Source: Candidatus Levybacteria bacterium RIFCSPHIGHO2_02_FULL_40_18 (GTDB lineage Bacteria > Patescibacteriota > Microgenomatia > Levybacterales > GWA1-39-11). Taken from it: a DNA stretch of 64,000 bases. The DNA lies in the NCBI GenBank assembly GCA_001782235.1, contig MFOC01000003.1, positions 47,851 through 111,850 on the forward strand, in the 5' to 3' direction. A program made the translations under genes and the position numbers. Within the stretch, counting starts at the first letter, position 1. Each line of letters starts with the position of its first letter. The notes below the pieces were generated by a model that worked only from the letters and a program-made list of their open reading frames with translations, searched no databases and was not told the DNA's origin. Of this stretch, positions 1-64,000 are shown one piece after another.

Positions 1-685
1 CTCTCAAATAAATCTGGCACTTGCAAATTCGCTGGCACAGGGCATACAACAGGGATCTTCCCCTTCCGCTGAGGTCCAAAGAAATATAACCGCCCTCCTT
101 CAGCAAAGCATAAACTCCGGTCGCAATGCCGTCATTCTTGCCCCCGTAACATCATTAAACTGGCAAAACCTTTCGCAAATCTATAGGTCTTTAATAAATG
201 TAGGTCAGAATGCCGAGCAGTTTGCAATAGCATCTATGAATCAAGCGATTGCTCTTGATCCTTATAATCCTATTCTTCGTGTTCAGCTGGGTGGAATTTT
301 CTATCAACTGGGAAAATTTGATAACGCTCAAAACCAGTTTCGGGTAGCAATAAACTTAAAGCGTGACTTTGCAAATGCATATTATAACCTGGGCCATGCT
401 CTTGAACAGATGGGCGATCTTCAAAGTGCGCTTGAAGCTTATCAGGTAGTAAAACAGCTGTCGCGGGATAACAAACAGAATCTTGAGAGGATTGAAGAAG
501 AAATAAAAACTCTGGAAGCAAAAATTGGTGAAACGGTAAAAGAGGCGGGAGAAATAAGTCCTGAAACAGAACAAACGCCGCTCTCAATCTCAACACCATC
601 GGCAAACCTGCCTCCTCAGAAGCCGCCCATTAAAATCTCTCCGCCGCCCGGAGAGCAATCTGCATCTCCTTCAGCTTCCGACTAG
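1..685 (+). CDS. TPR-repeat protein, 5' partial. The reading frame is open from position 2, so the gene starts upstream of the window.
   Basis: TPR-like helical repeats (AYYNLGHALEQMGDLQSALEAYQ). There is no in-frame stop between nt 2 and the listed ATG at 236. The C-terminal tail is Pro/Ser-rich. Confidence 0.55.
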   Translation, partial: SQINLALANSLAQGIQQGSSPSAEVQRNITALLQQSINSGRNAVILAPVTSLNWQNLSQIYRSLINVGQNAEQFAIASMNQAIALDPYNPILRVQLGGIFYQLGKFDNAQNQFRVAINLKRDFANAYYNLGHALEQMGDLQSALEAYQVVKQLSRDNKQNLERIEEEIKTLEAKIGETVKEAGEISPETEQTPLSISTPSANLPPQKPPIKISPPPGEQSASPSASD

Positions 686-735
686 AATTGACTTCCAGAT
701 ATGATTTCTGTTAAGCTAGTAGCTCTTTCTTTTTT

Positions 736-1872
736 ATGAAGAAATTCATTATCTTGGCCTCCTCTTTTGTTAAAATGGTTTCTGATCTTTCCTCTTATCG
801 CTTTTTAGCAGAAGAAGCAAGAGGTTTCGCAAGATTCGTTAACATATATGGCAAAGATAAAATCTTGATCTTCTCTGAAAACTTTGAAGGAGCAAAATCA
901 GCACTTGTAAAAAGCATTCTGATTAAACGGGGCAGAAGAAATAGAATGTTTCTACATCTTTCTGCGATGACTCTTTTGACTTTGGGCGTACTTGTTTCAC
1001 CCTTTATACAAGATGTTAATCTATTTGGTAAAAACCCAAGCCTTACCTTTGCCCAAAGTGAGAATGAATCTCTTATCACAACCCCTGACGTATTTGACAC
1101 AAAGTTATCGGAAAAGCCGCGCGATACAATAATTATCTATACTGTCCAAAATGGGGATACTCTTTCGGGAGTTGCTAAAAGATTTGGAATTGATGAGGAT
1201 ACAATCAAATGGCAAAATAATTTGCAGTCTGATTATATAAACGTCGGAGATCAACTTGAGATTTTGCCTGTCTCAGGTGTTGCACACAAAGTCGCTCGAG
1301 GAGATACGGTTTATACCATCGCAAAAAGGTACACTGCAAATGCCCAAGCCATAGCTGATTTTCCCTTCAATGATTTTGCAAATCCGCAGACCTTCTCGCT
1401 TGTTGAGGGTCAAATCTTAATAGTCCCTGACGGAGTGCCGCCCAAAGAAACGCCAAGAATCGTTAGAAGACAATTCTTTGCTGCTGGTCCGGTTGAGGTT
1501 GGAGCATCAGGATTTACCTGGCCGGCACGAGGAACAATCAATCAAGGATATTCGTGGTATCACAAGGGAATTGACATAGGCGGAGATATTGGAACACCTA
1601 TTGTCGCTGGACAATCAGGGCGAGTCTCAGAGGTCTACACTAGCGGCTGGAACGGAGGGTATGGAATACACGTTATAATAGCCGGCGACAATGGATATTC
1701 AACTCTATACTCACATATGTCAGGGGTAAATGTCTCGCCGGGTGATAGAGTTGAAGCCGGGAGAAGTCTTATTGGATGGATAGGACTAACAGGTAGAACC
1801 ACGGGGCCTCATGTTCACTTTGAAATTAGAGGACCCGCAGGATTCCTAAATCCCCTTGCAATCATGCAATAG
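736..1872 (+). CDS. LysM-domain M23 family metallopeptidase (peptidoglycan hydrolase)
   Basis: Two LysM motifs (YTVQNGDTLSGVAKRFGI, HKVARGDTVYTIAKRY). The C-terminal M23 signature reads GIDIGGDIGTPIVAGQSG...GYGIHVII...LYSHMSGVNVSPGDRVEAG...TGPHVHFEIR. There is an N-terminal TM segment. Confidence 0.8.
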   Translation: MKKFIILASSFVKMVSDLSSYRFLAEEARGFARFVNIYGKDKILIFSENFEGAKSALVKSILIKRGRRNRMFLHLSAMTLLTLGVLVSPFIQDVNLFGKNPSLTFAQSENESLITTPDVFDTKLSEKPRDTIIIYTVQNGDTLSGVAKRFGIDEDTIKWQNNLQSDYINVGDQLEILPVSGVAHKVARGDTVYTIAKRYTANAQAIADFPFNDFANPQTFSLVEGQILIVPDGVPPKETPRIVRRQFFAAGPVEVGASGFTWPARGTINQGYSWYHKGIDIGGDIGTPIVAGQSGRVSEVYTSGWNGGYGIHVIIAGDNGYSTLYSHMSGVNVSPGDRVEAGRSLIGWIGLTGRTTGPHVHFEIRGPAGFLNPLAIMQ

Positions 1873-2023
1873 CCTCTAGAAATCCTAAATTCTAAGCACT
1901 AAACCCTAAACAAATTACAAATGACGATGATTCAAATCCTAAACGTTTGGGACATTGAAGTTTGGAACATTGAATATTGTTTAGAATTTAGATATTAGAT
2001 ATTAGATATTAGAATTTGAAGAC

Positions 2024-3376
2024 TTATTCTCCTTTACCTAGTAAGGCAAGGAATGCTTTGTTGTCTTCTGTTTTTGAGAGACGCTCAATTAGGACTTCTG
2101 TTCTCTCGTCCGGCCCTAAAACATCTATCATCCGGCGAAGCGTTGTAACTTTTTGCAATGTTTCGCTGGGGAGAATCAGCTCTTCTGCCCGAGTTCCCGA
2201 TCGCTCAACATTAATGGCCGGGAAAATTCGTCTTTCGGCAAGTTTGCGGTCCAAATGAACCTCCATGTTGCCTGTCCCTTTAAATTCTTCAAAAATGAGG
2301 TCGTCCATTCTCGAGCCGGTATCGACAAGTGCCGTACCTATAATAGTAAGCGAGCCTCCTTCTTCACAGTTTCTGGCCGCGCCAAAGAAGCGTTTGGCAG
2401 GGTAAAGCGCTGCCGGATCAAAGCCTCCGGTCAAAGTCCGGCCTGACGGATCAATTGACAAATTATAGGCGCGCGCCAAGCGCGTGATTGAGTCAAGAAG
2501 AATAATAACATCGCGGCCCTGTTCAACCAATCGTTTTGCTCGATCCATGGCTATTTCTGCCACACGGGTTTGGGTCTCGGGGGATTCATCAAAGTTTGAA
2601 GCCGCAACCTCCCCTTTAACGCTTCTTGAAATATCGGTCACCTCTTCCGGTCTCTCGCCTATTAAAACTGCCATCAAATGGACGTCAGGATAGTTCTCAG
2701 ATATTCCTGCCGCAATTTCTTTAAGAATTGTTGTTTTTCCGGCTTTAGGCGGTGAAACAACCATTCCTCGCTGGCCAAAGCCAATTGGGGAAACGATATC
2801 AATTATTCGAGTTGATAAGGGAATCTTCCCGGTGGAAAGCTGGACCTGCTTTTTAGGATAAATAGGTGTCACGTCATCAAAGTGAAGCCGCTTCAAAGAA
2901 GCTTCAGGATCTATCCCGTTAACATGCTCTATCTTAAGCAAGCCAAAGTAGCGCTCATTATCTTTTGGAGGACGCCCTACCCCCTCAACCAAATCTCCCG
3001 GTCGGAGCCAAAATCTCCTAATTTGAGAGGCTGAGATATAAATATCGCGCTCCGAAGCCCTGAATTTTGGCCGCAAAAAACCATGCCCTTCATGCTGAAT
3101 GTCAAGGATGCCTGAGACTGGAACCGTACCCTCTTCTTGAGGGGTGAATTCCCGATCTCTTGAGTATCTCCCTCTTGGTTGGTATGAACTTTCTGATTCC
3201 TCAGCTTGCCCCTCGGATCCTTGGCTAAGAGCGGTGTCCTCAGTAGGCTTCTCTGCGATCTCAGTAGTTACAGGCTCCGGCGAACTAACCATAGGTTCCG
3301 GGGAGGGAATTTCACTGACAAGTGTTTCTTCTGGTTTTAAGACTTTAGGTTTACGAACAACTTTCTTTGTAGGCAT
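2024..3376 (-). CDS. rho: Transcription termination factor Rho with a low-complexity acidic/Pro-rich N-terminal extension
   Basis: Walker [14 protein letters not shown], a Q/R-loop region and a C-terminal [14 protein letters not shown]. An OB-fold segment ([14 protein letters not shown]) is present. The first ~110 aa are disordered ([21 protein letters not shown]...). Confidence 0.85.
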
Positions 3377-3558
3377 AAGTTAGACTTAAGATATTAAGAT
3401 GTAAGATTTAAGATGTAAAACTCAATAGATTCGATAGAATAGAACTAAAAAACTGCGTTTCTTGGAATTGCTTCGGAGGAAAACCTTTTGAAGCAAGTGT
3501 ATTTAATCATGTTTTCAAATCGTTGTCAAGGGCTGGCTTCGCGGGCCCGCATACCCTC

Positions 3559-4032
3559 TCAAAAGATTACAAAGAGTATCAAATAGAGCCATATCAAGGC
3601 TAGAATTTGGGTTATTATGCCCCAAGGCTTGTCAAGCTTGACATTGAGCCTGTGTTGGATTTCATACATGAAAGAAGACCCGGGGAAATCCTTCCCGAAC
3701 ATCCATGAGGGAGCGGTAAGCCAGTCGGGAGCCTGAGCCGCAATAATACACAAGAAAACGAAAGGATAGTTCGCAAGAGCCATAGGCGGCCCTTTCTGCA
3801 AGATTAGACTATATAATATGTAAGACAGGATAAAACCCACCAAAACATCTATTATTGCTTCCCGCCTCAGCCTTTCCTTTGTCTTTTTTCTCCAATGGGT
3901 TCCAGAATCCCAGTGAGGAACAACGTCCGCGACAAAATGTGAGACAAAGGAAGCACCTACGGCCAGAAGAGGATTTCCTGAAAACTTGGCTGCCATCATT
4001 GTACCTATCAAGGCATGAGAAGTAGCCGTCAT
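3559..4032 (-). CDS. Small polytopic membrane protein, possibly a DUF457/YdjM-like membrane-bound metal-dependent hydrolase
   Basis: Several TM helices. His/Asp-rich motif HFVADVVPHWDSGTH. This is a weak family guess. Confidence 0.3.
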   Translation of the reverse strand: MTATSHALIGTMMAAKFSGNPLLAVGASFVSHFVADVVPHWDSGTHWRKKTKERLRREAIIDVLVGFILSYILYSLILQKGPPMALANYPFVFLCIIAAQAPDWLTAPSWMFGKDFPGSSFMYEIQHRLNVKLDKPWGIITQILALIWLYLILFVIF

Positions 4033-4147
4033 ACGTATATGATACCATCAGGACTCAAAAATAGCTAAATCCGGCTTCTGACAGTTTGTTTACTATGGGC
4101 TTGACAAACAAAGAAGGTTATGTTAGAATCCCAAAATCTATTTAAAC

Positions 4148-4837
4148 ATGAGAAAAATTACATCTTTATTTCTATCTTTTATGGCTGTCGCAATTGCGGC
4201 AACCGCAGTTTTTGCTGCCGGTGAATCCAATTGTCAAATAGTTTACGGTGGTGGAGAAGTTTGTCCCCCAAAACAAGTTAAATTCACTATTAATAAGACA
4301 GTTCAAAAGCCCGGAAAAGGTGGCGGAGATTTTGTCGAAAATCTCACTATTAATGATCCGAGATTTGCTCCCGATCAAAATGTAAACTTCAAGATCATAA
4401 TAGAAAACACTGGTGATACTGACGTTTCAAACCTCAATGTAGTTGATTCATTCCCGGAATTCTTATCTTTTGTTGCAGGCGTAGGAAACTCAAACGTTGG
4501 CGCAAAACAAATTAATTTCATTATCGGAACTCTTAAAAAGGGTGAGAAAATGGAATTTGTTATTACTGCAAAAACCGCAGAGGGAGACAAATTGCCTGCA
4601 AACCAAGCTATAACCTGCGTGACAAATAACGTGAAGGCAATGGCCCCTGATGGAGTTACAGCGCAGGACAATGCTCAAGTCTGTATCGAAAAACAAGTGC
4701 TTGGAGCGGAGACTCCTAAAATCTTTGAAAAACCAAAAATAAAAGAACTTCCCCCAACAGGTCCTGAGTTAGGGCTTTTGGCCGCCCTAATTCCAACCGG
4801 ACTTGCTGGAATTTATCTAAGAAGAAAAGCAAAATAA
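4148..4837 (+). CDS. Secreted DUF11 (conserved repeat domain) surface protein with an LPXTG-type cell-wall sorting signal
   Basis: N-terminal signal peptide. A DUF11-like segment (NFKIIIENTGDTDVSNLNVVDSFPEFLSFVAG). The C-terminus has LPPTG, then a hydrophobic stretch, then RRKAK. Confidence 0.6.
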   Translation: MRKITSLFLSFMAVAIAATAVFAAGESNCQIVYGGGEVCPPKQVKFTINKTVQKPGKGGGDFVENLTINDPRFAPDQNVNFKIIIENTGDTDVSNLNVVDSFPEFLSFVAGVGNSNVGAKQINFIIGTLKKGEKMEFVITAKTAEGDKLPANQAITCVTNNVKAMAPDGVTAQDNAQVCIEKQVLGAETPKIFEKPKIKELPPTGPELGLLAALIPTGLAGIYLRRKAK

Positions 4838-5356
4838 TCCGCCAGCCGGCGGACTGCAATTAAGGCAGGAGAAAGCAGTTTCAGACTATTAATTGGCACG
4901 CCCCCAAACAACCTCTAACCCCGTCGAAACAATCCTGAAACTACTCTCCCCGGTCTTAAACCCGCGAATCCCTGAGTTTTGCGAAAGGCAAGCGCGGGAC
5001 CTTTAAAATCGGCATTCTAATTTAAGCTAGCAATTAGAACATGGCTTTAAAAAGCTAAAAGCCAAACGCTGAGAGCTAAAAGCTAAATTAGTTGTTCTTT
5101 GACAAAAGGTATACAGAAGGATGCACCTGAAGATGAACCGAATGGTTCGTCTCAAATGGTGCGTCCCTAATAGGCAACTATCTATTCACGTAGCTAGCTT
5201 TTTAAATTATAGCGAAGATTAGATAGTCTATTTTTTAAAATTAAATCTCCTTACATTCTAGATGTCGGATTCAGCGTACCATGAGTTGAAACTGCGCATG
5301 GTGCGCGGTGTCCGGCATTTAGAGAAACAAAAAGAAAGAAGGAGAAAAGGAGACAA

Positions 5357-5548
5357 ATGAATAATCCCATGAAGGGTTTCCCAAACGAGCTTGAAAGGTT
5401 ATGGGCGAAAAAAGCAATTGAAATCCTGCGAACAGCCGCGCTGTACTTGGTTGTCGCATTGGTTGCAATTGTGATTTTCATCCCAACACTGCTCTATTCC
5501 ATAAAGGAGGTTCTCACCGACCGCAAAAAGCGTAAGAAACGCACCTAG
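5357..5548 (+). CDS. Small single-TM membrane protein with a basic C-terminus (hypothetical)
   Basis: Good RBS (aaggagaaaaggagacaa ATG). A central hydrophobic helix. It lies inside the high-GC island. Confidence 0.3.
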   Translation: MNNPMKGFPNELERLWAKKAIEILRTAALYLVVALVAIVIFIPTLLYSIKEVLTDRKKRKKRT

Positions 5549-5585
5549 ACTTCGGCAAAAACCGAAGAGAAAGACGGAGGAAATC

Positions 5586-5867
5586 GTGACAATACAGGAA
5601 GATTTGGAGAAGGCAATCGAGAGCGCTAAAAATGCACTTGATGCCTGCAAGGTACAGGGAAAGGAGGGAACCGCTTCTTCTCTCGCCGTGATCATAAGCG
5701 AACTTGAGAAAGTCCGCGACCACGTGACAGAGACAGAGCATTATTTCTCCCTACCCCACGAGAACCCGATATGCTCAAGGCATGGAGAGGTAGACCTTAA
5801 CCATCGCTGCAACGTGTTTGTCGGCATGGTTTTTGACTACCTAAGCTACCGCGAGCGGTTCGGATAG
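5586..5867 (+). CDS. Hypothetical protein (93 aa)
   Basis: ORF with an upstream GGAGG. No recognisable domain. It lies inside the high-GC island. Confidence 0.25.
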   Translation: MTIQEDLEKAIESAKNALDACKVQGKEGTASSLAVIISELEKVRDHVTETEHYFSLPHENPICSRHGEVDLNHRCNVFVGMVFDYLSYRERFG

Positions 5868-6046
5868 CCTTTCGGCAAAAACCCAAACGACATCGCAATA
5901 ACTAGCCTTCCCGTAAGGGATTGTAAGTCCGCCGACGCTCTTTGAGCTTTGGCGAGACAAAGGGGGTGGTTATCAAGCCATAAAGCCATCGGCAAGCGAG
6001 GCAGAAATGCCTTGGACCTCAAGCGAACGCGCGTGAGGAAAACCCC

Positions 6047-6484
6047 GTGGAAAGGAAAGGAATGAATCGTTTCAGAAACATCATGGGAGTCGTACTGCTG
6101 CTTTTGGCACTTGCCGCGTTCACGTCTTTCAACAGCGCTGACGTGTCGGCAGGCGGCGGATATCACCATCCAAAGCCATCACCGACGGCAACCAAAACGC
6201 CTAAGGCGACTAAGACACCAACGCAGACATTCACACCGACGGCAACGAATACGCCGGCACCGACGAACACACCGACGCCTACGGCGACGGCTACTCGAAC
6301 ACCGACTGCCACTGCCACAAGGCCACCGCGGGCGAAAGCGACTTCAACGTCGACACCACTTCCCCCGACGGCGACAACTGTGGTGCCGCCTGCTGTCACA
6401 CCAACCCCGCAGGGGCCGCCTGCTCTATTCGGGGGGCCGCCTCCAACAGGGGACGCAGGTCTGGCAGCAACAAGAGGCGACTAA
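6047..6484 (+). CDS. Secreted Thr/Pro-repeat (PT-rich) protein
   Basis: Signal peptide ([14 protein letters not shown]) followed by [32 protein letters not shown] repeats. The alternate-frame Arg-rich ORF 6111..6620 is treated as a frame artefact. Confidence 0.45.
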
Positions 6485-6500
6485 CAAGGAGGAAGCTAAC

Positions 6501-6620
6501 ATGCTTCGAAGGTTGTTCCGCAAGACAAGCGAGCTCGGCCAAACGTTGGTGGAGTACGCCCTCATCATAGCACTGCTCGTGATCGCGGTATTAGCCTTCT
6601 ACCTCACGGACAGGGAATGA
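6501..6620 (+). CDS. flp: Flp/Fap family type IVb pilin (39 aa prepilin)
   Basis: ATG at 6501 is preceded by AAGGAGG (6486-6492). The sequence MLRRLFRKTSELG|QTLVEYALIIALLVIAVLAF matches the Flp motif G-x4-EY plus a hydrophobic helix (class III signal). Confidence 0.6.
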   Translation: MLRRLFRKTSELGQTLVEYALIIALLVIAVLAFYLTDRE

Positions 6621-6660
6621 ACCGTCCCGGGGGGCCATCGACTACTGGAAACTGGCACGG

Positions 6661-6849
6661 ATGCCTTCTACCCTTCAGGATACGCCTGAGGTGCAAACCC
6701 GCAAGGAGGCGGAATTGTCCCACAAACCAAAGCGGCAGCGACCCAAGCGTTCAAAAGACGTAAGGCTTCGTCGCCGTCTGGTGAAAATCAACGGTAACAA
6801 CGGTTCCGAAAAGCGGCGAACCAAGAAAGGCGGCAGACAAGGCGGATAA
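6661..6849 (+). CDS. Very basic Arg/Lys-rich small protein (hypothetical)
   Basis: KPKRQRPKRSKDVRLRRRLVK...KRRTKKGGRQGG. No recognisable family. Coding status is uncertain. Confidence 0.2.
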   Translation: MPSTLQDTPEVQTRKEAELSHKPKRQRPKRSKDVRLRRRLVKINGNNGSEKRRTKKGGRQGG

Positions 6850-7519
6850 GCACCGTAAGATAAACAAACCCTGCCGACATCATGAAACCGAGCGACGAAG
6901 ATTTTCTTTTGACTCTTCCACGAAGAGCAGTAAAGGAGGTACTAAAACTACTCAAAACGCGGCAAGAGCAACGGCGCCAACCTCATACGAACGGTAAGAC
7001 AGCGAAGGAGAAGGAATGGCCTAAAAGACACATTAGTTCCCGATAGCACTGGAAACCCCCGCCATGGAAAAAACCACGAAAACACTGTCTGAATGGTGGA
7101 TGGAAGCCGGTAGATACCGGAGGCTCTTCATCTTCAGGCAGAATATCCACTCCAATAAGCAAGAAGGAGGCAACGGTGCAAGGAAAAGGCCGAAACCACG
7201 GAAGAAGCAAGATCTCGATCAAAAGAGGTCTGGCTAAGACTCGCTACCCTCAGCGCTCTGGAAAACACCAAGCTGAGGCACGAGCCTTACGTGAAGGTCA
7301 CCCAAGCACCCCCTCGGGGAGGACGAATGGCAAAAAGACCGTTCAACGCAACGGGCGGCAAGCGCAAAGCCCGAAAGCCCCCGCCCCCGTGGCACCGTAA
7401 GTCCAAGAGACATCGGAAACGCCACGCGCGCGATCATGGGAACTTCGGGAACGTTCCGAGGAGAAGCCAGCTGTGATAACCATCGATACATAGTTTCATA
7501 GCGCACGGTAAGTGAATCC

Positions 7520-8590
7520 GTGGCAAAAAACGGCAAGTCAAAATCTTCAGAAAGGAAACGCAAAATGCCTGAAGAAACCGGAAATAGGAGTGGCACGCGA
7601 AGGCGAGCTGCTCGAACCACTCAGGCCCCGGCGCCGGCAGCGCCACCAGCCAACGGAGGGCAACCTCCAGCGGCACAGCCTCAAGAGGGAGGAAACATGC
7701 AACGCAGTCTGTTGTGGATACTTGTCATCCTCGCTGCAGTAGCGCTGGCGCTTGCTGCTTTCGCGGTAGGCCTGACCTTGGGTGACAAGGACGACTCGGA
7801 CGGCAGCTCGGCTACAGCCAGCAGTTCGTCAAGCTTAAGCTCCGCACCCGGCACCACCGGCGGCGGCGCCAGCAGCAACAACTCCGCTGACAACGGTCAG
7901 TCAGGCAAGAACGAATCGGAGTCCACGTCAACGGGAAGCTTTCCGACTCTCCCGAGCGATAAGTCCCACGGCGCGTGGAAGATCAAGACCGTAGCCGGCC
8001 TTGAAACATCCGGTGACCGTGTAGTCGCCGAATGGCTTGCGCGTCTGAAGGACCCGGCACCGAGGCTCTGGAAAACGTATCCCAACGTCCCCAACCCGGA
8101 TGTCGCGGACTTCAATGTAGCAGCAGGTGCCGAGTACGGTGTCGCCAACGTCCCGTTCTGTCAGCAGGACACGCGGTGCGACTTCGTGGTACCCGCATGG
8201 CACTACCGCCTGATTACCGCGGACTATGAGTTCCTCGGTCACAAGTGCGGAGGTAAGGGCAACGGATGCCTGCTCCTGCTCATCAACGTGATGGACAAGT
8301 CCTACACGTGGCGCAACCAGATCGCCGACAACGGCTTTTCGGTTCCGGGCAGGTACTGGGACGGTGACAAGCTCGAGTGGGCAGTTTGGGGCCTGGTCAG
8401 CCATGCGAGCGCTAACATGCTCAACTTGCCGACTACTGGCCTCGTGGGTCAGGTACTTAACGCTGGCACGCCCGGCAATGCAGGCGCTAACTGCGGCAAC
8501 GTCAACGGCTGCGGAAGCGTCGAGGTCATGGTCGTGGTGCACGCCGGCGATCGGATCCTGGCCACTGCCGAAACCACCGTTTCGCGGTAA
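7520..8590 (+). CDS. Membrane-anchored exported protein with a Ser-rich linker and a Cys-containing C-terminal domain (hypothetical). The true start may be the internal Met near 7697.
   Basis: Basic N-terminal tail, then TM LLWILVILAAVALALAAFAVGL, a Ser/Gly-rich low-complexity stretch, and a C-terminal globular region with several Cys. Confidence 0.35.
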   Translation: MAKNGKSKSSERKRKMPEETGNRSGTRRRAARTTQAPAPAAPPANGGQPPAAQPQEGGNMQRSLLWILVILAAVALALAAFAVGLTLGDKDDSDGSSATASSSSSLSSAPGTTGGGASSNNSADNGQSGKNESESTSTGSFPTLPSDKSHGAWKIKTVAGLETSGDRVVAEWLARLKDPAPRLWKTYPNVPNPDVADFNVAAGAEYGVANVPFCQQDTRCDFVVPAWHYRLITADYEFLGHKCGGKGNGCLLLLINVMDKSYTWRNQIADNGFSVPGRYWDGDKLEWAVWGLVSHASANMLNLPTTGLVGQVLNAGTPGNAGANCGNVNGCGSVEVMVVVHAGDRILATAETTVSR

Positions 8591-8956
8591 ACGTCGTGAA
8601 CCTCGCCAAGCTACTCTCGATCATTCGAGGAGACCTGATCGAGGAGTGGATCGAAAGGCAGCAGCAGAAACTTGCGGCTCGAGGTCTTGACTGGCTTCCG
8701 AAGGCTGCCTTGGTGATAGTCACCCTGGCAATACTCGTGGCCATAGTCGCCTACGGCGCAAGTCTGCGGCCTTAGGTCTCTCAAGCCTATTAGCCTGGGT
8801 CTGTCGTGATCGACGTCTAAAGCACGCATAATGCTTGTGTGAAATAAGATGATCGTAAACGATTAAGACTCGGAGGGAGTAAAGTTGCACGTGAATGTGA
8901 AAGTTCGTCATTCGACGATTCTGTTCGCTTCGCGCGAACAACTTTCACTCCACCTG

Positions 8957-9010
8957 TATACCTTTACTCTAAAGCTTATAAGGCAATTCCTTATCGGCTT
9001 TAGAGTAAAT
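8957..9010. terminator. Nested inverted repeats (tttactctaaagc ... gctttagagtaaa) at the right edge of the high-GC island. Probable terminator or structured element.
   Basis: A 13-bp perfect inverted repeat with a loop that is itself palindromic (cttataagg/ccttatcg). An upstream arm gtgaaagttcg...cgaacaactttcac lies at 8900-8950. Confidence 0.35.
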
Positions 9011-9084
9011 AGCTAAATAGCTGAACGGCTACATGGTTTTAAAAACTATGCAACCATTTTAACTATTCTAACCATTTAACTTTT

Positions 9085-10143
9085 ATGAGAACAATATCTT
9101 TCATTATTCCTTGCCATAACGAGGAAAAAAGACTAAATAAAACATTTGCCGCCCTACGCCTTGTTCAGGGCGAGCTTCCTCGTGGAATTCGACTTGCCGA
9201 AGTAATATTCGTAGATGACGGCTCAACCGACAAAACTTTTCCAAAGCTTTCAACTCTCGCACAAGAGAACTCTAGTCTTCCTGTATCTATAGTTTCTTAT
9301 AAAAAGAGGCTCGGAAAAGATAAGGCGGCAAGAGAAGGCATAAAGCATTCCGTTTCAAAGTTCAATCTGATTTTAAAACCCGATATGTCAAACCTCAAAA
9401 AAGAACTTGCTAAACTTTATCATAAACCCAAAAGGTTGAGAAGAAAACCCCCATTAGTTTCAGTCATTATGCCCGTCTATAACTCACAAGAGTATATTGA
9501 TAAGGCAGTTCAAAGTGTTTTAAGTCAAACATTTAAGGATTTTGAGCTTATCATTGTTGATGACCATTCAGCTGATAAAAGTTGGAATATAATCAAAAGG
9601 TATGCCCGAAAATCAAAGAAAATTAAATCTCTCAGAAATCGCAAAAAAATAGGGCTTCCAATTTCTGTCAAACGTGCACTTGAGAAAGCTAGGGGGGACT
9701 ATATCACAAAGATTGAAAGCGATGATCTTTGTTATAAAACGCGTTTTGAGAAACAGGTAAGATACCTTAATAAAAATAGACGGACAGTGGCGGTTGGAAC
9801 TCAATATTTATTTATCAATGAAAGAGGGAGAAAGGTTAATAAAAAGGTATCTCCACCTTTATTTGAGAGGATAAACCAATATATCTATCGTTTTCTACCG
9901 GTTCAACAACCTGCGCTCATGATAGCTAAAAAACGTTTGCCTCGCAATTTTGACTTTTACAATTATGACACGGATTCTTTGGAAGACACAGAGTTAGTTT
10001 ACAAACTTTCAAAATATGGAGAAGTTGAAAATCTACCATACACGCTTCTTAGATATAGACTAGATAACGATTATTCATTGCTTGAAACATTAAGAAAAAT
10101 TTACTTTTTGTTCTTCGTTTCACGCATAAAGGAGACCATATGA
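9085..10143 (+). CDS. Glycosyltransferase family 2 protein with two tandem GT-A N-terminal motifs
   Basis: ISFIIPCHNEEKRL...VIFVDDGSTDKT and VSVIMPVYNSQEYIDKAVQSVLSQTFKDFELIIVDDHSADKS. DxD-type (ESDD) motif. Confidence 0.75.
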   Translation: MRTISFIIPCHNEEKRLNKTFAALRLVQGELPRGIRLAEVIFVDDGSTDKTFPKLSTLAQENSSLPVSIVSYKKRLGKDKAAREGIKHSVSKFNLILKPDMSNLKKELAKLYHKPKRLRRKPPLVSVIMPVYNSQEYIDKAVQSVLSQTFKDFELIIVDDHSADKSWNIIKRYARKSKKIKSLRNRKKIGLPISVKRALEKARGDYITKIESDDLCYKTRFEKQVRYLNKNRRTVAVGTQYLFINERGRKVNKKVSPPLFERINQYIYRFLPVQQPALMIAKKRLPRNFDFYNYDTDSLEDTELVYKLSKYGEVENLPYTLLRYRLDNDYSLLETLRKIYFLFFVSRIKETI

Positions 10144-10370
10144 ATAAAGTTCTATTAAATTCACTGGGAGTTGCAGGATTAATAACCTTGTTAGTATTGG
10201 CCTATGTTGGTTTTGCCCTACTTAACCTTGAGAAAAAACGGGCTGAAAACGAAGCTAGATATCAATGCGCTGTTTCCTCAAAATATGAAATCCGCGACGG
10301 AGACGCAAATGTTTCTTTTCCTGTTAAAGAGGTTTATAAGGAATGTCTTCGCGAGAAAGAAATTGACTAA
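10140..10370 (+). CDS. Small single-TM protein (hypothetical)
   Basis: Start overlaps the stop of the GT2 gene (ATGA). N-terminal TM helix. Confidence 0.3.
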   Translation: MNKVLLNSLGVAGLITLLVLAYVGFALLNLEKKRAENEARYQCAVSSKYEIRDGDANVSFPVKEVYKECLREKEID

Positions 10371-10381
10371 TATTAACCCTT

Positions 10382-13300
10382 ATGGAATTTATCAAGCGTT
10401 TTATATTCCCGTTTCTTTTAGTTGTTTTAACAGTTTTTATATCTTTTCTAAACTATACTCCCGGAACCTTTCTTACAGGCTGGGATACTCTTCATCCTGA
10501 GTTTAATTTTGCGCAAAACTTCTCAAATATATTCTTCGGAGTTTTTAGAACCGATCAAGGTTTAGGGGCTGTTGCCGCGCATGCACATATGGCGGAACTT
10601 CCACGCCTAGTCTTATTATGGCTTTTTTCCTTCATCTTTCCTCTCTCATTCCTACGCTACTCTATTATATTTTTGTGTTTCATCCTAGGACCCTTGGGAG
10701 TCTACTTTTTCACGAAACGAGTCCTCAATCTCTACAACAATCTAACAATCGAACAATGGAGCAATTCAATTCCTGCTTTCCTTGCGTCCCTAATCTACAT
10801 CTTTAATCTTGGAACCGTCCAGCATTTTTATGTTCCTTTTGAGATGTTCACAATACAATATGCGGCTCTTCCTTGGCTCTTCTTAACAGCTTTAAGATTT
10901 ATAGAAAAGGGCACGAACTTGGCTCTTTTGTTATTTGCTATCGTAACACTTCTTGCTTCACCCATAGCCTATGCCTCGGTTCTATGGTACGCATACTTTG
11001 CATTTCTACTGTTGTTTCTTATCACATATTCAGTACTAAAACGGCAAAGAAAAGTTCTATTGCGAAGCCTATTCCTCGTCATAACTACCCTCGTCGTCAA
11101 TGCCTATTGGATTCTGCCAAATATGTATTTTTTGGCAAACGGTGCTAGTAATGTTTCCTTGGCCCAAACGAATAAAATTTTTTCAGATGAAGCTTTTCTA
11201 TACAACAAGGAGTATGGAAATATTTTGGATACGGCCATACTTCGAAACTTCTTATTTTCCTGGACGCAATCAAAAGACGTTCATACAACTGAAGACCTCC
11301 TTTCTGCCTGGAAAACGCATCTTAACAATCCTATTACTTTAACTATCGGGTACGCTGTTTTTGTCATAGTCTTGATAGGAATTTTAATCACCTTGATTAG
11401 GAAAAAGTCGATAGGAATAGCGTTTATCCCAGGCTTCCTGTTTTCCCTAATTATGGTTATGAACATGAACCCTCCTTTTGAAACTCTTTTTTCTTTTCTG
11501 CGAGAAACAAGCCCGATCTTTCGTGAAGCTTTAAGATTCCCATTTACGAAATTCTCAATCCTGCTTATGTTTTCTATGAGCTTCTTTTTTGCGGTTTGCT
11601 TGGCGCAAATCTTGAAAGCAGGGCAAAAGATAAAACCAGCCTATCTAAAAAGCGTCCTGCCTTTGGGAATTGCTTTAGTATTTTCAGCAAGTCTTGCATT
11701 TTATGGCGCGCCGATGTTCAAAGGCGAACTTATTAATCGCCAAATGAGAATTGCAATTCCACCTTACTACTTTGAATTATTTGACTATCTTTCCAAAAAA
11801 CCACAAGGTGCGCGCGTTGCCCCCCTACCGCTTCAATCCCTTTGGGGTTGGGAATACTATAACTGGCGCTATCAGGGAGCAGGTTTTATATGGTTTGGAA
11901 TTAAGCAGCCGGTTTTAGCCCGTGACTTTGACCGTTGGAACGCCCCCAACGAGCAGTATTTCCGCGAGATGTCTACTGCTGTCTATTCACGGGACGTAGG
12001 CCAGATTGAGGCCTTAGCTCGCAAATACAGAATTTCATATTTTCTTTTGGATGAAAGCGTTGTTTTTCCGGGCTACAAGCAAAATGCACTTTGGCATTAT
12101 GAGACGCACGATACTTTTAAAAAATCACGCCACATAAAACTTGAGAAACAGTTCGGATATCTTTATCTTTATAAAGTTGATGAATTTTTGACCGGCGAAG
12201 GCTACGTGCAACAACCGCAAAATATAATATCTGTGGCACCGCAAATTACAGGTGGATTTGTTGATCTTGCGACACAAAATCATGGCGATTACATTACTTT
12301 AGAAGAACCGGATTTCACTTATTTTTCGCGCTCTTTTGTTGATCGTTATGATCGAGTAGATCCTGCAAATATCAGTTTCTTAGGAGATAAACTCATCTTA
12401 AGACTTGGTAAGAATAAGGGATATAGCCTTACGGATTCATGGAAGTCTAATGATATTTTTCCCGAGTTTATGAGGAATTCTTATGATTTATCAATTGAAG
12501 AACAGGGCAATCCTTTCATAGTTGATGATGAACAATTCATTTTCTTTCCAGCAACATCAAGTCCTGTTAATGTCTCGGCTTCCCTTGAAGTGCCGGAGAA
12601 CTGTGGAGGAGCTTTACAAAGTTCAAAATCTCGCGTTATAAGACTTACTGACGCGGTTGCCTTCATAGCAAGGAATGGATCATCGTGTGGTTTTATTACA
12701 TTTTCAAGCGCAAAACAGGATTTTGGAAGTATCCTAATAATTGAAGCGAGAAATCTTAAGGGGTTGCCAACAAGACTTTGTATTAGCGAGAATATTACCG
12801 AGAGATGTGGAATTTACACTGCCCTTGACCCTGGAAATTCTTGGAAGAGATATGTTTTCATAATTCCACCCCTACCATCAGGGGGAAGTGGCTATGCAGT
12901 GCATTTCAATACGGTTGGAATCGGCAATGAGGAAAGCGAGAATGAGATCAGGTTCGCACAGCTTATCCAAATTCCTTATTATCGCATCGCAAATCTCTCT
13001 TTTGTTAAGAACGGGTACGTACTCAAAACAAATGGCGTTTCAATTATATCATCGCTTGAGATCAATCCTACTCTCTACACTACTCTTATCTCCGCTAAAA
13101 ATAATGAGGACGGTCTTATTGCCTTGTTCAAGGCCTTTGATCCGGGGTGGCAAGCTTATCAAGTCAATGTCAAATGTCAAATGTCAAATGTCAAATGTTC
13201 GCTTGCTATGGCTCTTCCCTTTTTATTCGGAAGCGAAATTGGCGAGCATGTTGAGGTGAATGGCTGGGCTAACGGCTGGCTCCTAAATTCGATCAATGAT

Positions 13301-13432
13301 CAAAGATCTAAGATCAAAGATCTAATTGTGATCGTCTATCTTCCCCAGTATCTTGAGTATGCTGGATTCGCTATTCTTATAATAACATTTTGTGTATTAT
13401 CGGGTAGAGTTCTTTTAAAGAGGAGTGAATAA
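10382..13432 (+). CDS. Large polytopic membrane protein (1016 aa) with a big extracytoplasmic C-terminal domain. Putative GT-C-type glycosyltransferase (AftD/DUF3367-like).
   Basis: More than 12 predicted TM helices in the first ~480 aa, followed by a ~500 aa soluble domain and a C-terminal TM. The family assignment is by architecture only. Confidence 0.5.
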   Translation: MEFIKRFIFPFLLVVLTVFISFLNYTPGTFLTGWDTLHPEFNFAQNFSNIFFGVFRTDQGLGAVAAHAHMAELPRLVLLWLFSFIFPLSFLRYSIIFLCFILGPLGVYFFTKRVLNLYNNLTIEQWSNSIPAFLASLIYIFNLGTVQHFYVPFEMFTIQYAALPWLFLTALRFIEKGTNLALLLFAIVTLLASPIAYASVLWYAYFAFLLLFLITYSVLKRQRKVLLRSLFLVITTLVVNAYWILPNMYFLANGASNVSLAQTNKIFSDEAFLYNKEYGNILDTAILRNFLFSWTQSKDVHTTEDLLSAWKTHLNNPITLTIGYAVFVIVLIGILITLIRKKSIGIAFIPGFLFSLIMVMNMNPPFETLFSFLRETSPIFREALRFPFTKFSILLMFSMSFFFAVCLAQILKAGQKIKPAYLKSVLPLGIALVFSASLAFYGAPMFKGELINRQMRIAIPPYYFELFDYLSKKPQGARVAPLPLQSLWGWEYYNWRYQGAGFIWFGIKQPVLARDFDRWNAPNEQYFREMSTAVYSRDVGQIEALARKYRISYFLLDESVVFPGYKQNALWHYETHDTFKKSRHIKLEKQFGYLYLYKVDEFLTGEGYVQQPQNIISVAPQITGGFVDLATQNHGDYITLEEPDFTYFSRSFVDRYDRVDPANISFLGDKLILRLGKNKGYSLTDSWKSNDIFPEFMRNSYDLSIEEQGNPFIVDDEQFIFFPATSSPVNVSASLEVPENCGGALQSSKSRVIRLTDAVAFIARNGSSCGFITFSSAKQDFGSILIIEARNLKGLPTRLCISENITERCGIYTALDPGNSWKRYVFIIPPLPSGGSGYAVHFNTVGIGNEESENEIRFAQLIQIPYYRIANLSFVKNGYVLKTNGVSIISSLEINPTLYTTLISAKNNEDGLIALFKAFDPGWQAYQVNVKCQMSNVKCSLAMALPFLFGSEIGEHVEVNGWANGWLLNSINDQRSKIKDLIVIVYLPQYLEYAGFAILIITFCVLSGRVLLKRSE
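13163..13198 (+). repeat. Heptanucleotide tandem repeat (tcaaatg x4 plus a partial copy) inside the 1016-aa membrane protein CDS
   Basis: gtcaatgtcaaatgtcaaatgtcaaatgtcaaatgttc encodes VNVKCQMSNVKCS. The unit length of 7 is not a multiple of 3. Confidence 0.8.
13291..13333 (+). repeat. In-frame palindromic mini-element (aagatctaagatcaaagatctaat) inside the 1016-aa CDS. It is homologous to the insert in pth.
   Basis: gatcaatgatcaaagatctaagatcaaagatctaattgtgatc encodes INDQRSKIKDLIVI. Compare 21459-21495 in pth, which encodes DPRSKIQDLI. Confidence 0.6.
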
Positions 13433-13670
13433 GTAACGAATAGAAGATCACACAAAATATTGTTTGTCAAGAGGGTAATTTAATCTCCCCAAGTTTTCCA
13501 CATTTTCTCTAAGTAATTTAAAACAGTTTGATAATTCAGTCTAAATTGATTATAAAATTACTCTGGGTCTATCATTTTTGGAGCGGAAAAAAGCTATAGG
13601 TTGCATTATTTCGAGATTTTATGCTATACTTTATTCAGTGTCTAAGATTTAAGATTTAAGATTTAAGAAA

Positions 13671-13877
13671 TTGCTTACATCTTACAACTTAAAACTTACA
13701 AACTTGACTATGAAACTTTTAAAGCTCCTCAGGACACAAAAAAAGGCAGGTAACTTAAATATTGCTCGCGCTGGAAAAGTGATTGACTTTTATCAAGATT
13801 CAATTGAAAAAATAGGTAGGGATCAGATTAAAAAGCTGGTCGAAAAGGGTTTGAGCATCCCAGTGTTTACTCTCTGA
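13671..13877 (+). CDS. Small hypothetical protein (68 aa) in a long intergenic region
   Basis: ORF preceded by a TATACT-like box (13626-13631) and a taagatt x3 repeat. No recognisable domain. Confidence 0.25.
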   Translation: MLTSYNLKLTNLTMKLLKLLRTQKKAGNLNIARAGKVIDFYQDSIEKIGRDQIKKLVEKGLSIPVFTL

Positions 13878-14195
13878 CTTGCATCGGGCAGTATAACGCT
13901 GGGATACAAGTGATATCCTTGAGTGCGCGGGGATACAAAAAAGAGCATCGCTTTCGCTACTGTGAAAATAAATCCTTGAGTACGAAAAGCAATGCTCTTT
14001 TAAAAATTAGCTATTAGTCTTTAGGCAGGAAAAGACTAGGCTATGGGGATAAAGCTAGCAAAAGAAAAATCTTTTGTCAAGAAAATCTGACGAAGCAAAA
14101 ATCAGCGATTTAGGCTGTCCATAAAAGATTTTTCATGTCCCAAAAAACATAGCTAAATCCCGATTTGATCGGGATAAATTTGTCTTTTCTAAAAA

Positions 14196-14238
14196 AGGGG
14201 GTAGGAGTGTTGGGCAGGCATTCTTACCCCCTTTTTGT
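14196..14238. terminator. Bidirectional intrinsic terminator, likely terminating the PIN-TRAM gene on the minus strand
   Basis: GC-rich stem gggggtagg...cttaccccc (14196-14231) with T-runs on both sides (aaaaaa upstream, tttttgt downstream). Confidence 0.45.
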
Positions 14239-14308
14239 ATGGAAACCCCTTTTTGTATTAAACTGTGAAAATTAAGCCATTGCCGGCCCAAATTTTCACG
14301 AATTTTTA

Positions 14309-15106
14309 TTAGTTGCCTGCCGTTTTTATTTTGGAGAAGAGGATTTTGCCGGCGTCTGTTTGAATAATTCGCGAGACTTCTACCTGAACGGTTTTGCCAA
14401 CTGAACTCTTCCCTTGTTCCACGACCAACATGGTGCCGTCGGGTAAATACCCTACCCCCTGATTTAGGCCTTTCCCCTCCTGAACTATTTTTACAAAAAA
14501 CTCCTCACCCGGTAATGCTGTGGTTTTAAGAATGTTGGTCATCTCATAAAGATCAATGGCGCGAACATTTGAGATTTTTGCCTTTTTTGCCAAATTATAA
14601 TCGCACGTAACAATTCTGCCTTTAAATTTTTTGGCATGGTCAATAATTGATTCATCTACCGGCTTTATGAGCTCATCGGGTATTATCTTTACCCTTATCC
14701 CTCGGGTCTTTTTGAACTTTTCAAGCGCATCCATTGCGCGCCGGCCTCGCTCCTTTTTGATAGCGTCTTTTGAATCCGATATATTTTTAAGCTCGGTCAG
14801 CACACTCTCTAAAACTATGAAGTTGCCGTAAAGCGCTCCAATTCTTGCCAAATCAAAAGTCCTCATGTCAATAATTGCCGAAGTATCAAGAAAAACCGCA
14901 TTGTCAATTTTTTTATCTTTTCTAACTTTTTTTGTTCGACGGTGCGGGATTGTGCTAACCACAACCTTCCCCACCTCTTCTGCAATTTGACGAATCACGC
15001 GGGGCGGTAACATTAGATTCTCAAGAACCTCTGATCCAACCGCTCTCGCCATCTCCACCCCGCCGGTTTTACGTTTTAAGTTTTTAGTTTTAAGTTTATC
15101 GCTCAT
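14309..15106 (-). CDS. PIN-domain plus TRAM-domain protein (YacL-like)
   Basis: PIN core (AVFLDTSAIIDMR...IVLESVLTELKNI). C-terminal TRAM-like beta segment (EEFFVKIVQEGKG...GKTVQVEVSRIIQTDAGKILFSK). Confidence 0.65.
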   Translation of the reverse strand: MSDKLKTKNLKRKTGGVEMARAVGSEVLENLMLPPRVIRQIAEEVGKVVVSTIPHRRTKKVRKDKKIDNAVFLDTSAIIDMRTFDLARIGALYGNFIVLESVLTELKNISDSKDAIKKERGRRAMDALEKFKKTRGIRVKIIPDELIKPVDESIIDHAKKFKGRIVTCDYNLAKKAKISNVRAIDLYEMTNILKTTALPGEEFFVKIVQEGKGLNQGVGYLPDGTMLVVEQGKSSVGKTVQVEVSRIIQTDAGKILFSKIKTAGN

Positions 15107-15127
15107 AGACTTTTTATTATATCACCT

Positions 15128-16618
15128 TCAACTAGAGGCTGATCCGTCTTTGGCGGAAATAATTACATCCTGTAGAAACTTAAATTTCTCACTTGTTATT
15201 ATATTTTTAAATCCAAATTTTTTGGCTTCTTTCATCCGCTGTTTTATGTTACTCACTTCTTTTAGTTCTCCAAGGAGTCCTATCTCTGCTATGGCAACTG
15301 CGTTGATGGGCTTGTTTTTAAATGATGAAACTAGGGCGAGACAAGCAGCCAAATCTCCCGCAGTCTCGGTGATTCTAAGACCTGAGACAACATTCACATA
15401 AACATCAAAACGATCAAGGGGTATTTTTGCATGTTTTTGCATAACGGCAAGAAGAAGTTCGATTCTTGTTGATGCTATTCCGTTTGACACGCGTCGAGGG
15501 TACGAGAGATTTGATGGAACAACTAATGCTTGGATTTCGCAAAGCAATGGCCGCGTGCCCTCCATAACAACCGTAAGGCAAGATCCGGGCACGCGCTTTT
15601 TATTCTTATCCATGAAAAATCCCGAATCACGAACCTCTACAATTCCCCGCTCTTCCATTGCGAAGATCCCGACCTCCGATGAGTCTCCGAATCTGTTTTT
15701 AAATGCGCGCAAAATCCTTGTCGAGCTGTCGGTTTGCCCCGATTTGATCGGGGTTGATGCGCAAGACTCAAGATATAAAACACAATCAACCATGTGGGAG
15801 AGCGACATGGGGCCTGCAACCTCTCCCTCTTTTGTCACGTGTCCGATGATAAAAACAGGGACTCCATTCTTCTTGGCAAAAGAAACAATCCTTGAGGTCG
15901 CGTGTCTAATCTGAGGAAGGGATCCGGCAAAACCCGGCACATTATCGCTTGCCATTGCTTGAATGGAATCAATAATTAATAGATCTGGATTAATTTTTTG
16001 CGCTGCCACAATTACGCTTTCTAGGTTCCCGTTTGAAAAAATAAAGAGATTGTCGCTCTCCTTGACTCCAATTCTTTCTGCGCGAATCTTAATCTGACCC
16101 TCAGATTCCTCCCCGCTCACATACAACACTCTGTTCTCGGTTTTCGGTTTTCGGTTTTCCGTTCCCTGTTTACCTGTTTTCAGTTTGTCTGTTTTTAAAA
16201 CTGAACGACCGACAACTGACTGACTGGAGTCTGACAACTGAGAACTGAGAACCGATAACTGGGAAGCGCCATGAGTGATGTTTTTTGCAAGTTCAAGAAG
16301 AAGTGTGGATTTTCCAACGCCGGGATCTCCGGACAAAAGGACCGCAGAACCGGCCACAATTCCTCCTCCCAAAACCCTATTGAACTCGGAAAATCCAGTT
16401 GAAATTCGAGAAGCGGCTTCACTTTTTACCTTACCAATTTGTATAGGAACGCTTGATGCAAAATCAAGGCTTGTAGATGTTTTTGAAGGAGCTTCAACTT
16501 TAAACTCGGAAAACGTATTCCATGCCTGACACGAGGGACACCTACCGTACCACTTACTCGATTCATAACCACACGCCGAACAAATAAACGCCGTTCTTTT
16601 CATAAATTCAAAAATCAA
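15128..16618 (-). CDS. radA: DNA repair protein RadA/Sms (Zn finger, RecA-like ATPase and Lon-like domains) carrying an in-frame ~45 aa low-complexity insertion
   Basis: N-terminal CxxC...CxxC. Walker A GDPGVGKSTLLLEL, then ...VLYVSGEES. KNGVPVFIIGHVTKEG. A C-terminal Lon-like region. The segment between Walker A and VLYVSGEE is expanded (ITHGASQLSVLSSQLSDSSQSVVGRSVLKTDKLKTGKQGTENRKPKTENR). Confidence 0.85.
   Translation of the reverse strand: MIFEFMKRTAFICSACGYESSKWYGRCPSCQAWNTFSEFKVEAPSKTSTSLDFASSVPIQIGKVKSEAASRISTGFSEFNRVLGGGIVAGSAVLLSGDPGVGKSTLLLELAKNITHGASQLSVLSSQLSDSSQSVVGRSVLKTDKLKTGKQGTENRKPKTENRVLYVSGEESEGQIKIRAERIGVKESDNLFIFSNGNLESVIVAAQKINPDLLIIDSIQAMASDNVPGFAGSLPQIRHATSRIVSFAKKNGVPVFIIGHVTKEGEVAGPMSLSHMVDCVLYLESCASTPIKSGQTDSSTRILRAFKNRFGDSSEVGIFAMEERGIVEVRDSGFFMDKNKKRVPGSCLTVVMEGTRPLLCEIQALVVPSNLSYPRRVSNGIASTRIELLLAVMQKHAKIPLDRFDVYVNVVSGLRITETAGDLAACLALVSSFKNKPINAVAIAEIGLLGELKEVSNIKQRMKEAKKFGFKNIITSEKFKFLQDVIISAKDGSASS
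16125..16265. repeat. MITE-like imperfect inverted-repeat element inserted in frame within radA
   Basis: The arms ctcggttttcggttttcgg...ctgttttcagtttgtctgttttt | aaaactgaacgaccgacaactgactg...gagaaccgataactgg are inverted copies of each other. A related copy is intergenic at 25945-26090. Confidence 0.5.
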
Positions 16619-16706
16619 AAGTCAAAGGTCAAAAGTTAAAGTAAAAAGTGTTAAAAACTTTTAAATTTTGAATTGCAATTTTGAATTTTGCATTTTGACT
16701 TTTGAC
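16619..16706. promoter_or_regulatory. Palindromic AT-rich spacer between the S1-protein gene and radA. Likely terminator and promoter region.
   Basis: aaaatcaaaagtcaaaggtcaaaagt ... acttttgacttttgac form an inverted repeat around a central aaatttt core. Confidence 0.3.
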
Positions 16707-17975
16707 TTATCTGTAGCCGATAGGTATTGCTTTCAGGATTGGCGAGAGGATAATTACGCGGCGCCTACCATCAAAGTCAACAACAACGGCTTCAACGTCC
16801 TGCCCCACATCATATGTTGTGCCGGAAGGAATTTTGTCCGAGGGAATAAATCCATTGACGCCCCCTCCGGGCCGGAGGCCCTCAGGGCCGGAGGCATCTT
16901 CAATTGCAAGGGTTATTCCGCGGGTTTTAACCTCAGTCACCGTTCCGCGAACCTTCTCTTCGACTTTGTATTTGTTTCGAACGTTTGCAAATACATCTTC
17001 TAGTGTCTTTTTAATTGAAAGATTTACTCTTCTATTCGCTGTGTCAATCTCAAGAACTTCTGCCTTTATTTTACCTCCGACTTTATATGATGCCCCTAAG
17101 TTCTCCACGCGCGCATAGGAAATCTCAGATATGTGAACAAATCCTTCGACAACAGCTTCCCCTTTCCCTCCTGGGCCGGAGGCCTGCTCTCTGAGTCCCG
17201 AGGCTCTCCGAGTCGGGGACCGGGCCGGAGGCTCAATTTTTACGAAAAGTCCGTAAGGTGCAACCTCTGTGATCTCAGCTTCTATAATTTCGCCGGGCTT
17301 AAGAAGCGCTTTTATAGAATCGATATTTGTGAGAAAAAAGGTTGCTTTCTCTGAAAAAACGGCTCGTTTTTTAGAACGATCATATTCAAGTATTTTAACT
17401 TTTATTTTTGCGCCCGGACCAATAGATTCTTGGGAAAGTATCTGTGAGGCCGGCAAAAATCCGCGAACTCCTTCTCCTGTCAATGTAAAATATCCGCCAC
17501 GGGTAGGCTCCGCAACTTCAACCTCAAAAGCTTCATCGCGGCGAGCCAAATCTTCAAACTTATTAAAGATAATATCGTCAAGCATTCGACGCAGGGAAAC
17601 AACCGGAAAACCTTCTTCTGATTCTGGCGAAATAACAGTTGCCGTAACGCGGTCCCCAACCTTAAGATTTGCTAATAGATTCTCCAAGTTTTGCTTATCA
17701 AATTCAATTACTAAAGCGTCTCCCTTAGCCCCGATGTCCATTAAAATCTCTTGTGGGGTGAGTTTTTTGATAATACCTGAAACAGCCTGCCCTTTCTGAA
17801 GAACCTGGAAAAACGAGCCTTGTTTGGCCATTAACTCGCCCATCGAGGAAGCTGGCTTCCGAGACCCTGAGCTTGTCGAACGGGTTAACTCAGCCATCGA
17901 GCCCGCAGGCTTGCCCTGAGCTTGTCGAACGGGTTTAGAAGAGTTTTTTGTTTTCGGTTTTAAGTTGTCTACCAC
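16707..17975 (-). CDS. S1 RNA-binding domain protein (ribosomal protein S1-like, about four S1 repeats). It carries two in-frame GC-rich inserts and an N-terminal tandem duplication.
   Basis: Repeated S1 motifs (GDRVTATVISPE..., GAKIKVKILEYD..., GEIIEAEITEVAPYGLFVKI, GGKIKAEVLEIDTANRRVNLSIK, VRGTVTEVKTRGITLAIED). The N-terminus has a 45-bp tandem duplication (KPVRQAQGKPAGSMAEL / RKPASSMGEL). Confidence 0.6.
   Translation of the reverse strand: MVDNLKPKTKNSSKPVRQAQGKPAGSMAELTRSTSSGSRKPASSMGELMAKQGSFFQVLQKGQAVSGIIKKLTPQEILMDIGAKGDALVIEFDKQNLENLLANLKVGDRVTATVISPESEEGFPVVSLRRMLDDIIFNKFEDLARRDEAFEVEVAEPTRGGYFTLTGEGVRGFLPASQILSQESIGPGAKIKVKILEYDRSKKRAVFSEKATFFLTNIDSIKALLKPGEIIEAEITEVAPYGLFVKIEPPARSPTRRASGLREQASGPGGKGEAVVEGFVHISEISYARVENLGASYKVGGKIKAEVLEIDTANRRVNLSIKKTLEDVFANVRNKYKVEEKVRGTVTEVKTRGITLAIEDASGPEGLRPGGGVNGFIPSDKIPSGTTYDVGQDVEAVVVDFDGRRRVIILSPILKAIPIGYR
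16867..16895. repeat. GC-rich direct-repeat mini-element (gggccggaggc cctca gggccggaggc) inserted in frame in the S1-protein gene. It encodes ASGPEGLRPGG.
   Basis: The 11-mer gggccggaggc occurs twice, separated by cctca. Copies lie at 17171-17233 and 61217-61252. Confidence 0.65.
17171..17233. repeat. Second, expanded copy of the gggccggaggc element in the S1-protein gene. The two 11-mers are separated by 39 bp.
   Basis: ctgggccggaggcctgctctctgagtcccgaggctctccgagtcggggaccgggccggaggctc encodes EPPARSPTRRASGLREQASGPGG. Confidence 0.6.
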
Positions 17976-18048
17976 TCATTAACAACCTCATTTCTTAAAA
18001 GTTTCCCCAATTTTAACACATCCGCCTTTTTTTTGCTATAATTCACTT

Positions 18049-18597
18049 ATGAAGGCTTTAACGATTGAGGATATTAATGAAGAGGCTCGCGGAAAAATCT
18101 ATATTCAAGATTATTCTCAAAAACCTACAATTGATGGTGTAAAAATCATCCCGGTCAAAAACTACATCTCGGAGGACGGAGATTTTTCTGAGATACTCCG
18201 AATGGAAAATGGTAAGGCTCAAGGAATCGAAGGTTTTGAAGTAGTCCAAATGAACCGGTCAAGACTTCCCCCCGGCAGTATTAAAGGCTGGCATTTGCAT
18301 TTTGAGCAAGAGGATATTTTTTATTTACCGCCCTCCGATTCTCTTCTGGTTGGGCTTTGGGATCTTAGACGAGATTCAAAAACAAACGGCACTTCAATGA
18401 AAATAACTCTGGGAGCTGGACAATCGTCTCTGCTCTATATTCCGCGCGGAGTCGCACATGGGATGACAAACGTGTCAAATCAAGACATAGAGTTATTCTA
18501 TTTTGTGAATCTCTTGTTTGACGCAAAAAATCCCGATGAAAGAAGATTACCCTGGGATTCGCTCGGTGCCGACTTCTGGCAACCCAAAAGAGATTAA
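18049..18597 (+). CDS. dTDP-4-dehydrorhamnose 3,5-epimerase (RmlC)-like cupin
   Basis: Cupin motifs KGWHLHF...EDIFYLP...LWDLRRDSKTNGTSMKITL...SLLYIPRGVAHGMTN resemble the RmlC family. Confidence 0.55.
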   Translation: MKALTIEDINEEARGKIYIQDYSQKPTIDGVKIIPVKNYISEDGDFSEILRMENGKAQGIEGFEVVQMNRSRLPPGSIKGWHLHFEQEDIFYLPPSDSLLVGLWDLRRDSKTNGTSMKITLGAGQSSLLYIPRGVAHGMTNVSNQDIELFYFVNLLFDAKNPDERRLPWDSLGADFWQPKRD

Positions 18598-18648
18598 TTT
18601 CCTCTTGAAACCCCACATCCAATTGTTATAATAACTTTTATTCAACTT

Positions 18649-19728
18649 ATGAGTAAAGAACCACTACGACCTAGCACTCCATTTGCCGAGCGGACAGATG
18701 CGATTTACGGAAAAACAACTAGATCGGCTTCTCCTCGACCTAGAGGTTGGGCAGCCAGATGGGCTCGATGGGCTCCTCTGAGAGAAAAGGCAGGCATTAA
18801 TCCAGATGATGAAACAGCAGACATGTATCCAAGCGACGCAAGGACTTATAAGCTACTGTCGGAAGAAGAACCGGTGACATGCAATCAACTTGCACGAACT
18901 CTATATCCTGACTTAGATATTAAAAAAGCAAAGAGTAGTGCTGTCTCCCAAAGCATGGCCAGATTAAGAAAAATGCTACCGAGTCTTATTAATAGATCAG
19001 TTGTTAATGTTGGTACTCCACGCCACGCAGAGTATTTGCTGGTTGAGGCCGGTCGCGAACAGGAAGTAATTGAACGCTATGCGCGAGAAAGAGAAGAAAA
19101 ACAAGCAGAGACTACTCCATCAAGACTAAGGGTTCGGGCAGCTGAATTAAGCCAAAGAATGGACAAGAAATCAAGTAAGACACAACTTAAGGAAGATGAA
19201 ACCGAACTTGAGGAGGGAGTTGAAGCTACGGTTAGCCGGAGCGATGAGGATTTGCAGTGGGCACAAAGGTTTATTGAGGAGTCAGGACTCGATAATAAAA
19301 CCGAAAAGGTGTTTGGTGAGGAAGAAAGTCAAAAATTAATGCCTCGGGAACATGTACAGAAATCCCCATCATTAAAACTTACCCGAGAAGATCAATATTG
19401 GCTTGCAATGTCTATAGTTGATTTCAATGGTCAGTACGTAATAACTGATGAGCTCGGAAAAAAGATAGGTACTGAAACCCTCGACTCTTTCAGGCGTGTT
19501 TTATCAACTAGAGGTTCTTATGTTTATTCGGCCCAAGAAGGCCAGAGAATACGTGTCATTCTTAATCAAGCTTCCAATAATAATACATCATTTATGCGAG
19601 AGAATGGGCATCACGCATGGATTTCTCGTGCGCTTGAGCTTCTTACACCTCAAGACAACTCAAAAAGTCCGGGAGATGTTTTCTGGGAAATATACGAGTA
19701 TATGCACCCAAGGCCTGCTATGCACTAA
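18649..19728 (+). CDS. Hypothetical protein with an N-terminal OmpR/CadC-type winged-helix segment
   Basis: YKLLSEEEPVTCNQLARTLYPDLDIKKAKSSAVSQSMARLRKML resembles a trans_reg_C wHTH. The remainder has no recognisable domain. Confidence 0.3.
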   Translation: MSKEPLRPSTPFAERTDAIYGKTTRSASPRPRGWAARWARWAPLREKAGINPDDETADMYPSDARTYKLLSEEEPVTCNQLARTLYPDLDIKKAKSSAVSQSMARLRKMLPSLINRSVVNVGTPRHAEYLLVEAGREQEVIERYAREREEKQAETTPSRLRVRAAELSQRMDKKSSKTQLKEDETELEEGVEATVSRSDEDLQWAQRFIEESGLDNKTEKVFGEEESQKLMPREHVQKSPSLKLTREDQYWLAMSIVDFNGQYVITDELGKKIGTETLDSFRRVLSTRGSYVYSAQEGQRIRVILNQASNNNTSFMRENGHHAWISRALELLTPQDNSKSPGDVFWEIYEYMHPRPAMH

Positions 19729-19737
19729 TCATCATTT

Positions 19738-20385
19738 TTGTATAATATAAGAGAAATGGAGTTTTTGGTACCGCTTGTTATCTTAATCTTTTCTGCGATG
19801 CTGCATGAAGTAATGCACGGCGTGGTCGCCAATAGGTTGGGTGATCCGACCGCAAAGCTTATGGGGAGACTAACCCTTAATCCCATTCCACACCTTGACC
19901 CGATGATGAGCATTCTCTTACCTGCTCTTTTGGTTTTGTCAGGATCACCGGTTATCTTTGGCGCTGCAAAACCGGTCCCTGTAAACCCAATACATTTCCG
20001 CGATCCAAAAAAAGACATGGCATTGACAGCCCTTGCTGGGCCTTTGACGAATGTGTTTCTTGCCGTATTTACGGCCCAAATTATTAAGCTTATTCCCTCC
20101 GGGGCAGACCCCCTCTGGGGCGGCGCCCTCTCATCCTTCTTATATCTCGTCGTGCTATATAATTTAATGCTTGCAATAATTAATTTAATTCCCATCCCCC
20201 CACTTGACGGAAGCAAGGTTGTAGCGGCAATTATGCCAGATGATTTAGCTAAATCTTACTTATCAATTCAGCAATTTGGTATATTTATTTTATTCTTTTT
20301 GTTGCTCTTCCCCATCGGCGACTTTTCCCTGGGCAGACTCATTAGCAACTTAATTTTCTTCTCGATAAACTTACTTGGAATATGA
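19738..20385 (+). CDS. Site-2 protease family (M50) membrane metalloprotease
   Basis: HExxH motif (LHEVMHGVVA). NLIPIPPLDGSKV motif. Multiple TM helices. Confidence 0.6.
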   Translation: MYNIREMEFLVPLVILIFSAMLHEVMHGVVANRLGDPTAKLMGRLTLNPIPHLDPMMSILLPALLVLSGSPVIFGAAKPVPVNPIHFRDPKKDMALTALAGPLTNVFLAVFTAQIIKLIPSGADPLWGGALSSFLYLVVLYNLMLAIINLIPIPPLDGSKVVAAIMPDDLAKSYLSIQQFGIFILFFLLLFPIGDFSLGRLISNLIFFSINLLGI

Positions 20386-20459
20386 TAATGGAAAATAGTT
20401 ATTGGAAAATGGAGATTAGTAAAACCATTTTCTAATTTCTAATAACCAATTTCATTCAT

Positions 20460-21089
20460 ATGGCGTATTTAGTTTTGGTTCGACATGGACTCTCTGACTA
20501 CAACAAAAAAGGTCTTTGGACCGGCTGGGATAATCCTCCACTCTCAGAAGAAGGATTCGAACAATCCCAAAAAACTGGCGCCGAATTAACTGATATTAAA
20601 TTCGACTTTGCCTACTCTTCTGATCAGATTCGCTCAGTCCAAACAATCGAGGAAATATTTAAAGCCACAAATCAGAATATTCCAATAGTTCAGGACGCAA
20701 CGATTCGAGAGCGCAATTATGGTACTTATACCCGGAAAAACAAGTGGGAAGTACAAAAAGAGATTGGAGATGAAGAGTTTAAAAAACTTCGTCGAGGATG
20801 GGATTATCCTATTCCGAATGGCGAGAGCTTAAAACAAGTCTACGAACGCGAAATTCCATATTTTAGACAGGAGATCGAACCAAAACTCAAGGAAGGCAAA
20901 AATGTGATTATCGCATCTTCCGGCAATGCCCTTCGTGCGCTGGCAAAATATCTCGAAAATATTTCTGATGAACAAATCTCGGAAGTGGAAATAGGCACGG
21001 GCGAAGCCTACGTTTACACTATGAATGAACGTGGAGAGGTAGTTACTAAAGAAATAAGAGGAACGAATCCTAATCGTGGCAAAATATAA
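20460..21089 (+). CDS. gpmA: Histidine phosphatase family enzyme, 2,3-bisphosphoglycerate-dependent phosphoglycerate mutase-like
   Basis: LVRHGLSDYNKKGLWTGWDNPPLSEEG matches the RHG catalytic motif and the GpmA N-terminus (LVRHGESQWN...FTGW). FDFAYSS is also present. Confidence 0.6.
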   Translation: MAYLVLVRHGLSDYNKKGLWTGWDNPPLSEEGFEQSQKTGAELTDIKFDFAYSSDQIRSVQTIEEIFKATNQNIPIVQDATIRERNYGTYTRKNKWEVQKEIGDEEFKKLRRGWDYPIPNGESLKQVYEREIPYFRQEIEPKLKEGKNVIIASSGNALRALAKYLENISDEQISEVEIGTGEAYVYTMNERGEVVTKEIRGTNPNRGKI

Positions 21090-21285
21090 TCTATATAAAA
21101 AATAAAATATAAAATAGTAAATATACATATTAAATATGAAAAATGAGAAGAATCGAGAATTTAAGAATAGATTATATGCGTTAATTTTAAGAACAATAAG
21201 ACTTGTAGAAAGCGGGGGTAAAAGAAAAAATATTTGATTTTTACTATGTATTTTTTATCTTTTATATTTAATATTTAATATTTAT

Positions 21286-21903
21286 ATGAAGTTAATAGTC
21301 GGTCTGGGAAATCCCGGAGAAAAATACCAAAATACCCGCCACAATATTGGTTTTATGGCGCTGGATTCTCTTTTGGAAAAATTCGAGCCGGTCGAAAAAA
21401 CATTTTGGGAAGAAAAAAAGAATCTTAAGTCCAATATTAAACACATTAAGTTTAGTATCCAGGATCCAAGATCTAAGATCCAAGATCTAATCCTTGCCAA
21501 ACCCACTACTTTTATGAATGCCTCGGGATTTGCGGTTTCAAAGGTTTTAAATTATTACAAAATCGAACCGGTCGAGATGATAGTCATTCATGATGATTCG
21601 GATCTGCTTTTAGGGAAAATTCGAGTGCGATTTGGGGGCGGCTCTGGCGGCCACAAGGGTGTCGCTTCAATTATCGAAACTATTCAAACAGACCAATTTT
21701 TGCGCGTAAGGCTTGGGATCGGCCGGTCGGAGGATGAGAAACTTGGTAAAAAAAGACACAAGAAGCTTGACAGATATGTCCTTGGCTCTTTCTCACCGGC
21801 TGAACGCGGGCACGTTAAAACTATGATTCGCGAAGCGACACGTGCAGTCGAGTTAATCCTTGAGCACGGCCTCGAAGTATACATGAGCAAATACAACAAG
21901 TAG
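21286..21903 (+). CDS. pth: Peptidyl-tRNA hydrolase with a short in-frame repeat-element insertion
   Basis: MKLIVGLGNPGEKYQNTRHNIGFMALD is a canonical Pth N-terminus. The insert KFSIQDPRSKIQDLILAKP is encoded by a palindromic repeat. Confidence 0.9.
   Translation: MKLIVGLGNPGEKYQNTRHNIGFMALDSLLEKFEPVEKTFWEEKKNLKSNIKHIKFSIQDPRSKIQDLILAKPTTFMNASGFAVSKVLNYYKIEPVEMIVIHDDSDLLLGKIRVRFGGGSGGHKGVASIIETIQTDQFLRVRLGIGRSEDEKLGKKRHKKLDRYVLGSFSPAERGHVKTMIREATRAVELILEHGLEVYMSKYNK
21459..21495. repeat. In-frame palindromic mini-element (ccaggatccaagatctaagatccaagatctaatcc) inside pth
   Basis: It contains two BglII-type agatct palindromes. A homologous element lies at 13291-13333. Confidence 0.6.
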
Positions 21904-21939
21904 TAACTAACAAATTAACGAAAACAACAAAGTAACAAA

Positions 21940-22302
21940 TTAACGGGACGAGCGAAGTTTTTTCGAAAGTCCACCTAACTGTTTTGTAATACTTTCCGCT
22001 AATTTAATTACTTCATTAAAAGAAGTTTTTTCTATTAAAGCATTGTCAAGCGCAATATCTAGACAAGCTACGGATTCATTTATTGAACCTAATGCATTTT
22101 CTATGTATCGTTTGAAATCCTTATCAGAGTACTTAGCCGAACCTTCTGCGATATTAAGACAAGCTGATAGTATAGCTCTTCTTAGTTGATCTCCAAGCTC
22201 CTAATGTTCTCGAGGAAATAACTTAGTTATCGCTACTATTCTTTTATAAAGCAATTTGCTGTCTTTGTATACCTGAAAATCTAGAAATCTGAAAGTTTTC
22301 AT
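21940..22302 (-). pseudogene. Four-helix-bundle protein (TIGR02436, 23S rRNA IVS-type) with an in-frame TAG at codon 35. The gene is flanked by inverted repeats.
   Basis: Translation reads MKTFRFLDFQVYKDSKLLYKRIVAITKLFPREH*ELGDQLRRAILSACLNIAEGSAKYSDKDFKRYIENALGSINE.... The TAG is at plus-strand 22201-22203, where family members have Tyr/Phe. Flanks: aacaaattaacg (21910-21947) and ggttaatttgttaac (22350-22365). Confidence 0.55.
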
Positions 22303-22379
22303 CTCGTCTTAGCTTAATTCGAACAATATCAAATTGTCAATTTGTCAATTGGTTAATTTGTTAACTGTTGAGCGGAGCT

Positions 22380-25300
22380 TTAGGGGGCGATTTCTCTCCA
22401 TCTTGTGTAAGAGGTTTTATAGAAATCAGTTAATTGCGTTATAAAGTCATATCTTGAGGAAACATAAAGAGAGGGGTAATTGCGATCCTCAAGACATAAG
22501 GACCTATTGTTAACTACGGAGCCTGCCCCACCGGACTGGAATGGCTTAACCGAATTTGCAATTAGTGCTCCACTAATATTGAGTCTTCTGTCCGCAGCTC
22601 CCGATGGACATCCATCACCATCCGCTATAATGTCCCCTTCTGCTGTAAGAATTCCGTTAAGATGGGTGGTTGTAACTGACGGATCGGTTGACCCAATGCT
22701 TTTGTCAACTGTGATATTGCCTTTGGCGGCGATAATCAGAAGACTACCGGAAGGAACAGAAACATTGCTTTGAATAACCACATCTCCATTTACAAGAAGC
22801 AGCACCCTTGCTCCTGCCTGATGTGAATAGGAAGTAAGCGTCAGATCTCCATTATTAAGATGATAAGCGCCGGTTGCAAGATTAGAAATCCCGGTAGTGC
22901 AATTACCGCCGGCACAGCCCGGGATATTATTAGTTGTTACGTTTTGCTGCGCGATTCTGTTCATATAAAATGAATAAGACATGGCGCCATTCCTGTTTCT
23001 TGAGTCTTCCTCATAAGTATACTCATCGTTTACTACCCATCCTTTTGTTGATGCATTGCCTGATCCAAACTCGGAGACAAAATTTGAAGAATAGAAGACT
23101 GACGGATTATTCGTATCTGTTGAGGCATACTTTCCTCCCGGAACGTTATTTGATAAGTTGTTCATGCGAACATCACCTGTTGTTGTCTGAAACCAGGACA
23201 CAACATTTGAAATACAGAAGTCCAACGTATGGTTTGCCGAGAAATCAAAGGGGCCATAGGTAAGTCCTGAGAAGCCGGAGGTATTCCATGAACCTCCGTC
23301 AAATCGCACGGCGCTAATATGGTACTCAGGGACGCTTGATAGCACGGCAGTTTTATCTCCGCAAACGGTTGTATCAGCTAAGCTGTAAGCACCTGTGCCA
23401 TCTGTGCTATCAGAACCCGTTTGAGTACCTCCGCCATCAAAAACTGTGACGGTCGCGCTAGCACCATAAGGCGTTGAGCCACTTGCGCAATTATTCCCGG
23501 CAGTATCTTCTCTCACGGTCCCGCTCAAAATGTTACGCGGGGTAACTGTTAAATCCACGGAGATCGCGGAAGTTCCATTAGGATTAGTTGCGTTAACCTC
23601 CTGCCTTACTACCTGATCAGAGCAGATGTTACTCGGGGCAGTATAAGTTGTTGTGGGACCGCTTCCATCGTTATTCGATCCCGGATTGCTCCCTCCTGGG
23701 ATCGCACCCTCGCTATTATCAGAAGGATCATAGCTTCCGGGGTTGCCCGCATCGCCGTCTGTGTGACATCCAGGATCGTTGGTATCAACTAATCCGTCTA
23801 AATCATTGTCAATTCCATCCTGACACTGAGGAACAACTGTTGGAGGAGGCCAAGAATAGGTTGGAGGTGTAAGACTAACACAGTCTTGCGCGGTTATCGT
23901 GGTACTTTCACCGGCTCCAACAGTTGACGAGGCCGCGGTCAATGCTTCGCAGAGAGGCGGGATTGGGGATTCGGACGGAAATCCGGGCACATAGCTGCCC
24001 GGATTTCCTGTGTTCCCGTCAGTATGACAGTCAGGATCTTGTGAATCTACCCCTTGTGATCCATCGTTATTAATCCCGTCAGAACAGGCAGGATCCTCAC
24101 TTGGGTCAAAGGGGTCATAATCGTTTGGTCCAGGTGTTGGGGTTGGAGTTCCGGGACCCGGAGTCGGCAACGGACACGAGGGACTAACGACTCCGTTAAT
24201 ATCGCAGCCCAACTCGCAGGCATCAATTATCCCATTTCCGTTATTATCTGCGTTATCTTGACACTCAAGATTATCTGTGAGTCCAAAGTTAACCGTTGCA
24301 TTGGGAGGAACCGTAGCCGGCGCTGGGTCTGTCATTGTGGAGGTATAGCCGGAAGGAGGCGTTACGTCTACATTATAATTTCCCGCAGGAATATCTGTGA
24401 AAATATAGTCTCCTGAAGAATCTGTAGTTTGTGGACCAATCCCGGGAATTGTGACCGCTACGCCGCTCATTCCATTTTCCCCTGTATCGCGCGCTCCGTT
24501 TGCGTTTACATCGTCAAAGACGTTTCCCGAGATTATGGAGGTGGTTGACCCATAGGTGCAGGCCTGACCGGCATTATATAGCGACCAGATTTCGGATGCG
24601 TTCAAAATCCTTTGCCAAACGCCTACTTCATCTATCCTGCCCGGAAAATAATTAGCGCTTCCGTTATCCTGGCTCCCTATTGCCGAGCTTGCGGATGGGG
24701 AATTTGGTGTTGTTGACGCGCTGAAAGATATGGATCCCGTGGTCGTCATATGATTGCCGTTAATATAGATGTCAACCGTGTCCGCAGAATAATTTATAAC
24801 GCAGGTAACATTGTACCAGCTCCCGGTTGAAATGCCGCTGTTCGTTGTAGTAACCCTTTGGAGACTTTCTCCATCCGCTGATCTTCCTCCGCATGTCATT
24901 TGTCCCAGGCTTGGAGTTCCAAAAGTAATATAGGCTCGCGAATTGCTCGTCGGCGTTCCCCCATTGTTGATCGAAAATGCGACAATCTCGCTGACTGAGG
25001 TTACTGATGTTAGGTTTATCCAAACGGACATAGTGAGTGCGGAGACATTCTGGGCTATCGTTCTATTGGCTCCCACGTTAACCCAGTCTGACGATCCGTT
25101 AAAGCTTCTCGCATAGTTGAGCTTGCCCGCGGCAGTAGGAGACGCTCCGTTTGCCGTTGCATCGTTTCCGTTTTCCGTTGCGTCAGCAAGGTTTGAACCC
25201 GCTGTCTCATCCATTTTCCAAAATGCTGCGGCCGTGACGGGACATGTTGCGTTTGAGACCGGGGTGGGCGTTGGAGTTGGAATCGAAGTAGGAGTTGGCG

Positions 25301-25922
25301 TGGGAGTCCGGGTCGGGGTTGGTGTGGAGGTTGGTGGTGCCAGATTCACAAAAATCGCGAATGCGCAGTCCCCGGAAGAAGACGCGTCAGTCATTTCTAC
25401 ACGTCTGGTTGAGGCAATATAGCGGACGTCGCATTCAGGATCAAGACCTGAACTTGTATTTGTTGAGAGCCTCCAATCGGAAGAAAGGCTTGACATGACG
25501 TAACAGCCCGCTTCAAGACTACCGCCCCAGGGAGGAGATGCCGTAATTGAACAGGTAGGAGTAGAAAGAGAAACGTTGTAATTCCCTCTGTCTCCTGTGA
25601 TGGTCGCATCCGACTCGCCTTCCCATCCCGCAAATGCAACATCGGTCGCAGCAGCAGGAACCGTTCCTATCGTACACCAGGCCGTCGAACCTGCATAAGT
25701 ACCATTCCCATTGCCGAGCCATTTCCAGCCGGATCCCGATGGGGAACCTGTTTCAATGCTACAACCGGGTGCGGGGGTGGGGGTAGGAGCCTGGGTCGGG
25801 GTTGGTGTGGGAGTGGAATATTGGGCGTAGGTCTTGCCTAGCCCAGAGGAAACAAAGAAAGCAAAGAACGCGAATAAAAATACCCAAGCAAACCCCGCAC
25901 TACCTCTTAAAAAGGATCTCAC
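22380..25922 (-). CDS. Giant secreted surface protein or adhesin (1180 aa) with PT-rich linkers, a LamG/concanavalin-like domain, SdrD-B/Cna-B-like domains and Cys/Asp-rich repeats
   Basis: Signal peptide. TPTPTPTQAPTPTP linkers. LamG-like segment (SFNGSSDWVNVG...GRIDEVGVWQRILNASEIWSLYNAG). B-type domain ISGNVFDDVNANGARDTGENGMSGVAVTI...YIFTDIPAGNYNVDV. Repeated DPxCxxDG motifs. Confidence 0.6.
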   Translation of the reverse strand: MRSFLRGSAGFAWVFLFAFFAFFVSSGLGKTYAQYSTPTPTPTQAPTPTPAPGCSIETGSPSGSGWKWLGNGNGTYAGSTAWCTIGTVPAAATDVAFAGWEGESDATITGDRGNYNVSLSTPTCSITASPPWGGSLEAGCYVMSSLSSDWRLSTNTSSGLDPECDVRYIASTRRVEMTDASSSGDCAFAIFVNLAPPTSTPTPTRTPTPTPTSIPTPTPTPVSNATCPVTAAAFWKMDETAGSNLADATENGNDATANGASPTAAGKLNYARSFNGSSDWVNVGANRTIAQNVSALTMSVWINLTSVTSVSEIVAFSINNGGTPTSNSRAYITFGTPSLGQMTCGGRSADGESLQRVTTTNSGISTGSWYNVTCVINYSADTVDIYINGNHMTTTGSISFSASTTPNSPSASSAIGSQDNGSANYFPGRIDEVGVWQRILNASEIWSLYNAGQACTYGSTTSIISGNVFDDVNANGARDTGENGMSGVAVTIPGIGPQTTDSSGDYIFTDIPAGNYNVDVTPPSGYTSTMTDPAPATVPPNATVNFGLTDNLECQDNADNNGNGIIDACELGCDINGVVSPSCPLPTPGPGTPTPTPGPNDYDPFDPSEDPACSDGINNDGSQGVDSQDPDCHTDGNTGNPGSYVPGFPSESPIPPLCEALTAASSTVGAGESTTITAQDCVSLTPPTYSWPPPTVVPQCQDGIDNDLDGLVDTNDPGCHTDGDAGNPGSYDPSDNSEGAIPGGSNPGSNNDGSGPTTTYTAPSNICSDQVVRQEVNATNPNGTSAISVDLTVTPRNILSGTVREDTAGNNCASGSTPYGASATVTVFDGGGTQTGSDSTDGTGAYSLADTTVCGDKTAVLSSVPEYHISAVRFDGGSWNTSGFSGLTYGPFDFSANHTLDFCISNVVSWFQTTTGDVRMNNLSNNVPGGKYASTDTNNPSVFYSSNFVSEFGSGNASTKGWVVNDEYTYEEDSRNRNGAMSYSFYMNRIAQQNVTTNNIPGCAGGNCTTGISNLATGAYHLNNGDLTLTSYSHQAGARVLLLVNGDVVIQSNVSVPSGSLLIIAAKGNITVDKSIGSTDPSVTTTHLNGILTAEGDIIADGDGCPSGAADRRLNISGALIANSVKPFQSGGAGSVVNNRSLCLEDRNYPSLYVSSRYDFITQLTDFYKTSYTRWREIAP

Positions 25923-25944
25923 ACTTTAATATTATGCAAGCAAA

Positions 25945-26090
25945 AGGTCAGTTGTCAATTGTCAGTTCTCGGTTGTCGGTTGTCAGATAGCTGTTTATCT
26001 GTTCTCTGTTTGTCAGTTTTTAAACAGACTGACTGAAGACCGACAGACTATAATCCGAAAACAGAAAACGGAGAACCGATAACGGTATCG
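25945..26090. repeat. Intergenic copy of the MITE-like inverted-repeat element also found inside radA
   Basis: cagttctcggttgtcggttgtcag...ctgtttgtcagtttttaaacagactgactgaagaccgacag...gagaaccgataacgg shares its blocks with 16125-16265. Confidence 0.45.
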
Positions 26091-26136
26091 CCCGTGATAC
26101 TTGTGATACTTCTGATACTCGTGGTACCCTTGGATT

Positions 26137-27333
26137 ATGACGATTATTATTTTCTCAGCTCTCCTCTCCCTTGCCGTATTTCTTGAGGGTATCGGAATCC
26201 CATACGATAGAAAAATCCCCCTCTACCTATTGCTCTCCCTGCCCTATGTTTTATTTATTTTAAACAGGAAATGGAAAATCGAACTCCCCCGAACTTTAAA
26301 AATTTTATTTGGTGGTTTTTTGTTTTTTTCTCTTGTTTCGACGCTTCTCTCTCCCAATGTTCGAACTTCAATTGAATACTTGTTTCTTTATACATCCGCG
26401 TTTTTATTTTTCGTTTATATCATAAATAATAAAGAACAGATTGAACGATTTATGCTTCCGTTAATCTTTGCTTTTTCCGCACTTTTTGTAATTTACTCGC
26501 TTGCCTTACCCGCGCTTATCCGCACTTTTCCCTTCCTCGAACCACAATTCGGCTACCAAGTGGTCTTTTCAAAATTCTTCTCTCACAATCACCTCGGCGA
26601 CTTCCTTCTTCTACCATTGGTAATGCTTTTCTATTATTTGCTTTCAAATCGAAACTCAACTAATAATCGATCTATTATCTATTATCTATTATCTATTATC
26701 TTATTCCTTCCCTACTTTCTCTTCTCTTTCTCCCGAAGTGCTTATCTTGCGCTGTTTCTGACACTTGTTCTTATGGTTGCGGGGCTCGTTCGAACAAAAA
26801 TGTTTAAATTCAGCCTGCCTGCCGTGATTCTTTTAGTTTTCTCCCTTCTCCTGCCGCTTTTGTTTATCTTCTCGGTCGTACAAAGATATGATTACAGCCT
26901 GTCCAGCAGGATAAGTTATCTTCTAACAAACCGATATGGTCTTGAGTATAAAGAAGAAAGTGGAAACAGGCTTGAATATTTAAGTCAAAGTTTTCTTTCA
27001 ATTCGCAAGAACCCTCTTTTTGGAACGGGGCCTGGGAATTTTATCGAGGCCTCGAATAAATTTAAGGGGAATTATTCGACTCCCACAGAAACTGCCCACA
27101 ATGTCTTTCTTGAGATGCTTGTTGAGAACGGGGTTTTGGCCGGGATTGTGTTCGTTTTTTTGATTTTCGAACTTCTTCGCCGCTCCCAAAGAAACGTATA
27201 TTTCTACATGGCACTTGGGCTCCTTATCAATTTCCAGACCGACTACACATACAGAATCTACTTCCTTTTTGTACTGTTTTTCATACTGTTAGGACTAGCC
27301 TACAAAGAAGGTTCAATTGATGATAGACTGTAG
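26137..27333 (+). CDS. O-antigen ligase/polymerase (Wzy_C) family membrane protein
   Basis: At least 10 TM helices. The conserved loop NKFKGNYSTPTETAHNVFLEMLVENGVLAGIVFVFL is typical of O-antigen ligase domains. Confidence 0.55.
   Translation: MTIIIFSALLSLAVFLEGIGIPYDRKIPLYLLLSLPYVLFILNRKWKIELPRTLKILFGGFLFFSLVSTLLSPNVRTSIEYLFLYTSAFLFFVYIINNKEQIERFMLPLIFAFSALFVIYSLALPALIRTFPFLEPQFGYQVVFSKFFSHNHLGDFLLLPLVMLFYYLLSNRNSTNNRSIIYYLLSIILFLPYFLFSFSRSAYLALFLTLVLMVAGLVRTKMFKFSLPAVILLVFSLLLPLLFIFSVVQRYDYSLSSRISYLLTNRYGLEYKEESGNRLEYLSQSFLSIRKNPLFGTGPGNFIEASNKFKGNYSTPTETAHNVFLEMLVENGVLAGIVFVFLIFELLRRSQRNVYFYMALGLLINFQTDYTYRIYFLFVLFFILLGLAYKEGSIDDRL
26671..26705 (+). repeat. Heptanucleotide tandem repeat (tctatta x4) inside the O-antigen-ligase-like CDS
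   Basis: tctattatctattatctattatctattatcttatt encodes SIIYYLLSIIL. Confidence 0.8.
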
Positions 27334-27370
27334 AAGCTAGAATGTAGAATTTGAAGTTAGAAAGTAGATA

Positions 27371-27733
27371 TTAGAAAGTTTTCCAGTTGTTTCGTAAATT
27401 ATTGAGTTTACCGCCTAGGTAAGAGTAGCGCTTAAGTAAATCTTCGCATAAATTCTTGTTCCAATAGTTTAAATCTCGCGCGGTCTCGATATGCACCTCC
27501 ATTTCGTTTGCTGAACCAATCGCTGCATCAAGGTGTCTTTTAAATTCCTTTTCAAATCTCCTTTTGGCCCAACCCTCAGCTATGTTTGATGGACAAGACT
27601 TTGATGCTCTTCTCATTTGAGAAGCAAGGTCGTTTCTCTCATATACCGGAAGCTTTTTAACTTCTTTATGAACTATTATCATTAGCTCGTAGCTTTCTTT
27701 ATAAACCTCGAGGTCTCTGAATGTCTTTATCAC
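27371..27733 (-). CDS. Four-helix-bundle protein (TIGR02436, 23S rRNA intervening-sequence protein family). Intact copy flanked by inverted word repeats.
   Basis: EVYKESYELMIIVHKEVKKLPVYERNDLASQMRRASKSCPSNIAEGWAKR. Flanks: gaatttgaagttagaaag (27334-27370) and its inverted counterpart cttcaaattccagcttctaat (27760-27800). Confidence 0.65.
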   Translation of the reverse strand: MIKTFRDLEVYKESYELMIIVHKEVKKLPVYERNDLASQMRRASKSCPSNIAEGWAKRRFEKEFKRHLDAAIGSANEMEVHIETARDLNYWNKNLCEDLLKRYSYLGGKLNNLRNNWKTF

Positions 27734-27816
27734 CCACTTATACTAACAATTCTTACTTCTACTAATCAAGCTTCAAATTCCAGCTTCTAATTTCCAGTTT
27801 CTAACATCAAATGAAG

Positions 27817-28566
27817 TTAATATTGATAATACAGCGAATAAACCGTCAGCTCGGAGTCCGGGGCAACGTCAACAAAAGCGTTTAGTAATTTTCCGGAACC
27901 AAAGAAAGAATCGGCAAGCTGTACTACTCTTGTAGGTAAGCCTGGGGTTGAAACAAATACGTTTTTCCCGTCCGCAGATACAATCAGCCCGAATTTCCTG
28001 AAATCCTCCCCATCTTTACTTTGTGCAATAACGGTGTAAGTTGATTTCCCTTGGCTCCTATATTCAAACACCCAATTGCTGCCTTTATTGTTCGGGTCGA
28101 TGTATCTGAATAAATGAAGCGCCTTATAGCTTTCGTCTGTGTACTTTTTTGAGTTATTGAACGTTATACCACTCCCATCCTTTGAGTTATTCACGCTCAA
28201 TTCCACATCAATTCTTAAAAGTTGTCTTACCTGTACGGAACTGCTTGCGATAGGTTCAAAGAGCATCTCCTCTCCTTTGTTTGTATACTTCTGAAGATTG
28301 TTGGACTGGACAACCGCCATTGTCTTGATAGCCTGATTCTGAGCCGGACTGCCGGTTTCAGATGTACCTCCGAGATTGGAGGATCCAAGATTGCCGGACT
28401 CTTGTTTGGGCAGAAATGAGAGCGCGGGAACAATATCTGAGACAGGTATAATATTGAAGTAATTAAGAGTGGCAAGAATTCCAGCTACAAGAAGTAAGGC
28501 TATTAAGATCTCCGTGAGTCCCGCGCCAAGTATTGAAAGTGAGTTCTTCTTTGAAGAATCGTCCAT
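27817..28566 (-). CDS. Exported or membrane-anchored hypothetical protein. The N-terminus is weakly type-IV-pilin-like.
   Basis: N-terminus SILGAGLTEILIALLLVAGILATL resembles a prepilin helix (G-x-T-E-I-L...). The rest is unassigned. Confidence 0.3.
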   Translation of the reverse strand: MDDSSKKNSLSILGAGLTEILIALLLVAGILATLNYFNIIPVSDIVPALSFLPKQESGNLGSSNLGGTSETGSPAQNQAIKTMAVVQSNNLQKYTNKGEEMLFEPIASSSVQVRQLLRIDVELSVNNSKDGSGITFNNSKKYTDESYKALHLFRYIDPNNKGSNWVFEYRSQGKSTYTVIAQSKDGEDFRKFGLIVSADGKNVFVSTPGLPTRVVQLADSFFGSGKLLNAFVDVAPDSELTVYSLYYQY

Positions 28567-28637
28567 AAAACCATGGTAGGCAAAAGTCTAAGTATTGTCA
28601 ATACCCTATGATCACATCCTATGTTAAACTAACTTAA

Positions 28638-28850
28638 ATGAATCTCAAAGGAATTTTAATTCTTGCTGTGCTACTTACCACCGTTAAATCCGCAATTTTA
28701 ATTAGCGCAAATCTCCTTAAACCTAAGCTCAAATACAACCTCATTTTAATCTCTGTTGATACACTTCGCCCTGACCACATGGGGATCTACGGTTATCCCA
28801 AAAATACCACCCCCAACATAGACACTCCTAATTTCTCTGTGATAATATGA
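28638..28850 (+). pseudogene. Truncated 5' fragment of a sulfatase-like gene (a duplicate of the N-terminus of 29481..30899)
   Basis: MNLKGILILAVLLTTVKSAILISANLLKPKLKYNLILISVDTLRPDHMGIYGYPKNTTPNID matches MKVKLRRIVILAILLISVISAILIGANLLKPKPKYNLILISVDTLRADHMGVYGYPKNTTPNID over about 200 bp, then diverges and stops. Confidence 0.6.
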
Positions 28851-28854
28851 GTTT

Positions 28855-29382
28855 ATGGCTAAAAAATCTAAAAGAGAAAAAGTCTATGCTTTCATCGATA
28901 GCCAGAATTTAAATCTTGGAACTAGCAAAGACATTTATCGCGGCAAGAAAAGAGTTTATAGGGGTTGGAAAATAGACTTTGGGAAATTCAGAAAATATCT
29001 ATCTGATAAATTTCGCATTGAAAAGGCATTCTTGTTTATTGGTTATATTAAGCAAAATGAGAAAATGTATCGTAGGTTAAGGTCTTACGGATATGATCTG
29101 GTTTTCAAACCAACTGTCAGAGATAATCAAGGAAAAGCAAAGGGGAATGTTGACGCAGAACTGGTTTTATATGCCGCAAAAATCGAATTCGACAACTATG
29201 ACAAGGCAATAATTGTTTCAGGAGATGGCGACTTTTATTGTCTGCACGAATATTTAAAGAAGAATAAAAAATTACTGCGAATCATTATCCCTAATGTTAA
29301 GTCAGAATCCTCTTTGTTAAAAACGTTCCAAGAGTATAAGACTTTTATTATTTACGATAGGCAAAAACTGGAGCTTAGGTGA
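28855..29382 (+). CDS. NYN-domain (LabA-like, DUF88) putative RNase
   Basis: VYAFIDSQNLNLG...DAELVLYAAKIEFDNYDKAIIVSGDGDFYCL matches the NYN/LabA acidic-residue pattern. Confidence 0.55.
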   Translation: MAKKSKREKVYAFIDSQNLNLGTSKDIYRGKKRVYRGWKIDFGKFRKYLSDKFRIEKAFLFIGYIKQNEKMYRRLRSYGYDLVFKPTVRDNQGKAKGNVDAELVLYAAKIEFDNYDKAIIVSGDGDFYCLHEYLKKNKKLLRIIIPNVKSESSLLKTFQEYKTFIIYDRQKLELR

Positions 29383-29480
29383 TAAAAGTGGGAGGCGTTG
29401 CTCTATGACACGTAGTCATAGGTTCGTATTCCCCCTCGTGATTGTTTACATAATAACACGAGCTGATTAAAAAATCAAGA

Positions 29481-30899
29481 ATGAAAGTTAAATTAAGGCG
29501 AATAGTAATTCTTGCCATCCTACTTATCAGTGTTATATCCGCAATTTTAATCGGCGCAAATCTTCTCAAACCAAAACCCAAATACAACCTCATTTTAATC
29601 TCTGTTGACACGTTAAGAGCAGACCACATGGGAGTTTATGGCTACCCCAAAAACACTACCCCCAACATTGACAAATGGGCCAAAAATGCCACGGTATTCA
29701 CAAACGCCTATACGATTTTTCCTCTAACTTTTCAGTCATTTTATACCCTATTCACAGGTACAGATGAAGTATTAAAGAATGATTCTTTAGGCTACAGTTC
29801 TTCGGTTACAGAGATTACCCAAGCCTCATCCCCCACCCTTCCTCAAATCTTACAAAAAGCCGGCTTTAAAACTGCAGCATTTGTAACTAATCCAGTGCTT
29901 GATCCACTTGCTACAAACACATTTAAAAACGGATTTAATACTTTTAACAGGTATGATGTGACGGGATTGTCTGAGGGAATAAACCGGGAAAATTCAGGCG
30001 AGTTATTCTTGAAAATCTTTAATTATGATTATGATAATTCAAAAAAAATAACCTCTGATGCCATTTCATGGCTCGCTAAAAACAAGGATTACAGATTTTT
30101 TGCTTGGCTTCATTATACTAATCCTCACCAGCCTTATATTCCCCCGCAGGACGTCGCGTGTCGCTTCAATAAAAGTCTATGTGATAAAGAGTATTTTCAA
30201 GAACTTTCAACGAGCGGAATTCCAAGATGCACTGAAGGAGAAAAAATTCTTGAAGGGGAAGATCTTACAGCCAAAATGGCTCTCTACGATGCAGAAATAG
30301 CTTCATTGGATGAATATATTGGGAAAGTTTTCAAGCAAATTAGCGATCTTGGCCTTGATAAAAATAGCATAATTGTCTTCTATGGTGATCACGGTGAAAG
30401 CTTTGAGCACGGAATTATGAGCCATGGGTATTCATTATATAATACGGACGTAAAAATACCCCTAATAGTAAGGTATCCCGAGGTCACACCAGGGAAAAAA
30501 AGCCAACTTATCGACAACACGGATATCTTACCTACACTTCTTTCAGTACTTGGTGTTAGATTCGACAGGAACAAATTAACGGGGGAAGATTTTGCAAATG
30601 TATTAACAAGCGGCGTGAAGAAAGGCAAAAAAGAGGTTTTTTTCATGACTCCAAGGGATTTTACAAACAAATACGGTGTGACTAATGGGGAAAGTAAATA
30701 CATCTTTTCAAAAGGTGTATACTGCGTTCCCAGAGAGGGAAAGGAAGAACTTTATAATATAGGCGAGGATAAACAAGAGATAAAGAGTATTTTTAAATCA
30801 TCAAATACCCCTCTAAAGGACAGCTTGTTCAAATATTTTGATTTAAAAGGCGATGAGCGCGATGAAGAAATAGATAAACTCAAATCCATTGGGTACTAA
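29481..30899 (+). CDS. Sulfatase-like (PF00884, alkaline phosphatase superfamily) exported hydrolase or transferase
   Basis: N-terminal TM anchor. ISVDTLRADHMGVYGY metal-binding motif. FYGDHGESFEHG. No obvious Cys-x-Pro-x-Arg formylglycine motif was found. Confidence 0.7.
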   Translation: MKVKLRRIVILAILLISVISAILIGANLLKPKPKYNLILISVDTLRADHMGVYGYPKNTTPNIDKWAKNATVFTNAYTIFPLTFQSFYTLFTGTDEVLKNDSLGYSSSVTEITQASSPTLPQILQKAGFKTAAFVTNPVLDPLATNTFKNGFNTFNRYDVTGLSEGINRENSGELFLKIFNYDYDNSKKITSDAISWLAKNKDYRFFAWLHYTNPHQPYIPPQDVACRFNKSLCDKEYFQELSTSGIPRCTEGEKILEGEDLTAKMALYDAEIASLDEYIGKVFKQISDLGLDKNSIIVFYGDHGESFEHGIMSHGYSLYNTDVKIPLIVRYPEVTPGKKSQLIDNTDILPTLLSVLGVRFDRNKLTGEDFANVLTSGVKKGKKEVFFMTPRDFTNKYGVTNGESKYIFSKGVYCVPREGKEELYNIGEDKQEIKSIFKSSNTPLKDSLFKYFDLKGDERDEEIDKLKSIGY

Positions 30900-31897
30900 T
30901 TCGCACCACACGGAATCAATTTATTTTTCATTAAGTAGTCAAATATATCCCGAGCTATCAACTTATGCCCTTTTTTGTTCGGGTGATCATCGAGCAAGAG
31001 GTATTCATCCCAAGAAGGATTGTTACTTCTGTAAAAATAAGTTGTCTTCCTATTTCCGCTAAATTCCGTTATGGCATCTATGTATTGGCTATTGTCCAGT
31101 GAATAATTGCCCAACCCATAGAATACTAGTGAGCCATTATAGTATTTATCAAATTCTTCTAATTTATGCATTTGAAAGTCGAGCGTTTCTCCCTCATCCC
31201 ATTTTTTACGAAATTCATTTATAGCGTAGGTATAAAGAGAAAACCCATAGTTAGAAGAGGCTGGTGTTACCCCCCGTCTTACTAGTTCAGCTGCGCCATT
31301 AGAGAGAGAGGGTCCCAATTCTTCCTCAATATAGCTAAAGTCATTATCGAGAACCATCCAAACAAGCAAGTTCGGATTATATTTTATTCCTCGTATTTTA
31401 AATCGTTCAACTTCATATTGAATATCATAAGCCTGTTCTCCTAAATTTATAACTTCGAATTTCTTATATTTACTACAGCTTAAATTGCTATTTAAAAGAT
31501 CCTCTAATTTTTCTGGCCAAATGTCCGCAGTACTCACATGGAGCCCGTAGGTAAATGAATCTCCCAAAGTTATTATTCTGAATACATTGCTAGCTTTTTT
31601 AATAGAGTAATTAAACCTATCTTTTAATGCGTCTTTATTTACTCCGTTCTCAACCAATCCTGTCCATGAAAATTCGTATGTCAATTTTCTGTCTGGAGCA
31701 GGCTCATGAAAATACTTGAGACCATTAACTTTTGGAAATATCTGGAATTCTTTCTTTATTGGGTTTACTGAGATAGAGGATCCTAAAACCGAACCTCCAG
31801 TGTAAATCTTATAGACTAATATTCCAATTATTATCAATTGGAACAAGATAATATAAGCAGTTATCCTCTTTTTCATCCTACACACAAAGTATAACAA
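30896..31897 (-). CDS. SGNH/GDSL-type hydrolase (membrane-anchored)
   Basis: ITLGDSFTYG GDS(L) block near the N-terminus. C-terminal DDHPNKKGH (DxxH). Confidence 0.5.
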   Translation of the reverse strand: MLYFVCRMKKRITAYIILFQLIIIGILVYKIYTGGSVLGSSISVNPIKKEFQIFPKVNGLKYFHEPAPDRKLTYEFSWTGLVENGVNKDALKDRFNYSIKKASNVFRIITLGDSFTYGLHVSTADIWPEKLEDLLNSNLSCSKYKKFEVINLGEQAYDIQYEVERFKIRGIKYNPNLLVWMVLDNDFSYIEEELGPSLSNGAAELVRRGVTPASSNYGFSLYTYAINEFRKKWDEGETLDFQMHKLEEFDKYYNGSLVFYGLGNYSLDNSQYIDAITEFSGNRKTTYFYRSNNPSWDEYLLLDDHPNKKGHKLIARDIFDYLMKNKLIPCGAN

Positions 31898-31934
31898 AAG
31901 TCTTTATGATCGCACAGAAACGTGGGCTTGTAAT

Positions 31935-33350
31935 TTATGCTGTGGGTAATAACGCTCTCCTTTGGGTGTAGAGCGCAGGTTTTGGAGTCAAATCATCCTG
32001 ATAAGGAGTCGGTTCTGCATTTTTAGCATAGGTTGGAAACTTCGGATCGTTTTGATGAACGGAAAATCTGTCGCCTAATTGAAAATCAACGAACCCTTTA
32101 CAAGCTCCTGAGCTAACTATAGCTTTCGTCACGTTCTCATAAATATCTGCTTGTTTCATAAATCTTTCTCCTCTTGTTCCTAGAAGATTTCTTATGTTAA
32201 CGGCAAATTCCGTTATATAAACCGGGAGTCCATAGCTTTTCAAGGCAGCGGGTATTTGATCCAAAGGCGGAAGATTCGATGCTTCTGTATATGCCTCTAT
32301 TCCAACTCCATCAATTAAATTTCTTGAAGAAAGACGATCAGCTACATCTTTGGTCATTTTATAATTATTACCAAAAACTCCATGGGTAAATGTATGATTA
32401 TCATAATCATTGATAATCAATCTTGCCTCAGGTAGAATTCTTCTTGCCTCTCCAAAAAATTCATCTACGTACCCTATCCCTTTCTTCTGGAAGAAAATGT
32501 CATTTTTTGCTCCAACCTCATTTGTAACTACAACAATAGGAGGTTCCGTAAGGTTGGCGTTTTTTACTTCAGTCAAGACAGCTTGGATAGTCTCTTTACC
32601 TCTTAACATTAGTTCATCTGCTGATAAATTCCTCCAACTATTGGGGATATCTGAAAACCAAATTAGCGGATGAATTAGGACTCTCTTTCCATTTTGCTTG
32701 GCAAGTCTTAAGAGCCCGCGTAAAGTTGTAAAGTCGAAAGAACCGTCTGGTGATCGAAGCGAAGATGAACCTGCATAGATACCAACCATTCCATATTCTC
32801 TGTTTAATACTCTTTGAATATTTTCAAAGTCTCCAGGACCCATGTTATTTCCCCCAGCAAAAGCGCCCATTAGAATGTCAGATTTTTGTCCTATATTTCG
32901 AAGTGTTGCCTCCTTCCAAGTGTTCCATTTTGCGTTTTGGTCTTTTTCAGTAATAACTAGAGGAATTCTTGTTGCAGAATCTAAACCTACTACAAAGGGG
33001 GTTCCTTTAAAATCTGTAAATTGACCATATGAGATTTCGATTGCTTCAGGATTGAGTCCGAATGCCCCGGCATAAGGATTCTTCGCTTCCAGCAATAGGG
33101 ATTTGTTTGGGAAAGGCAGGTCCGGAAAACCTTCAATTGAAGGTTCCGCAGTGGCTGATGGGGACGGTTCTGCAGTTGGAGAACTTGGTTTGCCATCAGG
33201 GCCGCAGGCGGCAAGAATTGTGCCCAATACTACTCCCTCACTTAAGAAGATTAACAATCTTCTTTTTGTCGGATCTTGAACCCCTTGCTCGCGAAACTCT
33301 TGATCCTCTAGTTCTCTTGGAGTTAAATCTTGTTGCTCAGGCATACGCAT
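31935..33350 (-). CDS. Exported glycoside hydrolase-like TIM-barrel protein (clan GH-A-like)
   Basis: Lipoprotein-like N-terminus (LGTILAACG). Candidate acid/base VVVTNEVG and nucleophile YITEFAVN in a GH5/GH10-like arrangement. Confidence 0.4.
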   Translation of the reverse strand: MRMPEQQDLTPRELEDQEFREQGVQDPTKRRLLIFLSEGVVLGTILAACGPDGKPSSPTAEPSPSATAEPSIEGFPDLPFPNKSLLLEAKNPYAGAFGLNPEAIEISYGQFTDFKGTPFVVGLDSATRIPLVITEKDQNAKWNTWKEATLRNIGQKSDILMGAFAGGNNMGPGDFENIQRVLNREYGMVGIYAGSSSLRSPDGSFDFTTLRGLLRLAKQNGKRVLIHPLIWFSDIPNSWRNLSADELMLRGKETIQAVLTEVKNANLTEPPIVVVTNEVGAKNDIFFQKKGIGYVDEFFGEARRILPEARLIINDYDNHTFTHGVFGNNYKMTKDVADRLSSRNLIDGVGIEAYTEASNLPPLDQIPAALKSYGLPVYITEFAVNIRNLLGTRGERFMKQADIYENVTKAIVSSGACKGFVDFQLGDRFSVHQNDPKFPTYAKNAEPTPYQDDLTPKPALYTQRRALLPTA

Positions 33351-33455
33351 ATGCTTTCCTCCTGCCTATTTAAAACTATAAGCTACCCAATTTTCTCATT
33401 TTTAAACCTGCTTGTCAATAGAAAATAAGGCTTACGACAAACTCTTACTATTTCT

Positions 33456-34412
33456 TTATATCTTCAGTTTTCTAAGAGTTTTGTCTTGAAATAGTCGGTA
33501 AAAACAGATTGAAAAAAGATATAGAAAAAAGGCTGCATATTGAAAAATCGAATTAAAAATAAATCTATGCACTACAATATTTAATTTTTGGGTGTCTTTC
33601 TTGTAGTTGACTAACTTTTGAAGCCCGCTAGCAATATCGGATACTGTTTCATTGGAAGCCAGTTTCTCGCTTGTCAAAAAATTTAAAAAGGCACCTGCCG
33701 CCTCCTTTTTTCCCATAGAGCTTGAATTTCTTGCGAACTCAAACCAAGCTGAAGATGGATGTTTTCTATAATAACCGTAAATGGCGTTTCTATAGGCAAT
33801 TGCTCCATGCGGAAGTAGCGAAAGCCATGTAGGAATATCAACAAACGGGTAAGTCCTGCTGTTTTTAAATCCCCCAATTCGCCTAAGTGCCGCCTTCCGG
33901 ATCACAACAGTTACGGGAATAATATTGCATATGATGTTAAAAAGATCGATAAATTTTTTATCTTTATTAGTTTCACAAAGTATATCCACCCTTTTTTTGT
34001 AAGAGTATACGAAACACTGAATATTATTTTGATTAACTATGACCGCGTCCCCAAAAGAAAAGACTACGCTTTTATCTCTAAAATCTTTCAGCTGTTTTTT
34101 TAGCTTGTCTGCCGGCCAAAAATCATCCCCCTCAAGGATGGCTATGTATTCTCCTTTTGCCCGGGCCAGCGCCTGATTGTAGGTTCTACTCAAACCTTTT
34201 ATTCCCCATCTGGTTCTATGTTTTATGAGTTTTAACTTTTTATTTTCGGTCGTATATCTTCGAACTATTTCGGCAGTTTCATCTGTCGAACAGTCATCCA
34301 CAATAATCATCTCCCAATCTTTATAGCTTTGATTTAAAACTGATCTTATACAATAGGAGATAAACCTTCCATGATTATAGGTAGGAGTTATTATCGTAAC
34401 CTTAGCTTTCAT
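33456..34412 (-). CDS. Glycosyltransferase family 2
   Basis: VTIITPTYNHGRFISYCIRSVLNQSYKDWEMIIVDDCSTDET. EGDDFW DxD motif. Confidence 0.8.
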   Translation of the reverse strand: MKAKVTIITPTYNHGRFISYCIRSVLNQSYKDWEMIIVDDCSTDETAEIVRRYTTENKKLKLIKHRTRWGIKGLSRTYNQALARAKGEYIAILEGDDFWPADKLKKQLKDFRDKSVVFSFGDAVIVNQNNIQCFVYSYKKRVDILCETNKDKKFIDLFNIICNIIPVTVVIRKAALRRIGGFKNSRTYPFVDIPTWLSLLPHGAIAYRNAIYGYYRKHPSSAWFEFARNSSSMGKKEAAGAFLNFLTSEKLASNETVSDIASGLQKLVNYKKDTQKLNIVVHRFIFNSIFQYAAFFLYLFSICFYRLFQDKTLRKLKI

Positions 34413-35538
34413 TAATGCTATTTAGTAAATCCACATATTGATCCAGCATTTTCTTTTCAGAAAAGTCTTTTACCCTTTCAATCGATAGGTTAGAGTATTT
34501 TAAATACTCTTTTCGATCTTCCAAGAGTTTGTTCAAATTATTTTTAATAGCTTTTTTATCTCCTACAGGGACAAGAATTCCATATTTTCCGTTACCCAAA
34601 ATTTCTTTAGGACCGAATGGCGCATCTGTTGAAACTATTGGCAAACCATAAGACATTGCCTCAATGATTCCATAGCCGAACCCCTCTCTTTTCGAAGAAG
34701 ACACGTAAATATCTGCTTTTGATAAAACGTCCTTCACGGAATTTTTCCATCCTAAGAAACTTACCATGGAATCAAGACCTTTGCTGTGGGCTAGATTTTT
34801 CAGCTCCAGTTTTAACGGGCCGTCACCGACTATCCAAAGACGAGCCTGGTTTTTGTCTTTAATCACTCCTGAAAACGCATTTATCAAGATTCCATAATCT
34901 TTCTGCTCAACTAATCTCCCAAGAGTAACTATTGTTTTACGGTCCCAAGATCTTGGGTTTTTACGTTTTCCCAAAGTAATTCCGTAATTAATAATGTCTA
35001 TTTTCCTATTTATTTTGAACCCTCGTTTAAAATTTTTCCCTAAATCTTTCGATATAAAAACCAGTCTGTCCGCTTTATTATAAAAGAACGTAATTAACCT
35101 CGAGATAAAAAGTCGCAGAATATGACTGCTTTTTGCACTAAGCGTATCCTCCAAGTTTATATGGGTGGTTAGAATAACATTAAATCTTCCAAGAAAAATA
35201 GCCTTTATAATCGAGACTATTAAATTTGCATGAACATCTACACTGAGAACTAGCTGTGGACTTAACTTGTTAATTTCTCGTTTTATTTTAAATATCTCAG
35301 TAAAAAAATTATAGCTATGAGAAAGGTTCAATTCATATTTTTGAGGATAATAATTACTCGAATGAAGAAATTTGATTTTGGATTTTTTTACTCTTCTATA
35401 GGATGGTTTTTCAAGAACTAAAGCTTTTATTTCAATATTAGGATCGACATCTTGTATTTTTAGAAGGCTCAAAAGGAATGTTCCTGTTCCACCATCTATG
35501 CTTTTTGCAACTACTAAAATTTTCTTTTTTTTATTCAT
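34402..35538 (-). CDS. Glycosyltransferase family 4 (GT-B, group 1)
   Basis: C-terminal REGFGYGIIEAMSYGLPIVSTD (E-x7-E motif). Confidence 0.8.
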   Translation of the reverse strand: MNKKKKILVVAKSIDGGTGTFLLSLLKIQDVDPNIEIKALVLEKPSYRRVKKSKIKFLHSSNYYPQKYELNLSHSYNFFTEIFKIKREINKLSPQLVLSVDVHANLIVSIIKAIFLGRFNVILTTHINLEDTLSAKSSHILRLFISRLITFFYNKADRLVFISKDLGKNFKRGFKINRKIDIINYGITLGKRKNPRSWDRKTIVTLGRLVEQKDYGILINAFSGVIKDKNQARLWIVGDGPLKLELKNLAHSKGLDSMVSFLGWKNSVKDVLSKADIYVSSSKREGFGYGIIEAMSYGLPIVSTDAPFGPKEILGNGKYGILVPVGDKKAIKNNLNKLLEDRKEYLKYSNLSIERVKDFSEKKMLDQYVDLLNSINES

Positions 35539-35541
35539 ATT

Positions 35542-36822
35542 ATGCTCTGTTATAATTACTCCATGTTGAAAAAAGAATGGGCGATATCAACCTTTATAAT
35601 TGCAGTATTCCTATTAAGAATTCCCCCTCTATATTTTACCGGCATTAAGAATATATTTCTCACCACACATTCTATAGTGGTTTTAACAATTCCCCTGATT
35701 TTTCTTTACTTGTTTTCCCAAAGATTATACTATAAAAAGAGACTACCCTATTTAAATACTCCCGAAGCTTTATTTGTAGTTATTTTTTTTGCAACACAAT
35801 CTTTGTCTATATTTGGGGCTTCAAATGTTGAAATTTTCCTTCAGAGATACGTAAAGATTATTTTTGGGATTATTGTCTTTATTGCGGTTAAAGAACTCGT
35901 TGCAATAGATAAAAAGATAATCTACAAAGTCCCTATAGCAATTATAGCGGGCGGTTTAATAACATTTGGACTACAGTTGATACTCTTTTTTGCACCTGAT
36001 GTCTATTTCCAATTAGGAGAAACTCTGATTTATAAAAACGTTTACAGCATTACTATTACTAACTTCTCCGTAGGAAAAATCTTTGATGACTCTTTCCTTC
36101 AAACGGTTACCCCCTTTATTATTTATTACCTTGCTTCCAGTAAAAATAAACTTATAATTCCTGTTTTGGTTTCTGCAATGGTGGGAATGGGAATGGTAGA
36201 TTTTGCTTCTAACTTTAGATATAGGGTCATAGCATATGTTGTCTCTCTTGCATCTTCTCTTGGCCTTATTTTTAGGTTCAAAAGAAATTTAATAATTGTT
36301 ATCGGTATAGTTTTTTTAATATTTTTAGTGCTACCTAATGTCGATAAATACTTGAGGCAAAATGTGGGTTTCAGTTTCGTTGATAGAATATTACTGGAGA
36401 GTGAAACTAGAGATATTGCTAGCATCGAATGGCGGCTTAGTGCTTTTGAACAGTCGATACAAATGGCAAGCACGAATATTTTTGGGGTGGGACTTGGTAA
36501 TTTTTTTGATAAATCTCAATTTGTAAACATCCCAAAAACTAACTTTCCCAACTATACTATCACTATTGAAGCTTTGAAAGCCGGGCCTCACAATATATTC
36601 TTTCAGATATTGGCAGAGACAGGACTTCCGGGATTAACATCGCTTGTGATTCTACTTGCATATTTTGTCCGTAAAGACCTGCATATAATCAAAGATAAAA
36701 TGAGCGGGATAAAAACCGCTTATGTGCTTGGTTTTTGGACTCTAATTTTGATAGGTCAGTTTTTCCCAACAAATAATTTTACTTTTTTTACACTTTTCTT
36801 CCTTTTTAGAGGCGCTCTATAG
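35542..36822 (+). CDS. O-antigen ligase/polysaccharide polymerase-like membrane protein (second paralogue)
   Basis: Multi-TM. KAGPHNIFFQILAETGLPGLTSLVILLAYF ligase loop. The true start may be an internal Met, because the listed start abuts the divergent GT4 start. Confidence 0.55.
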   Translation: MLCYNYSMLKKEWAISTFIIAVFLLRIPPLYFTGIKNIFLTTHSIVVLTIPLIFLYLFSQRLYYKKRLPYLNTPEALFVVIFFATQSLSIFGASNVEIFLQRYVKIIFGIIVFIAVKELVAIDKKIIYKVPIAIIAGGLITFGLQLILFFAPDVYFQLGETLIYKNVYSITITNFSVGKIFDDSFLQTVTPFIIYYLASSKNKLIIPVLVSAMVGMGMVDFASNFRYRVIAYVVSLASSLGLIFRFKRNLIIVIGIVFLIFLVLPNVDKYLRQNVGFSFVDRILLESETRDIASIEWRLSAFEQSIQMASTNIFGVGLGNFFDKSQFVNIPKTNFPNYTITIEALKAGPHNIFFQILAETGLPGLTSLVILLAYFVRKDLHIIKDKMSGIKTAYVLGFWTLILIGQFFPTNNFTFFTLFFLFRGAL

Positions 36823-36863
36823 GCTTTGCTGTTCTGAATCCATACAGTACACTACAATATCTA

Positions 36864-36977
36864 ACTCTCTTTTGGCTTTTGAGGGCACTTATTGAAAAAT
36901 CACCAAAGTTAAGATCGCGTGATTCATTCAATCTTACTGACAATGTAATTATCAAAGACAAAGTTGGGGGTTGAAAT
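36864..36977. repeat. 114-bp direct repeat R1 (left boundary of a 5.6 kb cassette). Its last ~55 bp are a 3' gene remnant that, on the minus strand, encodes ...STPNFVFDNYIVSKIE*
   Basis: About 95% identical to 42610-42723. The core tactgacaatgtaattatcaaagacaaagttgggggttgaaa is also related to 47548-47599 and 48606-48660. Confidence 0.7.
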
Positions 36978-37017
36978 GCTTATATTTCTACCGGAACATA
37001 GTGTTATTATTAATGCG

Positions 37018-37191
37018 TGGCTAAAATAATTTACTACACAACAGCAGAAGGCGAAAATCCGGTTAGCTACTTCTTCGACTCTTTAACCAAACGACAACAG
37101 AGTAAAATACTCCGAATAATAGAGGTTATTGAAAACTATGGTTTAATGAGCGTAATTCCACATATTAAAAAACTTTCAGGGAGGTAAAACC
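37018..37191 (+). pseudogene. Truncated phage Gp49-like (HigB/RelE-type) toxin N-terminal fragment
   Basis: GTG-initiated ORF VAKIIYYTTAEGENPVSYFFDSLTKRQQSKILRIIEVIENYGLMSVIPHIKKLSGR* resembles the Gp49/DUF891 N-terminus but ends before the conserved LYELR block. Confidence 0.35.
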
Positions 37192-37245
37192 CTAGACTTC
37201 TTCTTGGCTTCGTAATTCCTTTTATATCTGACTAATTTGATATAA

Positions 37246-38271
37246 TTGTCTACGCAAAAACATAATTTTTTTATGTTTGCAACTTTTATGGAGAAAGAGG
37301 CTATAAAATCGTCCTTTTTACCTTATCCTGACATTCCTCCTATTATCGAACTTGACCCATTCCTAGCAACCTTGCGTAAAATAGAAAAAATTACTCCCCT
37401 TTATGACGGGGTCGCTCATTGTCTATTTCGAGTTCAAGCTGATGGAAAAAGCTTTTTTTTGAAAATCAGAGGTGATCACTTTCCAAGAATACCTGAGATA
37501 ATTACAAATCCAGAAGATATTAAAAATGAATATAAAGCGCTTAGCATATACGGTTCTTTGCTGCCGGATAATTTTCCTCAAGTCGTCTCATTCAATAATA
37601 ATGCTCATTATCTAATAACATCAGATGCTACATTTAATGGTGAGCTTTTCTTAGAAACTTTAGTAAGAGGAGATGTTACAAGAGAAATAGCCTTTAGTCT
37701 CGGACGCACGTTAAGAAGTATTCACGATTCCACAGGTCAACATACGGAAGACCTAAGAAGCGAGGGAGATAGTTTTCATTATGATCAAAAGTTACTGCAT
37801 AGATTTGGATTCCTTCGAAATGTTGGCCTTGATGAAATGGTCCAGAGATTAAGACAAGAAGAAAGGCAATTAGTTTTGGGAGACCCCGCTCCTAAAAATA
37901 TTGGAATGAATAATGATGGATCACTTTTTGTATTTTTTGATTTAGAGGATGCGCATCAAGGAAATCCTGTGTTTGATTACGGTTACTTACTCGGTCACAT
38001 TATATTACATAACTGCCTAATGCCTGGAAAAGCAATGGATTTAATTCAAGGGTATACCGGCGGTTATAACGGTCATGCTTATGACGAGGATATGGTTAAA
38101 AAAATAGCGCTGGGAACGATAAGATATCGCTTGGCAGGACGGATTCCTTATGAAGCACCAAATATTCCCTTTGACTTAAGGTCGGATATTTTAGGTAGCA
38201 TTGAAAACTTTCTTTCAGTCGATCTAGGCAAGGTGAATTGGGACTTTATTTTAGCTAATATACCACAATGA
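37246..38271 (+). CDS. Phosphotransferase (APH/choline-kinase-like) family kinase
   Basis: VLGDPAPKNIGMNNDGSLFVFFDLEDAHQGNPVFDYGY matches the Brenner motif and D-x-E region of APH-type kinases. Confidence 0.5.
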   Translation: MSTQKHNFFMFATFMEKEAIKSSFLPYPDIPPIIELDPFLATLRKIEKITPLYDGVAHCLFRVQADGKSFFLKIRGDHFPRIPEIITNPEDIKNEYKALSIYGSLLPDNFPQVVSFNNNAHYLITSDATFNGELFLETLVRGDVTREIAFSLGRTLRSIHDSTGQHTEDLRSEGDSFHYDQKLLHRFGFLRNVGLDEMVQRLRQEERQLVLGDPAPKNIGMNNDGSLFVFFDLEDAHQGNPVFDYGYLLGHIILHNCLMPGKAMDLIQGYTGGYNGHAYDEDMVKKIALGTIRYRLAGRIPYEAPNIPFDLRSDILGSIENFLSVDLGKVNWDFILANIPQ

Positions 38272-39710
38272 ATAATCTGAACTTAATGCTTATTGGAGTA
38301 GGACCACATGCAAGAAGAATATACTATCCCATTTGTAAAAAGGAAGAAAGTCTTGGGGTTAAAATAATTTGCGGAGTTGATTTAGTTGAGAAAAAGGATG
38401 AAATTGAAAGGTTTCTTGATCTAAAAGAGGACAAGCTACCTATGCTTTATATCTCAAACAATACATACACTAAGGCATTACCGAACGAAGAAAGAGAGAA
38501 GCTAAATAAACTTGTTAAAAAATATAAGATTAATGGTGTTATCATCTCGACGGATCCTTTGGCTCATCTACGATATGCACTATGGGCAATTGATCAGGGC
38601 CTTCACATCTTGATGGATAAACCAATTTCAGCTGTTCCTTACGCCTCAACTGATGAACATGCTGCGGAGGATATTGTTTCTGATTTTTATCTTTTAAAAA
38701 ATCGCCATGAGAAAAAGGGAGCCAAAAAAATTGTTAGCATAATGACTCAAAGGCGATTCCACCCAGCATATACAAAAATTCGTGAACTAGCCGAAGATGT
38801 TTTTAAAAAAACTAATTGCCCAATTACATCTGTTCAGACTTTTCATTCTGATGGTCAGTGGCGTCTTCCATCTGAAATAGTGGATATTGACTACCATTCA
38901 TTTAATCATGGTTTTGGTGAGCTGTTACATTCTGGGTATCACTCATTAGACATTATTTGCTGGTTATTAAGTTCGACTCGAGGAACAAAGAAAGAAATAA
39001 ATAATGTGGATATTTTCTCACAGATAGTACGTCCTACAGATTTTATCTCACAAATAAACTTTCCCGATTATAAAAATTTGTTTGCAGACTTTCCAAAGGT
39101 CAACAAATACTCTGAGAAGGATTTCAGAAATATAACCAAAAAATATGGAGAGATAGACGTTTTTGTTAATTTTGCATTTAAACATAACTCAGACGTAATA
39201 ACTTTAGGCAGCTCGAACTTAGTGCATAATGGTTTTTCCCAACGTGGGTGGCTTATGCCTAAAAAAGATATGTACAAGGGGAACGGAAGAGTTAGACAAG
39301 AAACTATATTTATTGAACAAGGCCCTTTTCAGTCAATCTCCCTAGTTTCATATCAATCAAGCGAGATTAACAAAGACTCAAACAGTGGCATTTTTGATGT
39401 GGGTGGAGAGTACCATTTGGATATTCATGTTTTTAGAAATAGCAGTTTTTACCCAAAATGGAAAACCTATGAAAAATTATCGATTAAAGACTTATCGAAA
39501 AGTACGTTGGAGGGATATTCAAGAGGCCATCAAGAAGACGCAAGAAGAAATGCAATAATTGACTTTATAGAATCTGCAAAAGGTAAGAGACTAAGCCAAG
39601 TATCGAATTTATTGGATCATGAATTTGGTGTTAAACTTATTAGCGGAGCGTACCTTTCAATGGCAAGAAAGATTCACTCCAAGAACCCAGTTGTAAATAT
39701 TTCTCTTTAG
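38268..39710 (+). CDS. NAD(P)-binding oxidoreductase, Gfo/Idh/MocA-like (divergent, 480 aa)
   Basis: N-terminal Rossmann-like LMLIGVGPHARRIYYPI. Start overlaps the upstream stop (ATGA). Confidence 0.35.
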   Translation: MNNLNLMLIGVGPHARRIYYPICKKEESLGVKIICGVDLVEKKDEIERFLDLKEDKLPMLYISNNTYTKALPNEEREKLNKLVKKYKINGVIISTDPLAHLRYALWAIDQGLHILMDKPISAVPYASTDEHAAEDIVSDFYLLKNRHEKKGAKKIVSIMTQRRFHPAYTKIRELAEDVFKKTNCPITSVQTFHSDGQWRLPSEIVDIDYHSFNHGFGELLHSGYHSLDIICWLLSSTRGTKKEINNVDIFSQIVRPTDFISQINFPDYKNLFADFPKVNKYSEKDFRNITKKYGEIDVFVNFAFKHNSDVITLGSSNLVHNGFSQRGWLMPKKDMYKGNGRVRQETIFIEQGPFQSISLVSYQSSEINKDSNSGIFDVGGEYHLDIHVFRNSSFYPKWKTYEKLSIKDLSKSTLEGYSRGHQEDARRNAIIDFIESAKGKRLSQVSNLLDHEFGVKLISGAYLSMARKIHSKNPVVNISL

Positions 39711-39716
39711 AACTAG

Positions 39717-40406
39717 ATGAAGTTTAAAATACTAAATGAGTCTAACCTCAAAAAGGCATCTGGCCTTGTTATTATTGTTGACGTTCTTCGTGCATTCACT
39801 ACTATTTGTTACGTTTTCTCAAATAAAGCAGATAAGGCAATTCTTGTAAAAGGCCCTGAAGAGGGTTTGTTGTTAAAGAGAGAGAATCCTAACTATGTTT
39901 TAATTGGTGAGCGTGGAGGTTTTAAACTTCCAGGATACGACTATGGAAACTCTCCTTACGAGCTAAAGAAGGTTAACTTTTCAGGCAAAACTATTGTTAT
40001 GACAACTTCTCAGGGAACTGCATTTTTCTACAGACTTAGTAAACACTCAGAGTGTAAAGAGCTTATTACTGGAAGTTTTGTCAATGCGTCTTCCATAGTT
40101 AATTATATTAAGCAAAATAAGTATAAAACTATAACATTTGTTTGTACAGATAATTCATATCAAAACAATGAGGATTATATGTGCGTTAAGTATTTAATCA
40201 GTTGTCTAAAAGGAAAACCCCTTAACTTTCAAGAAATAAAAAAGGATTTAACGAAACATCCCGTTGCCGAAAGGTTTATTAAAAAACCCTTAACAAAGCA
40301 TGCTCCGTATGATTTCGAGTTGTCTTTGCAATTGAATAAATTTAGTTTTATAATAAAGGCGAACATGTCAACCAAGCGCATAATTTTAGAACAGATAACT
40401 CTATGA
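39717..40406 (+). CDS. 2-phosphosulfolactate phosphatase (ComB) family protein
   Basis: LVIIVDVLRAFTTICYVF N-terminal motif and ~230 aa length are typical of PF04029. Confidence 0.45.
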   Translation: MKFKILNESNLKKASGLVIIVDVLRAFTTICYVFSNKADKAILVKGPEEGLLLKRENPNYVLIGERGGFKLPGYDYGNSPYELKKVNFSGKTIVMTTSQGTAFFYRLSKHSECKELITGSFVNASSIVNYIKQNKYKTITFVCTDNSYQNNEDYMCVKYLISCLKGKPLNFQEIKKDLTKHPVAERFIKKPLTKHAPYDFELSLQLNKFSFIIKANMSTKRIILEQITL

Positions 40407-41869
40407 GCGCTGAAAATAGGCAAGGGGCTCCAGATAGATTTACGCTCCGTAAAGAATACTTCGGAGGTTTAGTACTTGATTCCCATACTCCTAAAAACGA
40501 ATTTCTTAAGCCTCAAGAATATGAATTTTTAAGCCGACTGAAAGAAGCAGAAGGAGTGTTTTTTGATGCAGTCTTAGAAAGCAACCCAGACCTTACACAA
40601 AGAGTTAATGCGTTTGCTGAGACTGGATTTGTTGAAAAAGGGCCAAATGGAGAAATTATTTTAACAAATATTAGACTAGTCCCTCCACCAGATCAAATAC
40701 GCCATGGGGTCCTTACTGCCCCGATACGTGTTTATGATATGTATACTCGAAGATGTAATCTTGCCTGTGAACACTGCTATGCGGCTAGTAATCCATTTAT
40801 AAAAGAGGACAGACGTACTCTTGAGCAGACTGCTGATATTATGAAGAAATTTTACGATGCTGGAACTATCGAGTGGCGTTTTACAGGAGGAGAACCAACC
40901 GTATACCCTGACTTATTCGATGCAATAGATGTCGCTCAAGGGTTGGGCATGAATGTAAGCATGAATTCAAACGGATGGTGGAGTGAAAAAACTGCACAAA
41001 AGATACTTGAATCTGGAATTAGTGAAATGGTAATTAGTATTGAAGGTGAACCTGGAACAAACGATTTAAGAAGGAAAGTAGGTTCTTACAATCACGTAAT
41101 AGATGCACTTGATAAGGTAGCACATCATAATAGATTTTACTCTGATAAAAAGATAGATGTCGTAATAAATACGGCGGTCGGTAGGGACAATATAAACGAT
41201 GCAGAATTTGTCGTCCGTTTGGCTGCTAAATATGGACATAACGTAAACTTTCTTCCATTAAAACCAAGCGGGAGGGCAAGACATGGTCTCCAATCTGTAA
41301 TGTTAAGTACCAGAGAATGGATGGAATTCTCGAGAAAGGTTCAACAGTTAAGAACTGATCCAGAGATACAAGCCTCGGGTATTAAGCTCACTCATAGATA
41401 CAAGGATCTTTTTTGTCCAACAGCACCTGACCAATCTGGAAAACCTTATCCGTTTAATTATGCAGAATGTGGAGCAACAACAACTGCTATAAGCATGTTC
41501 CCTGATGGAAGAGTTTTTGCTTGTCCCTTTGTGATTGAGTTTGATGTTAGAAATGAATTTGTAGGACCAAATATGATCACTTCGTCAGTTGAAGAAGCTT
41601 GGAATCACGTAAACATTGATAAATTCAGGACAGCAGAAAAAACTCAAGGTTGCACCGATTGTAGCCATTTATCGAAAAGGTGCAGGGGAGCTTGCAAGGC
41701 AACAGTTTTGGGATATGGCGGTGAAATAAAGGATGGAAAATTGGTTGGAGAAGACCCATATTGTTACGTTTCTTTAATAGATGAAGAGGACACAATGATA
41801 CAAGAAAGTAAGGCTCGAGGCCGTCAAATGTTACCATTTATACAGCTTGATGACATCCCCACACTATAA
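40403..41869 (+). CDS. Radical SAM/SPASM-domain enzyme with an N-terminal RRE-like (wHTH) domain. Putative peptide-modifying maturase.
   Basis: CNLACEHCY (CxxxCxxC) at about residue 118. FTGGEPTVYPD. C-terminal auxiliary-cluster cysteines (CPFVIEFD...CTDCSHLSKRCRGACKA...CYVS). The ~100 aa N-terminus YFGGLVLDSHTP...LSRLKEAEG resembles RRE domains. Confidence 0.75.
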   Translation: MSAENRQGAPDRFTLRKEYFGGLVLDSHTPKNEFLKPQEYEFLSRLKEAEGVFFDAVLESNPDLTQRVNAFAETGFVEKGPNGEIILTNIRLVPPPDQIRHGVLTAPIRVYDMYTRRCNLACEHCYAASNPFIKEDRRTLEQTADIMKKFYDAGTIEWRFTGGEPTVYPDLFDAIDVAQGLGMNVSMNSNGWWSEKTAQKILESGISEMVISIEGEPGTNDLRRKVGSYNHVIDALDKVAHHNRFYSDKKIDVVINTAVGRDNINDAEFVVRLAAKYGHNVNFLPLKPSGRARHGLQSVMLSTREWMEFSRKVQQLRTDPEIQASGIKLTHRYKDLFCPTAPDQSGKPYPFNYAECGATTTAISMFPDGRVFACPFVIEFDVRNEFVGPNMITSSVEEAWNHVNIDKFRTAEKTQGCTDCSHLSKRCRGACKATVLGYGGEIKDGKLVGEDPYCYVSLIDEEDTMIQESKARGRQMLPFIQLDDIPTL

Positions 41870-42348
41870 AAAGGGTATCCTCTTCGATATTTGCAACCAG
41901 AATAGAAAACACAACTTGAAATGAAGGTTTGGCGCCTTACAGCTGAAAACCCCTATCTTTTAAAACGCAATGGCTGAACTAGACGCAGTATATGGGGGAT
42001 GTATATCGATTGGCTACTAAAAACATCCCAGATACTGGTGGAAGCATTAGCATTACTCTTTCTCCCTCCAATTGGAGCAGCAGGTCTGCACCTCAAACTA
42101 AAAGCTAGCCTCTAAACAATTTCACTACTAAAAGGGCGGGGCAGAGCGGTTTTGTCTCTTCCAGGTCTTTCCAGCTCATTCCAATTACTTCTTAGACAAA
42201 TTCCAACGACCATCCCATTAAAGAACCTCTCTCCTATCTTTTTTAGACCTAGAGCTTTGACGGCGAAAACTTGACATAATAGCTTTGTCATTCTTGCATT
42301 CTCTTCAGTCTCCTCTACAGAGAATAGTCAGATCTTAATGCTACAAGA

Positions 42349-42720
42349 GTGACTTTTATGACATCGATCCTTCTATCTAAGGCAAGGAGAAGATTAGCGG
42401 CAAAAGACCCTCACAATGTGTTCGCAAGCACTTTTGCAGAAACGGGATTTCTAGGGCTTGGTTCTCTAGTTTTATTACTTTTGTATTTTCTTCAAAAAGA
42501 CATCGGAATCATGAAGAGCAGTAACGATCTATCGAAAACATTTGTTGTTTCTTTCTGGACACTTTTTGTTTTTGCGCTTCTTAACCCTTCCTCATCGATT
42601 ATCTACCAGACTCTCTTTTGGCTTTTGAGGGCACTTATTGAAAAATCACCAAAGTTAAGATCGCGTGATTCATTCAATCTTACTGACAATGTAGTTGTCG
42701 AAGACAAAGGTGGGGGTTGA
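42349..42720 (+). pseudogene. C-terminal fragment of an O-antigen-ligase paralogue that runs into repeat R2
   Basis: DPHNVFASTFAETGFLGLGSLVLLLLYFLQKD...FWTLFVFALL is about 50% identical to the C-terminus of 35542..36822 and lacks the N-terminal ~300 aa. Confidence 0.5.
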
Positions 42721-42723
42721 AAT
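42610..42723. repeat. 114-bp direct repeat R2 (right boundary of the cassette). The minus strand encodes ...STPTFVFDNYIVSKIE*
   Basis: Near-identical to R1 (36864-36977). Confidence 0.7.
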
Positions 42724-43033
42724 ACTCAACTTCTTACCGCCATTTCAGATACTACGATTAGCAACGTAATAATCAATCAATCTCCTAATCATGGCTTGAT
42801 AAGAAGCGCTCTTAATTCTGGCTGCTTTTTTAAAGAAGTCAACGCTCTTTTTACTCAAAGCAAGTGTTACTTTTACTTTTTCCTCGCGCAAAACAAGATC
42901 TTCGGGTTTTGGTAAAAAATCCCTTATGGCTTTTGCCTCAAAGGGTTCATTTGTGTATTTTATTTTGGGGCCATTATTTATTTTGCTGGTGTTGGTTCAA
43001 AAGGTAAAAGAATATATCAAACCATAGATTAAC

Positions 43034-44308
43034 CTAGCGAGGTCTTGCTTTCTTAGGAGGTTGCATAGTTATTGGGCCTCTAACTAGGGTTAGAAAATTT
43101 TCTTGATTAAAATATTGATTAGCAACCCTTTTAACATCTTCGGCAGTTACCTTTTCTATTTCCTTTTTTATATAATCTGTACTTAAAATTCGCCCTTCTG
43201 TGGCATACGTTGTAGCGTGCCATTGGGCAATAGAGTCGGGGGTCTCAAGAGAATAATACATATTTGAGATGTCTAAAATCTTGGCAACATTAATTTCATT
43301 TTTTTCAATTTTCCCCTCTCTTAACTTTGCTAATTCTTCATGAATGCATGTAAGGGCACGATCTACATTAACAGGAGAAAAACCACCATAAGCAATAAGC
43401 ATCCCTGTATCTTTAAACGTCCAATTCCAAACCCATGTGCTATACGCTATCCCGAGTTCATAAACTAGTTTATTAAATAAACGCGAGCTTGTACCCCCAC
43501 CAAGAATATCTGCAATAACCCGCATAGCGAATCTATCCGGGTGGAGATAGTGTATCCCAGTCACTGTGCCTATCATTAATAGAGCTTGTTGACTATTTGA
43601 ACGTATTTTTTTGATTTTTTTTATGGGAGGCAAAAAGGCAACTTTCTCAATCTCTCTTTTGCTCTTTATAGTTCCCTTGCCGAAATATCTTTGAATATAT
43701 TGATTGAGTTCACGGATATTAAATTTACCCACTATAGAAATCGTCATATTTGATGGATAATAAAAGTTATTAAGGTAATCTCTTAATTGGCTAGGGTCGA
43801 TATTTTTGATGGTAGATCTTTCTCCTAAGGTTGACCTTCCCAAGGCCTGCTCCTTTCCCCAACAGTATTCCATAAACAAATCCCATATCTCTATTTCAGG
43901 AGTATCCTCTTTCCTCTGAATTTCCTCGAGAATTATGCTCTTTTCCCTCTCAACGGATGTTTTATCAAAAGCTGGATTGAATAATATCTCCGAAAGGTAA
44001 TAGAGCCCTTTCTCAAGATATTCTTTGGGAACCTTCACATTATAGGCAATATATTCTTTATCAGTCCACGCTCCGCTTTTCCCTCCGATAGATTCTATAA
44101 CCTGAGCTAATTCTTTTGCTGTCGGATATTTTCTTGTTCCTTCAAATAACATATGCTCTAGAAAATGAGCATGCCCAGCAGATATCTTTGATTCATATCT
44201 TGGTCCGGCATTAACCGCAACATAAATCGCAATTGAATTAACCCAAGGCACCTGTTGAGTAATTACAGTTAACCCATTGCTCAATTTTTGAATCTTAGCC
44301 TTTTCCAT
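43034..44308 (-). CDS. M16 (insulinase/pitrilysin) family zinc peptidase. Candidate leader peptidase of the adjacent RiPP locus.
   Basis: HxxEH zinc motif (GHAHFLEHMLFEGT). About 420 aa with two M16 halves. Confidence 0.7.
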   Translation of the reverse strand: MEKAKIQKLSNGLTVITQQVPWVNSIAIYVAVNAGPRYESKISAGHAHFLEHMLFEGTRKYPTAKELAQVIESIGGKSGAWTDKEYIAYNVKVPKEYLEKGLYYLSEILFNPAFDKTSVEREKSIILEEIQRKEDTPEIEIWDLFMEYCWGKEQALGRSTLGERSTIKNIDPSQLRDYLNNFYYPSNMTISIVGKFNIRELNQYIQRYFGKGTIKSKREIEKVAFLPPIKKIKKIRSNSQQALLMIGTVTGIHYLHPDRFAMRVIADILGGGTSSRLFNKLVYELGIAYSTWVWNWTFKDTGMLIAYGGFSPVNVDRALTCIHEELAKLREGKIEKNEINVAKILDISNMYYSLETPDSIAQWHATTYATEGRILSTDYIKKEIEKVTAEDVKRVANQYFNQENFLTLVRGPITMQPPKKARPR

Positions 44309-44309
44309 T

Positions 44310-45065
44310 TTATTTACCGAGTGCTATCATATATAAAGGGTATTCCCTAATATTCTCAATATCAAGCAGGGATATAATTTGAGATTCAATAAATCCACCA
44401 ATTGGGCAACTTCTTAAACCTAATTCAGTTGCCAGAAGACATATATTTTGGGATAAGTGTCCGGCCTCAATTAACATATACCTGAACTCCCGATCTCCAT
44501 ATTTTATTCGACTCCTATCAGGGATGCCTGTAATTATTATTAAAAAATTTGCATCTAATATCCACTTTTCATTACCCGTACAGGCAAGAACCCATTCCCC
44601 CATGTCTTCTATCAGTAATGCCTCTAGCGCGTTCTCTTTTACATTATAATGATACAATCCCTGCTTTAAACTTTTTACGCCTAATGGAATTAGATATACT
44701 TCTAACGGATATCTCGCTCCCGCAGAGGGGTATGACCGTCTTGAATCATCCATATCTTTTGGCTCAAAAATAAGCCCGGCAACTGTGTATATTAAACTAG
44801 ATAATAACTTGAATGATATATCTTTTTTAATAAACAATCTTGTTGATCGCCTGCTTGATAATGATTTTATTTTTTTAGATAACGCTTTTTCAAGGACAAT
44901 TTTCGGCATACGAGGATAGGTTTTAAAATGAATTGTTATCCACTCTTGGGGAATGACTTCAACACTGTCCTCAAAACTTATGTTTTTAGACTGTTCATAA
45001 AAAACATCAGAGGCGTTTGCTTGTCCGTTAATAAATTCCGCAATTTTCTTTTTCAGTTTTTTCAT
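44310..45065 (-). CDS. SagB-type (nitroreductase-fold, FMN) dehydrogenase, azoline oxidase-like
   Basis: ARYPLEVYLIP...GLYHYNVKENALE...FRYMLIEAGHLSQNICLLATELGLRSCPIGGF are diagnostic SagB/McbC-type motifs. Confidence 0.7.
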   Translation of the reverse strand: MKKLKKKIAEFINGQANASDVFYEQSKNISFEDSVEVIPQEWITIHFKTYPRMPKIVLEKALSKKIKSLSSRRSTRLFIKKDISFKLLSSLIYTVAGLIFEPKDMDDSRRSYPSAGARYPLEVYLIPLGVKSLKQGLYHYNVKENALEALLIEDMGEWVLACTGNEKWILDANFLIIITGIPDRSRIKYGDREFRYMLIEAGHLSQNICLLATELGLRSCPIGGFIESQIISLLDIENIREYPLYMIALGK

Positions 45066-46396
45066 AAAAAGGGATGGGGAATATTATTCAGCTTTTCCTC
45101 TGTCTTGGGCTTGTATCCCATTTTTTCGGGAGAATCAAACAATCTCATTTTGCCAAAATATTTATACCGTTCATCCAGATAAATAGGTTGTAATTCGGGC
45201 GAAACTACCTTAACCACGTGGACTGGATAATCTTTAAATATTGAACTTGTAATTTCTGCGAAGTAGAAATTTACTCCTTTATCTTTTAGGATTTTGGCGA
45301 TTTTATATAAGCTCTCTTGTGCTTCTGTAGTTCTAGAATTGAGTTTGATATTAATTAAATCGCTATTAAGCCAGAAATTTAGATTTTTAATCATTTGTGG
45401 AGAAAACCAATAATATGCTCTGTCCTCTATGGTTCTGATGTCACTTCTTGATTTGTACCTTTTTAGGTTTCTACCAAGAATGACTTTGTCCCTGGTCCAT
45501 GATCTTGTCATCAAGGACTCTTCTATAGCTCCTACTATTACGTTTCTTTTGTCTAGCCCTGCCTTTAAACCAACTGATATTGACGGACCCAATCCTGTTC
45601 TATCTATAATTATTGCACAGACTGAAAAAATTGATAAATCATTGGTAATATTAATCAAATAAACTTCGAGTTGGTACCTTTCTATTTTATTAATAATATC
45701 ATTAATATATAAATCCCTAATACAATTAAGATTTATTCTTCTGCACGGAATTTTATTGAGGTATGCTACCATGAATGAATCTCTTTCGATTAACTCACAA
45801 ATTCCTCTATATATCGCTGTTTCTAGAGTGTCAGCACATGCAGCTCCTGAAGATGTTCCAAATTGAAGCATAGGCTCCATTCTCTCCCATTTATAAGGTA
45901 CATAAATTAATTGCGCTGGCAACAAAAAGTTATTTCCAATAAAAACATTTTTTGATTCGACCCATGAGTAATTTGCATATAAATATTCTTCTTTTTTTAA
46001 TTTTAATCTTTTGATTTGGGGATCTGAGAAAGATAAAAACAAGAGAGGACTAAGCATTTTACTTTTCTCATATTTCTTATTTTTTATAAGAGGTCTCTCT
46101 CTGTCATCTGAAAGAGAAAATCTCTCTATTAATTCGCCAAATAGCTTTTGCAATGCAGATGTTTGTGAAAATGATGTTCCACTAGCAATAGCATCTTCTG
46201 TTCCCTTATTCTTTCTCTCTTTAAATGAAGTATTATATTGAAAAATTTTAGGCTCATCATTATAAAAAGGGGCTCTATGAAAACCATGGAATATATGAGG
46301 ATATTTTTTAAGGAGATCAAAACCTATATCAATTATATCTTGTGAGTTTTTACCCATAAAGGAATACTTAAGCCTGTTTTGGGGCAGATAATCCAA
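45062..46396 (-). CDS. YcaO-domain protein (ATP-dependent cyclodehydratase or amide-activating enzyme)
   Basis: ASGTSFSQTSALQKLFGELIERFS and FGTSSGAACADTLETAIYRGICELIERDSFMVAYLNK (ATP-binding E-x2-ER motifs). Ends ...NIPHPFL. Translationally coupled to the downstream dehydrogenase (4-nt overlap). Confidence 0.8.
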   Translation of the reverse strand: MDYLPQNRLKYSFMGKNSQDIIDIGFDLLKKYPHIFHGFHRAPFYNDEPKIFQYNTSFKERKNKGTEDAIASGTSFSQTSALQKLFGELIERFSLSDDRERPLIKNKKYEKSKMLSPLLFLSFSDPQIKRLKLKKEEYLYANYSWVESKNVFIGNNFLLPAQLIYVPYKWERMEPMLQFGTSSGAACADTLETAIYRGICELIERDSFMVAYLNKIPCRRINLNCIRDLYINDIINKIERYQLEVYLINITNDLSIFSVCAIIIDRTGLGPSISVGLKAGLDKRNVIVGAIEESLMTRSWTRDKVILGRNLKRYKSRSDIRTIEDRAYYWFSPQMIKNLNFWLNSDLINIKLNSRTTEAQESLYKIAKILKDKGVNFYFAEITSSIFKDYPVHVVKVVSPELQPIYLDERYKYFGKMRLFDSPEKMGYKPKTEEKLNNIPHPFL

Positions 46397-46404
46397 GCGT
46401 TATT

Positions 46405-46620
46405 TTATTTACCTTCTCGTATCTCAACGGTTATTCTGCAACGTTGAGTGCAATGTCCAGGAACAGGAGAACGACAAGGACCGGGAGGGGGATTAGGAGG
46501 AAGCGGCGGCGGAGTTCCGCATCTCGAAACCATAGATTCTCCTTTCAATTCACTTGGAAGCCCTGATGTGAATTCCTTCGCATCAGCAATGACTCTTTCA
46601 ACTGTCTCTATATTTGACAT
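46405..46620 (-). CDS. Candidate RiPP precursor peptide (71 aa) with a Pro/Cys-rich C-terminal core
   Basis: MSNIETVERVIADAKEFTSGLPSELKGESMVS | RCGTPPPLPPNPPPGPCRSPVPGHCTQRCRITVEIREGK. Near-consensus SD (taAGGAGGTGAtaacta ATG). Ends 9 nt upstream of the YcaO start. Confidence 0.5.
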   Translation of the reverse strand: MSNIETVERVIADAKEFTSGLPSELKGESMVSRCGTPPPLPPNPPPGPCRSPVPGHCTQRCRITVEIREGK

Positions 46621-46936
46621 TAGTTATCACCTCCTTATTTAAGGAATACTTGTTACTAAGGTGATCTGCAATTATAGGAAGACTCTCTTCTAAAGGCAGC
46701 TGTGTACTTATTTGCCTTGCTCATGAAGTAACTAAAATATATCACAATTTAGAAACACTTGTCAATTTTTCGTTCTGTGTAAACACATATGAGACACTTT
46801 CCATTAGAATAACTCATCAGGAAAGTAGGTGTTTGTTTTGCTGGTGTTGGTTCAGAAGGTAAAAGAATATATCAAACCATAACTTAATATACGATCTTTC
46901 TTTCTTTCTTTTTGGGGAATTATGGGCGTAATCTAA

Positions 46937-47230
46937 TTACTCGGCGATACCGTCGTAGATAAATTTCTTAATCAGTGCCTGATATGGAATATCCATTTTG
47001 TGAGCCTCTACTTTAACCCTATCGATTAAACCAACCGGTAGGCGAATTGTAATAGGCTTAGTAGTAAGTTTTAAATTTGGGAAAATTACATGCCTTGCAG
47101 TTGAATAATCTACATACTCTGTTGAGTCTACTTTTTGCCAGAACTCTCTTTCCTCTTTTTCTGTTTTAAATTTTGGTATTGGCTTTAGCTTTTTTTTCTT
47201 CATACAACCTCCTTTCTTTTTTATTTGCAA
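46937..47230 (-). CDS. brnA: BrnA-like antitoxin (RHH/CopG-type). Probable true start at the internal Met MKKKKLKPIPKF.
   Basis: EEREFWQKVDSTEYVDYSTARHVIFPNLKLTTKPITIRLPVGLIDRVKVEAHKMDIPYQALIKKFI matches the BrnA family pattern. Confidence 0.55.
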   Translation of the reverse strand: MQIKKKGGCMKKKKLKPIPKFKTEKEEREFWQKVDSTEYVDYSTARHVIFPNLKLTTKPITIRLPVGLIDRVKVEAHKMDIPYQALIKKFIYDGIAE

Positions 47231-47519
47231 GTCTTGCAGAAATTATCCTTATCTTGTTATCTCTTTTTGTAAATACCGTGAACAACGTTCTGTTATCATT
47301 TGACTTACCTATTCCTATAAATCTTCCTTCCTCCTTAGAATGTTTTATGTCATCTTGGAAAAAAAGATATTTATCAACAAATACTTCCTCTGCTTCTCTT
47401 GGAGTAATTCCGTGTTTTTGATAGCTTTTGTCAACATTCCACTTATCCCATTCAAATCCGGTAATCTTACTCAAATCCGTCACTGTACATATATTACATG
47501 TACAAGTACGTGTTGTCAA
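47166..47519 (-). CDS. brnT: BrnT-like toxin (DUF497 ribonuclease)
   Basis: FEWDKWNVDKSYQKHGITPREAEEVF...IRIISARLANKKERRLYEE matches DUF497 motifs. Confidence 0.6.
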   Translation of the reverse strand: MTTRTCTCNICTVTDLSKITGFEWDKWNVDKSYQKHGITPREAEEVFVDKYLFFQDDIKHSKEEGRFIGIGKSNDNRTLFTVFTKRDNKIRIISARLANKKERRLYEEKKAKANTKI

Positions 47520-47547
47520 GCACTAAACCTCTGTGGACGTCACAGTT

Positions 47548-47599
47548 ACTCAATTTTACTGACGATGTAGTTGTCGAAGACAAAGGTGGGGGTTGAAAC
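47548..47599. repeat. R3, a third copy of the conserved 3' gene-end element (minus strand STPTFVFDNYIVSKIE*) abutting the AbiEii gene
   Basis: cagttactcaattttactgacgatgtagttgtcgaagacaaaggtgggggttgaaaca. Confidence 0.6.
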
Positions 47600-47618
47600 A
47601 CTTATTGTTTCCTTTTGT

Positions 47619-48260
47619 TCACTCTAATTTTCCCTTCATATAGGTTTCGACCTCTTGTTTCAAGGTCGAAGTAATTTGTTCGTAAGAGTAATTTTCTCCT
47701 ATAAATTCTATCGGCGTTTGTTCAAGGTCTTCAAAATATACGAGTTGCTCAAGAAATTGAACCTCAACAAAAAAACTACCGCATTTTTTTACTGCGAATT
47801 TTACTATATCGTCAAGTGTCAACAGTCTCTTTTTTAGAACAACAAAAATATCAACATAATCGCGCCAGGTTGCTCGTCTTCCGATGGTGTACGCTTTGTC
47901 AGCTGCTATATCCTTTACACTTGCTAAAGCAAGGTACGGTGTTTCTACTCGCGGGAACGCGGGTTTGAAATCCTGCACAACAAATGTTATGCCAATATTG
48001 CTTTTAAGAATAGTAAAGGTTACTTGCTCGGAAGTATTCCATTTGTAGATAACTTTCCCGAATTTCTCCCTTATTTTATTTTCTAATGATTTTTTAATTG
48101 GATCGTCTACAAATATATCAAAGTCATAAGAAGTTCGATGCCCTATTTGAAGTGCAAGGGCGGTTCCGCCGGCAAGATATCCTTCATCTCGGAAGTCTAC
48201 TAGCTTCTTTAATATCTCTCTGCGGTCATGGTCTAATATCTCGAGGAATATTTTTGACAT
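47619..48260 (-). CDS. Nucleotidyltransferase, AbiEii/AbiGii toxin family (DUF1814)
   Basis: RREILKKLVDFRDEGYLAGGTALALQIGHRTSYDFDIFV is the conserved AbiEii N-terminal block. Confidence 0.6.
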   Translation of the reverse strand: MSKIFLEILDHDRREILKKLVDFRDEGYLAGGTALALQIGHRTSYDFDIFVDDPIKKSLENKIREKFGKVIYKWNTSEQVTFTILKSNIGITFVVQDFKPAFPRVETPYLALASVKDIAADKAYTIGRRATWRDYVDIFVVLKKRLLTLDDIVKFAVKKCGSFFVEVQFLEQLVYFEDLEQTPIEFIGENYSYEQITSTLKQEVETYMKGKLE

Positions 48261-48537
48261 ATAAGAGTTCGCTCATATCACGATCTTCAAGATTTAGGAG
48301 TATATTTTTAACGAAATAAAAGCGTGCTTTTCGATAATCTTTAAATGCCGTGGTTGTGAAAGTTTTTATAATCTGTGAGGCTCCATATTTCTCAAACAAC
48401 CAAAGGATTTCATCCAATCCTCCGTAAGATAGTATCTGATGAATAATATAGTTCTTATCCCGTTCAGAATTGAGCTTACGCACACCACTGGACCATAAAA
48501 CGCTTTGAAGTTTCTGAGGAATTTTTTTTTGCTGCAT
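48226..48537 (-). CDS. Hypothetical small protein upstream of AbiEii. Possible cognate antitoxin-like partner.
   Basis: Overlaps the AbiEii start. No confident domain. Confidence 0.25.
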   Translation of the reverse strand: MQQKKIPQKLQSVLWSSGVRKLNSERDKNYIIHQILSYGGLDEILWLFEKYGASQIIKTFTTTAFKDYRKARFYFVKNILLNLEDRDMSELLYVKNIPRDIRP

Positions 48538-48605
48538 GAGGATATTATATCAATACTGGTAGGCTCTGACAATCGCCGAAATACGTAAAAAGCCTCTGCC
48601 TAGAT

Positions 48606-49418
48606 CTATTCAATCCTGCTCACGAGGTAGTTGTCGAAGACAAAGTTTGGAGTAGAGATACTCATATTTCTGCCCGGAACAATCAGTTGGTCTTCGCCCA
48701 GCACCCATTGACCGTTCAGATTCTTGACTTTCACCTTTGCCTCAACCTCGATTCTCATTCTCGGCTCTGCAATAATTGAAAACACTCCGCCTGAAGCTGC
48801 ATTCATAAGACTTGCTGTATCTATGCCGGTCTTATCGACTACCTCAAAAATTTTGTCCTCGCCGTCAAAATATGTATCCCCTATTTTTATAGCATCAAAT
48901 TCAAACGGATATGCATTACTTTTGATAAGACGAACGGTTTTTTCAGTCAATCTTTCTTCAAGCGGCTTACTGCTTAAACCGATAACCGTGCCGGTAACTT
49001 CGGCTTTTGGAAATTGGATTTCGATTGCCGAACCCACAGATAAGGCGGCCCTGTTAAAAGTGTAACTTCCTGTTTTTTGGTTGCCTGAAACCGCAAGTTT
49101 TAAGGTAAGATAAATGTCGAATTGGTCGCTTCCGTACCAGCGGTAAACCTTTTTTGAAAGGACTTCCGCCTCAGGGTTTCCTAAAAGGCCGAGCGCTACG
49201 TCTCCCTTATTTATCGCGTCAACCTGCCAAATTGAGGGTCGCTGTGTTTGGGCCCACCAAAGTCCCTGCCCTACCTTAACCTTTGCGTAAACATAGGTTG
49301 GTTTTGAAAGAAAAAGTCTCGCGCCAGCCACAAATCCTACGAACAAAATTGCGGCAAAAAAAATGACCAGAAAGGGGTTTTTACGTAAGAATCTTACAAC
49401 TTTTTTGAAATTCATCAA
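48606..49418 (-). CDS. Exported hypothetical protein (N-terminal TM/signal). Only intact member of the family whose 3' end is the R element (ends ...PNFVFDNYLVSRIE*).
   Basis: N-terminal hydrophobic helix LVIFFAAILFVGFVAGARLF. C-terminal peptide matches the R1-R3 remnants. Confidence 0.4.
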   Translation of the reverse strand: MMNFKKVVRFLRKNPFLVIFFAAILFVGFVAGARLFLSKPTYVYAKVKVGQGLWWAQTQRPSIWQVDAINKGDVALGLLGNPEAEVLSKKVYRWYGSDQFDIYLTLKLAVSGNQKTGSYTFNRAALSVGSAIEIQFPKAEVTGTVIGLSSKPLEERLTEKTVRLIKSNAYPFEFDAIKIGDTYFDGEDKIFEVVDKTGIDTASLMNAASGGVFSIIAEPRMRIEVEAKVKVKNLNGQWVLGEDQLIVPGRNMSISTPNFVFDNYLVSRIE

Positions 49419-49591
49419 TTGGTATTATAATATAATAAGGTGATGGAGACAATAAAACAACTTGCGACGTTGATTAAAAAAACCGACAAAATATATATTA
49501 TTCCCGTGATTCTCTTTTTGATAATAATTGCTCTCCTTATAATTAGCGCGAGTATCTCTCCTGTCCCGGTATTTATTTATCCTTTGATTTA

Positions 49592-49792
49592 ATGGGACAA
49601 CAACTCATATTTTTAAAACGAGCTAACAAAATCTTAAACAGGACTTTTGTATCGATTATTCTTGTAATCTTCTATATCCTAATTATTGGAATTGCAAGAG
49701 TTATTTACACAATTTCGCAAAACAAAAGCGCAAGACAAACCACTTACTGGCAGGAGTCAAAAAAGCGTATAAACCTTGCCTCCGCGTACTAA
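49592..49792 (+). CDS. Small membrane protein upstream of the carbamoyltransferase (hypothetical)
   Basis: One TM helix FVSIILVIFYILIIGIARVIY. The stop overlaps the next start. Confidence 0.25.
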   Translation: MGQQLIFLKRANKILNRTFVSIILVIFYILIIGIARVIYTISQNKSARQTTYWQESKKRINLASAY

Positions 49793-51479
49793 TATGTATA
49801 TTTTGGGTATTTCTTCCTATTACCATGATAGCGCGGCGGCGCTTTTAAAAGACGGCAAAATTGTTGCGGCGGCTGAGGAGGAGCGCTTTACCAGAATAAA
49901 ACATGACAATTCTTTCCCCTCAAAAGCTATAGATTTTTGTCTTAAGAATGCGGGGATATCAAAAATCGATTTAGAGTACGTTGCTTATTATGAAAAGCCA
50001 TTGCTTAAGTTTGAACGTATACTCGAGACTTTTGTTGCAACATGGCCTTTTTCCCTCAAGCCTTTTATTAAAGCCATACAGGAGTGGCTTGGCGAGAAAA
50101 TAAAAGTTGAGCAAAAGATTAGAAAAAAGCTTGACTTTAAAGGCAAAATATACTTTGTCCCACATCACCTGTCTCACGCAGCTGCCGCTTTTTATCCCTC
50201 ACCTTTTAAAAAGTCGGCAATATTAACGGTAGACGGCGTTGGCGAATACCAAACTATAGGAATCTGGAAAGGAATGGGAAATAAAATAAAACCAATAAAG
50301 GAAATTAACTTCCCTCATTCTCTTGGGCTCTTATACTCAACTTTTACAGCATTTTTAGGATTTCGCGTGAATGATGATGAATACAAAGTTATGGGGATGG
50401 CAGCATACGGTAAGCCTTCCTTTAAAAACAGTATCTATGAATTAATTGATATAAAAGATGACGGTAGTCTTCAGCTCGATTTGTCATATTTTGGATATCG
50501 AGAGTCTTTTCAAATGTGGAATAAGAAGTTTGAGCAATTATTTGGAGAGCCGCGAAACTTAAAAGCACCAATAACACAGCGCCACAAAGACATAGCAGCA
50601 AGTATTCAAACCGTGACAGAGGAAATATATTTTAAGATCTTAAAAAACTTATATTTAACTTCGAAAATCAATAATTTATGTATTGGCGGAGGAGTTGCTC
50701 TTAACGCCCTTGCTAACGGCAAAATCTATAAAAATACGCCTTTCAAAAAGGTTTTCATACTTGGACCCTCAGGTGACAGCGGTGGAGCAGTGGGAAGCGC
50801 GCTTGAAGTCTACAATAGGCTCTCTAAAAAGGCAAAAAGACGCTTTATAACTCATTTAAAATTTGGCTCGAAATATAAAGATAACGAAATTGAAATGATT
50901 CTTAAAGCAAAAAAATTAACATATAAGAAGTGTTCCTCCAAAACGCTTATCAAAAAAACGGCTAAATTACTTTCAGAAGGCAGAATTATTGGATGGTTTC
51001 AGGACAGGATGGAGTTTGGACCAAGGGCGCTAGGCAGTCGATCCATTCTTTCTGCTCCCTTCCCCTTCTCCATGAAGGAAGAGGTTAATGTTGTCAAAAG
51101 AAGGGAACAATTTAGACCTTTTGCAGGTTCAATATTGTTAGAAAAAGCGGTTAATTACTTTAAAATCCCAAAAACCCAAAACGAATTCCCGTTTATGAAC
51201 TTTTGTTTTCCTGTTCGAGAAATAAAAATAAAAGATATTCCAGCAATAACGCATGAGGACAGAACCTGCCGCATTCAAACTGTAAGTAAAAACGATGGTG
51301 CTTATTATTCTTTGATTAGGGAATTCGAAAGGTTAACCAGCATTCCCGTTATACTCAATACAAGTTTTAATCTTCGCGGCGAACCAATAGTTGAGAATCC
51401 CGAACAAGCAATTAATGACTATACAAAGACAAAAATTGATTCTCTTGTAATAGGCAGTTTTATCGTGTATAAGAAATGA
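49776..51479 (+). CDS. Carbamoyltransferase (NodU/CmcH/NovN family)
   Basis: MYILGISSYYHDSAAALLKDGKIVAAAEEERFTRIKHD. HHLSHAAAAF. C-terminal YrdC-like domain. Confidence 0.85.
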   Translation: MPPRTNMYILGISSYYHDSAAALLKDGKIVAAAEEERFTRIKHDNSFPSKAIDFCLKNAGISKIDLEYVAYYEKPLLKFERILETFVATWPFSLKPFIKAIQEWLGEKIKVEQKIRKKLDFKGKIYFVPHHLSHAAAAFYPSPFKKSAILTVDGVGEYQTIGIWKGMGNKIKPIKEINFPHSLGLLYSTFTAFLGFRVNDDEYKVMGMAAYGKPSFKNSIYELIDIKDDGSLQLDLSYFGYRESFQMWNKKFEQLFGEPRNLKAPITQRHKDIAASIQTVTEEIYFKILKNLYLTSKINNLCIGGGVALNALANGKIYKNTPFKKVFILGPSGDSGGAVGSALEVYNRLSKKAKRRFITHLKFGSKYKDNEIEMILKAKKLTYKKCSSKTLIKKTAKLLSEGRIIGWFQDRMEFGPRALGSRSILSAPFPFSMKEEVNVVKRREQFRPFAGSILLEKAVNYFKIPKTQNEFPFMNFCFPVREIKIKDIPAITHEDRTCRIQTVSKNDGAYYSLIREFERLTSIPVILNTSFNLRGEPIVENPEQAINDYTKTKIDSLVIGSFIVYKK

Positions 51480-51483
51480 CAGG

Positions 51484-52077
51484 ATGCCCTATCTTCTTCA
51501 AAGAATTATTGCTCTTTTCTTTCTACTATTATCCACGCCACTTCTTGTACTGCTCTTTTTAGCCGTTAAATGGGATTCAAGTGGGCCTTTTATTTTTAAG
51601 CAAAAACGCGCAGGAAAGAACAAAAAACCTTTTACTATGTACAAGATTCGGACAATGGTTGAAGGGGCTGAAAAGCTTCAATCGAGGTACGCGAAACTAA
51701 ATGAAGCAAGCGGGCCGGTTTTTAAAATTCGAAATGATCCGCGCTACACAAGGGTCGGAAAAATCTTAGCTCGAATCGCAATCGATGAACTCCCTCAGCT
51801 TTGGAATGTGGTCAAGGGTGAAATGGCGCTTGTCGGACCCCGCCCCCTTCCTTTATACGAGGCGAACAAAGTTCCGAAGAAATTCGAACAAAGGTTCTCA
51901 GTTCTTCCCGGAATGACCTCACCTTGGATCATTAAGGGTGGTCATGGTTTGAAATTCGATCAATGGATGAAGCTCGATTTGGAGTATGTAAAGAAAAAAT
52001 CCCTTTTATTTGAGCTTAAAATTCTTGCGCAGACAGCATTATTAATAATAAGGGTCGCAATGAATTCGGGGCGATGA
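51484..52077 (+). CDS. Bacterial sugar transferase (polyprenyl-phosphate glycosyl-1-phosphate transferase, small WbaP C-terminal type)
   Basis: PFIFKQKRAGKNKKPFTMYKIRTM...GPVFKIRNDPRYTRVGKILARIAIDELPQLWNVVKGEMALVGPRPLP. Confidence 0.8.
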   Translation: MPYLLQRIIALFFLLLSTPLLVLLFLAVKWDSSGPFIFKQKRAGKNKKPFTMYKIRTMVEGAEKLQSRYAKLNEASGPVFKIRNDPRYTRVGKILARIAIDELPQLWNVVKGEMALVGPRPLPLYEANKVPKKFEQRFSVLPGMTSPWIIKGGHGLKFDQWMKLDLEYVKKKSLLFELKILAQTALLIIRVAMNSGR

Positions 52078-52087
52078 GACTTAGTTT

Positions 52088-52492
52088 CTAATTTTTCTTA
52101 TCTTCAAGCGGCGAAATATCTATCGATTGTTTTTGGTAAGAAAGTGCTACATCAAAATGATCAAAGAATCCTTTTTGGCCTAAGATACCATGCCCAAATT
52201 CACTTATCTCTGCAAAAATTACTTTGGCTACATAAGTCTTGTCACTTATTCTTATTTCTATCTCTCCCCAGAAACCCTTAACTTGCTTCTTGCCTACTCC
52301 GACAAACAGAATTCTATCCTTTTTTGATAGAGTTAAACCTAGTTTCTTGGCAATTTCTAAACTGAAAATGCAATAGTCAGCGCCGGAATCTATCAAGCCA
52401 GAATATAAAATAACGGTTGTAGAAGATTTAATAATTATGGGAATAATAGGTCTTCTAATTTTTGAAGTAATCTCAAGATATGAAAAAGTCAT
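52088..52492 (-). CDS. Retropepsin-like (clan AA) aspartyl protease
   Basis: LIDSGADYCIF contains the D-S-G-A active-site signature. About 130 aa. Confidence 0.5.
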   Translation of the reverse strand: MTFSYLEITSKIRRPIIPIIIKSSTTVILYSGLIDSGADYCIFSLEIAKKLGLTLSKKDRILFVGVGKKQVKGFWGEIEIRISDKTYVAKVIFAEISEFGHGILGQKGFFDHFDVALSYQKQSIDISPLEDKKN

Positions 52493-52740
52493 TTACTGAA
52501 AGCAAAGGGGCCAACTATGGGGAGGACCTTCTTTGGTATCTGAGTCACCAGAGGCAGATCAAAACCCTTTTCTTTTGCCTTTTTTAAAACTTCATCGAGA
52601 GTTTTGGATGAGGCAACAACCTTATTACTATTTGGTCCCGCCAAAGCTACCCACTTACCTTTATAATCTCTATACACTTTTTTCATGTCAACCGTTTTCA
52701 TGTTTAATTTTATTATAGCAGACACTTTACTTCCGTTCAA
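52489..52740 (-). CDS. DUF5678-like small protein paired with the retropepsin-like protease
   Basis: YKGKWVALAGPNSNKVVASSKTLDEVLKKAKEKG pattern. 4-nt overlap with the downstream protease. Confidence 0.35.
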   Translation of the reverse strand: MNGSKVSAIIKLNMKTVDMKKVYRDYKGKWVALAGPNSNKVVASSKTLDEVLKKAKEKGFDLPLVTQIPKKVLPIVGPFAFSK

Positions 52741-52868
52741 GGGAAAATCTCCGGTATTGCATAATGAATTTCAACTATTTTGATTTAATAAATCTCTGTG
52801 GTATGATATTGCAAATCTCGCCGAAGCTCACATAGCAAAGGCGGACTAAAATCTCCCGAATTTAAAAA

Positions 52869-53672
52869 ATGGATGAAATTTACGTAAATATAGCCGATTT
52901 CAATATACTAATCAAAATCCAGCCGCAGGAAACTACCAACAATCCGCCTTACGATTTCATCAGAAACAGACTGTTAACCGATTTGGTTTCTTATTTAGGT
53001 CAATTTATAATTTTAGAAAAGCCTGGAAAAGTTGATTTTGAAATTAATTTTATTGAAGCATGGAACTTACAAATACTGCGAGTCAAAAGTGACAATATCA
53101 GTTACATTCCTCTTTATGAAGAAATTTCGTCGTCTAAGTTTTTAACCTATTTTTTAAACAGCATCTATCAATTCCAGTTAATCTTAAAATACGCTGTCCA
53201 TGAACTTTTGGACAAATCCAGTGGGTTTTTAATCCACTCTTCCGCCGTCAAAATCAACAACAAGGCTTACTTCTTCTTAGGCAAGTCTGCGGCTGGTAAA
53301 TCGACCATTGCCACAATGCTTGCTGACAGATACCCAAAAATCGCAGATGATACAAGTCTTGTTAAAAAAGAGGGTAATCAATTTTTTTTCTACCAAACTC
53401 CATTTTTTGACAAAAATTGGGTCAATAAACACTCCGAGAGATTAAAAATGGGCAAAATGTTTTTTTTAAAAAAAGCCAATTTCTTTAAAGTAGAGAAAAT
53501 CGAAGATAAAGAGCAAATTCTCAACTATTTCTTGAAGGGTTATGTCGTTAACCTCAACAAAATCTCAACCAAAAATGTACTAAAATTTGTCAATAAATTC
53601 GACAACTTCTACATGCTTTACTTTGCAAAAAACCCGGAGAAAACAATAAGACTAATTGAATCCCTTAAATGA
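52869..53672 (+). CDS. HPr-kinase/phosphorylase-like P-loop protein (the RiPP-associated HprK-like kinase type)
   Basis: FLGKSAAGKSTIATMLADR P-loop in the C-terminal half. 267 aa. Overlaps the start of the PqqD-like gene. Confidence 0.4.
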   Translation: MDEIYVNIADFNILIKIQPQETTNNPPYDFIRNRLLTDLVSYLGQFIILEKPGKVDFEINFIEAWNLQILRVKSDNISYIPLYEEISSSKFLTYFLNSIYQFQLILKYAVHELLDKSSGFLIHSSAVKINNKAYFFLGKSAAGKSTIATMLADRYPKIADDTSLVKKEGNQFFFYQTPFFDKNWVNKHSERLKMGKMFFLKKANFFKVEKIEDKEQILNYFLKGYVVNLNKISTKNVLKFVNKFDNFYMLYFAKNPEKTIRLIESLK

Positions 53673-53920
53673 TCAAACTCAAAAAAGGCATAGTCTCTCA
53701 AAAAGTCGGTCAAAAAACCACCATTTTTGACGGCGAGAAGTCAGTTCTTTATACTTTTAACGAAACGGCATCATTCATATTTGACCAGCTCAAAAAAGAG
53801 GCAAAATTGGAAAAAATTGTAGATTTGATGGCAAAAAAATTTAATGTCAAAAAAGAGACTGCAAAAAACGACGTTGAAGAATTTGTCAAAACCTTAAAAG
53901 CTAAAAAAATTGTTTCCTAG
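53669..53920 (+). CDS. PqqD-family protein, RiPP recognition element (RRE)
   Basis: LYTFNETASFIFDQLKKEAKLEKIVDLMAKKFNVKKETAKNDVEEFVKTLKAKKIV matches the PqqD fold pattern (L..N.TA..IW..L.G..T..EI...L...Y.V..E.A..DV..F...L). Confidence 0.55.
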   Translation: MIKLKKGIVSQKVGQKTTIFDGEKSVLYTFNETASFIFDQLKKEAKLEKIVDLMAKKFNVKKETAKNDVEEFVKTLKAKKIVS

Positions 53921-55362
53921 TAGCCGATTGACCTAAGATCACCTGCGCTGTCATCTTCGGTAGAAAACTGTCCGGGTACTTCATTGCTCTTCCATTCAAT
54001 TGGCAGGTTGTAATCGGAAAGATATTCTAAAAGGTCATCCCGGAGTTTTCCCAGTTCCTTTGTCCTTTCGCCGGCCAAATTTTTTGTCTCGTTGGGATCG
54101 GCCACAAGGTCATACAGCTCTTCGTGCCAACTTTCAAGAAGACAGGACTGCGGCAAGGAATAGATATACTTTAAATTGTCCCTGACAATTGCAAACTTGG
54201 AAAAATAGCTGTTGGCAAAAATAGCCCTTTTTCTGGGCGCCGGTATTATTTTGGAGAATTTACCGAATTGTCCTGCAAAACTCTTTCCGTCGAAACTGCC
54301 CTTTTTATAATCAATGCCCAGAAAATCCAAAATGGTCGGCAAAATGTCAACATCTTGTATCAAAACGTCTGATTTTTCCCCCGATCTGCCCTTGGCTGGA
54401 TCAAAAATTATAAGCGGAATCTTGATCGATGAATCGTAAAGAACCTGCCTGTGGTTGAAATAATAGTTGTGATCAAATCCTTCTCCGTGGTCGCCGTATA
54501 AAACCACCAGGGTGTTTTTATCAAGACCCAGCTCTTTAAGATTATCCAAAATTTTACCTACCAGTCTGTCGGCCGCAGCAACCTCGCCATCGTAAAGAGC
54601 CTCCATAAGCTCTATCCTGTCTTGAGGAACCGGATTATTTTGGCAGGATTGATACTGGGCCCGAAGTTCTTCAAGTTCCTCAAGGTTTTTGCCAGAAATT
54701 TCATCGCAGAATTTACTGTTAAATTTGCACCTCAAACCCCCGGGGGCAAAGTAGGGTGCGTGGGGATCGACAAGATGCACCCAGAGAAAAAACCGCCCTC
54801 CATCCTTGCTGCTTTTCAAAATGTCGGCAGAACTTAAAATAAATTTCTCGTAATCTGCCCTTTCGGTCATAGTAAACCTTTCGTTATATTCCGCCTTTGC
54901 GCCATTGTAGTAAAACGATTTGAACTCATGGGTATTGAATACCTCAAACCCCTGATCCAAAGCACTGCCGATGGTGGAATAACCCGCGGTAAAAAACCCG
55001 TTTTGGGCAAGAATACTTGTCAAAGTTTTGTTGTTCTCACTGACCAGAAGACCTGAATTTGAAATAATTCTGGTCTTTGCCGGATCCTTGCCGGTAAAAA
55101 GAGCCGCCATCGAAGGATGAGTCATGGGAACGGCTGTAGCGGCGTTGGTAAAGACTGCTGCGCTTTTTGCCCACTTGTCAATATTGGGAGTCGTATCTTT
55201 TCCATAGCCATATACGCCCATATGGTCAGGGCGTAGGGTATCAATTGAAATTAGAAGAAGATTTTTAGGGTGAGTTGGGGTAAATACGAATTTCCAAACG
55301 AGAGCGAGAAACAAAAAAAGTGTTGAATATATTACTATCCGCCTAAATTTAACTTTGAGCAT
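53917..55362 (-). CDS. Sulfatase-like (PF00884) exported hydrolase or transferase, paralogue of 29481..30899
   Basis: LLISIDTLRPDHMGVYGYGKDTTPNIDKWAKSAAVFTNA. YGDHGEGF. The nucleophile region reads ATAVPMTHPSMAALFTG, with Thr where sulfatases have the formylglycine Cys. Confidence 0.7.
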   Translation of the reverse strand: MLKVKFRRIVIYSTLFLFLALVWKFVFTPTHPKNLLLISIDTLRPDHMGVYGYGKDTTPNIDKWAKSAAVFTNAATAVPMTHPSMAALFTGKDPAKTRIISNSGLLVSENNKTLTSILAQNGFFTAGYSTIGSALDQGFEVFNTHEFKSFYYNGAKAEYNERFTMTERADYEKFILSSADILKSSKDGGRFFLWVHLVDPHAPYFAPGGLRCKFNSKFCDEISGKNLEELEELRAQYQSCQNNPVPQDRIELMEALYDGEVAAADRLVGKILDNLKELGLDKNTLVVLYGDHGEGFDHNYYFNHRQVLYDSSIKIPLIIFDPAKGRSGEKSDVLIQDVDILPTILDFLGIDYKKGSFDGKSFAGQFGKFSKIIPAPRKRAIFANSYFSKFAIVRDNLKYIYSLPQSCLLESWHEELYDLVADPNETKNLAGERTKELGKLRDDLLEYLSDYNLPIEWKSNEVPGQFSTEDDSAGDLRSIGY

Positions 55363-55366
55363 AAAT

Positions 55367-56620
55367 TTATCTTACCATCTTTATGCTTTTTACGCGATTT
55401 AAGAAAACCCAAATTATCGTATAAATCACCTGTTTGTCTAAAAAAACCATTACCTTTCTAAAAAAGGGCTCCGGCGATAAATAGAATAAATTTTTAAAAC
55501 GCTCAATTCCCGAATTAATCCTTTGTTCTTCATCAAATATATTTAGCTTATAAAGCATTTTTCGAACTCTGGCAAAACTGCTATCAGGTCTAATGTCATT
55601 CAGAAAATCACGATCAAAATTTAGTCCGTAGTATTTTTGCAAGATAAGAAAAACAGGATATATGAAATTCATAAGCTTATATTCTTTAGCGAGTTTTGCA
55701 ATTTTAGAAAAATTTTGTTGTTCTTTTGAAATAATGCTCTTCATAAAATCATATCTATAAGCCCCTTTAAAATTATGATGGTAAAGATGAAGGGCTAGAT
55801 AAATTAATAAGTTTTCAGAAGAAAGAATTGGAAATTTATGACTCCAAACACTAACATCTCTTTTTTCTCTTAGAAATTTTCCACTTAAACTATTCAAAAG
55901 ACTCTGCGGGTAAAGAGCATTAAGTTCCCCAAGTTGTGTCATCATAAATACAACCTCAAGATGAATATCGAAAAAGATTGGAAATCCTTTAACTATTTTC
56001 AAGAAATTAACTTCCGGACTTTTATTTTTAAGTCTTCCCAGAGTCTCGGACAATGATGAGTCGAATTCTTTGAAGCCTAATTTTCGTAAAATCGTCTTTG
56101 CGCGAGAAAAAAATTTTGGGCTAATTAAAATGTCGCAGTCGGCATAAATGCGTCTCGGGTGCTTGCCCTCATGGTAAAGGTGGAGAGGCAGACCTTTGAG
56201 AAAAACGAATTTTATTCCTGTCTTCTCAAGCGTTCTTTTAACTTTTACTATTTCGCCAAAATATAGTGTTGATTGAATAAGATAAAGGTCGTCGATGCTA
56301 AATTCGTTCCTTCCCCTTTTTATTTTATATACAACACCGATTACGTTTTTTGGGTAAATCTTCCCATCGGAAGTTTGATTATTCTCCCCTTTTGTTATTA
56401 AGTACTTATCTGTTTTGTAAACCACTCTGTGGGTGAAGATCCTGTCGCCCTGCCTGCCGGCAGGCAGGCCTTTTCGCACGCAGACAATATCATTAACGGC
56501 AATTCTGTCAAATCGTTTTTTTGCAAGATAAACGACGTCGCCGTCCCAAAGTAGCGGGAACATACTCTCACCGTAAGTCTTAAACGCAGAAATCTTTGAA
56601 ATATTTGCAACCTTAATCAC
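55367..56620 (-). CDS. Fusion protein: N-terminal S24/S26-type peptidase-like domain plus an uncharacterised nucleotidyltransferase (PF14907-like) domain
   Basis: N-terminus YGESMFPLLWDGDVVYL is LexA/signal-peptidase-like (GxSMxP). The remaining ~300 aa resemble the uncharacterised nucleotidyltransferase family found in RiPP clusters. Confidence 0.4.
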   Translation of the reverse strand: MIKVANISKISAFKTYGESMFPLLWDGDVVYLAKKRFDRIAVNDIVCVRKGLPAGRQGDRIFTHRVVYKTDKYLITKGENNQTSDGKIYPKNVIGVVYKIKRGRNEFSIDDLYLIQSTLYFGEIVKVKRTLEKTGIKFVFLKGLPLHLYHEGKHPRRIYADCDILISPKFFSRAKTILRKLGFKEFDSSLSETLGRLKNKSPEVNFLKIVKGFPIFFDIHLEVVFMMTQLGELNALYPQSLLNSLSGKFLREKRDVSVWSHKFPILSSENLLIYLALHLYHHNFKGAYRYDFMKSIISKEQQNFSKIAKLAKEYKLMNFIYPVFLILQKYYGLNFDRDFLNDIRPDSSFARVRKMLYKLNIFDEEQRINSGIERFKNLFYLSPEPFFRKVMVFLDKQVIYTIIWVFLNRVKSIKMVR

Positions 56621-56687
56621 TAAGATATTTTAACACGCAGGCAAGCCCGTAATTGTTTCATGTTGTACTAAAGTCTTAAAGAAAAAT

Positions 56688-56891
56688 CTAGGAGGCACTA
56701 TTGGTCATAAGGCACAGAGCACAGGTGGTAGAACCACATGAGGCACAGGTGATAAGAGTGTTACATGAACCTTGCGCATACACAGACGATCCGAAGAGTT
56801 CTTCCGCTGAATCGATAAACCTGCTACTTAAAAAGAAGTTTATCTTGACTCTTTGCTCTTTTATCGCAGGCTTGCTGTATTTTTTTTTCAT
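56688..56891 (-). CDS. Candidate RiPP precursor peptide (67 aa) with a Cys/Ser/Thr-rich core
   Basis: MKKKYSKPAIKEQRVKINFFLSSRFIDSAEELFGSSVYA | QGSCNTLITCASCGSTTCALCLMTNSAS. The start overlaps the stop of the upstream 168-aa gene (ATGA). Confidence 0.55.
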   Translation of the reverse strand: MKKKYSKPAIKEQRVKINFFLSSRFIDSAEELFGSSVYAQGSCNTLITCASCGSTTCALCLMTNSAS

Positions 56892-57394
56892 AGTTTTATT
56901 ATCTCTATTTCAAGTCTATTGTATGATGGATCGGCAAACAAGTCAATTGTTTCCTCTATTATCAACTCATCTCCCGGCTTAAGGTCTGAAAAAATCATGG
57001 GAATATTCACTCCAAGTATTTTTTTATATATTTTAAGGGCTTCAAGATCCGTTTTTCTAAAAAGCATATAGATGCCAGAGCCGCTCTTGCCGCCAACAGG
57101 ACTAATGAATAAACCCTTTTCATACTCTAATCTCCCTTTTATTCCCGGAGTGCCTAATGCTTCCTTAACTATTCCTCTGTATTCACTTTTCACAACTGAC
57201 GAGGCTAAAATATCCTTATTGGCATTGAGGTAATTAAGAACACTGTAATTAATATCGCTTGATGAGACTCTACTGACTTGATTTTGCCGTGCGGCTTCCT
57301 TAGATGAGGGTTGATAGAGAAATAAATATCCAACTTCTATTATAGTAAGTATAAAAAGCGTGATTGAGACAGCAATTATAATTCTTGTTAACAC
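56888..57394 (-). CDS. Membrane-anchored hypothetical protein (168 aa) in the YcaO locus
   Basis: N-terminal TM RIIIAVSITLFILTIIEVGYLFLY. No recognisable domain. Confidence 0.4.
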   Translation of the reverse strand: MLTRIIIAVSITLFILTIIEVGYLFLYQPSSKEAARQNQVSRVSSSDINYSVLNYLNANKDILASSVVKSEYRGIVKEALGTPGIKGRLEYEKGLFISPVGGKSGSGIYMLFRKTDLEALKIYKKILGVNIPMIFSDLKPGDELIIEETIDLFADPSYNRLEIEIIKL

Positions 57395-57429
57395 GTTGAT
57401 TCCAGTTTAGGACTTAGCGACTCTTGGTG

Positions 57430-58209
57430 TCAATGGCCTCCGGCTTTATTTCCAACACCAAGCATGTAAACCACGGTTTCATCAAGGCCGTCAACGTCAA
57501 GCAATCTATTTACATTATCGTCCATATATCCGCCCACGCCGCAAATTCCTAAACCTAGTGCACTTGCGAGTAAATAAAAGTTCTGCGCCAAATGTCCCGC
57601 CTCCACCAAAACGTGTCGGTACCCTCTGTCCCCATATTTTATGGTATTTCTTTTAAAAATTGCGGTAATTATTATCAAACATCCTGCGTTTTTTGCAAAG
57701 GGAACCGATGTAAGCAATTTTAGATTTTTTTTCTTAAAATCAGTCAGCTTTTCAAGACTGTTCGTCTTAACATAATAGTGGTACACACCTTTTGGCAAAT
57801 CCATATTTAAAGATAAGATATAAACTTCAAGCGGGAAACGTGCGCCACCTGAGGGATAAAATCTTCTTTGGGCAAAATCCGAATTTTTGTTAAGTCCTGC
57901 GCTGTAGTATAAAAAGCTATTCAATTCCCCAAGACCTATCGGCTCTTTTGAAAATTCACGTGTCGATTTTCTATCTCTAAGCGCTTGCGCAAACGTAACT
58001 CTTTTGCTAAATGTGGGTTTTGGGAGTCTTATTTCTTCAAATCTGGCATATCCCTTATAGTAAATTGTCCCCCATTCCTTGGGCCAAGATGGCCTGGGCA
58101 GATTTCTGGCCAGTTTTTTAATCTTGGTTTTTGAGTGGAATTTCTCAAACTCGGCAGTGGGCTTTCCCAGAAGGCCGGCGATATTCTTTACACGTGTGGT
58201 TTTTTTCAT
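57430..58209 (-). CDS. SagB-type (nitroreductase-fold) dehydrogenase
   Basis: ARFPLEVYILSLNMDLPKGVYHYYVKTNSLEKL...YRHVLVEAGHLAQNFYLLASALGLGICGVGGY. Confidence 0.75.
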   Translation of the reverse strand: MKKTTRVKNIAGLLGKPTAEFEKFHSKTKIKKLARNLPRPSWPKEWGTIYYKGYARFEEIRLPKPTFSKRVTFAQALRDRKSTREFSKEPIGLGELNSFLYYSAGLNKNSDFAQRRFYPSGGARFPLEVYILSLNMDLPKGVYHYYVKTNSLEKLTDFKKKNLKLLTSVPFAKNAGCLIIITAIFKRNTIKYGDRGYRHVLVEAGHLAQNFYLLASALGLGICGVGGYMDDNVNRLLDVDGLDETVVYMLGVGNKAGGH

Positions 58210-59480
58210 AAAAACGGATGAGGTATCGGATTCGGCCCCTCGTATTTTTTGCCGAAAAAGTCAGCTATCTCTCTGAGTCTTTTTGGGTTGATAACACGGC
58301 CTTTTTCAACCTCTCTCAAGTACAGCGGCTGAAGCTGGGGCATAACGACCTTATATGCCCAAAAGCCCAGCTGCTTAAATATTCCCGGTGTGATATCGAC
58401 AGCATATAAATCAAGACTATGACTTTTAAGAATACTTATAGCCAAATCTAGCTCTGCCTTTTTTGATTGTCCACCAAAGCTTTTGGGCATATGATGAGAT
58501 TTTGAGCTGGAAAGAAGAAATTGGATGTATTTTAAAGTTTTGGGATAGATCCAATACGCCGCTCTTTCGGAAAAAACATCGGTTCCTTTGAGGTTATCCC
58601 CAACTAGAATGGAACCGTTTTTCAGCATCCGCTTTACAAAATTTCTGACCATAAAAGACTCTCCTATTGCGCCCAGAACTGCGTCAATTTGGGAAAACCC
58701 TGCCTTTGCGCCCGCAGACACCGCGGGACCAAAACCGCTTCTGTCAATTAAAACTGCACAATAAACGGGAATGCCAAGATCGCAGGTAATATCTAAAACA
58801 TAAAGCTCAAGTTTATATCTGGCGCACTTTTCCAAAACCAATTTGACAGCTTTATTGCCCAAAGCTTCAAGGTCAACTTTTGGGGGGGTAATTTTGTTAA
58901 GATAGATTGTCATAAAACTATCTCTTTCTATTACTTCGTAGATGCCATTTAGTAGCGCCTGCTCCCTGCTTCTTCCAATTGCACCCCCTGTGCTAATGCT
59001 TGGAAAGTCTAAAAGCGGTTCCCCTTTGTTATTTCTTAAGAAGTGAAGGAAGATTAATTGTGCAGGTATATAACACTTCTTGCCGGTCATCAAATTTACT
59101 GCCCCAACCCAGCCAAATTTTCTATCTATCAGTTCTGGCCTTTTTGTAAAAATTGTCGGATTGACGAAAAACCTAGGATTATCGCTGAATCTGCCATATC
59201 TTATCGAGTCTTGACTATAGGCATCGAGGCAGAACCTCTCCATTGCCTCAAATAAAGACTTAAAAAGCGCGTCTTTGGGAGAATTGATTGAAAAGCCCAA
59301 ACCGGAAAAGAAAGCACTGCCGACAATGAGTTTTTTTTTGTGCCTCCTGCCTATTTTAAATACGCATTGATAATTAAGGAATTTAGGCTCATCATAGAAC
59401 TCAGCAACTCGTGTTATTTGGGGGCTAAGTTCCAATTCATTAAGTTTATCAAGTATCGAATAAAAGTCCGAAAGCTTCAT
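58206..59480 (-). CDS. YcaO-domain protein (second copy)
   Basis: STGGAIGRSREQALLNGIYEVIERDSFMTIYLNK. GPNPIPHPFL C-terminus. 4-nt overlap with the dehydrogenase. Confidence 0.8.
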   Translation of the reverse strand: MKLSDFYSILDKLNELELSPQITRVAEFYDEPKFLNYQCVFKIGRRHKKKLIVGSAFFSGLGFSINSPKDALFKSLFEAMERFCLDAYSQDSIRYGRFSDNPRFFVNPTIFTKRPELIDRKFGWVGAVNLMTGKKCYIPAQLIFLHFLRNNKGEPLLDFPSISTGGAIGRSREQALLNGIYEVIERDSFMTIYLNKITPPKVDLEALGNKAVKLVLEKCARYKLELYVLDITCDLGIPVYCAVLIDRSGFGPAVSAGAKAGFSQIDAVLGAIGESFMVRNFVKRMLKNGSILVGDNLKGTDVFSERAAYWIYPKTLKYIQFLLSSSKSHHMPKSFGGQSKKAELDLAISILKSHSLDLYAVDITPGIFKQLGFWAYKVVMPQLQPLYLREVEKGRVINPKRLREIADFFGKKYEGPNPIPHPFL

Positions 59481-59617
59481 CAGATTGCCATATATATTAT
59501 CAATTAAAAGTTGACCTGTAAAGAATGAATAAAATCAATGGCCTTTTGAAAGAGTTCTTAAATGCATAAGTTTTACCAAGGATAAAAGCTTTTAAGGGCC
59601 TGGCTAAAACTCAGGCG

Positions 59618-59716
59618 AAACTTGTTAAAAGCAGGCGCTATTCTTTGCGGCCAGCGGATTTCACCCTCCCCATAGCGTCTGCTTTTAAAGAGGAAATTGT
59701 TGGGAAACACACCGCT
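59618..59716. repeat. About 95-bp direct repeat A. It is a 3' fragment of a paralogue of the 60465..61793 gene. The minus strand encodes ...FPNNFLFKSRRYGEGEIRWPQRIAPAFNKF...
   Basis: About 90% identical to 60511-60609, which is the genuine 3' end of 60465..61793. Confidence 0.6.
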
Positions 59717-60142
59717 TCATTCTAAACTCCTCAGGTACTGCAAAAATTGCGCAGGCCTCATAGTTATAATGTTTAAATCTTCTTTTATCTTATCGGTGTT
59801 GAAATCTTTTTGATTATAAGTGATGAGAAATTTAGCTTTTGACTTATATGCTCCCGCTACGATATGCGCGTCATTTGAATCTTCAACAAAGTTATTATAT
59901 TTTTCCCTTATTTTCTTAAGTGAACTTTTAATCTCAATCTTTAAGAATCTTCTCTCAATAAGCTCTTTCAGGTCTTGCTCTTTTATATTCAGTTCTTTTG
60001 ACACCCTTTTTAACTCCTCCAAAGATATATTTGAAATAAAACGATTGGCACCGCTTTTATGAATAAGGGAATAGGCAGCGCCTGTTTTTGACAGAAGAGA
60101 AGAAATTACAACATCTGAATCAATAAAGACTGTTGGGGTCAT
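59717..60142 (-). CDS. PIN-domain (VapC-like) putative toxin
   Basis: N-terminal VFIDSDVVISSLL with the conserved Asp. About 140 aa. Confidence 0.55.
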   Translation of the reverse strand: MTPTVFIDSDVVISSLLSKTGAAYSLIHKSGANRFISNISLEELKRVSKELNIKEQDLKELIERRFLKIEIKSSLKKIREKYNNFVEDSNDAHIVAGAYKSKAKFLITYNQKDFNTDKIKEDLNIITMRPAQFLQYLRSLE

Positions 60143-60146
60143 TTAT

Positions 60147-60410
60147 TTAAGCCGCCCGGGCTTTTTTAAGATATTGCCGCACGCGCGGTATAACTTTCAT
60201 GTCTTCTTGTTCTTTAGAAAATAAATCATAGTCAAGCCCTGTGATCATAAATGATACGGAACTTGCGGGAATTCTATACACACGGCCAAGTTTTTTAGCA
60301 ACAATCTCCCCTCGAGCGATAAGCTCATAAACCGTATTTTTTGATAATTGAAGGGCCTCGGCAATTTGTTCGGGGGTATACATTTTTACAATATTAGCAT
60401 TACTTATCAT
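60147..60410 (-). CDS. HTH (excisionase/MerR-type) DNA-binding protein. Putative antitoxin of the PIN protein.
   Basis: YTPEQIAEALQLSKNTVYELIARGEIVAKKLGRVYRI. 4-nt gap to the downstream PIN gene. Confidence 0.5.
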   Translation of the reverse strand: MISNANIVKMYTPEQIAEALQLSKNTVYELIARGEIVAKKLGRVYRIPASSVSFMITGLDYDLFSKEQEDMKVIPRVRQYLKKARAA

Positions 60411-60464
60411 GACTATACTATACTAAACTCAACTAAACTTGTCAATAGTCAACTCCAGACCTTT

Positions 60465-61793
60465 TTACCTGGGGTAAAGTTTGCCAAGGATTTGATGCAG
60501 GTTATATGTAAACTTATTAAAAGCAGGCGCTATTCTTTGAGGCCATTTGATTTCATCCTCCCCGTAGCGTCTGCTTTTAAAGAGGAAATTGTTGGGAAAC
60601 GCACCGGTTTGTTTTGTGGTATATGGACTTACAATGTCCCATACAACCTCACCTTTGTTGGTTACTTCGAATATATGTCCCCTAGTCCCGTCAGTGATTA
60701 GCGTATTTCCATTTGAAAGTCTTTGCGCGCCCCCTACGATTGGCGCATAAAATTTAATTTTGTCAATTGGCCCCTCTCCTGCATCAAACTGCCATACAAC
60801 TTTGTTTGTTTTGGGGTTCACTTCAACTGCCCTTGATCCGAAACTCGGAAATGGCGCCGGGAGCCTATCATACCCGTTATCAAATACAAGAATGTTTCCG
60901 TTTTCAAGCAATGTCGGGTCATGCTGAAGGCTGAACATTCCTTTTGGAGATCGCCAGATTATTCCCCCGTCTTCTTTTCGAATTATATAAACAGTACTAG
61001 TTGTCCGCATGCTTAAAAGATACGCAGGTGTGCCATCGATAGGATTTTTTTCCATATACTTCAACCCGTTAGTGTAGGTCCATCCGTACCGAGGCAGAAG
61101 CGGGGCAATTACGTCCATTTGCGGATCCATATGCTCATATGAGTGCCAAGACCAAACAGTCTCTCCTTTTCGATTTATCTCGACTATATTATCCGACCAA
61201 ATGAGACCGCCTTCCCCGCCGGGCCGGAGACCCTCTGGGCCGGAGGCCATCTCTGTACCATCAACGCCACCTTGAATTTGCCTTGCGATCTCAGGTGGTG
61301 TTTTCTCCCAGAGAGCAAAAGCAAGGTTTCCGTTAGGCAGTATTGCGACATCATGATGCATTGCCTCATTCTTATATTCCCAAACCACATTCGATTTCCA
61401 GTCAAGTTCTTGAATAATTCCGGTATTGCCTCCCGGAGGGAAAAACTGGCTATATTTTGGCTGCTCCATTACCGAGAGTAATTTCCCGTCAGGCTCAAGA
61501 ACCGAGTACAGAACCTGATGATTGGTTGTCCATGTATGTACGGGGTAGCCCGCCATATCGAGTAAATAAACTTTGCCCTCGATTTTTGAATCGCTTAAAA
61601 GACGGTTATATGGAGAAATTAACGTGTAGCCCGGAAAGACCTTTTCCTCATCGAGAATCGGCAGTGATTTAAAGATGCTGTATGAATTGTCTATGGGTTT
61701 GAAAACGAATATGAAAGTCAGTATGTAAACTGCGCCTAAAATCAATAGAATATAAAGAAGTTTTTGAGGAGGATTAAAACCTTTGTTTTCCAC
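60465..61793 (-). CDS. Membrane-anchored beta-propeller protein, arylsulfotransferase (ASST)-like. It carries an in-frame GC-rich insert.
   Basis: N-terminal TM. Repeated hydrophobic-Gly blades (NGNILVFDNGYDR, NGNTLITDGTRGHIFEVTNKGEVVWD). Insert EMASGPEGLRPGGEGG at 61217-61252. Confidence 0.4.
   Translation of the reverse strand: MENKGFNPPQKLLYILLILGAVYILTFIFVFKPIDNSYSIFKSLPILDEEKVFPGYTLISPYNRLLSDSKIEGKVYLLDMAGYPVHTWTTNHQVLYSVLEPDGKLLSVMEQPKYSQFFPPGGNTGIIQELDWKSNVVWEYKNEAMHHDVAILPNGNLAFALWEKTPPEIARQIQGGVDGTEMASGPEGLRPGGEGGLIWSDNIVEINRKGETVWSWHSYEHMDPQMDVIAPLLPRYGWTYTNGLKYMEKNPIDGTPAYLLSMRTTSTVYIIRKEDGGIIWRSPKGMFSLQHDPTLLENGNILVFDNGYDRLPAPFPSFGSRAVEVNPKTNKVVWQFDAGEGPIDKIKFYAPIVGGAQRLSNGNTLITDGTRGHIFEVTNKGEVVWDIVSPYTTKQTGAFPNNFLFKSRRYGEDEIKWPQRIAPAFNKFTYNLHQILGKLYPR
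61217..61252. repeat. Third copy of the gggccggagRc x2 GC-rich in-frame mini-element
   Basis: ccgccgggccggagaccctctgggccggaggccatc. Confidence 0.6.
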
Positions 61794-61866
61794 GTTTTAA
61801 TACTAGATTATAATTTTTCGGTTTGCAATAGTATTTTTGTGCACGCGCAGATATATGGGGAAATTG

Positions 61867-61945
61867 GCAAAAAAATAGGGGGGTGCATGAAGAGTTTTAT
61901 CGCCAAAAAGGCTAGTTCGTAAACGAACACTCAACGCACACCCCC
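61867..61945 (-). terminator. Probable intrinsic terminator for the minus-strand gene 62009..62800
   Basis: GC stem ggggggtgc...gcacaccccc encloses an inner hairpin gttcgtaaacgaac. On the minus strand it is followed by tattttttt. Confidence 0.4.
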
Positions 61946-62008
61946 AAAAGGATTGCGAAACTAATCAGCGCGATCGCTGGGTCGTAAAAGAAAGGTTACC
62001 GGCGGCGG

Positions 62009-62800
62009 TCAGGCTGCTGGTATGCAGAGCTTGAAGTTACCCTTCGAGGTAACTTGGCCTTGGAACGTGATCTGTCCATCGAGCGAGCCATCGGCCTGTT
62101 GGGTGAATACCACCAGGGGAAAACCACCCGAGAAAGATAGTAAACCACCCGGGACAATCAGAAGTTTCCAGTTCGTAATCGCGATCTTGTTGCCGTTGAA
62201 GAAGTACGTTACCTTCGAAGACGCGATGTCGTTGATGACGACTACGGACTTGCCGATGCCTTGATCTTTGGCAGGACCACCTGGAATAACGCCTGTGCTC
62301 TTCCACTCGCCTTCATAAACTCCTTCCGGAGCCTGTACACTGGTTATGACCTTGAGGTCGTCCTTGGTAAGCGAGGGGATCGTCTGCGGGACGCTACAGG
62401 TGGTGGTACCGACGGGCGGGTATGCTGAACAGGCTCCCGGCGTGATCTGGAACAGACCTGTCATGCCGACGCCGTTCTTGAACTGGTTGACGAGACGGAA
62501 GGTGTACTTGACGCCCGGCTTGAAATCTCCGATGAAGATACTGTTGTCCGTGACGCCGACGTCGTAACGCTTGTACGCGCCTCCTGACGATACCTCAAAC
62601 CACTGTTTGGTGGCGGCGGGGTTACGAACCCAGCTGAAGCTAACGTCGACAAGTCCGTCAGCCTGACATTGTTCCCATACGCCGATTCCGGATCCCTCTG
62701 CGCTGGCCGTCTCGACCGGGTTACCGGGCAAGATGCTTGTGCCGAATGCGGCGATGGCAATCGCTGCGACGACAACCAAAAACTTGTACTTGTTGAACAC
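62009..62800 (-). CDS. Secreted hypothetical protein encoded in a second high-GC island
   Basis: Signal peptide FLVVVAAIAIAAFGTSIL. About 58% GC against AT-rich flanks. No recognisable domain. Confidence 0.4.
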   Translation of the reverse strand: MFNKYKFLVVVAAIAIAAFGTSILPGNPVETASAEGSGIGVWEQCQADGLVDVSFSWVRNPAATKQWFEVSSGGAYKRYDVGVTDNSIFIGDFKPGVKYTFRLVNQFKNGVGMTGLFQITPGACSAYPPVGTTTCSVPQTIPSLTKDDLKVITSVQAPEGVYEGEWKSTGVIPGGPAKDQGIGKSVVVINDIASSKVTYFFNGNKIAITNWKLLIVPGGLLSFSGGFPLVVFTQQADGSLDGQITFQGQVTSKGNFKLCIPAA

Positions 62801-63631
62801 TTGAGTGGTCCTCCGTTACTACTTCCGTAGCGGACTATAAGTATTGTTGATTCGGACGGGCTACAACCTCCTATCAGGACTATTTCGCGCAAAGCGATGT
62901 CCTACTTGCTTCCTTAGCAGTTTGCGTAGATTGATCATGATGCCCTCCTTGTTCTTACGCTCCTGTTCGACCATCCTTCTTTTGTTTTAATTTTCCTTTC
63001 TATAATTATGTATTTCTACCGGTTTCTACCCTTCCGCAAACAAACCAACAGTTTGTTTGAAGAGCGGTAGAAACAAAGCCTCATACATCCGCCAGCTGGC
63101 GGAGAAGCTTTTTGAAATACACTTTCACAATCAGTTATTAATGTGCAATTTACAATTCAACCCATGCTTGTAGGATGATATGTAAACTTCAATTCAGCAT
63201 TATATCAGAAATTTATAAAACTTCTTACAATAATCAAATAATCCCTAATGGAAAAACTCAGAAGCCTGGGTTATTAGTAAATCGTAAAGATTCTAGTGTA
63301 ATCTCACTTACAAAATTTTTGTAGCGGAAAGTACTGATATGAGCATTGCGAATTGATTTAATCTTTCATAGAATGAACATTAAAAAGTTCACATCAAATT
63401 ACGGATTCATAGAATGGCCTGACATAAATTTTGATGAAATTAAAGATTATTATGTTGAGAACAAGACGGCACGAGTTCTTTATAAGGGGGTGATTGCTTT
63501 GCTTTTTACTCCTCAAATTATCCTCCAGGCTTTTTTGATAATTTTAAAATTCAAAGCATAATATGAGATATTTATGCAATTCACCATAAACGCTTGACAT
63601 TTATCTATTCTAATCTTTTCGAACATAATAT

Positions 63632-64000
63632 CTACTCATAATTAGTCCACTCCTTTAAGAATTTATTGAGAAAATTTTGAGTGAATTTATGCTTTTCTTT
63701 CGCAATTTTCCTCCCGGTCTTAGTATTCATTTTGTCCTTCAGCAATAAGAGTTTTTCGTAAAAATGATTAATAGCGGTGAAACTTTTTTTGTAATCGCCA
63801 AAACTTTTATGGAGGACCGGTTTAACGGTCGGATCGAAAAGCGAGTGTTTAAAATATGCGCTTGTTGCAAATACGCGGGCCAACCCTATTGCACCAAGCG
63901 CATCAAGGCGGTCTGCGTCCTGAACTATTTTTCCTTCTCTGCTTCTCATTTTATTAGGTACATTTGCTCCCTTAAAAGACACATTATCAACAATATGCTC
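63632..64000 (-). CDS. HD-domain phosphohydrolase, 5' partial (continues beyond the window end)
   Basis: IVQDADRLDALGAIGLARVF is an HD-domain C-terminal motif. The ORF is open to the window edge. Confidence 0.45.
   Translation of the reverse strand, partial: EHIVDNVSFKGANVPNKMRSREGKIVQDADRLDALGAIGLARVFATSAYFKHSLFDPTVKPVLHKSFGDYKKSFTAINHFYEKLLLLKDKMNTKTGRKIAKEKHKFTQNFLNKFLKEWTNYE

Follow-up and report, generated by a model that had tools for sequence, protein, structure and literature searches.

Why does a block of markedly GC-rich DNA lie among low-GC genes in a genome of Candidatus Levybacteria (Microgenomates, CPR) from groundwater of the Rifle aquifer? The window, that is, the whole stretch of 64,000 nucleotides analysed here, had been described in a first-pass annotation as carrying a high-GC island at 4840-8950, with GC rising to about 60% immediately past the stop codon of an LPXTG-protein gene. 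Sliding composition confirmed the anomaly as genuine but displaced its borders (Table 1). The GC-rich part spans 5357-8775, where GC is 0.562 compared with 0.431 upstream and 0.390 downstream (56% against flanks of 39-43%), and reaches 0.578 across 6000-8750; the island is the highest-GC 3.3-kb segment of the 64 kb (0.563), the runner-up region attaining 0.499. The stretch directly following the LPXTG gene, 4840-5356, has a GC content of only 42.6% (37-49% locally) and is hairpin-rich and non-coding, the climb beginning near 5500.

Table 1. Features of the island and of its conserved flanks (positions in the window)
Feature	Position	Strand	Remarks
LPPTG-type sortase-substrate surface protein (DUF11/CLIPPER repeat), left conserved flank	4148-4837	+	PF01345, TIGR01451
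Hairpin-dense non-coding region, left	4838-5356	+	GC 0.43, z -8.4
orf63, single-pass membrane protein, basic C-terminal tail	5357-5548	+	SD AAGGAG
orf93, soluble 93-aa protein	5586-5867	+	SD GGAGG, clear codon periodicity
Signal-peptide and Pro/Thr-repeat (PT-rich) protein	6062-6484 (alternative GTG start 6047)	+	18-nt periodic repeat family D1
39-aa Flp-like (class III signal peptide-like) mini-protein	6501-6620	+	perfect AAGGAGG
A-rich, T-poor spacer holding Arg/Lys-rich ORFs	6621-7519	+	A 0.32, T 0.14, GC 0.54
Core gene	7520-8590 (start alternatives 7520/7565/7697)	+	356 aa, >100 homologues, GC3 0.74
o59, 59-aa protein, C-terminal TM helix	8596-8775	+	GC3 0.67
Hairpin-dense non-coding region, right	8776-9084	+	GC 0.40, z -8.7
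GT2 glycosyltransferase	9085-10143	+	right flank, host-like composition
o76, 76-aa protein	10140-10370	+	right flank, host-like composition
1016-aa polytopic membrane protein	10382-13432	+	right flank, host-like composition

All plausible genes of the island lie on the plus strand, and their codon usage and ribosome-binding sites differ from those of the flanks, as the first-pass annotation had stated: GC3 is 0.74 against 0.26-0.48, and SD motifs precede six or seven island ORFs compared with three of 35 host genes, many host genes looking leaderless. At two-fold codons, C/(C+T) amounts to 0.70-0.92 in island genes versus 0.26-0.44; NNC, AAG and GGC/GGT are favoured, while GGG and AGR are avoided. 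At four-fold sites, this class has a GC of 0.61-0.80, with C about 1.5-2.5 times as frequent as G. The dinucleotide-signature distance of the island (116) is the highest in the window, where the other values range from 29 to 101. The many GC swings that would have spoken for intrinsic heterogeneity are present in part: a second gene, at 62009-62800, shares the GC3-rich, island-like codon class, and the gene of an 1180-aa surface protein has its GC raised via amino-acid composition.

The island had been regarded as a set of small exported or basic ORFs, which left out its largest and only conserved gene, the core gene; public callers often annotate an antisense ORF, 7928-8542(-), in its place. 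Among its three candidate starts (GTG 7520, ATG 7565 and ATG 7697), the one at 7697 is preceded by the best SD (GGGAGG). The product displays a type II layout, namely, a basic N-terminal tail, a TM helix at about residues 60-86, a Ser/Gly-rich stalk and an extracellular domain of 216 aa with six conserved Cys. It is anchored N-terminally and has no C-terminal sorting signal, and all aligned family members possess a TM anchor, a lipobox or a signal peptide. Homologues match with E down to 1e-99, and none of them is assigned a Pfam family for this domain. An AF2 model of the domain reached a pLDDT of 92.6 and a pTM of 0.91, and its fold found no match in PDB and BFVD with Foldseek, nor did the protein sequence in PDB; homology to S-layer or anchoring domains was likewise not found by Pfam, NCBIfam, PDB-sequence and Foldseek comparisons. 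Names among the family matches are restricted to Levybacteria, Woesebacteria and Patescibacteria. The family to which this membrane-tethered, six-cysteine extracellular domain of the core gene belongs is uncharacterised, and each of its members with a named source comes from a CPR bacterium.

In all genomes examined, the family gene is embedded in one and the same cell-envelope neighbourhood, with synteny in at least 25 loci. The order is RadA, S1, sortase and/or LPXTG protein, family gene, a polytopic membrane protein of about 1000 aa, Rho and M23 peptidase. The large membrane protein, whose representative in the window gave no match in Pfam, NCBIfam and PDB comparisons, is found 3' of the family gene wherever the DNA of a locus reaches that far. 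On the other side, homologues of the LPPTG surface-protein gene, which is of host-like composition (GC3 0.29), precede the family gene in L011, L017-L019, L022, L023, L027 and L029. In 17 of 18 distinct loci, the GC of the family gene exceeds that of its flanks by 6 to 23 points, and its GC3 is above that of the host in the same proportion (for example, 0.84 vs 0.54 and 0.70 vs 0.27). The flanks of all 18 family hosts examined are low-GC (0.37-0.48), and no high-GC host was seen among these loci. At conserved four-fold codons, third-base identity is 0.25-0.42, compared with 0.26-0.33 expected under independence; synonymous divergence is therefore saturated, and GC3 is nonetheless high. Such enrichment across lineages in spite of saturation argues for a bias maintained in place and not for inheritance from a high-GC donor, so the anomaly would be a maintained property of the locus or gene family, not a signature that a recent donor left and amelioration has yet to erase.

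With regard to the history of the segment, the tree of the family gene is incongruent with that of the adjacent gene (NJ trees, without support values). The large membrane protein of the window clusters with those of L022 and L023 (59-60% identity), whereas its family domain clusters with L035, L017 and L011 (64-70%) and shares 57% with L022/L023. These two loci, the closest by their flanks, harbour another allele class, lack the upstream 2 kb or so, and differ in the GT2 gene; L023 has the order LPXTG, one unrelated TM ORF, another allele class, o76 and the large membrane protein. From lineage to lineage, entirely different small ORFs occupy the upstream part. Given the tree conflict and these lineage-specific upstream orphans, the segment behaves as an exchangeable cassette. 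Of the horizontal acquisition proposed at first, this weaker form, allele exchange, finds support in the tree conflict and in the L022/L023 differences, but import from a high-GC donor does not.

Of the four upstream ORFs judged to be coding, three (orf63, PT-rich and Flp-like ORFs) were compared with related loci and family libraries, and orf93 with a large protein database. For orf63, no homologue was found at related loci and no family in Pfam, NCBIfam, PHROG or PADLOC. Among 1.84 billion representative proteins, the only matches of orf93 were its own copy, an artefact at a contig end, and a single weak one, so that it can be considered an orphan. The PT-repeat secretory protein announced by the first-pass annotation is indeed present, with a signal peptide and a Pro/Thr-rich ORF whose second codon positions have a GC of 0.70-0.87; elsewhere, it gave low-complexity matches only. 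It ends in PPPTG, a sortase-like motif devoid of a membrane anchor and of a hydrophobic and basic tail. Public assemblies annotate over it an antisense ORF, 6163-6399(-), which mirrors its ACN/CCN codons. Downstream, o59 starts 5 nt past the core gene stop, and a homologue sought at related loci was not found. As for the spacer, Arg/Lys-rich ORFs do exist in it, but three-base GC periodicity is absent, and their number (nine against 5.6 +/- 1.5 in shuffles) is near that expected of T-poor DNA; since the composition is T-poor, ORFs of such length are expected, and the longest is unexceptional. SD-like motifs precede two of them, 7176-7400 and 7327-7476, as would be expected anyway in purine-rich DNA. 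The fold z of the spacer is only -2.3, and the spacer shows no similarity to anything compared, the N-terminal tails of family members included. It is probably non-coding (leader) or decayed sequence, and its ORFs are largely by-products of composition.

Both ends of the block are bordered by strongly structured DNA. The left region has an MFE of -174 compared with -122.7 +/- 6.1 in shuffles, with hairpins at 4838-4853 and 4860-4959. In a stem-loop at 5246-5344, UCUCCUU pairs with the first of two tandem AAGGAGA just ahead of orf63, and the hairpin 5236-5365 has a z of -8.9; Rfam returned only a chance match for this region. On the right, the MFE is -105.2 versus -66.1 +/- 4.5, and the region contains a 21-bp stem at 8963-9009 (inverted repeat I4). 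Other intergenic regions of the window are mostly at z 0 to -2.8. Comparable structured windows were detected 3' of the family gene in L011, L019, L022, L023 and L037, with no sequence conservation among the structured flanks. We infer that the left region is a 5' leader and stabiliser of an operon, and the right one may represent its 3' stabiliser or terminator.

With a probability of about 0.55, we favour the view of the block at about 5357-8775 as a genuine cluster of plus-strand genes, a strongly expressed, exchangeable surface-protein cassette of maintained GC at a conserved envelope locus. The segment between the LPXTG gene and the genes of o76 and the large membrane protein would be a replaceable cassette, exchanged among Microgenomates through recombination in the conserved flanks. 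It may function as an operon from which surface and secreted proteins are expressed very strongly. Such expression would fit the strong SD motifs, which the genome otherwise nearly lacks, the preference for codons ending in C, the avoidance of GGG and AGR, and the 5' and 3' stem-loops; the two stem-loop clusters would stabilise the operon mRNA. The core product would enter the membrane by way of its N-terminal signal anchor, and a Ser/Thr-rich, possibly glycosylated stalk would display it at the cell surface, of which it would form a major, fast-evolving part. The PT-rich protein, like the Flp-like peptide and the remaining mini-ORFs, may then be a lineage-specific accessory or decaying passenger. 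Some observations run against this view: the S1-domain protein gene at 16707-17975, probably well expressed, has host-like codon usage (NNY-C 0.36), the codon classes of the window are bimodal, not graded, as expected of alien genes, and GC is raised in the probably non-coding spacer too, beyond the reach of translational selection.

Other explanations have to be weighed against this one. The chimeric join envisaged in the first-pass annotation, in which a low-GC CPR contig would be fused to high-GC DNA of another organism, fits the metagenomic origin of the DNA and the fact that eight of ten exact-match contigs terminate within 5323-7793. It deserves practically no credence, because two independent assemblies made with different assemblers, the original ENA scaffold (L001) and the Logan assembly of SRR2090157 (L003), are both 100% identical to the window over 4001-9500 and agree with its own 65-kb contig through both junctions; in relatives too, the GC-rich family gene is flanked by low-GC DNA. 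A classical horizontal island, derived from a donor with high GC and SD use, lodged between the LPXTG and GT2 genes, unameliorated and having lost its mobility genes, is an unlikely source, although the locus shares with such islands a discrete, alien-like class in GC3, codon usage and SD use, an atypical dinucleotide signature, gene content that varies among close relatives (the upstream 2 kb is missing in the closest ones), upstream ORFs lacking relatives (in a large protein database for orf93, at related loci for the others), and tree-flank conflict. Unlike them, it has no integrase domain, transposase, tRNA or credible flanking direct repeat, and no phage, plasmid, IMG/VR, PHROG or PADLOC similarity; the proposal of a degraded integrated, phage-derived or pilus-related element finds no support. 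No matching donor lineage emerged, orf93 and the gene at 62009-62800 both lacking relatives in large protein databases. In essentially all lineages, the core gene keeps both its synteny and its atypical composition, always within low-GC flanks, and at saturated synonymous sites amelioration should have removed any donor signature. Furthermore, four-fold sites of only intermediate GC, rich in C over G and with GGG avoided, are unlike plain high-GC mutational pressure.

Equally improbable is a recombination hot spot with GC-biased gene conversion (gBGC), by which AT-to-GC changes would be fixed tract-wide, coding or not, as the cassette is often replaced by homologous recombination in its conserved flanks, with no need for high expression. 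The evidence of allele exchange suits it, as does the raised GC of the apparently non-coding spacer, which translational selection cannot explain; moreover, GC-rich blocks of different lineages are closer to each other in dinucleotide signature than to their own flanks, a noisy comparison on short sequences. However, gene conversion should enrich G and C to the same extent, whereas C predominates, NNC is preferred and GGG avoided, and the hairpin-rich flanks right outside the block are not GC-rich. Reported effects of gBGC in bacteria are also far smaller than +40 points of GC3. A far more doubtful idea is that of a minimal or remnant Tad/Flp pilus module, in which the 39-aa peptide (MLRRLFRKTSELG↓QTLVEYALIIALLVIAVLAFYLTDRE) would be a functional Flp pilin, with its peptidase encoded elsewhere and the exported neighbours as accessories. 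As in the Flp/Fap pilins (PF04964) of Tad (type IVb/IVc) pili, a processing-type motif G↓XXXXEY, here G↓QTLVEY, precedes a hydrophobic helix of about 20 residues (ELG↓QTLVEYALIIALLVIAVLAF) in a small protein with a strong RBS, and six-frame translation of the window and of all related loci compared yields this motif a single time, which speaks against chance recurrence. The first-pass annotation saw a textbook prepilin (ELG↓QTLVEYALIIALLVIAV); the motif and its SD stand, but the Pfam match (E 4.9e-4, 20.3 bits) is under the gathering score of 32.2, NCBIfam models gave no match, and the predicted mature peptide has just 26 aa. Gene and motif are absent from more than 25 related loci, and the neighbours are unlike TadE/F/G or other pilus proteins. 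The absence of tad/cpa and integrase genes nearby, already reported, was borne out: Pfam detected no Tad/Cpa, type IV pilus or integrase domains among the 30 larger ORFs across the window, and Pfam and NCBIfam no TadV/CpaA, TadA/CpaF or TadB/C in the island. In CPR bacteria, type IV pilus machinery, prepilin peptidase included, is almost universal (PMC13293708), a point in favour of such a module.

The surface-protein cassette that we favour can be compared with two known systems. In common with sortase/LPXTG loci of monoderms, the locus includes an LPPTG DUF11 protein gene here, and in L013 and L015 a sortase and a mini PxTG protein directly upstream of the family gene; unlike in those loci, neither the N-terminally anchored family protein nor the PT-rich ORF carries a complete C-terminal sorting signal. 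The S-layer or major surface-protein expression loci of Gram-positive bacteria, exemplified by Lactobacillus slpA/slpB, differ in that the family protein has a mass of about 30 kDa, is anchored N-terminally by a transmembrane segment or a lipid and has no homology to an S-layer protein or SLH-type anchor, and in that a family-wide conserved GC3 gain of 30-40 points is not described for S-layers. In S-layer genes, nevertheless, structure in the 5' UTR and biased codon usage occur together with alternative alleles, and slp mRNA is reportedly stabilised by a long, strongly structured 5' region (PMC3666127). The locus studied here resembles them in its exported surface protein, its genome-distinct codon usage, its structured 5' region and its alleles, which are alternative to each other or can be exchanged at a single expression site.

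The sliding GC profile of the window, whose mean is 40%, contains one outstanding block, which bears out the anomaly reported in the first-pass annotation but not its start at 4840, since 4840-5356 has 42.6% GC and the climb starts near 5500. GC reaches 0.56 over 5357-8775 and 0.58 over 6000-8750, compared with 0.43 upstream and 0.39 downstream, making the block the top 3.3-kb window for GC of the 64 kb (0.563; runner-up region, 0.499). The plus strand also shows a strong A-over-T skew from 6100 to 7700. Non-coding RNA was considered as the cause and rejected: ARAGORN detected no tRNA or tmRNA in the whole window and Rfam, at gathering and E-value thresholds, gave no meaningful match, so that the block is not a structured-RNA gene, and coding periodicity is clear everywhere in it except 6621-7519.

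An exact look-up with the upstream LPXTG protein retrieved ten contigs from ENA, NCBI, JGI and Logan. Two of them, the original scaffold in ERZ28563625 and a Logan assembly of SRR2090157 made independently, cross both junctions and match the window at 100% identity throughout 4001-9500. The chimeric join that had been considered possible is ruled out, two independent assemblies reproducing both junctions identically. All ten copies are identical or 1 nt apart, and an analysis of dN/dS among population variants was tried and dropped. The eight other contigs (L002 and L004-L010) stop inside the island, at 5323, 5909, 6778, 6928, 7319, 7724, 7793 and 7793, and several exact-match contigs start at 1471-1976. 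The ends within the island may have to do with coverage or with heterogeneity among strains, or only with the contigs being short; their clustering is suggestive of strain variation, yet is expected of short contigs picked via an adjoining gene, and was not used as evidence.

Layout of the GC-rich block and its borders, from ORF, periodicity and RBS analysis
Feature	Coordinates	Strand
Non-coding region, 519 nt	4838-5356	
orf63, small TM protein	5357-5548	+
orf93	5586-5867	+
Signal-peptide and Pro/Thr-repeat ORF	6062-6484	+
39-aa Flp-like ORF	6501-6620	+
Spacer, A-rich/T-poor, 900 nt	6621-7519	
356-aa ORF (core gene), internal starts 7565 and 7697	7520-8590	+
59-aa tail-anchored ORF	8596-8775	+
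Non-coding region, 309 nt	8776-9084	

The block had been described as encoding only small exported or basic proteins, a description that passed over the 356-aa core gene. Several public assemblies (loci L001-L009) instead call antisense ORFs at 6163-6399 (-) and 7928-8542 (-), which are mirror images of the real PT-rich and family-gene frames; composition-trained gene finders mis-annotate the block. The Arg/Lys-rich small ORFs, previously counted as genes, fall in the spacer, which lacks the three-base GC periodicity found in all other ORFs of the block. Stop codons are scarce there because T is 0.14, and the open stretches are near shuffle expectation (9 stretches of at least 45 codons against 5.6 +/- 1.5 expected; the longest, 117 codons against a shuffle mean of 100). 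These ORFs are taken to be largely compositional by-products, and one or two might be translated, SD-like motifs being present on two of them. The spacer matches nothing, the N-terminal tails of family members included, and the idea that it was once the N-terminal tail of the family gene and has decayed was abandoned when blastx against all family proteins came back empty.

With regard to the core gene, the product of 7697-8590 has more than 100 homologues at E ~1e-42 or better, whose source names are Levybacteria, Woesebacteria and Patescibacteria only, and a profile search recovered the same compact set. A scan of 185,579 species genomes yielded 18 family loci, all with a CPR-type neighbourhood; several are titled generic "uncultured Gammaproteobacteria", a title contradicted by their gene content. 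In the family alignment, the N-terminus varies, being a signal peptide, a lipobox or a basic tail with a TM helix, and one member has a SAP motif; a low-complexity Ser/Thr/Pro/Gly stalk and a conserved domain of ~216 aa with six near-invariant cysteines make up the rest. An SAP/HeH-like helix-hairpin motif occurs in some members or upstream ORFs (proteins P0003, with a match to Pfam PF02037, P0009 and P0017; 8964-9416 in L027), on the side of the TM helix that is predicted to be cytoplasmic; a Lys/Arg-rich tail takes this position in the window's protein. Wherever a locus has enough flanking DNA, the gene lies in one same neighbourhood comprising RadA, an S1-domain protein, a sortase and/or LPXTG-type protein, Rho and an M23/LysM peptidase, often a GT2 glycosyltransferase, and, directly downstream, a polytopic membrane protein of ~1000-1300 aa. 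In the window this neighbour has 1016 aa and no match in Pfam, NCBIfam or PDB; it may resemble GT-C glycosyltransferases, which we retain as a lead only. The site is a conserved cell-envelope locus and not a random insertion site. The family itself is conserved and confidently modelled, lacks relatives in structure or sequence, and holds a fixed cell-envelope position.

The difference in codon usage and RBS style from the flanks, noted at first pass, holds: GC3 is 0.74 in the core gene against 0.26-0.48 in host genes, and AAGGAGG or GGAGG precedes the island ORFs, whereas an SD of any kind is found in only 3 of 35 host genes. Many host genes carry a TATAAT-like box 6-16 nt before the ATG (e.g. 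18049, 18649, 28855, 14309-15106), which suggests that leaderless or very short-leader mRNAs are widespread in this Levybacteria genome from the Rifle aquifer. The block is not a recent import from a high-GC taxon; the anomaly belongs to the gene family. The family gene exceeds its own flanks by 6-23 GC points in 17 of the 18 distinct loci (the exception is L031), with a still larger excess in GC3 (gene versus host: 0.81 vs 0.51, 0.84 vs 0.54, 0.70 vs 0.27 and 0.70 vs 0.29), and no host of matching high GC was found among the loci examined (flank GC, 0.37-0.48). Third-base identity of the window allele to the others, taken at conserved four-fold codons, is 0.25-0.42, where independence predicts 0.26-0.33; synonymous sites between alleles are saturated. 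Since GC3 is nevertheless high in each allele, and a donor signature would have ameliorated, the bias is maintained by a force. This is a clear case of a GC, codon and RBS anomaly that is a maintained property of a gene family and not recent foreign DNA. Nor does the block appear to be a degraded phage-derived element, another suggestion of the first-pass annotation: blastn and tblastn searches of phage and plasmid collections, a scan of IMG/VR, PHROGs and PADLOC all came back empty, for plasmid and defence origins as well. As possible insertion scars, only short, unconvincing repeats and inverted repeats were found around the block (the 24-nt pair at 5098/8949 depends on a palindromic GTATAC core), and a dinucleotide signature shared among GC-rich blocks was given little weight, being noisy at 1-4 kb.

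As for the force that keeps the block GC-rich, the candidates are selection tied to mRNA stability and very high expression, a GC bias associated with recombination, or the two together. Two-fold NNY codons shift most (C/(C+T) of 0.70-0.92 in Levybacteria-type alleles against 0.26-0.44 in hosts), and family alleles favour AAG, avoid GGG and AGA/AGG, and prefer C to G at four-fold sites, a pattern closer to codon selection linked with expression than to plain high-GC mutation pressure. A simple expression account is nonetheless opposed by the bimodality of the codon classes, by the host-like codon usage of the S1-domain gene and by the raised GC of the spacer.

The content of the locus varies between lineages. 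By the large membrane protein, the window is nearest to L022 and L023 (59-60% identity), whereas by the family domain it is nearer to L035, L017, L011, L018 and L027 (64-70%) than to L022/L023 (57%), which represent another allele class; neighbour-joining trees of the two proteins disagree accordingly. L023 has the order LPXTG gene, unrelated multi-TM ORF, family gene, homologue of o76 (the 76-aa protein encoded at 10140-10370) and large membrane protein; it lacks GT2 and all the small ORFs of the window. In L011, L019, L027 and L037, GC-rich plus-strand mini-ORFs also lie upstream of the family gene, unrelated in sequence, and encode TM peptides, secreted proteins and basic stretches. Homologues of the window's small ORFs were found in related loci neither by tblastn nor by tblastx, and against databases of billions of proteins orf93 and the gene at 62009-62800 proved to be orphans. 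Taken together, the tree conflict, the content of L023, the unrelated mini-ORFs and the orphans indicate that what lies between the conserved flanks is hypervariable and has apparently been exchanged among Microgenomates. A possible orf93 variant, P0103, was set aside: it is an identical sequence fused to ...KDRKSTRLNSSHSQIS, an apparent contig-end or adapter-type artefact of a public assembly.

The 39-aa ORF, presented at first as a textbook Flp prepilin, does have the ELG|QTLVEY motif (unique in all sequence examined), a hydrophobic helix and a perfect RBS. However, it scores 20.3 bits against a Pfam Flp threshold of 32.2, has no NCBIfam match, would yield a mature peptide of 26 aa and is present in no relative examined. 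As already observed, tad/cpa genes are absent nearby: Tad and type IV pilus domains were found in none of the 30 larger window ORFs scanned. Type IV pili, and hence a prepilin peptidase, are generally encoded by CPR bacteria (PMC13293708), which makes processing of the peptide conceivable; membership in the Flp family is not established.

Several other features of the window deserve mention. The gene at 22380-25922 (-), at 49% GC, encodes a 1180-aa surface protein with Laminin_G_3 and SdrD_B-like domains; its raised GC lies at codon position 2 (0.56), from a Thr/Ser/Gly/Pro-rich composition, and GC3 is host-like (0.43), so that this GC swing and the island differ in cause. Genes resembling a RiPP cluster occupy 40403-46396, encoding a radical SAM/SPASM protein, an M16 peptidase, a nitroreductase-family protein and a YcaO (43034-46396); a second YcaO is encoded at 58206-59480. 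A gene for a 23S rRNA intervening-sequence protein (PF05635, E 5e-27) stands alone at 27371-27733 (-), in a window without rRNA. Just beyond the left end of the window, ~3.5 kb upstream of Rho, 395-4390 of L002 (NCBI MAG contig MFPG01000003.1) encodes a protein of 1331 aa that has matches of Phage_int_SAM type and to Peptidase_S74 (tail-fibre chaperone), with no catalytic integrase domain listed.

The block is bracketed by regions of strong predicted RNA structure. The upstream and downstream non-coding regions have fold z-scores of -8.4 and -8.7 versus shuffles, and a 100-nt stem-loop at 5246-5344 (z -8.9) pairs with an AAGGAGA motif, the first of two in tandem ahead of orf63. Fifteen other intergenic regions range from +0.8 to -2.8, the exceptions being 13433-14308 and the region beside the 62009-62800 gene. 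The former, 876 nt long and following the gene for the 1016-aa membrane protein, has z about -10 against mononucleotide shuffles; it contains several perfect inverted repeats of 12-16 nt, as well as a 55-aa ORF that public assemblies call, and matches no Rfam family. The latter (62801-63631, z about -4) adjoins a minus-strand gene for a 263-aa secreted-looking orphan whose sole database match is itself, the only other gene of the island class in the 64 kb (GC3 0.68, NNY-C 0.77, no GGG or AGR, GGAGG SD). Sliding-window folding revealed the same bracket in L011, L019, L022, L023 and L037; the structured flanks show no sequence conservation.

The block is a real, exchangeable, GC-rich surface-protein cassette at its native locus. 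It supplies a conserved family with named members in CPR bacteria only, exposes public gene calls on the wrong strand, and cautions island-finding and MAG-decontamination tools, which would flag or delete DNA of such maintained GC. We can further propose, with a probability of only about 15%, that the family is the major S-layer-like coat protein of Microgenomates, with a fold absent from PDB, and that GC3/C-ending codons, SD and stem-loop-bracketed mRNA mark a few hyper-expressed, rapidly exchanged surface genes (62009-62800 being the second in the window) in CPR genomes that otherwise lack SD and are AT-rich. Little is known of the surface proteins of CPR bacteria, which are uncultivated episymbionts. 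If the expression inference holds, major surface proteins of these bacteria could be nominated by composition alone, and, if the whole proposal is true, the signature of composition, SD and stem-loops would allow host-contact proteins to be found straight from sequence. S-layer genes likewise have mRNA-stabilising structured 5' leaders, biased codon usage and alternative alleles (PMC3666127), and the likeness of the block to them in leader, codons and alleles is one of analogy, not homology.

Follow-up and report, generated by a model that had tools for sequence, protein, structure and literature searches.

A dispersed heptamer-built palindromic element in frame within radA of a Levybacteria genome

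The RadA protein encoded by Candidatus Levybacteria bacterium RIFCSPHIGHO2_02_FULL_40_18 carries an unusually long segment between its Walker A motif and the VLYVSGEES block, which raises the question of what this segment is, how it came to lie within the gene and what becomes of it upon expression. The locus was investigated within a 64,000-nt stretch of contig MFOC01000003.1, hereafter the window. In-frame palindromic repeats within essential proteins are so far known mainly from Rickettsia. The original prediction described the radA segment as a MITE-like inverted repeat, inserted in frame and accompanied by a second, intergenic copy. The reading that we consider likely is that radA contains an in-frame copy of a dispersed heptamer palindromic element, translated as a loop that RadA tolerates.

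Table 1. Coordinates of radA, the element copies and related features in the window
Feature	Position	Strand	Description and evidence
radA	15128..16603	-	491 aa from ATG at 16603; TIGR00416, 5lkm, AF2
In-frame element copy in radA	16130..16262	.	nhmmer family profile, alignments, junction vs P0002
T-rich 'alpha' arm (GTT-T-TC), ~9 TCNGTTN heptads	16130..16196	+	TRF period 7, 9.1 copies; repeat family; arm polarity
A-rich 'beta' arm, NAACNGA heptads	16200..16262	+	TRF period 7, 5 copies at 16231-16265; inverted repeats
Intergenic element copy	25948..26086	.	nhmmer 25958-26084, E 7.6e-32; alignment
Partial A-rich heptamer array, TAAAACN on minus	15064..15102	+	Pattern with 2 mismatches; TRF period 7
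Related cassette	27324..27810	-	TIGR02436/PF05635 four-helix-bundle gene 27371-27733, inverted TAGAANN / NNTTCTA arrays

The extra segment of RadA

The radA product matches TIGR00416 with 471 bits (cut-off 403) and S. pneumoniae RadA (5lkm) with an E value of 2.8e-106, and it retains an intact zinc ribbon, Walker A, KNRFG motif and Lon-like domain. GKST and Y(V/I)SGEE are 60 aa apart, compared with the 16–17 aa usual among 240 Levybacteria orthologues. Alignment of orthologues, which had been proposed as the way to delimit the insert, places four chain residues of 5lkm opposite query residues 110–157, a net gain of ~44 aa; the ~55 residues originally counted ahead of VLYVSGEES are thus confirmed as a lengthened spacing. 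The insert occupies the loop between the post-Walker-A helix and the VLYVSGEES beta strand, and the radA frame is kept across it with no stop codon. In the AF2 model (mean pLDDT 81.6) the insert scores 40–56 between flanks above 90. As modelled, it is a low-confidence loop amid a confident core, in agreement with the low-complexity loop that had been predicted.

The family profile introduced below locates the radA copy at 16131–16261 (E 2.5e-32), and its junction was compared with that of the empty-site orthologue P0002. The measured length is ~131–133 bp and replaces the 140 bp first proposed. On the + strand, the copy consists of ~9 TCNGTTN heptads, the centre GTTTTTAAAAC and ~9 NAACNGA heptads, and it encodes approximately RadA residues 114–157 (QLSVLSSQLSDSSQSVVGRSVLKTDKLKTGKQGTENRKPKTENR). 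Read on the radA sense strand, the beta arm is the T-rich 5' half, encoding QLSVLSSQLSDSSQSVVGRSV, and the alpha arm is the A-rich 3' half, encoding KTDKLKTGKQGTENRKPKTENR.

A segment of this kind could be produced by a repeat-driven assembly or chimera artefact, as such repeats break assemblies and L001, a metagenome contig in ENA that belongs to a separate assembly record, itself terminates beside a heptamer palindrome at 16604–16705. However, that same contig corresponds to window positions 6901–16557 with 99.917% identity and no gaps, and its radA insert consists of the same letters as the window copy. The frame of radA is preserved and RadA genes with like inserts are also present in other samples, so that an artefact, misassembly being one condition under which the prediction was to fall, is extremely improbable.

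Architecture and distribution of the element family

The radA segment belongs to a family of dispersed DNA elements that are usually 119–146 bp long, the copy in radA having 133 bp. Each unit begins at a terminus in which CNGTTATC follows a T and continues with four TCNGTTN heptads, one irregular TCRGA unit, 2–3 further units and a short AT-rich centre, after which a mirror NAACNGA arm closes in GATAACNG followed by an A. The usual terminal heptad is GATAACTGA; the arm repeats are degenerate TAACTGA-type heptamers, not exact ones, and the irregular TCRGA unit is common to all copies. The original prediction did not mention these TAACTGA-type arms, nor the link to four-helix-bundle gene cassettes considered below.

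The family was searched for with a 19-base family-specific pattern built from the copies in the window, and the proportions of copies given here therefore describe an arbitrary sample of the matches listed. The pattern detected at least 119 loci in public metagenomes, among them at least 65 distinct full copies of 119–146 bp, each with two mirror arms, and an nhmmer profile applied to the fetched loci found at least 85 full and at least 48 partial places. The family is abundant in public metagenomes, apparently mostly from groundwater. Most metagenome contigs with copies carry no taxonomic label; among the matches listed, the named sources are Candidatus Levybacteria only and the sole strong profile match in GTDB loci is a Levybacteria MAG. 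We found no prior description of this Levybacteria heptamer-element family in the open literature, subscription journals lying outside the scope of the search.

In the window, the profile finds exactly two full copies. The second is the related copy that had been predicted in an intergenic spacer, located between divergent genes starting at 25922 (minus) and 26137 (plus) and having no open frame on either strand. In either orientation, its heptads stay in register with those of the radA copy, and the radA, intergenic and P0015 copies (P0015 being a second RadA orthologue with an insert) likewise align in register with TCRGA common to the three. A strong −35/−10 promoter-like match is present at the intergenic copy, its −35 TTGACA lying within the terminal heptads, and scanning gave no match in radA; scan evidence of this kind is insufficient to claim a promoter role for the element. 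The partial array just downstream of radA occupies the 5' end of a PIN/TRAM-like gene and is a weak relative of an element arm, its match to the family profile being not significant (nhmmer E 3.7). Searches of the window returned no Rfam family match and no tRNA.

A three-heptad pattern matches 20 times in the window where 0.38 matches are expected, more often than chance would allow. Heptamers are the dominant short-period repeat of the window, with 13 period-7 tracts against 0–1 each for periods 5, 6 and 8–11. This dominance could indicate growth in place: a heptamer microsatellite in radA would have been lengthened by replication slippage to give a low-complexity loop specific to the lineage, without the movement of any element. 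The hypervariable length of the RadA loop across Levybacteria is consistent with such growth, and PMC4679880 cites Mrazek 2007 for the statement that, of the long simple repeats of bacteria, heptamers are the commonest, with polymerase slippage proposed as their origin. However, the same number of units, TCRGA, termini and polarity in more than 60 unrelated loci are not expected to arise independently, and the radA insert matches the family profile with the E value given above. Slippage is thus largely refuted by the family architecture and is, in our estimate, very unlikely.

Movement of the element is suggested by the distribution of its copies. Direct repeats of k = 2–9 flanking 61 copies were as frequent as in shuffled partners, indicating no target-site duplication, no transposase was present between the arms in the fetched loci, and no polymorphic filled/empty site was seen inside one population. 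The description as MITE-like consequently holds for the terminal inverted heptads, size and copy number but not for target-site duplication or a transposase-bearing parent. A dispersed, in-frame palindromic repeat was correctly anticipated, the family being many-copied and of fixed architecture with about a third of the classifiable copies among the matches listed in frame.

Whether RadA received one insertion or several was considered from its orthologues. P0015, 66% identical, carries a similar insert, as would be expected of a conserved lineage-specific loop, the alternative against which the prediction was set, but closer relatives than P0015 lack the insert. The window and P0015 inserts have a common reading frame and junctions one codon apart and, from sequence comparison, could derive from one old insertion instead of two. 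Orthology of these inserts was also sought at their variable positions, which proved uninformative because radA copies are as close there to in-ORF copies in unrelated genes as they are to each other. In a third RadA, L224, the element lies six codons further from VLY and in another reading frame, the same loop holds unrelated insert types in other lineages, and expanded loops are scattered patchily over the RadA tree. Absence from closer relatives, the shifted position in L224 and the unrelated inserts together make repeated insertion the better reading. A permissive RadA loop would thereby have been hit again and again, independently, across Levybacteria lineages.

Translation and folding of in-frame copies

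Among the matches listed, 17 of the 55 classifiable copies lie in frame inside conserved genes and 27 precede a start codon by ≤80 nt, the distance from terminus to start being 3–9 nt in 13 of 32. Hosts of in-ORF copies include P-type ATPase, RecJ, Rho, ComEC, ATP-grasp, PRPP synthetase, RluA-type synthases, ribosomal protein L1, glycosyltransferases and a second RadA, hit independently, with Pfam domains surrounding the insert or flanking it on both sides. The host frame runs open through every one of the 17 in-ORF copies, whereas 21 of 38 intergenic copies have none of six frames open, again among the matches listed. The radA copy would accordingly be of a kind that is read through, probably yielding a disordered loop of ~44 residues, S/Q/V/L-rich and then K/T/E/N/R-rich, that RadA appears to tolerate.

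The folding of the element depended on the boundaries used. A first fold that included flanking sequence gave z values of −0.5 to −2.0, and with exact boundaries element RNA folds at z ~ −6 relative to shuffled sequences. For 38 of 62 copies, once oriented, the longest stretch of perfect in-register pairing between the arms is 6 bp. In the radA element the arms are 73–78% complementary, hardly above the 5/7 positions that the heptad motif alone fixes; the predicted inverted repeat is thus a poor one. At variable positions, arms of the same element match less (0.27) than arms of different elements (0.38), with 0 of 5000 permutations as low. This low value is partly an artefact of arbitrary orientation but remains after orienting the copies, and the artefact itself led to the finding that the arms are consistently unlike each other, and hence that the element has polarity. 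A stable hairpin as a selected feature is not established, as an element's own arms match each other worse than they match foreign arms, although the hairpin potential of z ~ −6 means that element RNA may have a structural role.

An alternative fate for the radA copy is that of the intervening sequences of 23S rRNA, in which the arms pair, RNase III cuts the transcript and the insert never appears in protein, leaving radA split or silenced. Intervening sequences of the classical type form stem-loops that are cleaved by RNase III (PMC4990558). Some family members bear a PF05635 intervening-sequence protein gene between their arms, a cargo-less copy (L179) forms part of a 446-nt insertion that interrupts a 23S rRNA gene in the region of helix 89, and the fold is better than shuffled as described above. 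However, excision needs no open frame, and in-ORF copies are uniformly open while most intergenic ones are closed. In the in-ORF copies it is specifically the sense fold that has been weakened, being weaker than the antisense fold in 16 of 17 (−36.4 vs −48.4 kcal/mol, p = 2e-4), which would be explained by the loss of TGA- or TAA-making heptad variants from the A-rich arm of the sense strand. A longest perfect run of 6 bp makes poor double-stranded RNA, and we know of no way in which bacteria rejoin cut mRNA. Excision of in-ORF copies is unlikely, and a radA transcript cut in this manner is a most improbable account of the locus.

If the copy is instead translated, the resulting loop might have been co-opted, the charged, disordered, element-derived segment now having a role in RadA, such as contacting partners or DNA, and being maintained by selection on the protein. 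Like peptides (…SQSVV…KTGK…ENRK…) are found in RadA of two 66%-identical lineages, and the in-ORF copies of many proteins have arrived at a single type of peptide. That this type is common to a dozen unrelated proteins, however, points to DNA-motif constraint and stop-codon avoidance rather than to a RadA-specific function. Closer RadA relatives manage without the insert and the loop is modelled as disordered. We regard co-option as improbable, and a tolerated, translated element copy remains the reading that we prefer.

Related repeat systems and gene-carrying cassettes

Rickettsia palindromic elements (RPE) are dispersed palindromic repeats of 100–150 bp, many of them in frame in conserved genes and read through, with the peptide in a surface loop and no transposase of their own. 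They were reportedly described by Ogata et al. in 2000 and by Claverie and Ogata in 2003. The Levybacteria element behaves like an RPE, being dispersed, of similar size and dyad symmetry (at least 65 copies of 119–146 bp), in frame in conserved protein genes in a large share of cases (17/55), with its peptide in a loop and no transposase of its own; this in-frame share upholds the analogy that had been drawn. In contrast to RPE, its host is a free-living or epibiotic member of the Candidate Phyla Radiation (CPR) rather than Rickettsia, its arms are degenerate heptamer arrays rather than a unique palindrome, it also favours sites directly upstream of start codons and a gene-carrying form exists. 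By analogy, we therefore consider the element an RPE analogue and not a member, set apart by host and build. It would represent a second, apparently independent in-frame palindromic system, in the CPR, and a tractable one, as it is abundant, has a fixed, searchable architecture and a candidate gene-carrying parent, while related genomes have both filled and empty sites, the RadA loop being one example, which makes the questions of spread and of effect on proteins more approachable. Such inserts also inflate and distort CPR protein alignments.

Other repeat classes share individual features. Some bacterial MITEs are in frame or supply outward promoters, and the element resembles MITEs in being small, many-copied and non-coding with terminal inverted repeats (CNGTTATC…GATAACNG). 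Unlike them, it lacks target-site duplication (61 copies) and a transposase-bearing parent insertion sequence in the fetched loci, and its inverted repeats span the whole element and are deliberately imperfect. REP/BIME sequences are GC-rich palindromes of 20–40 nt with a conserved tetranucleotide and a RAYT transposase gene; identity with these was rejected, the element being ~127 bp, AT-rich and heptamer-built, and no RAYT-like gene was seen beside copies in the fetched loci. Cyanobacterial STRR heptamers, which Mazel et al. are said to have reported in 1990 as intergenic tandem arrays, some with a CAGT core, are likewise dispersed heptanucleotide arrays, but they are simple arrays with no two-armed unit and in-frame insertion is not a described feature.

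The repeat unit itself has a close counterpart. MacGregor 2015 (PMC4679880) described TAACTGA heptamer direct repeats in Beggiatoaceae, Cyanobacteria and Bacteroidetes as simple tandem arrays of 2–43 units, with one inverted case in the Maribeggiatoa genome; 'forward' arrays lead up to within a few bases of a start codon, copies are occasionally present in ORFs, and mobility and a repeat-binding protein were among the ideas raised. The heptamer is that of the element, in which it is degenerate (NAACNGA; TAACTGA has the reverse complement TCAGTTA), and both systems place arrays directly before start codons (element, 13/32 at 3–9 nt) and sometimes within ORFs. In contrast to TAACTGA arrays, the element is a fixed-length, polar, two-armed unit with the irregular TCRGA, has a CPR host and has a third of its copies in frame in genes.

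The gene-carrying form connects the family with S23p intervening sequences. In L152, a PF05635 gene sits between two element arms, bracketed by inverted repeats as in these intervening sequences, and elsewhere a copy lacking cargo is found within an insertion in 23S rRNA. The radA copy differs in residing in a protein gene with no ORF between its arms, and the near-perfect 28-bp S23p stem (PMC4990558) contrasts with arms built of heptamer arrays with regular mismatches. The cassette in the window is the gene-carrying counterpart of the radA-type element with a different heptamer; its gene matches NCBIfam TIGR02436 with an E value of 2.8e-27, and its flanks give an inverted-repeat score of 19 (control 95th percentile, 10.5). 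At least 11–12 cassettes with a PF05635 gene occur among the matches listed, and a PF05635/TIGR02436 four-helix-bundle gene is the sole gene ever found between arms in the fetched loci, which makes a gene-less derivative of the cassette the simplest account of the 127-bp form.

The association extends beyond the selected family. Among 17 PF05635-like genes outside it (16 in fetched loci and the one in the window), 14 are flanked by inverted repeats exceeding the 95th percentile of 744 control ORFs. Visual inspection shows these flanks to be mostly heptamer arrays, each gene with its own heptamer, and some of the genes are from non-CPR phyla. A comparison of PF05635 genes with matched TCNGTTN arrays outside CPR found five genes, none adjacent to the array that had been matched. 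We tentatively suggest, as a rather doubtful possibility, that the 127-bp element is the gene-less form of a hitherto unrecognised type of mobile cassette and that the PF05635 protein recognises its own flanking arrays and promotes their copying without a classical transposase. If this were true, 23S intervening sequences, TAACTGA-type upstream arrays and in-frame RadA-type inserts would be one system. The element in any case ties together TAACTGA-type arrays before genes, an intervening-sequence protein family whose function is unknown and CPR insertions in genes and rRNA. A general four-heptad scan of the genome collection returned heptamer arrays from many phyla, and among the matches listed an ORF starts ≤60 nt after the array in 48 of 101 cases, compared with 19 of 101 controls.

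A heptamer element in frame within radA

The RadA protein encoded in the window is expanded between two conserved motifs, the spacing from GKST to Y(V/I)SGEE being 60 residues as compared with the 16-17 usual in the closest 120 database relatives, which are Levybacteria or unnamed Patescibacteria only. Alignment with S. pneumoniae RadA, for which a structure is solved, yields two blocks, query residue 109 pairing with chain residue 112 and 158 with 117, which leaves 48 query residues opposite four of the chain. The original prediction of an in-frame repeat insert in radA is upheld and all RadA motifs remain intact, although the bounds differ from the ∼140 bp at 16125-16265 initially assigned (Table). 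On the forward strand the segment begins with nine 7-base units (TCTGTTC TCGGTTT TCGGTTT …), followed by the centre, GTTTTTAAAAC, and complementary units which close the element (… CTGAGAA CTGAGAA CCGATAA CTG). In an AlphaFold2 model built with 58 orthologues the core is confident (mean pLDDT 81.6), as are the flanking helix (98-110) and strand (159-163), both >90, while the insert reaches only 40-56. The insert preserves the radA frame within a loop that the model shows as disordered, in agreement with the low-complexity loop envisaged initially; we infer that it is translated and tolerated. Compared with S. pneumoniae RadA and with the orthologue consensus, the protein has a second, smaller extra segment, SCASTPIKSGQ (∼9 residues), whose model confidence is also low and which lacks the heptamer build.

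L001, a contig belonging to another public assembly record, is 99.917% identical to the window over 9.7 kb with zero gaps and carries an identical insert, thus the radA segment is not an assembly artefact. L001 ceases to match the window 65 nt from its own end (L001 1-65, opposite window 16557-16620), adjoining the heptamer palindrome at 16604-16705, an instance of such repeats disrupting short-read assemblies.

Features of the window
Feature	Position	Strand	Detail
radA	15128-16603	-	TIGR00416, 471 bits vs cut-off 403
Element in radA	16130-16262		encodes extra RadA segment
Intergenic element copy	25948-26086		between divergent starts
Partial profile match	15064-15102		non-significant
Smaller RadA segment	15720-15770		residues ∼281-291
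9-nt repeat GTGATACTT	26094-26127		3.8 copies, directly after intergenic copy
Promoter-like site	25929-25958	-	11/12 positions matched; -35 TTGACA within terminal heptads of intergenic copy; -10 CATAAT in flank, 8 nt ahead of GTG start at 25922
TIGR02436/PF05635 gene, full length	27371-27733	-	within 27324-27810, brackets TAGAANN / NNTTCTA
TIGR02436/PF05635 gene, truncated	21943-22200	-	within 21908-22361, brackets 8-nt units TAACAAAT / TCAATTTG
Period-7 tracts	1988-2013, 3387-3418, 5050-5087, 21093-21287, 21457-21490, 27324-27377		
Period-7 tracts in long ORFs	13166-13198, 13291-13325, 26670-26701		
Period-7 tract	13643-13701		inverted pair (TAAGATT)n/(CTTACAA)n
Period-7 tract	16604-16705		
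GC-rich palindromic inserts	16862-16897, 17165-17235	-	contain GCCTCCGGCCC; S1-domain gene
GC-rich palindromic insert	61221-61247		contains GCCTCCGGCCC; motif within ORF 60465-61793
Tandem duplication, 49 nt, and A-rich heptamer run	17831-17975		ahead of probable true start of S1-domain gene

A dispersed family of fixed architecture

The related copy predicted in the 25945-26090 spacer is present (E 7.6e-32) and aligns with the radA copy without gaps in both orientations, C, G, TT and T being fixed in every heptad. A three-heptad pattern, for which 0.38 matches would be expected in the window, has 20, nearly all of them in these two copies. Both arms of each, and of the insert in P0015, a RadA 66% identical to that of the window (locus L002), share an irregularity in which four regular heptads are followed by TCRGA and four or five odd bases before the register is restored. 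The radA element thereby goes beyond a microsatellite. Constructed around this irregularity, a 19-base pattern detected at least 119 loci in public metagenome contigs, nearly all of those listed containing the same object. Each begins with a terminus, T|CNGTTATC, after which come four heptads, then the TCRGA unit, another two or three heptads, a short AT-rich centre and a mirror arm terminating GATAACNG|A. At least 65 distinct full copies of 119-146 bp were extracted, the commonest lengths being 123 and 129 bp. The radA segment is one copy of a dispersed heptamer element of fixed architecture.

A profile of the 62 orientable copies matches the window in full at two places only (E 2.5e-32 and 7.6e-32), and in the metagenome loci identifies at least 85 full and at least 48 partial matches. 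Among the matches listed, one of 120 loci from GTDB species genomes matched strongly, and its source is a Rifle MAG of Candidatus Levybacteria. Several source contigs of 430-720 kb, the size of a CPR genome, carry several copies apiece. Copy numbers represent a sample from two collection scans and all copy and locus totals are lower bounds. The arms differ consistently in 62/65 copies, …GTT-T-TC.GTT-T-TC.GA being the sequence of one and …GTT-G-TC.GTT-G/A-TC.GA that of its partner, which indicates that they are not equivalent.

The inverted-repeat description holds for the mirror arms, but these are only 74% complementary in register, barely exceeding what five fixed positions in each heptad would yield, and the longest perfect run between arms is 6 bp in 38/62 oriented copies. 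Arms match at variable positions less within one element (0.27) than between elements (0.38 ± 0.012), a mismatch equalled by none of 5000 permutations and persisting after orientation by polarity. Element RNA nevertheless folds much more stably than its dinucleotide-shuffled counterparts (z about -6), at about -44 kcal/mol, where -105 kcal/mol would be reached if the arm were paired with its exact complement. The element is therefore palindromic only imperfectly, kept well under full complementarity, whether by selection against long perfect palindromes or through another cause.

The MITE-like designation fits the mirror arms and many copies but not two further features of that class, as neither a target-site duplication (2-9 bp) in the flanks of copies nor a transposase or transposase-bearing parent was found in the loci examined. 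The proposed analogy with Rickettsia palindromic elements holds for behaviour, yet the element falls outside their family.

Sites of insertion and the RadA loop

Classification was possible for 55 copies among the matches listed, all at sufficient distance from contig ends. Seventeen are in an ORF that stays open for 50 codons or more on either side, 22 are upstream of a single long ORF and no more than 80 nt from it, five, including the intergenic copy of the window, lie between divergent starts and 11 are otherwise intergenic. Distances from terminus to start codon cluster at 3-9 nt (13/32). The family is often in frame within conserved genes: Pfam domains surround the insert or flank both sides in the hosts, which are a P-type ATPase, RecJ, Rho, ComEC, an ATP-grasp enzyme, an O-antigen ligase, PMT-type and GT1 glycosyltransferases, PRPP synthetase, two RluA-type pseudouridine synthases, ribosomal protein L1 and a second RadA (L224). 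The encoded peptides are similar, (L)SV(L/F)S.QLSD.GQSV.GQSV… then …TDK.KTGK..(S/T)ENRK.KTDNR. Intergenic copies lack an open frame in any of the six in 21/38 cases, and in 16/17 in-ORF copies the sense strand folds more weakly than the antisense (mean -36.4 vs -48.4 kcal/mol, Wilcoxon p = 2e-4), as expected if the sense A-rich arm has been cleared of CTGA and TAAC units, the source of TGA and TAA. Combined, these results suggest that in-ORF copies are read through and not removed.

That the expanded RadA loop is a lineage-specific feature is the less likely reading, although P0015 does carry a similar insert, one codon from VLY and in the same element frame as the window copy, which abuts the VLY codons; these two inserts could derive from one single event. 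On the RadA-core tree expanded loops are scattered across more than 12 lineages whose sisters are short-form, and in a second Levybacteria clade the loop is expanded in about half of 120 orthologues with very varied sequence. At the DNA level, the L224 copy lies six codons from VLY in a different element frame, the P0166 loop contains unlike repeats in an A-rich-then-T-rich arrangement, and those of P0034 and P0003 contain units of 8-9 nt. At variable positions, the similarity among radA copies is no greater than their similarity to the in-ORF copies of PRPP synthetase or RecJ. From these differences we conclude that the RadA loop is probably a permissive site which has been hit repeatedly.

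At the intergenic copy, the promoter-like site could be a candidate outward promoter giving a nearly leaderless transcript. GTGGTACTN repeats, similar to the window's 9-nt repeat, follow copies in L227 and L197, and represent either orthologous loci or a recurring neighbour. GC-rich hairpin sequences nested in copies at L199, L241, L229 and L165 suggest a second small element inserting into the first.

Gene cassettes and other heptamer repeats

Some Levybacteria-family copies carry a gene between the arms. An iterated profile detected at least 25 PF05635-like genes in the at least 119 metagenome loci, ∼12 bracketed by the element. A further 17 lack selected-family brackets, some being from non-CPR phyla and one being the full-length gene of the window; in 14 of these the flanking inverted repeats outscore the 95th percentile set by 744 control ORFs, and to visual inspection they are mostly arrays of other heptamers. 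The cassettes resemble classical rRNA intervening sequences, S23p genes between inverted repeats, for which mobility, with the ORF as mobility component, was suggested long ago (PMC4990558). A cargo-less copy in L179 (region 102-570) lies within a 446-nt 23S rRNA insertion at model positions ∼2497-2504 (helix-89 region). The 127-bp form probably derives from a cassette carrying the four-helix-bundle gene. The L151 copy is likewise cargo-less in a 23S rRNA gene insertion, and two group I introns are present. Copies in L142 and L160 carry the PF05635 gene with identical flanking sequence; the L160 cassette is inside an LSU match, whereas no rRNA match was found in L142.

Among long simple repeats in bacteria, heptamers are the most common, and TAACTGA is known from Beggiatoaceae, Cyanobacteria and Bacteroidetes, 'forward' arrays lying just upstream of start codons and a few arrays within ORFs (MacGregor 2015, PMC4679880). 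The element shares the repeat unit and upstream position but differs as a fixed-length composite. Among the matches listed when species genomes were scanned with a general four-heptad pattern, arrays of this kind come from many phyla, an ORF starts within 60 nt after 48/101 forward arrays vs 19/101 controls, and the reverse-complement array is downstream in 31/111 and preceding in only 2. Period 7 predominates in the window (13 tracts vs 0-1 for each other period from 5 to 11) and in a sister genome (11 per 21 kb).

Period-7 repeats with many differing units occur throughout the first 28 kb of the window, several of them as inverted pairs such as (AAAGTCA)n/(TTTTGAN)n between radA and the S1-protein gene. 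In the sister genome (L003), tracts of TGGCTNG… (5053-5093) and GTTCGTC… (5333-5381) both lie in the peptidyl-tRNA hydrolase gene, indicating that in-frame heptamer inserts in housekeeping genes extend beyond the TCNGTTN family. Inverted (TCTGTNT)n / (ANACAGA)n arrays flank an apparent tRNA gene, judged by eye, in a betaproteobacterial MAG (L022, ∼3700-3870), suggesting that two-armed arrays bracket RNA genes outside CPR also.

GC-rich palindromic inserts may constitute a second class of in-frame element. Their motif occurs seven times in the window vs 0.43 expected, and the inserts add 11 and 13 residues (ASGPEGLRPGG; …SPTRRASGLREQASGPGG…) in frame to the S1-domain protein, residues which the L003 orthologue lacks. 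Judging from L003, translation of the S1-domain gene probably begins at M45, and the 44-residue 'N-terminal extension' is probably an untranslated leader.

What the first reader, a model, noticed from the sequence alone, without database searches (positions are those of the whole stretch)
16867..17233. GC-rich mini-repeat (gggccggagRc x2) inserted in frame three times, encoding SGPEGLRPGG-like peptides in unrelated proteins
The same GC-rich module, which stands out in a ~37% GC genome, occurs twice in the S1-domain protein gene (16867-16895 and 17171-17233; the latter has 39 bp between the two 11-mers) and once in the ASST-like gene (61217-61252). Each time it is in frame and adds ASGPEGLRPGG / EQASGPGG / SGPEGLRPGG to the protein, between recognisable domain blocks. 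This implies a mobile or recombinogenic short repeat that is tolerated in coding sequence.
Basis: seen in the sequence. Interest (0 to 1): 0.65.

Follow-up and report, generated by a model that had tools for sequence, protein, structure and literature searches.

The report
33-base GC-rich palindrome inserted in genes
A 33-base GC-rich, self-complementary DNA module that is scattered through the genomes of tiny groundwater bacteria (and found between genes in other phyla) has landed in frame inside essential genes here, adding 11 floppy amino acids to surface loops, much like the "selfish DNA in genes" known from Rickettsia and yeast mitochondria.

Summary
GGGCCGGAGRC occurs six times exactly, against 0.76 expected.

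The true unit is a 33-nt module, CCCTCC-GGGCCGGAGGC-CCTnn-GGGCCGGAGGC, made of two 16-nt palindromic units plus one base.

- **Window copies.** It lies at 16863-16895 (S1 protein) and 61215-61247 (ASST-like protein). A 66-nt composite at 17166-17231 carries 38 nt of other GC-rich DNA between the two 11-mers.
- **Insertions, not ancestral loops.** Site 1 is absent from 18 S1 orthologues. The ASST copy is absent from 47 of 48 orthologues. Both are exactly 33 nt, codon-aligned, and without target-site duplication. In an AlphaFold model both S1 inserts are disordered loops inside S1 domains, not between domains.
- **Wider distribution.** The same 33-mer occurs in frame in FtsA, NrdJ, EF-G, a beta-lactamase-like protein and a glycosyltransferase of other low-GC, Patescibacteria-like contigs. 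It also occurs between genes, including in MAGs labelled Desulfobacterota and Verrucomicrobiota.
- **Signs of turnover.** Unit number varies between samples. FtsA orthologues 91-94% identical differ in presence or absence.
- **Related family.** A related 33-nt module sits in frame in the M50 protease gene (20095-20127).

This is a new variant of a known kind, comparable to Rickettsia RPEs and yeast mitochondrial GC clusters. The spreading mechanism is unknown.

The parts
16863..16895 (-). Module A, canonical 33-nt copy (CCCTCC GGGCCGGAGGC CCTCA GGGCCGGAGGC on the + strand). It is translated from the - strand as ASGPEGLRPGG, residues 361-371 of the S1 protein.
   Evidence: It is absent from 18 orthologues. 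The empty site in L068 reads GAG GAG|GGC GTT. Residues 361-371 have pLDDT <50 and lie between strands E353-358 and E374-378.
17166..17231 (-). Composite 66-nt copy. The two module-A 11-mers (17173-17183 and 17222-17232) are separated by 38 nt of a different GC-rich hairpin sequence. It is translated as PPARSPTRRASGLREQASGPGG, residues 249-270 of the S1 protein.
   Evidence: Orthologues carry other, unrelated inserts or none in this loop. Residues 253-272 have pLDDT <50 and lie between E242-247 and E276-281. The inner 38 nt was found nowhere else in the fetched DNA. An analogous nested composite occurs in FtsA of L073.
61215..61247 (-). Module A, 33-nt copy of the CCCGCC...CCTCT subfamily, with GGAGAC in the first 11-mer. 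It is translated as ASGPEGLRPGG, residues 183-193 of the ASST-like protein.
   Evidence: It is absent from 47 of 48 orthologues. The empty site in L067 reads GAG ATG|AAG GAT.
20095..20127 (+). Related 33-nt module of a second family (B): CCCTCCGGGGCAGACCCCCTCTGGGGCGGCGCC. It is in frame in the M50 peptidase gene and reads PSGADPLWGGA.
   Evidence: The same family is nested inside module A in FtsA of L073 and is intergenic in L045. The orthologue in L072 is 6 aa shorter here, so this is not a clean 11-aa gap.
16707..17975 (-). Host gene: four-S1-domain RNA-binding protein (ribosomal protein S1-like). The true start is probably near M45.
   Evidence: Pfam S1, E = 1.5e-32. Orthologues. Alternative start calls.
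60465..61793 (-). Host gene: arylsulfotransferase (ASST)-like beta-propeller protein.
   Evidence: Pfam PF05935 and PF14269. Orthologues.
19738..20385 (+). Host gene of the family-B module: peptidase M50 family membrane protease.
   Evidence: Pfam PF02163. Orthologue in L072.

Best explanation
**What it is.** The GGGCCGGAGRC pairs are copies of a 33-nt GC-rich, self-complementary DNA module. It consists of two 16-nt units, CCCTnn-GGGCCGGAGG, plus one base. It belongs to a set of short dispersed palindromic repeats in Levybacteria and other Patescibacteria. The same module also occurs between genes in MAGs labelled Desulfobacterota and Verrucomicrobiota.

**What is shown.**
- The window copies are lineage-specific insertions.
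- They are exactly 33 nt (66 nt for the nested composite), codon-aligned, and have no target-site duplication.
- They sit in surface loops and are read through as Gly/Pro-rich peptides that an AlphaFold model predicts to be disordered.

**What is inferred.**
- The module behaves as non-autonomous selfish DNA. New copies arise by a copy-in process that needs no target duplication.
- Candidate processes are hairpin- or ssDNA-dependent transposition, or microhomology/template-switch and gene-conversion repair.
- There is a preference, or a survivorship bias, for hairpin apices, for the centre of another module, and for purine-rich codon tracts.
- Copies persist inside genes only because the element suits coding sequence. 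Its length is a multiple of three. It is stop-free in five of six frames for each spacer variant seen in coding copies. The commonest frame gives an innocuous flexible peptide.
- Slippage between the two tandem units changes unit number.
For: **Non-random repeat.** The 11-mer gives 7 matches against 0.76 expected.

**Derived insertions with exact boundaries.**
- S1 site 1 is absent from 18 orthologues.
- The ASST copy is absent from 47 of 48 orthologues.
- Codon-level empty sites were recovered.
- FtsA in L074 against L076 is a clean 33-nt insertion.
- NrdJ shows an 11-residue gap against structure 1xje.

**DNA-level identity.**
- 27 distinct copies share CCCTCC plus the module. The hexamer was not part of the search pattern.
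- The 11-mer is read in three frames.

**Dispersed distribution.**
- Intergenic copies are frequent and often lie 12-30 nt from ORF ends.
- The module occurs in MAGs labelled as three phyla.
- In-frame hosts are FtsA, NrdJ, EF-G, a beta-lactamase-like protein, a GT1 glycosyltransferase, a methyltransferase C-terminus and a large membrane protein.

**Turnover.**
- The same locus has 2 units in L056/L059 and 4 in L047. The module is duplicated in L055 but single in L060.
- FtsA carries the module in three lineages whose close relatives (91-94% identical) lack it.
- Nested composites occur in S1 site 2 and in FtsA of L073.

**Tolerance in proteins.**
- Both S1 inserts are low-confidence loops between beta strands.
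- A stop appears only in frame -0 with spacer AT or AC, and in frame -2 with spacer CA. Spacers AT and AC occur in intergenic copies but in none of the six coding copies read in frame -0.
Against: - No mobilising enzyme, donor copy or transposition intermediate was identified.
- No conserved target motif was found.
- Within the window species the inserts are fixed. All cluster members carry them.
- The 11-mers' invariance across phyla is partly imposed by the exact-match search pattern, so it cannot be read as conservation.
- RNA folding is no more stable than shuffled sequence of the same composition, with z from -1.8 to +0.85 for the window copies.
- Intergenic copies close to gene ends, and near-identity across phyla, would also fit a functional motif.
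- Two sites are not clean insertions. FtsA of L008 gains a net 7 aa and M50 a net 6 aa, each replacing a few codons.
- Phylum labels of MAG contigs were not verified independently.
Confidence: 0.72

Rival explanations
1. The module is a functional nucleic-acid motif, and its spread reflects recruitment rather than selfish mobility. It could be a protein-binding site, an mRNA 3'-end stabiliser or terminator hairpin, or a translation-pausing element based on its Shine-Dalgarno-like GGAGG. Coding copies would then modulate expression or co-translational folding at loop positions.
For: - Intergenic copies often lie 12-30 nt from ORF ends.
- In L016 the module sits at the apex of a longer hairpin that folds better than shuffles, z = -2.7.
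- The same subfamilies occur in MAGs labelled as different phyla.
- The module contains GGAGG on both strands (sequence).
Against: - Both orientations occur relative to flanking genes.
- No Rfam family matches.
- The window copies fold no better than shuffles.
- Most orthologues of S1, ASST and FtsA lack it, so it is not needed for those genes.
- Copies decay by point mutation (L074, L073).
- Unit number varies.
Confidence: 0.15
2. The 33-mer is a footprint or minimal remnant of a larger element. The two 11-mers would be its termini. The composites, with 38 nt or a family-B module between the 11-mers, would be less-reduced forms, and the 5-nt spacer would be what remains after the internal part is excised.
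For: - In the composites the extra DNA lies exactly between the two 11-mers.
- The only freely variable positions of the canonical module are the two central spacer bases.
Against: - The internal sequences of the two composites are unrelated to each other.
- One of them is itself a dispersed 33-nt module found alone elsewhere, which fits nesting better.
- No longer element bounded by the 11-mers was seen in any locus.
- The variable-gap version of the search was not run.
Confidence: 0.07
3. The segments are ordinary protein loops. They would be ancestral or convergently selected Gly/Pro-rich linkers, and the DNA similarity would follow from the peptide and from codon choice.
For: - Six of about ten coding loci use the same frame, ASGP(E/K)GLRPGG.
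- The three differences between the S1 and ASST copies are all synonymous in that frame.
Against: - The segments are absent from nearly all orthologues.
- The same 11-mer is read in three frames within one gene.
- Identical DNA occurs in intergenic regions, in the opposite orientation and in other frames.
- GC-rich codons are atypical for a 40% GC genome.
Confidence: 0.03
4. The copies are an assembly or sequencing artefact, or each arose independently by local microsatellite-like expansion.
For: - The module is a tandem of a 16-nt unit, and unit number changes between samples.
- All carriers found are metagenome assemblies.
Against: - The same in-frame inserts recur in independent assemblies and projects. 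The S1 protein is found on 20 or more contigs. L054 matches the window, L046 matches L062, L049 matches L053, and L048 matches L052.
- Reading frames of essential genes are preserved.
- A 33-nt identity at unrelated loci cannot arise by local expansion.
Confidence: 0.03

Closest known systems
Rickettsia palindromic elements (RPEs; Ogata et al. 2000 Science, 2002 Genome Res, as summarised in PMC10969869)
   Same: Both are palindromic repeats inserted in frame into many unrelated, often essential genes. Both are translated, located at surface positions compatible with the fold, and also found intergenically. Both are lineage-specific in presence or absence.
   Different: RPEs are about 100-150 bp, are not GC-rich islands, and are restricted to Rickettsia. 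The module here is 33 nt, consists of two tandem 16-nt palindromic units, and is found in Patescibacteria and in MAGs labelled as other phyla. There is no sequence relationship.
Yeast and fungal mitochondrial GC clusters (e.g. GC42; PMC4478555) and the related 'byp' elements
   Same: Both are short (about 30-60 nt) GC-rich palindromes that stand out in an AT-rich genome. Both show sporadic distribution, rapid turnover, transfer between species, and merger or nesting into composite elements. The nested copies here are at S1 site 2 and in FtsA of L073. From my own knowledge, GC clusters can also sit in frame in coding sequence (var1).
   Different: GC clusters are mitochondrial, not bacterial, and belong to different sequence families. 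Putative target-site duplications are reported for GC clusters (PMC4478555), and none is seen here. Byps are skipped by the ribosome. Here the absence of stop-bearing variants from coding copies argues for ordinary translation.
REP / REPIN elements mobilised by RAYT transposases (PMC3733652, PMC3116915)
   Same: Both are 20-40-nt GC-rich imperfect palindromes. Both are mostly extragenic near gene ends and can be arranged as doublets that form a longer hairpin. Neither makes a target-site duplication.
   Different: REPs carry a conserved GTAG or CGTC tag (PMC3733652), and this module begins with CCCTCC. REPs are typically species-specific and extragenic. Here the same sequence is seen across phylum labels and inside genes. 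No RAYT gene could be looked for.
Bacterial MITEs found intragenically (ERIC, RU-1/2/3, Coxiella QMITE; PMC2759123, PMC5896051, PMC10969869)
   Same: Both are small non-autonomous repeats that occasionally form in-frame fusions with host ORFs.
   Different: MITEs are 50-500 bp with terminal inverted repeats and target-site duplications. This module is 33 nt and has no TSD at any of the resolved junctions.

Membership tests
REP/REPIN (RAYT-associated) | Short (20-40 nt) imperfect palindrome able to form a hairpin | tested here: met
   The 33-nt module folds as one imperfect hairpin, with CCUCCGG pairing to CCGGAGG and so on. Each 16-nt unit contains the 15-nt palindrome CCTCCGGsCCGGAGG (sequence).
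REP/REPIN (RAYT-associated) | Conserved GTAG or CGTC tetranucleotide at one end (PMC3733652) | tested here: not met
   All 27 copies start with CCCTCC, CCCGCC or a variant and end with GGAGGC. None carries a GTAG or CGTC tag.
REP/REPIN (RAYT-associated) | A RAYT (IS200/IS605-like Y1 transposase) gene in the same genome | not testable with these tools
   Only a 64-kb window and short loci were available.
MITE | Target-site duplication flanking the element | tested here: not met
   Filled and empty sites were compared for S1 (window vs L068), ASST (window vs L067) and FtsA (L074 vs L076). None shows duplicated flanking bases.
MITE | Length about 50-500 bp with terminal inverted repeats derived from an IS | tested here: not met
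   The element is 33 nt. It is self-complementary overall, but no IS with matching ends was seen. There were no hits in plasmids, phages or viral contigs.
Rickettsia palindromic elements | In-frame insertion in unrelated protein-coding genes, translated, at fold-compatible positions | tested here: met
   Insertions occur in S1, ASST, FtsA, NrdJ, EF-G and others. The S1 inserts are low-pLDDT loops between strands. Translation itself is inferred, not observed.
Rickettsia palindromic elements | About 100-150-bp element of one of the RPE sequence families, in Rickettsia | tested here: not met
   The element is 33 nt with an unrelated sequence. The host is Candidatus Levybacteria.
Mitochondrial GC clusters | Short GC-rich palindrome in an AT-rich genome, with sporadic distribution and merger or nesting of clusters | tested here: met
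   The modules are among 13 short GC-rich islands (at least 76% GC over 30 nt) in a 40% GC window. Presence and absence vary among relatives. Nested composites occur.
Mitochondrial GC clusters | Resident in fungal mitochondrial DNA and member of the described GC-cluster classes | tested here: not met
   The context is a bacterial chromosome.
IS200/IS605-derived palindrome-associated elements | Insertion next to a conserved 4-5-nt target, without TSD | tested here: inconclusive
   There is no TSD, which is consistent. No conserved flanking tetra- or pentanucleotide was found among about 25 loci. Flanks are only biased towards pyrimidine-rich CTTC or TTTC 5' of CCCTCC.

The most novel reading that the evidence does not exclude
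The 33-mer and its sister families, such as family B, would be among the smallest mobile DNAs known. They would be protein-compatible hairpin modules that move between loci and across bacterial phyla without target duplication. They would insert preferentially into hairpin apices, including the centre of other modules, and into purine-rich loop codons. They would be driven by an as yet unidentified trans-acting enzyme or repair pathway, and would be a significant source of loop insertions in the proteins of Patescibacteria.
Probability: 0.3. Interest if true: 0.75.

Novelty: new variant of a known kind. Interest (0 to 1): 0.6.

Why it matters
**Protein evolution in reduced genomes.** Patescibacteria (CPR) have small, streamlined genomes. 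Finding selfish-looking GC-rich palindromes written into the loops of S1, FtsA, EF-G and ribonucleotide reductase shows that even their core proteins are being remodelled by repeat insertion. The only well-known bacterial precedent is Rickettsia.

**A limit case for mobile DNA.** A 33-nt unit shared by genomes labelled as different phyla raises the question of how so small a sequence can be copied and transferred.

**Practical consequences.** These modules create lineage-specific indels that can mislead alignment, gene calling and phylogenetic markers. They explain odd Gly/Pro-rich segments in CPR proteins. They could also serve as strain-level markers.

Tried and rejected
- **Known RNA family.** Rfam found nothing at eight intergenic loci or anywhere in the window.
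- **Literature.** Searches for the 11-mer, the peptides, related repeat-derived peptides, and Patescibacteria together with palindromic repeats gave nothing relevant.
- **Phage or plasmid vector.** There were 0 hits in viral contigs and 0 in phages. Plasmids gave only chance-level partial hits in high-GC replicons.
- **Exceptional RNA stability.** The window copies fold no better than shuffles. Stability is compositional.
- **Strain-level presence/absence in the window species.** All cluster members of S1 and ASST carry the inserts.
- **The 20094-20127 site as a decayed copy of module A.** Rejected. It is a distinct family (B) with its own copies elsewhere.
- **Other copies of the inner 38 nt of the composite.** None was found in any fetched DNA.
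- **High-GC hits in the genome scan.** Most of the 44 hits are tandem repeats in high-GC genomes and were set aside as noise.
- **Neighbouring genes of intergenic copies.** They were listed but not annotated, because no recurrent neighbour was apparent from sizes and positions.
Full report
**1. Observation**

The 11-mer GGGCCGGAGRC occurs exactly six times on the + strand: at 16869, 16885, 17173, 17222, 61221 and 61237. There is one 1-mismatch site at 33199. A dinucleotide-preserving shuffle expects 0.76 matches, and none of 100 shuffles reached 7 (sequences).

The window is 40% GC, and these sites are among 13 short GC-rich islands (at least 76% GC over 30 nt) in it. The host genes run on the - strand. 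They are a four-S1-domain protein at 16707..17975 and an arylsulfotransferase-like protein at 60465..61793. The S1 protein is 100% identical to a protein of Candidatus Levybacteria bacterium RIFCSPHIGHO2_02_FULL_4..., a member of the CPR/Patescibacteria.

**2. The real unit**

I aligned 27 distinct copies recovered from the window and from public contigs. They give the consensus CCCTCC-GGGCCGGAGGC-CCTnn-GGGCCGGAGGC, 33 nt.

- The module is two tandem 16-nt units, CCCTnn-GGGCCGGAGG, plus one base.
- Each unit contains the 15-nt palindrome CCTCCGGsCCGGAGG.
- The whole module folds as one imperfect hairpin.
- The CCCTCC hexamer was not part of my search patterns, so its conservation is independent evidence of homology. 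It is CCCTCC in 19 of 27 copies and CCCGCC in 5.
- The invariance of the 11-mers, by contrast, is imposed by the exact-match pattern and must not be read as conservation. Diverged copies do exist (L074, L073).

The window copies are:

| Coordinates | Length | Notes |
|---|---|---|
| 16863-16895 | 33 nt | Canonical module in S1 |
| 61215-61247 | 33 nt | CCCGCC...CCTCT subfamily, in ASST |
| 17166-17231 | 66 nt | Composite: two 11-mers separated by 38 nt of a different GC-rich hairpin sequence |

Coordinates and lengths were checked.

**3. The copies are insertions**

- In an alignment with 18 orthologues, ASGPEGLRPGG is present only in the window protein.
- Codon-level comparison with the orthologue in L068 gives an exact 33-nt insertion, GAA GAT|33 nt|GGC GTC against GAG GAG|GGC GTT.
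- In the ASST-like protein the 11 residues are absent from 47 of 48 orthologues. The empty site in L067 reads GAG ATG|AAG GAT.
- No flanking bases are duplicated at any resolved junction.
- The second S1 site lies in a loop where orthologues carry nothing or other unrelated GC-rich inserts. One example is ...SRPELVEG in L068.
- One ASST orthologue, P0123, has a different 20-aa P/A/S/G-rich insert at the same loop.
- Within one gene the 11-mer is read as ASGP, GLRP and PPAR. What is conserved is therefore DNA, not peptide.

**4. Position in the proteins**

An AlphaFold2 model of the S1 protein has mean pLDDT 73.5. Apart from the termini, the only internal segments of ten or more residues below pLDDT 50 are 253-272 and 361-371, which are the two inserts. 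Each lies between two beta strands of an S1 domain: E242-247/E276-281 and E353-358/E374-378. The inserts are therefore in the equivalent hairpin loop of two successive S1 domains.

**5. Distribution elsewhere**

*Genome scan.* A scan of one genome per species returned 44 loci. Most are tandem repeats in high-GC genomes and count as noise. The same 33-mer appears in:
- a Levyibacteriota MAG (L008), in frame in FtsA;
- a Patescibacteria MAG (L012), where it forms the C-terminal tail of a methyltransferase;
- intergenic regions of MAGs labelled Thermodesulfobacteriota, Deltaproteobacteria, Desulfobacteraceae and Desulfonatronospira (L016, L021, L028, L033);
- a Verrucomicrobiota MAG, with two copies on a 158-kb contig of 57% GC (L020, L024).

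*Metagenome scan.* This gave 21 more loci at 36-46% GC.

*In-frame hosts.*

| Host protein | Locus | Evidence |
|---|---|---|
| Class II ribonucleotide reductase (NrdJ) | L049/L053 | Exact 11-residue gap against T. maritima 1xje |
| EF-G | L063 | |
| Beta-lactamase-family protein | L057 | |
| GT1 glycosyltransferase | L058 | |
| 782-aa protein | L046/L062 | |
| 1218-aa membrane protein | L048/L052 | |

*Intergenic copies.* They commonly lie 12-30 nt from ORF ends, in either orientation. They often sit at the centre of a longer local inverted repeat or between heptamer repeats.

*Negative searches.* Nothing was found in viral contigs, phages or plasmids, in Rfam, or in the searchable literature.

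**6. Evidence of turnover**

- The same locus has two units in L056/L059 and four in L047. The module plus its flank is duplicated in L055 relative to L060.
- FtsA carries the module at the same acidic loop in three lineages:
  - P0246/L008, variant CCCACT...CCTCG;
  - P0253/L073, a composite with a family-B module nested in the spacer;
  - P0257/L074, a variant with the same G>A change in both 11-mers.
- Orthologues 91-94% identical to P0246 lack the module, as does P0270, which has the same flanking sequence as P0257.
- L074 against L076 is a clean 33-nt insertion.
- In L008 the module replaces about four ancestral codons, for a net gain of 7 aa.
- Within the window species the inserts are fixed.

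**7. A second family**

The sequence at 20095-20127 is CCCTCCGGGGCAGACCCCCTCTGGGGCGGCGCC. It is in frame in the M50 protease gene and reads PSGADPLWGGA. It has the same architecture as module A but different 11-mers. Near-identical sequence is nested inside module A in FtsA of L073 and occurs intergenically in L045. The M50 orthologue in L072 is only 6 aa shorter here, so this is not a clean gap.

Together with the composite at S1 site 2, this shows that the modules nest at each other's centres. The same behaviour has been described for yeast mitochondrial GC clusters (PMC4478555).

**8. Why the copies are in frame**

- 33 nt is a multiple of three.
- A six-frame table shows a stop only in frame -0 with spacer AT or AC, and in frame -2 with spacer CA.
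- Six of about ten independent coding loci use frame -0, reading ASGP(E/K)GLRPGG. The binomial p is about 0.006, or about 0.03 after allowing for any of five frames.
- The stop-bearing spacers AT and AC occur in intergenic copies but in none of the coding copies read in frame -0.

This is what a translated element filtered by selection should look like. It argues against splicing or ribosomal bypass. Flanks of coding copies are mostly purine-rich codons (GAA, GAG, AAA). That could reflect microhomology with the pyrimidine-rich CCCTCC end, or simply that E/K-rich surface loops tolerate insertions. I cannot separate the two.

**9. Mechanism**

Shown: the copies are secondary, precise, TSD-free, dispersed, variable in unit number, and nested.

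Inferred: the module is a non-autonomous selfish palindrome. It would be copied either by hairpin- or ssDNA-dependent transposition or by template-switch/gene-conversion repair.

No enzyme, donor or target motif was identified. A functional role, such as a 3'-end hairpin, a binding site or SD-like pausing, is not excluded (about 0.15).

**10. Comparison and novelty**

The element works like Rickettsia palindromic elements (reviewed in PMC10969869) and like mitochondrial GC clusters (PMC4478555). It fails the defining features of REPs (no GTAG or CGTC tag; PMC3733652), of MITEs (no TSD, too short) and of RPEs (size, sequence, host).

I rate it a new variant of a known kind. The notable points are its size (33 nt), its occurrence in core genes of CPR bacteria, and near-identical copies in genomes labelled as different phyla.

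Noticed in passing
window 16151-16258 (RadA gene 15128..16618, - strand) and window ~25959-26083: RadA carries a 36-aa (108-nt) in-frame insert made of heptamer-like repeats forming a palindrome. The insert and its flanks align over about 126 nt at 76% identity with an intergenic element near 26 kb. It is absent from the RadA orthologues in L068 and L070. L072 has a different low-complexity insert at the same place. A second, AT-rich repeat type is therefore also written in frame into a core gene.
   Followed up: yes
window 17865-17886 and 17914-17935 (5' end of the S1 ORF): CCCTGAGCTTGTCGAACGGGTT occurs twice, identically, 49 nt apart. In the annotated N-terminal extension it reads KPVRQAQGKP. 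Several orthologues start at MAELMA, and other gene calls start at M27. The extension may therefore be an untranslated repeat-bearing leader rather than protein. Similar 'FDQTQGKP' strings occur in orthologue N-termini and as a loop insert in P0013.
   Followed up: partly
window 59618-59717 vs 60510-60609, flanking ORFs 59717..60142 and 60147..60410 (- strand): A 100-nt copy (91% identity) of the 3' end of the ASST-like gene lies 892 nt downstream. The two copies bracket an HTH_17 (excisionase-type) gene and a PIN-domain gene. This looks like a toxin-antitoxin-like cassette inserted at the ASST 3' end with duplication of the target.
   Followed up: partly
window 56449-56468 (ORF 55367..56620, - strand): A perfect 20-bp GC palindrome, CCTGCCTGCCGGCAGGCAGG, lies in frame and reads GLPAGRQG. 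Similar GCCTGCCGGCAGGCAGG sequences occur in related Levybacteria loci (L067 ~6315-6356, L070 ~2090-2143). This is probably yet another GC-rich module family.
   Followed up: no
L066 2051-2086 (ASST orthologue P0123); A1 alignment (S1 orthologues P0004, P0005, P0009, P0010, P0013): The same loops that host module A in the window host unrelated GC-rich inserts in other Levybacteria. Examples are PASPGASPGGPLSPTAPAAG in ASST, GVPALNERKRVEGSRPELVEG and GGPRLRDGELV in S1 site 2, and KPFDQPQGKPDVGEV in S1 site 1. These loops are either insertion hot spots or the only tolerated positions.
   Followed up: partly
window 6001-8000: This stretch has 57% GC and an unusually strong AT skew (+0.34). It contains 18-nt tandem repeats at 6180-6302 that would encode Thr/Pro-rich linkers. 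Its composition differs from the rest of the window.
   Followed up: no
window 36921-36992, 42667-42738, 47543-47614, 48603-48674: A 72-nt sequence is repeated four times at 74-100% identity, several kb apart. One pair extends to 130 nt at 92%. Its function was not examined.
   Followed up: no
window 13292-13326, 13633-13667, 21457-21491, 1981-2020, 27350-27375, 16612-16708: Many intergenic heptamer-type tandem repeats occur (AAGATCT/AAGATTT, TTAGATA, AAAGTCA), often as inverted pairs. In other genomes the same kind of heptamer arms flank intergenic copies of module A (L016, L045, L050, L051, L033).
   Followed up: partly
window 1-64000: No Rfam family reached its gathering score anywhere in the 64 kb. 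That means no tRNA, rRNA, riboswitch or other curated RNA.
   Followed up: no
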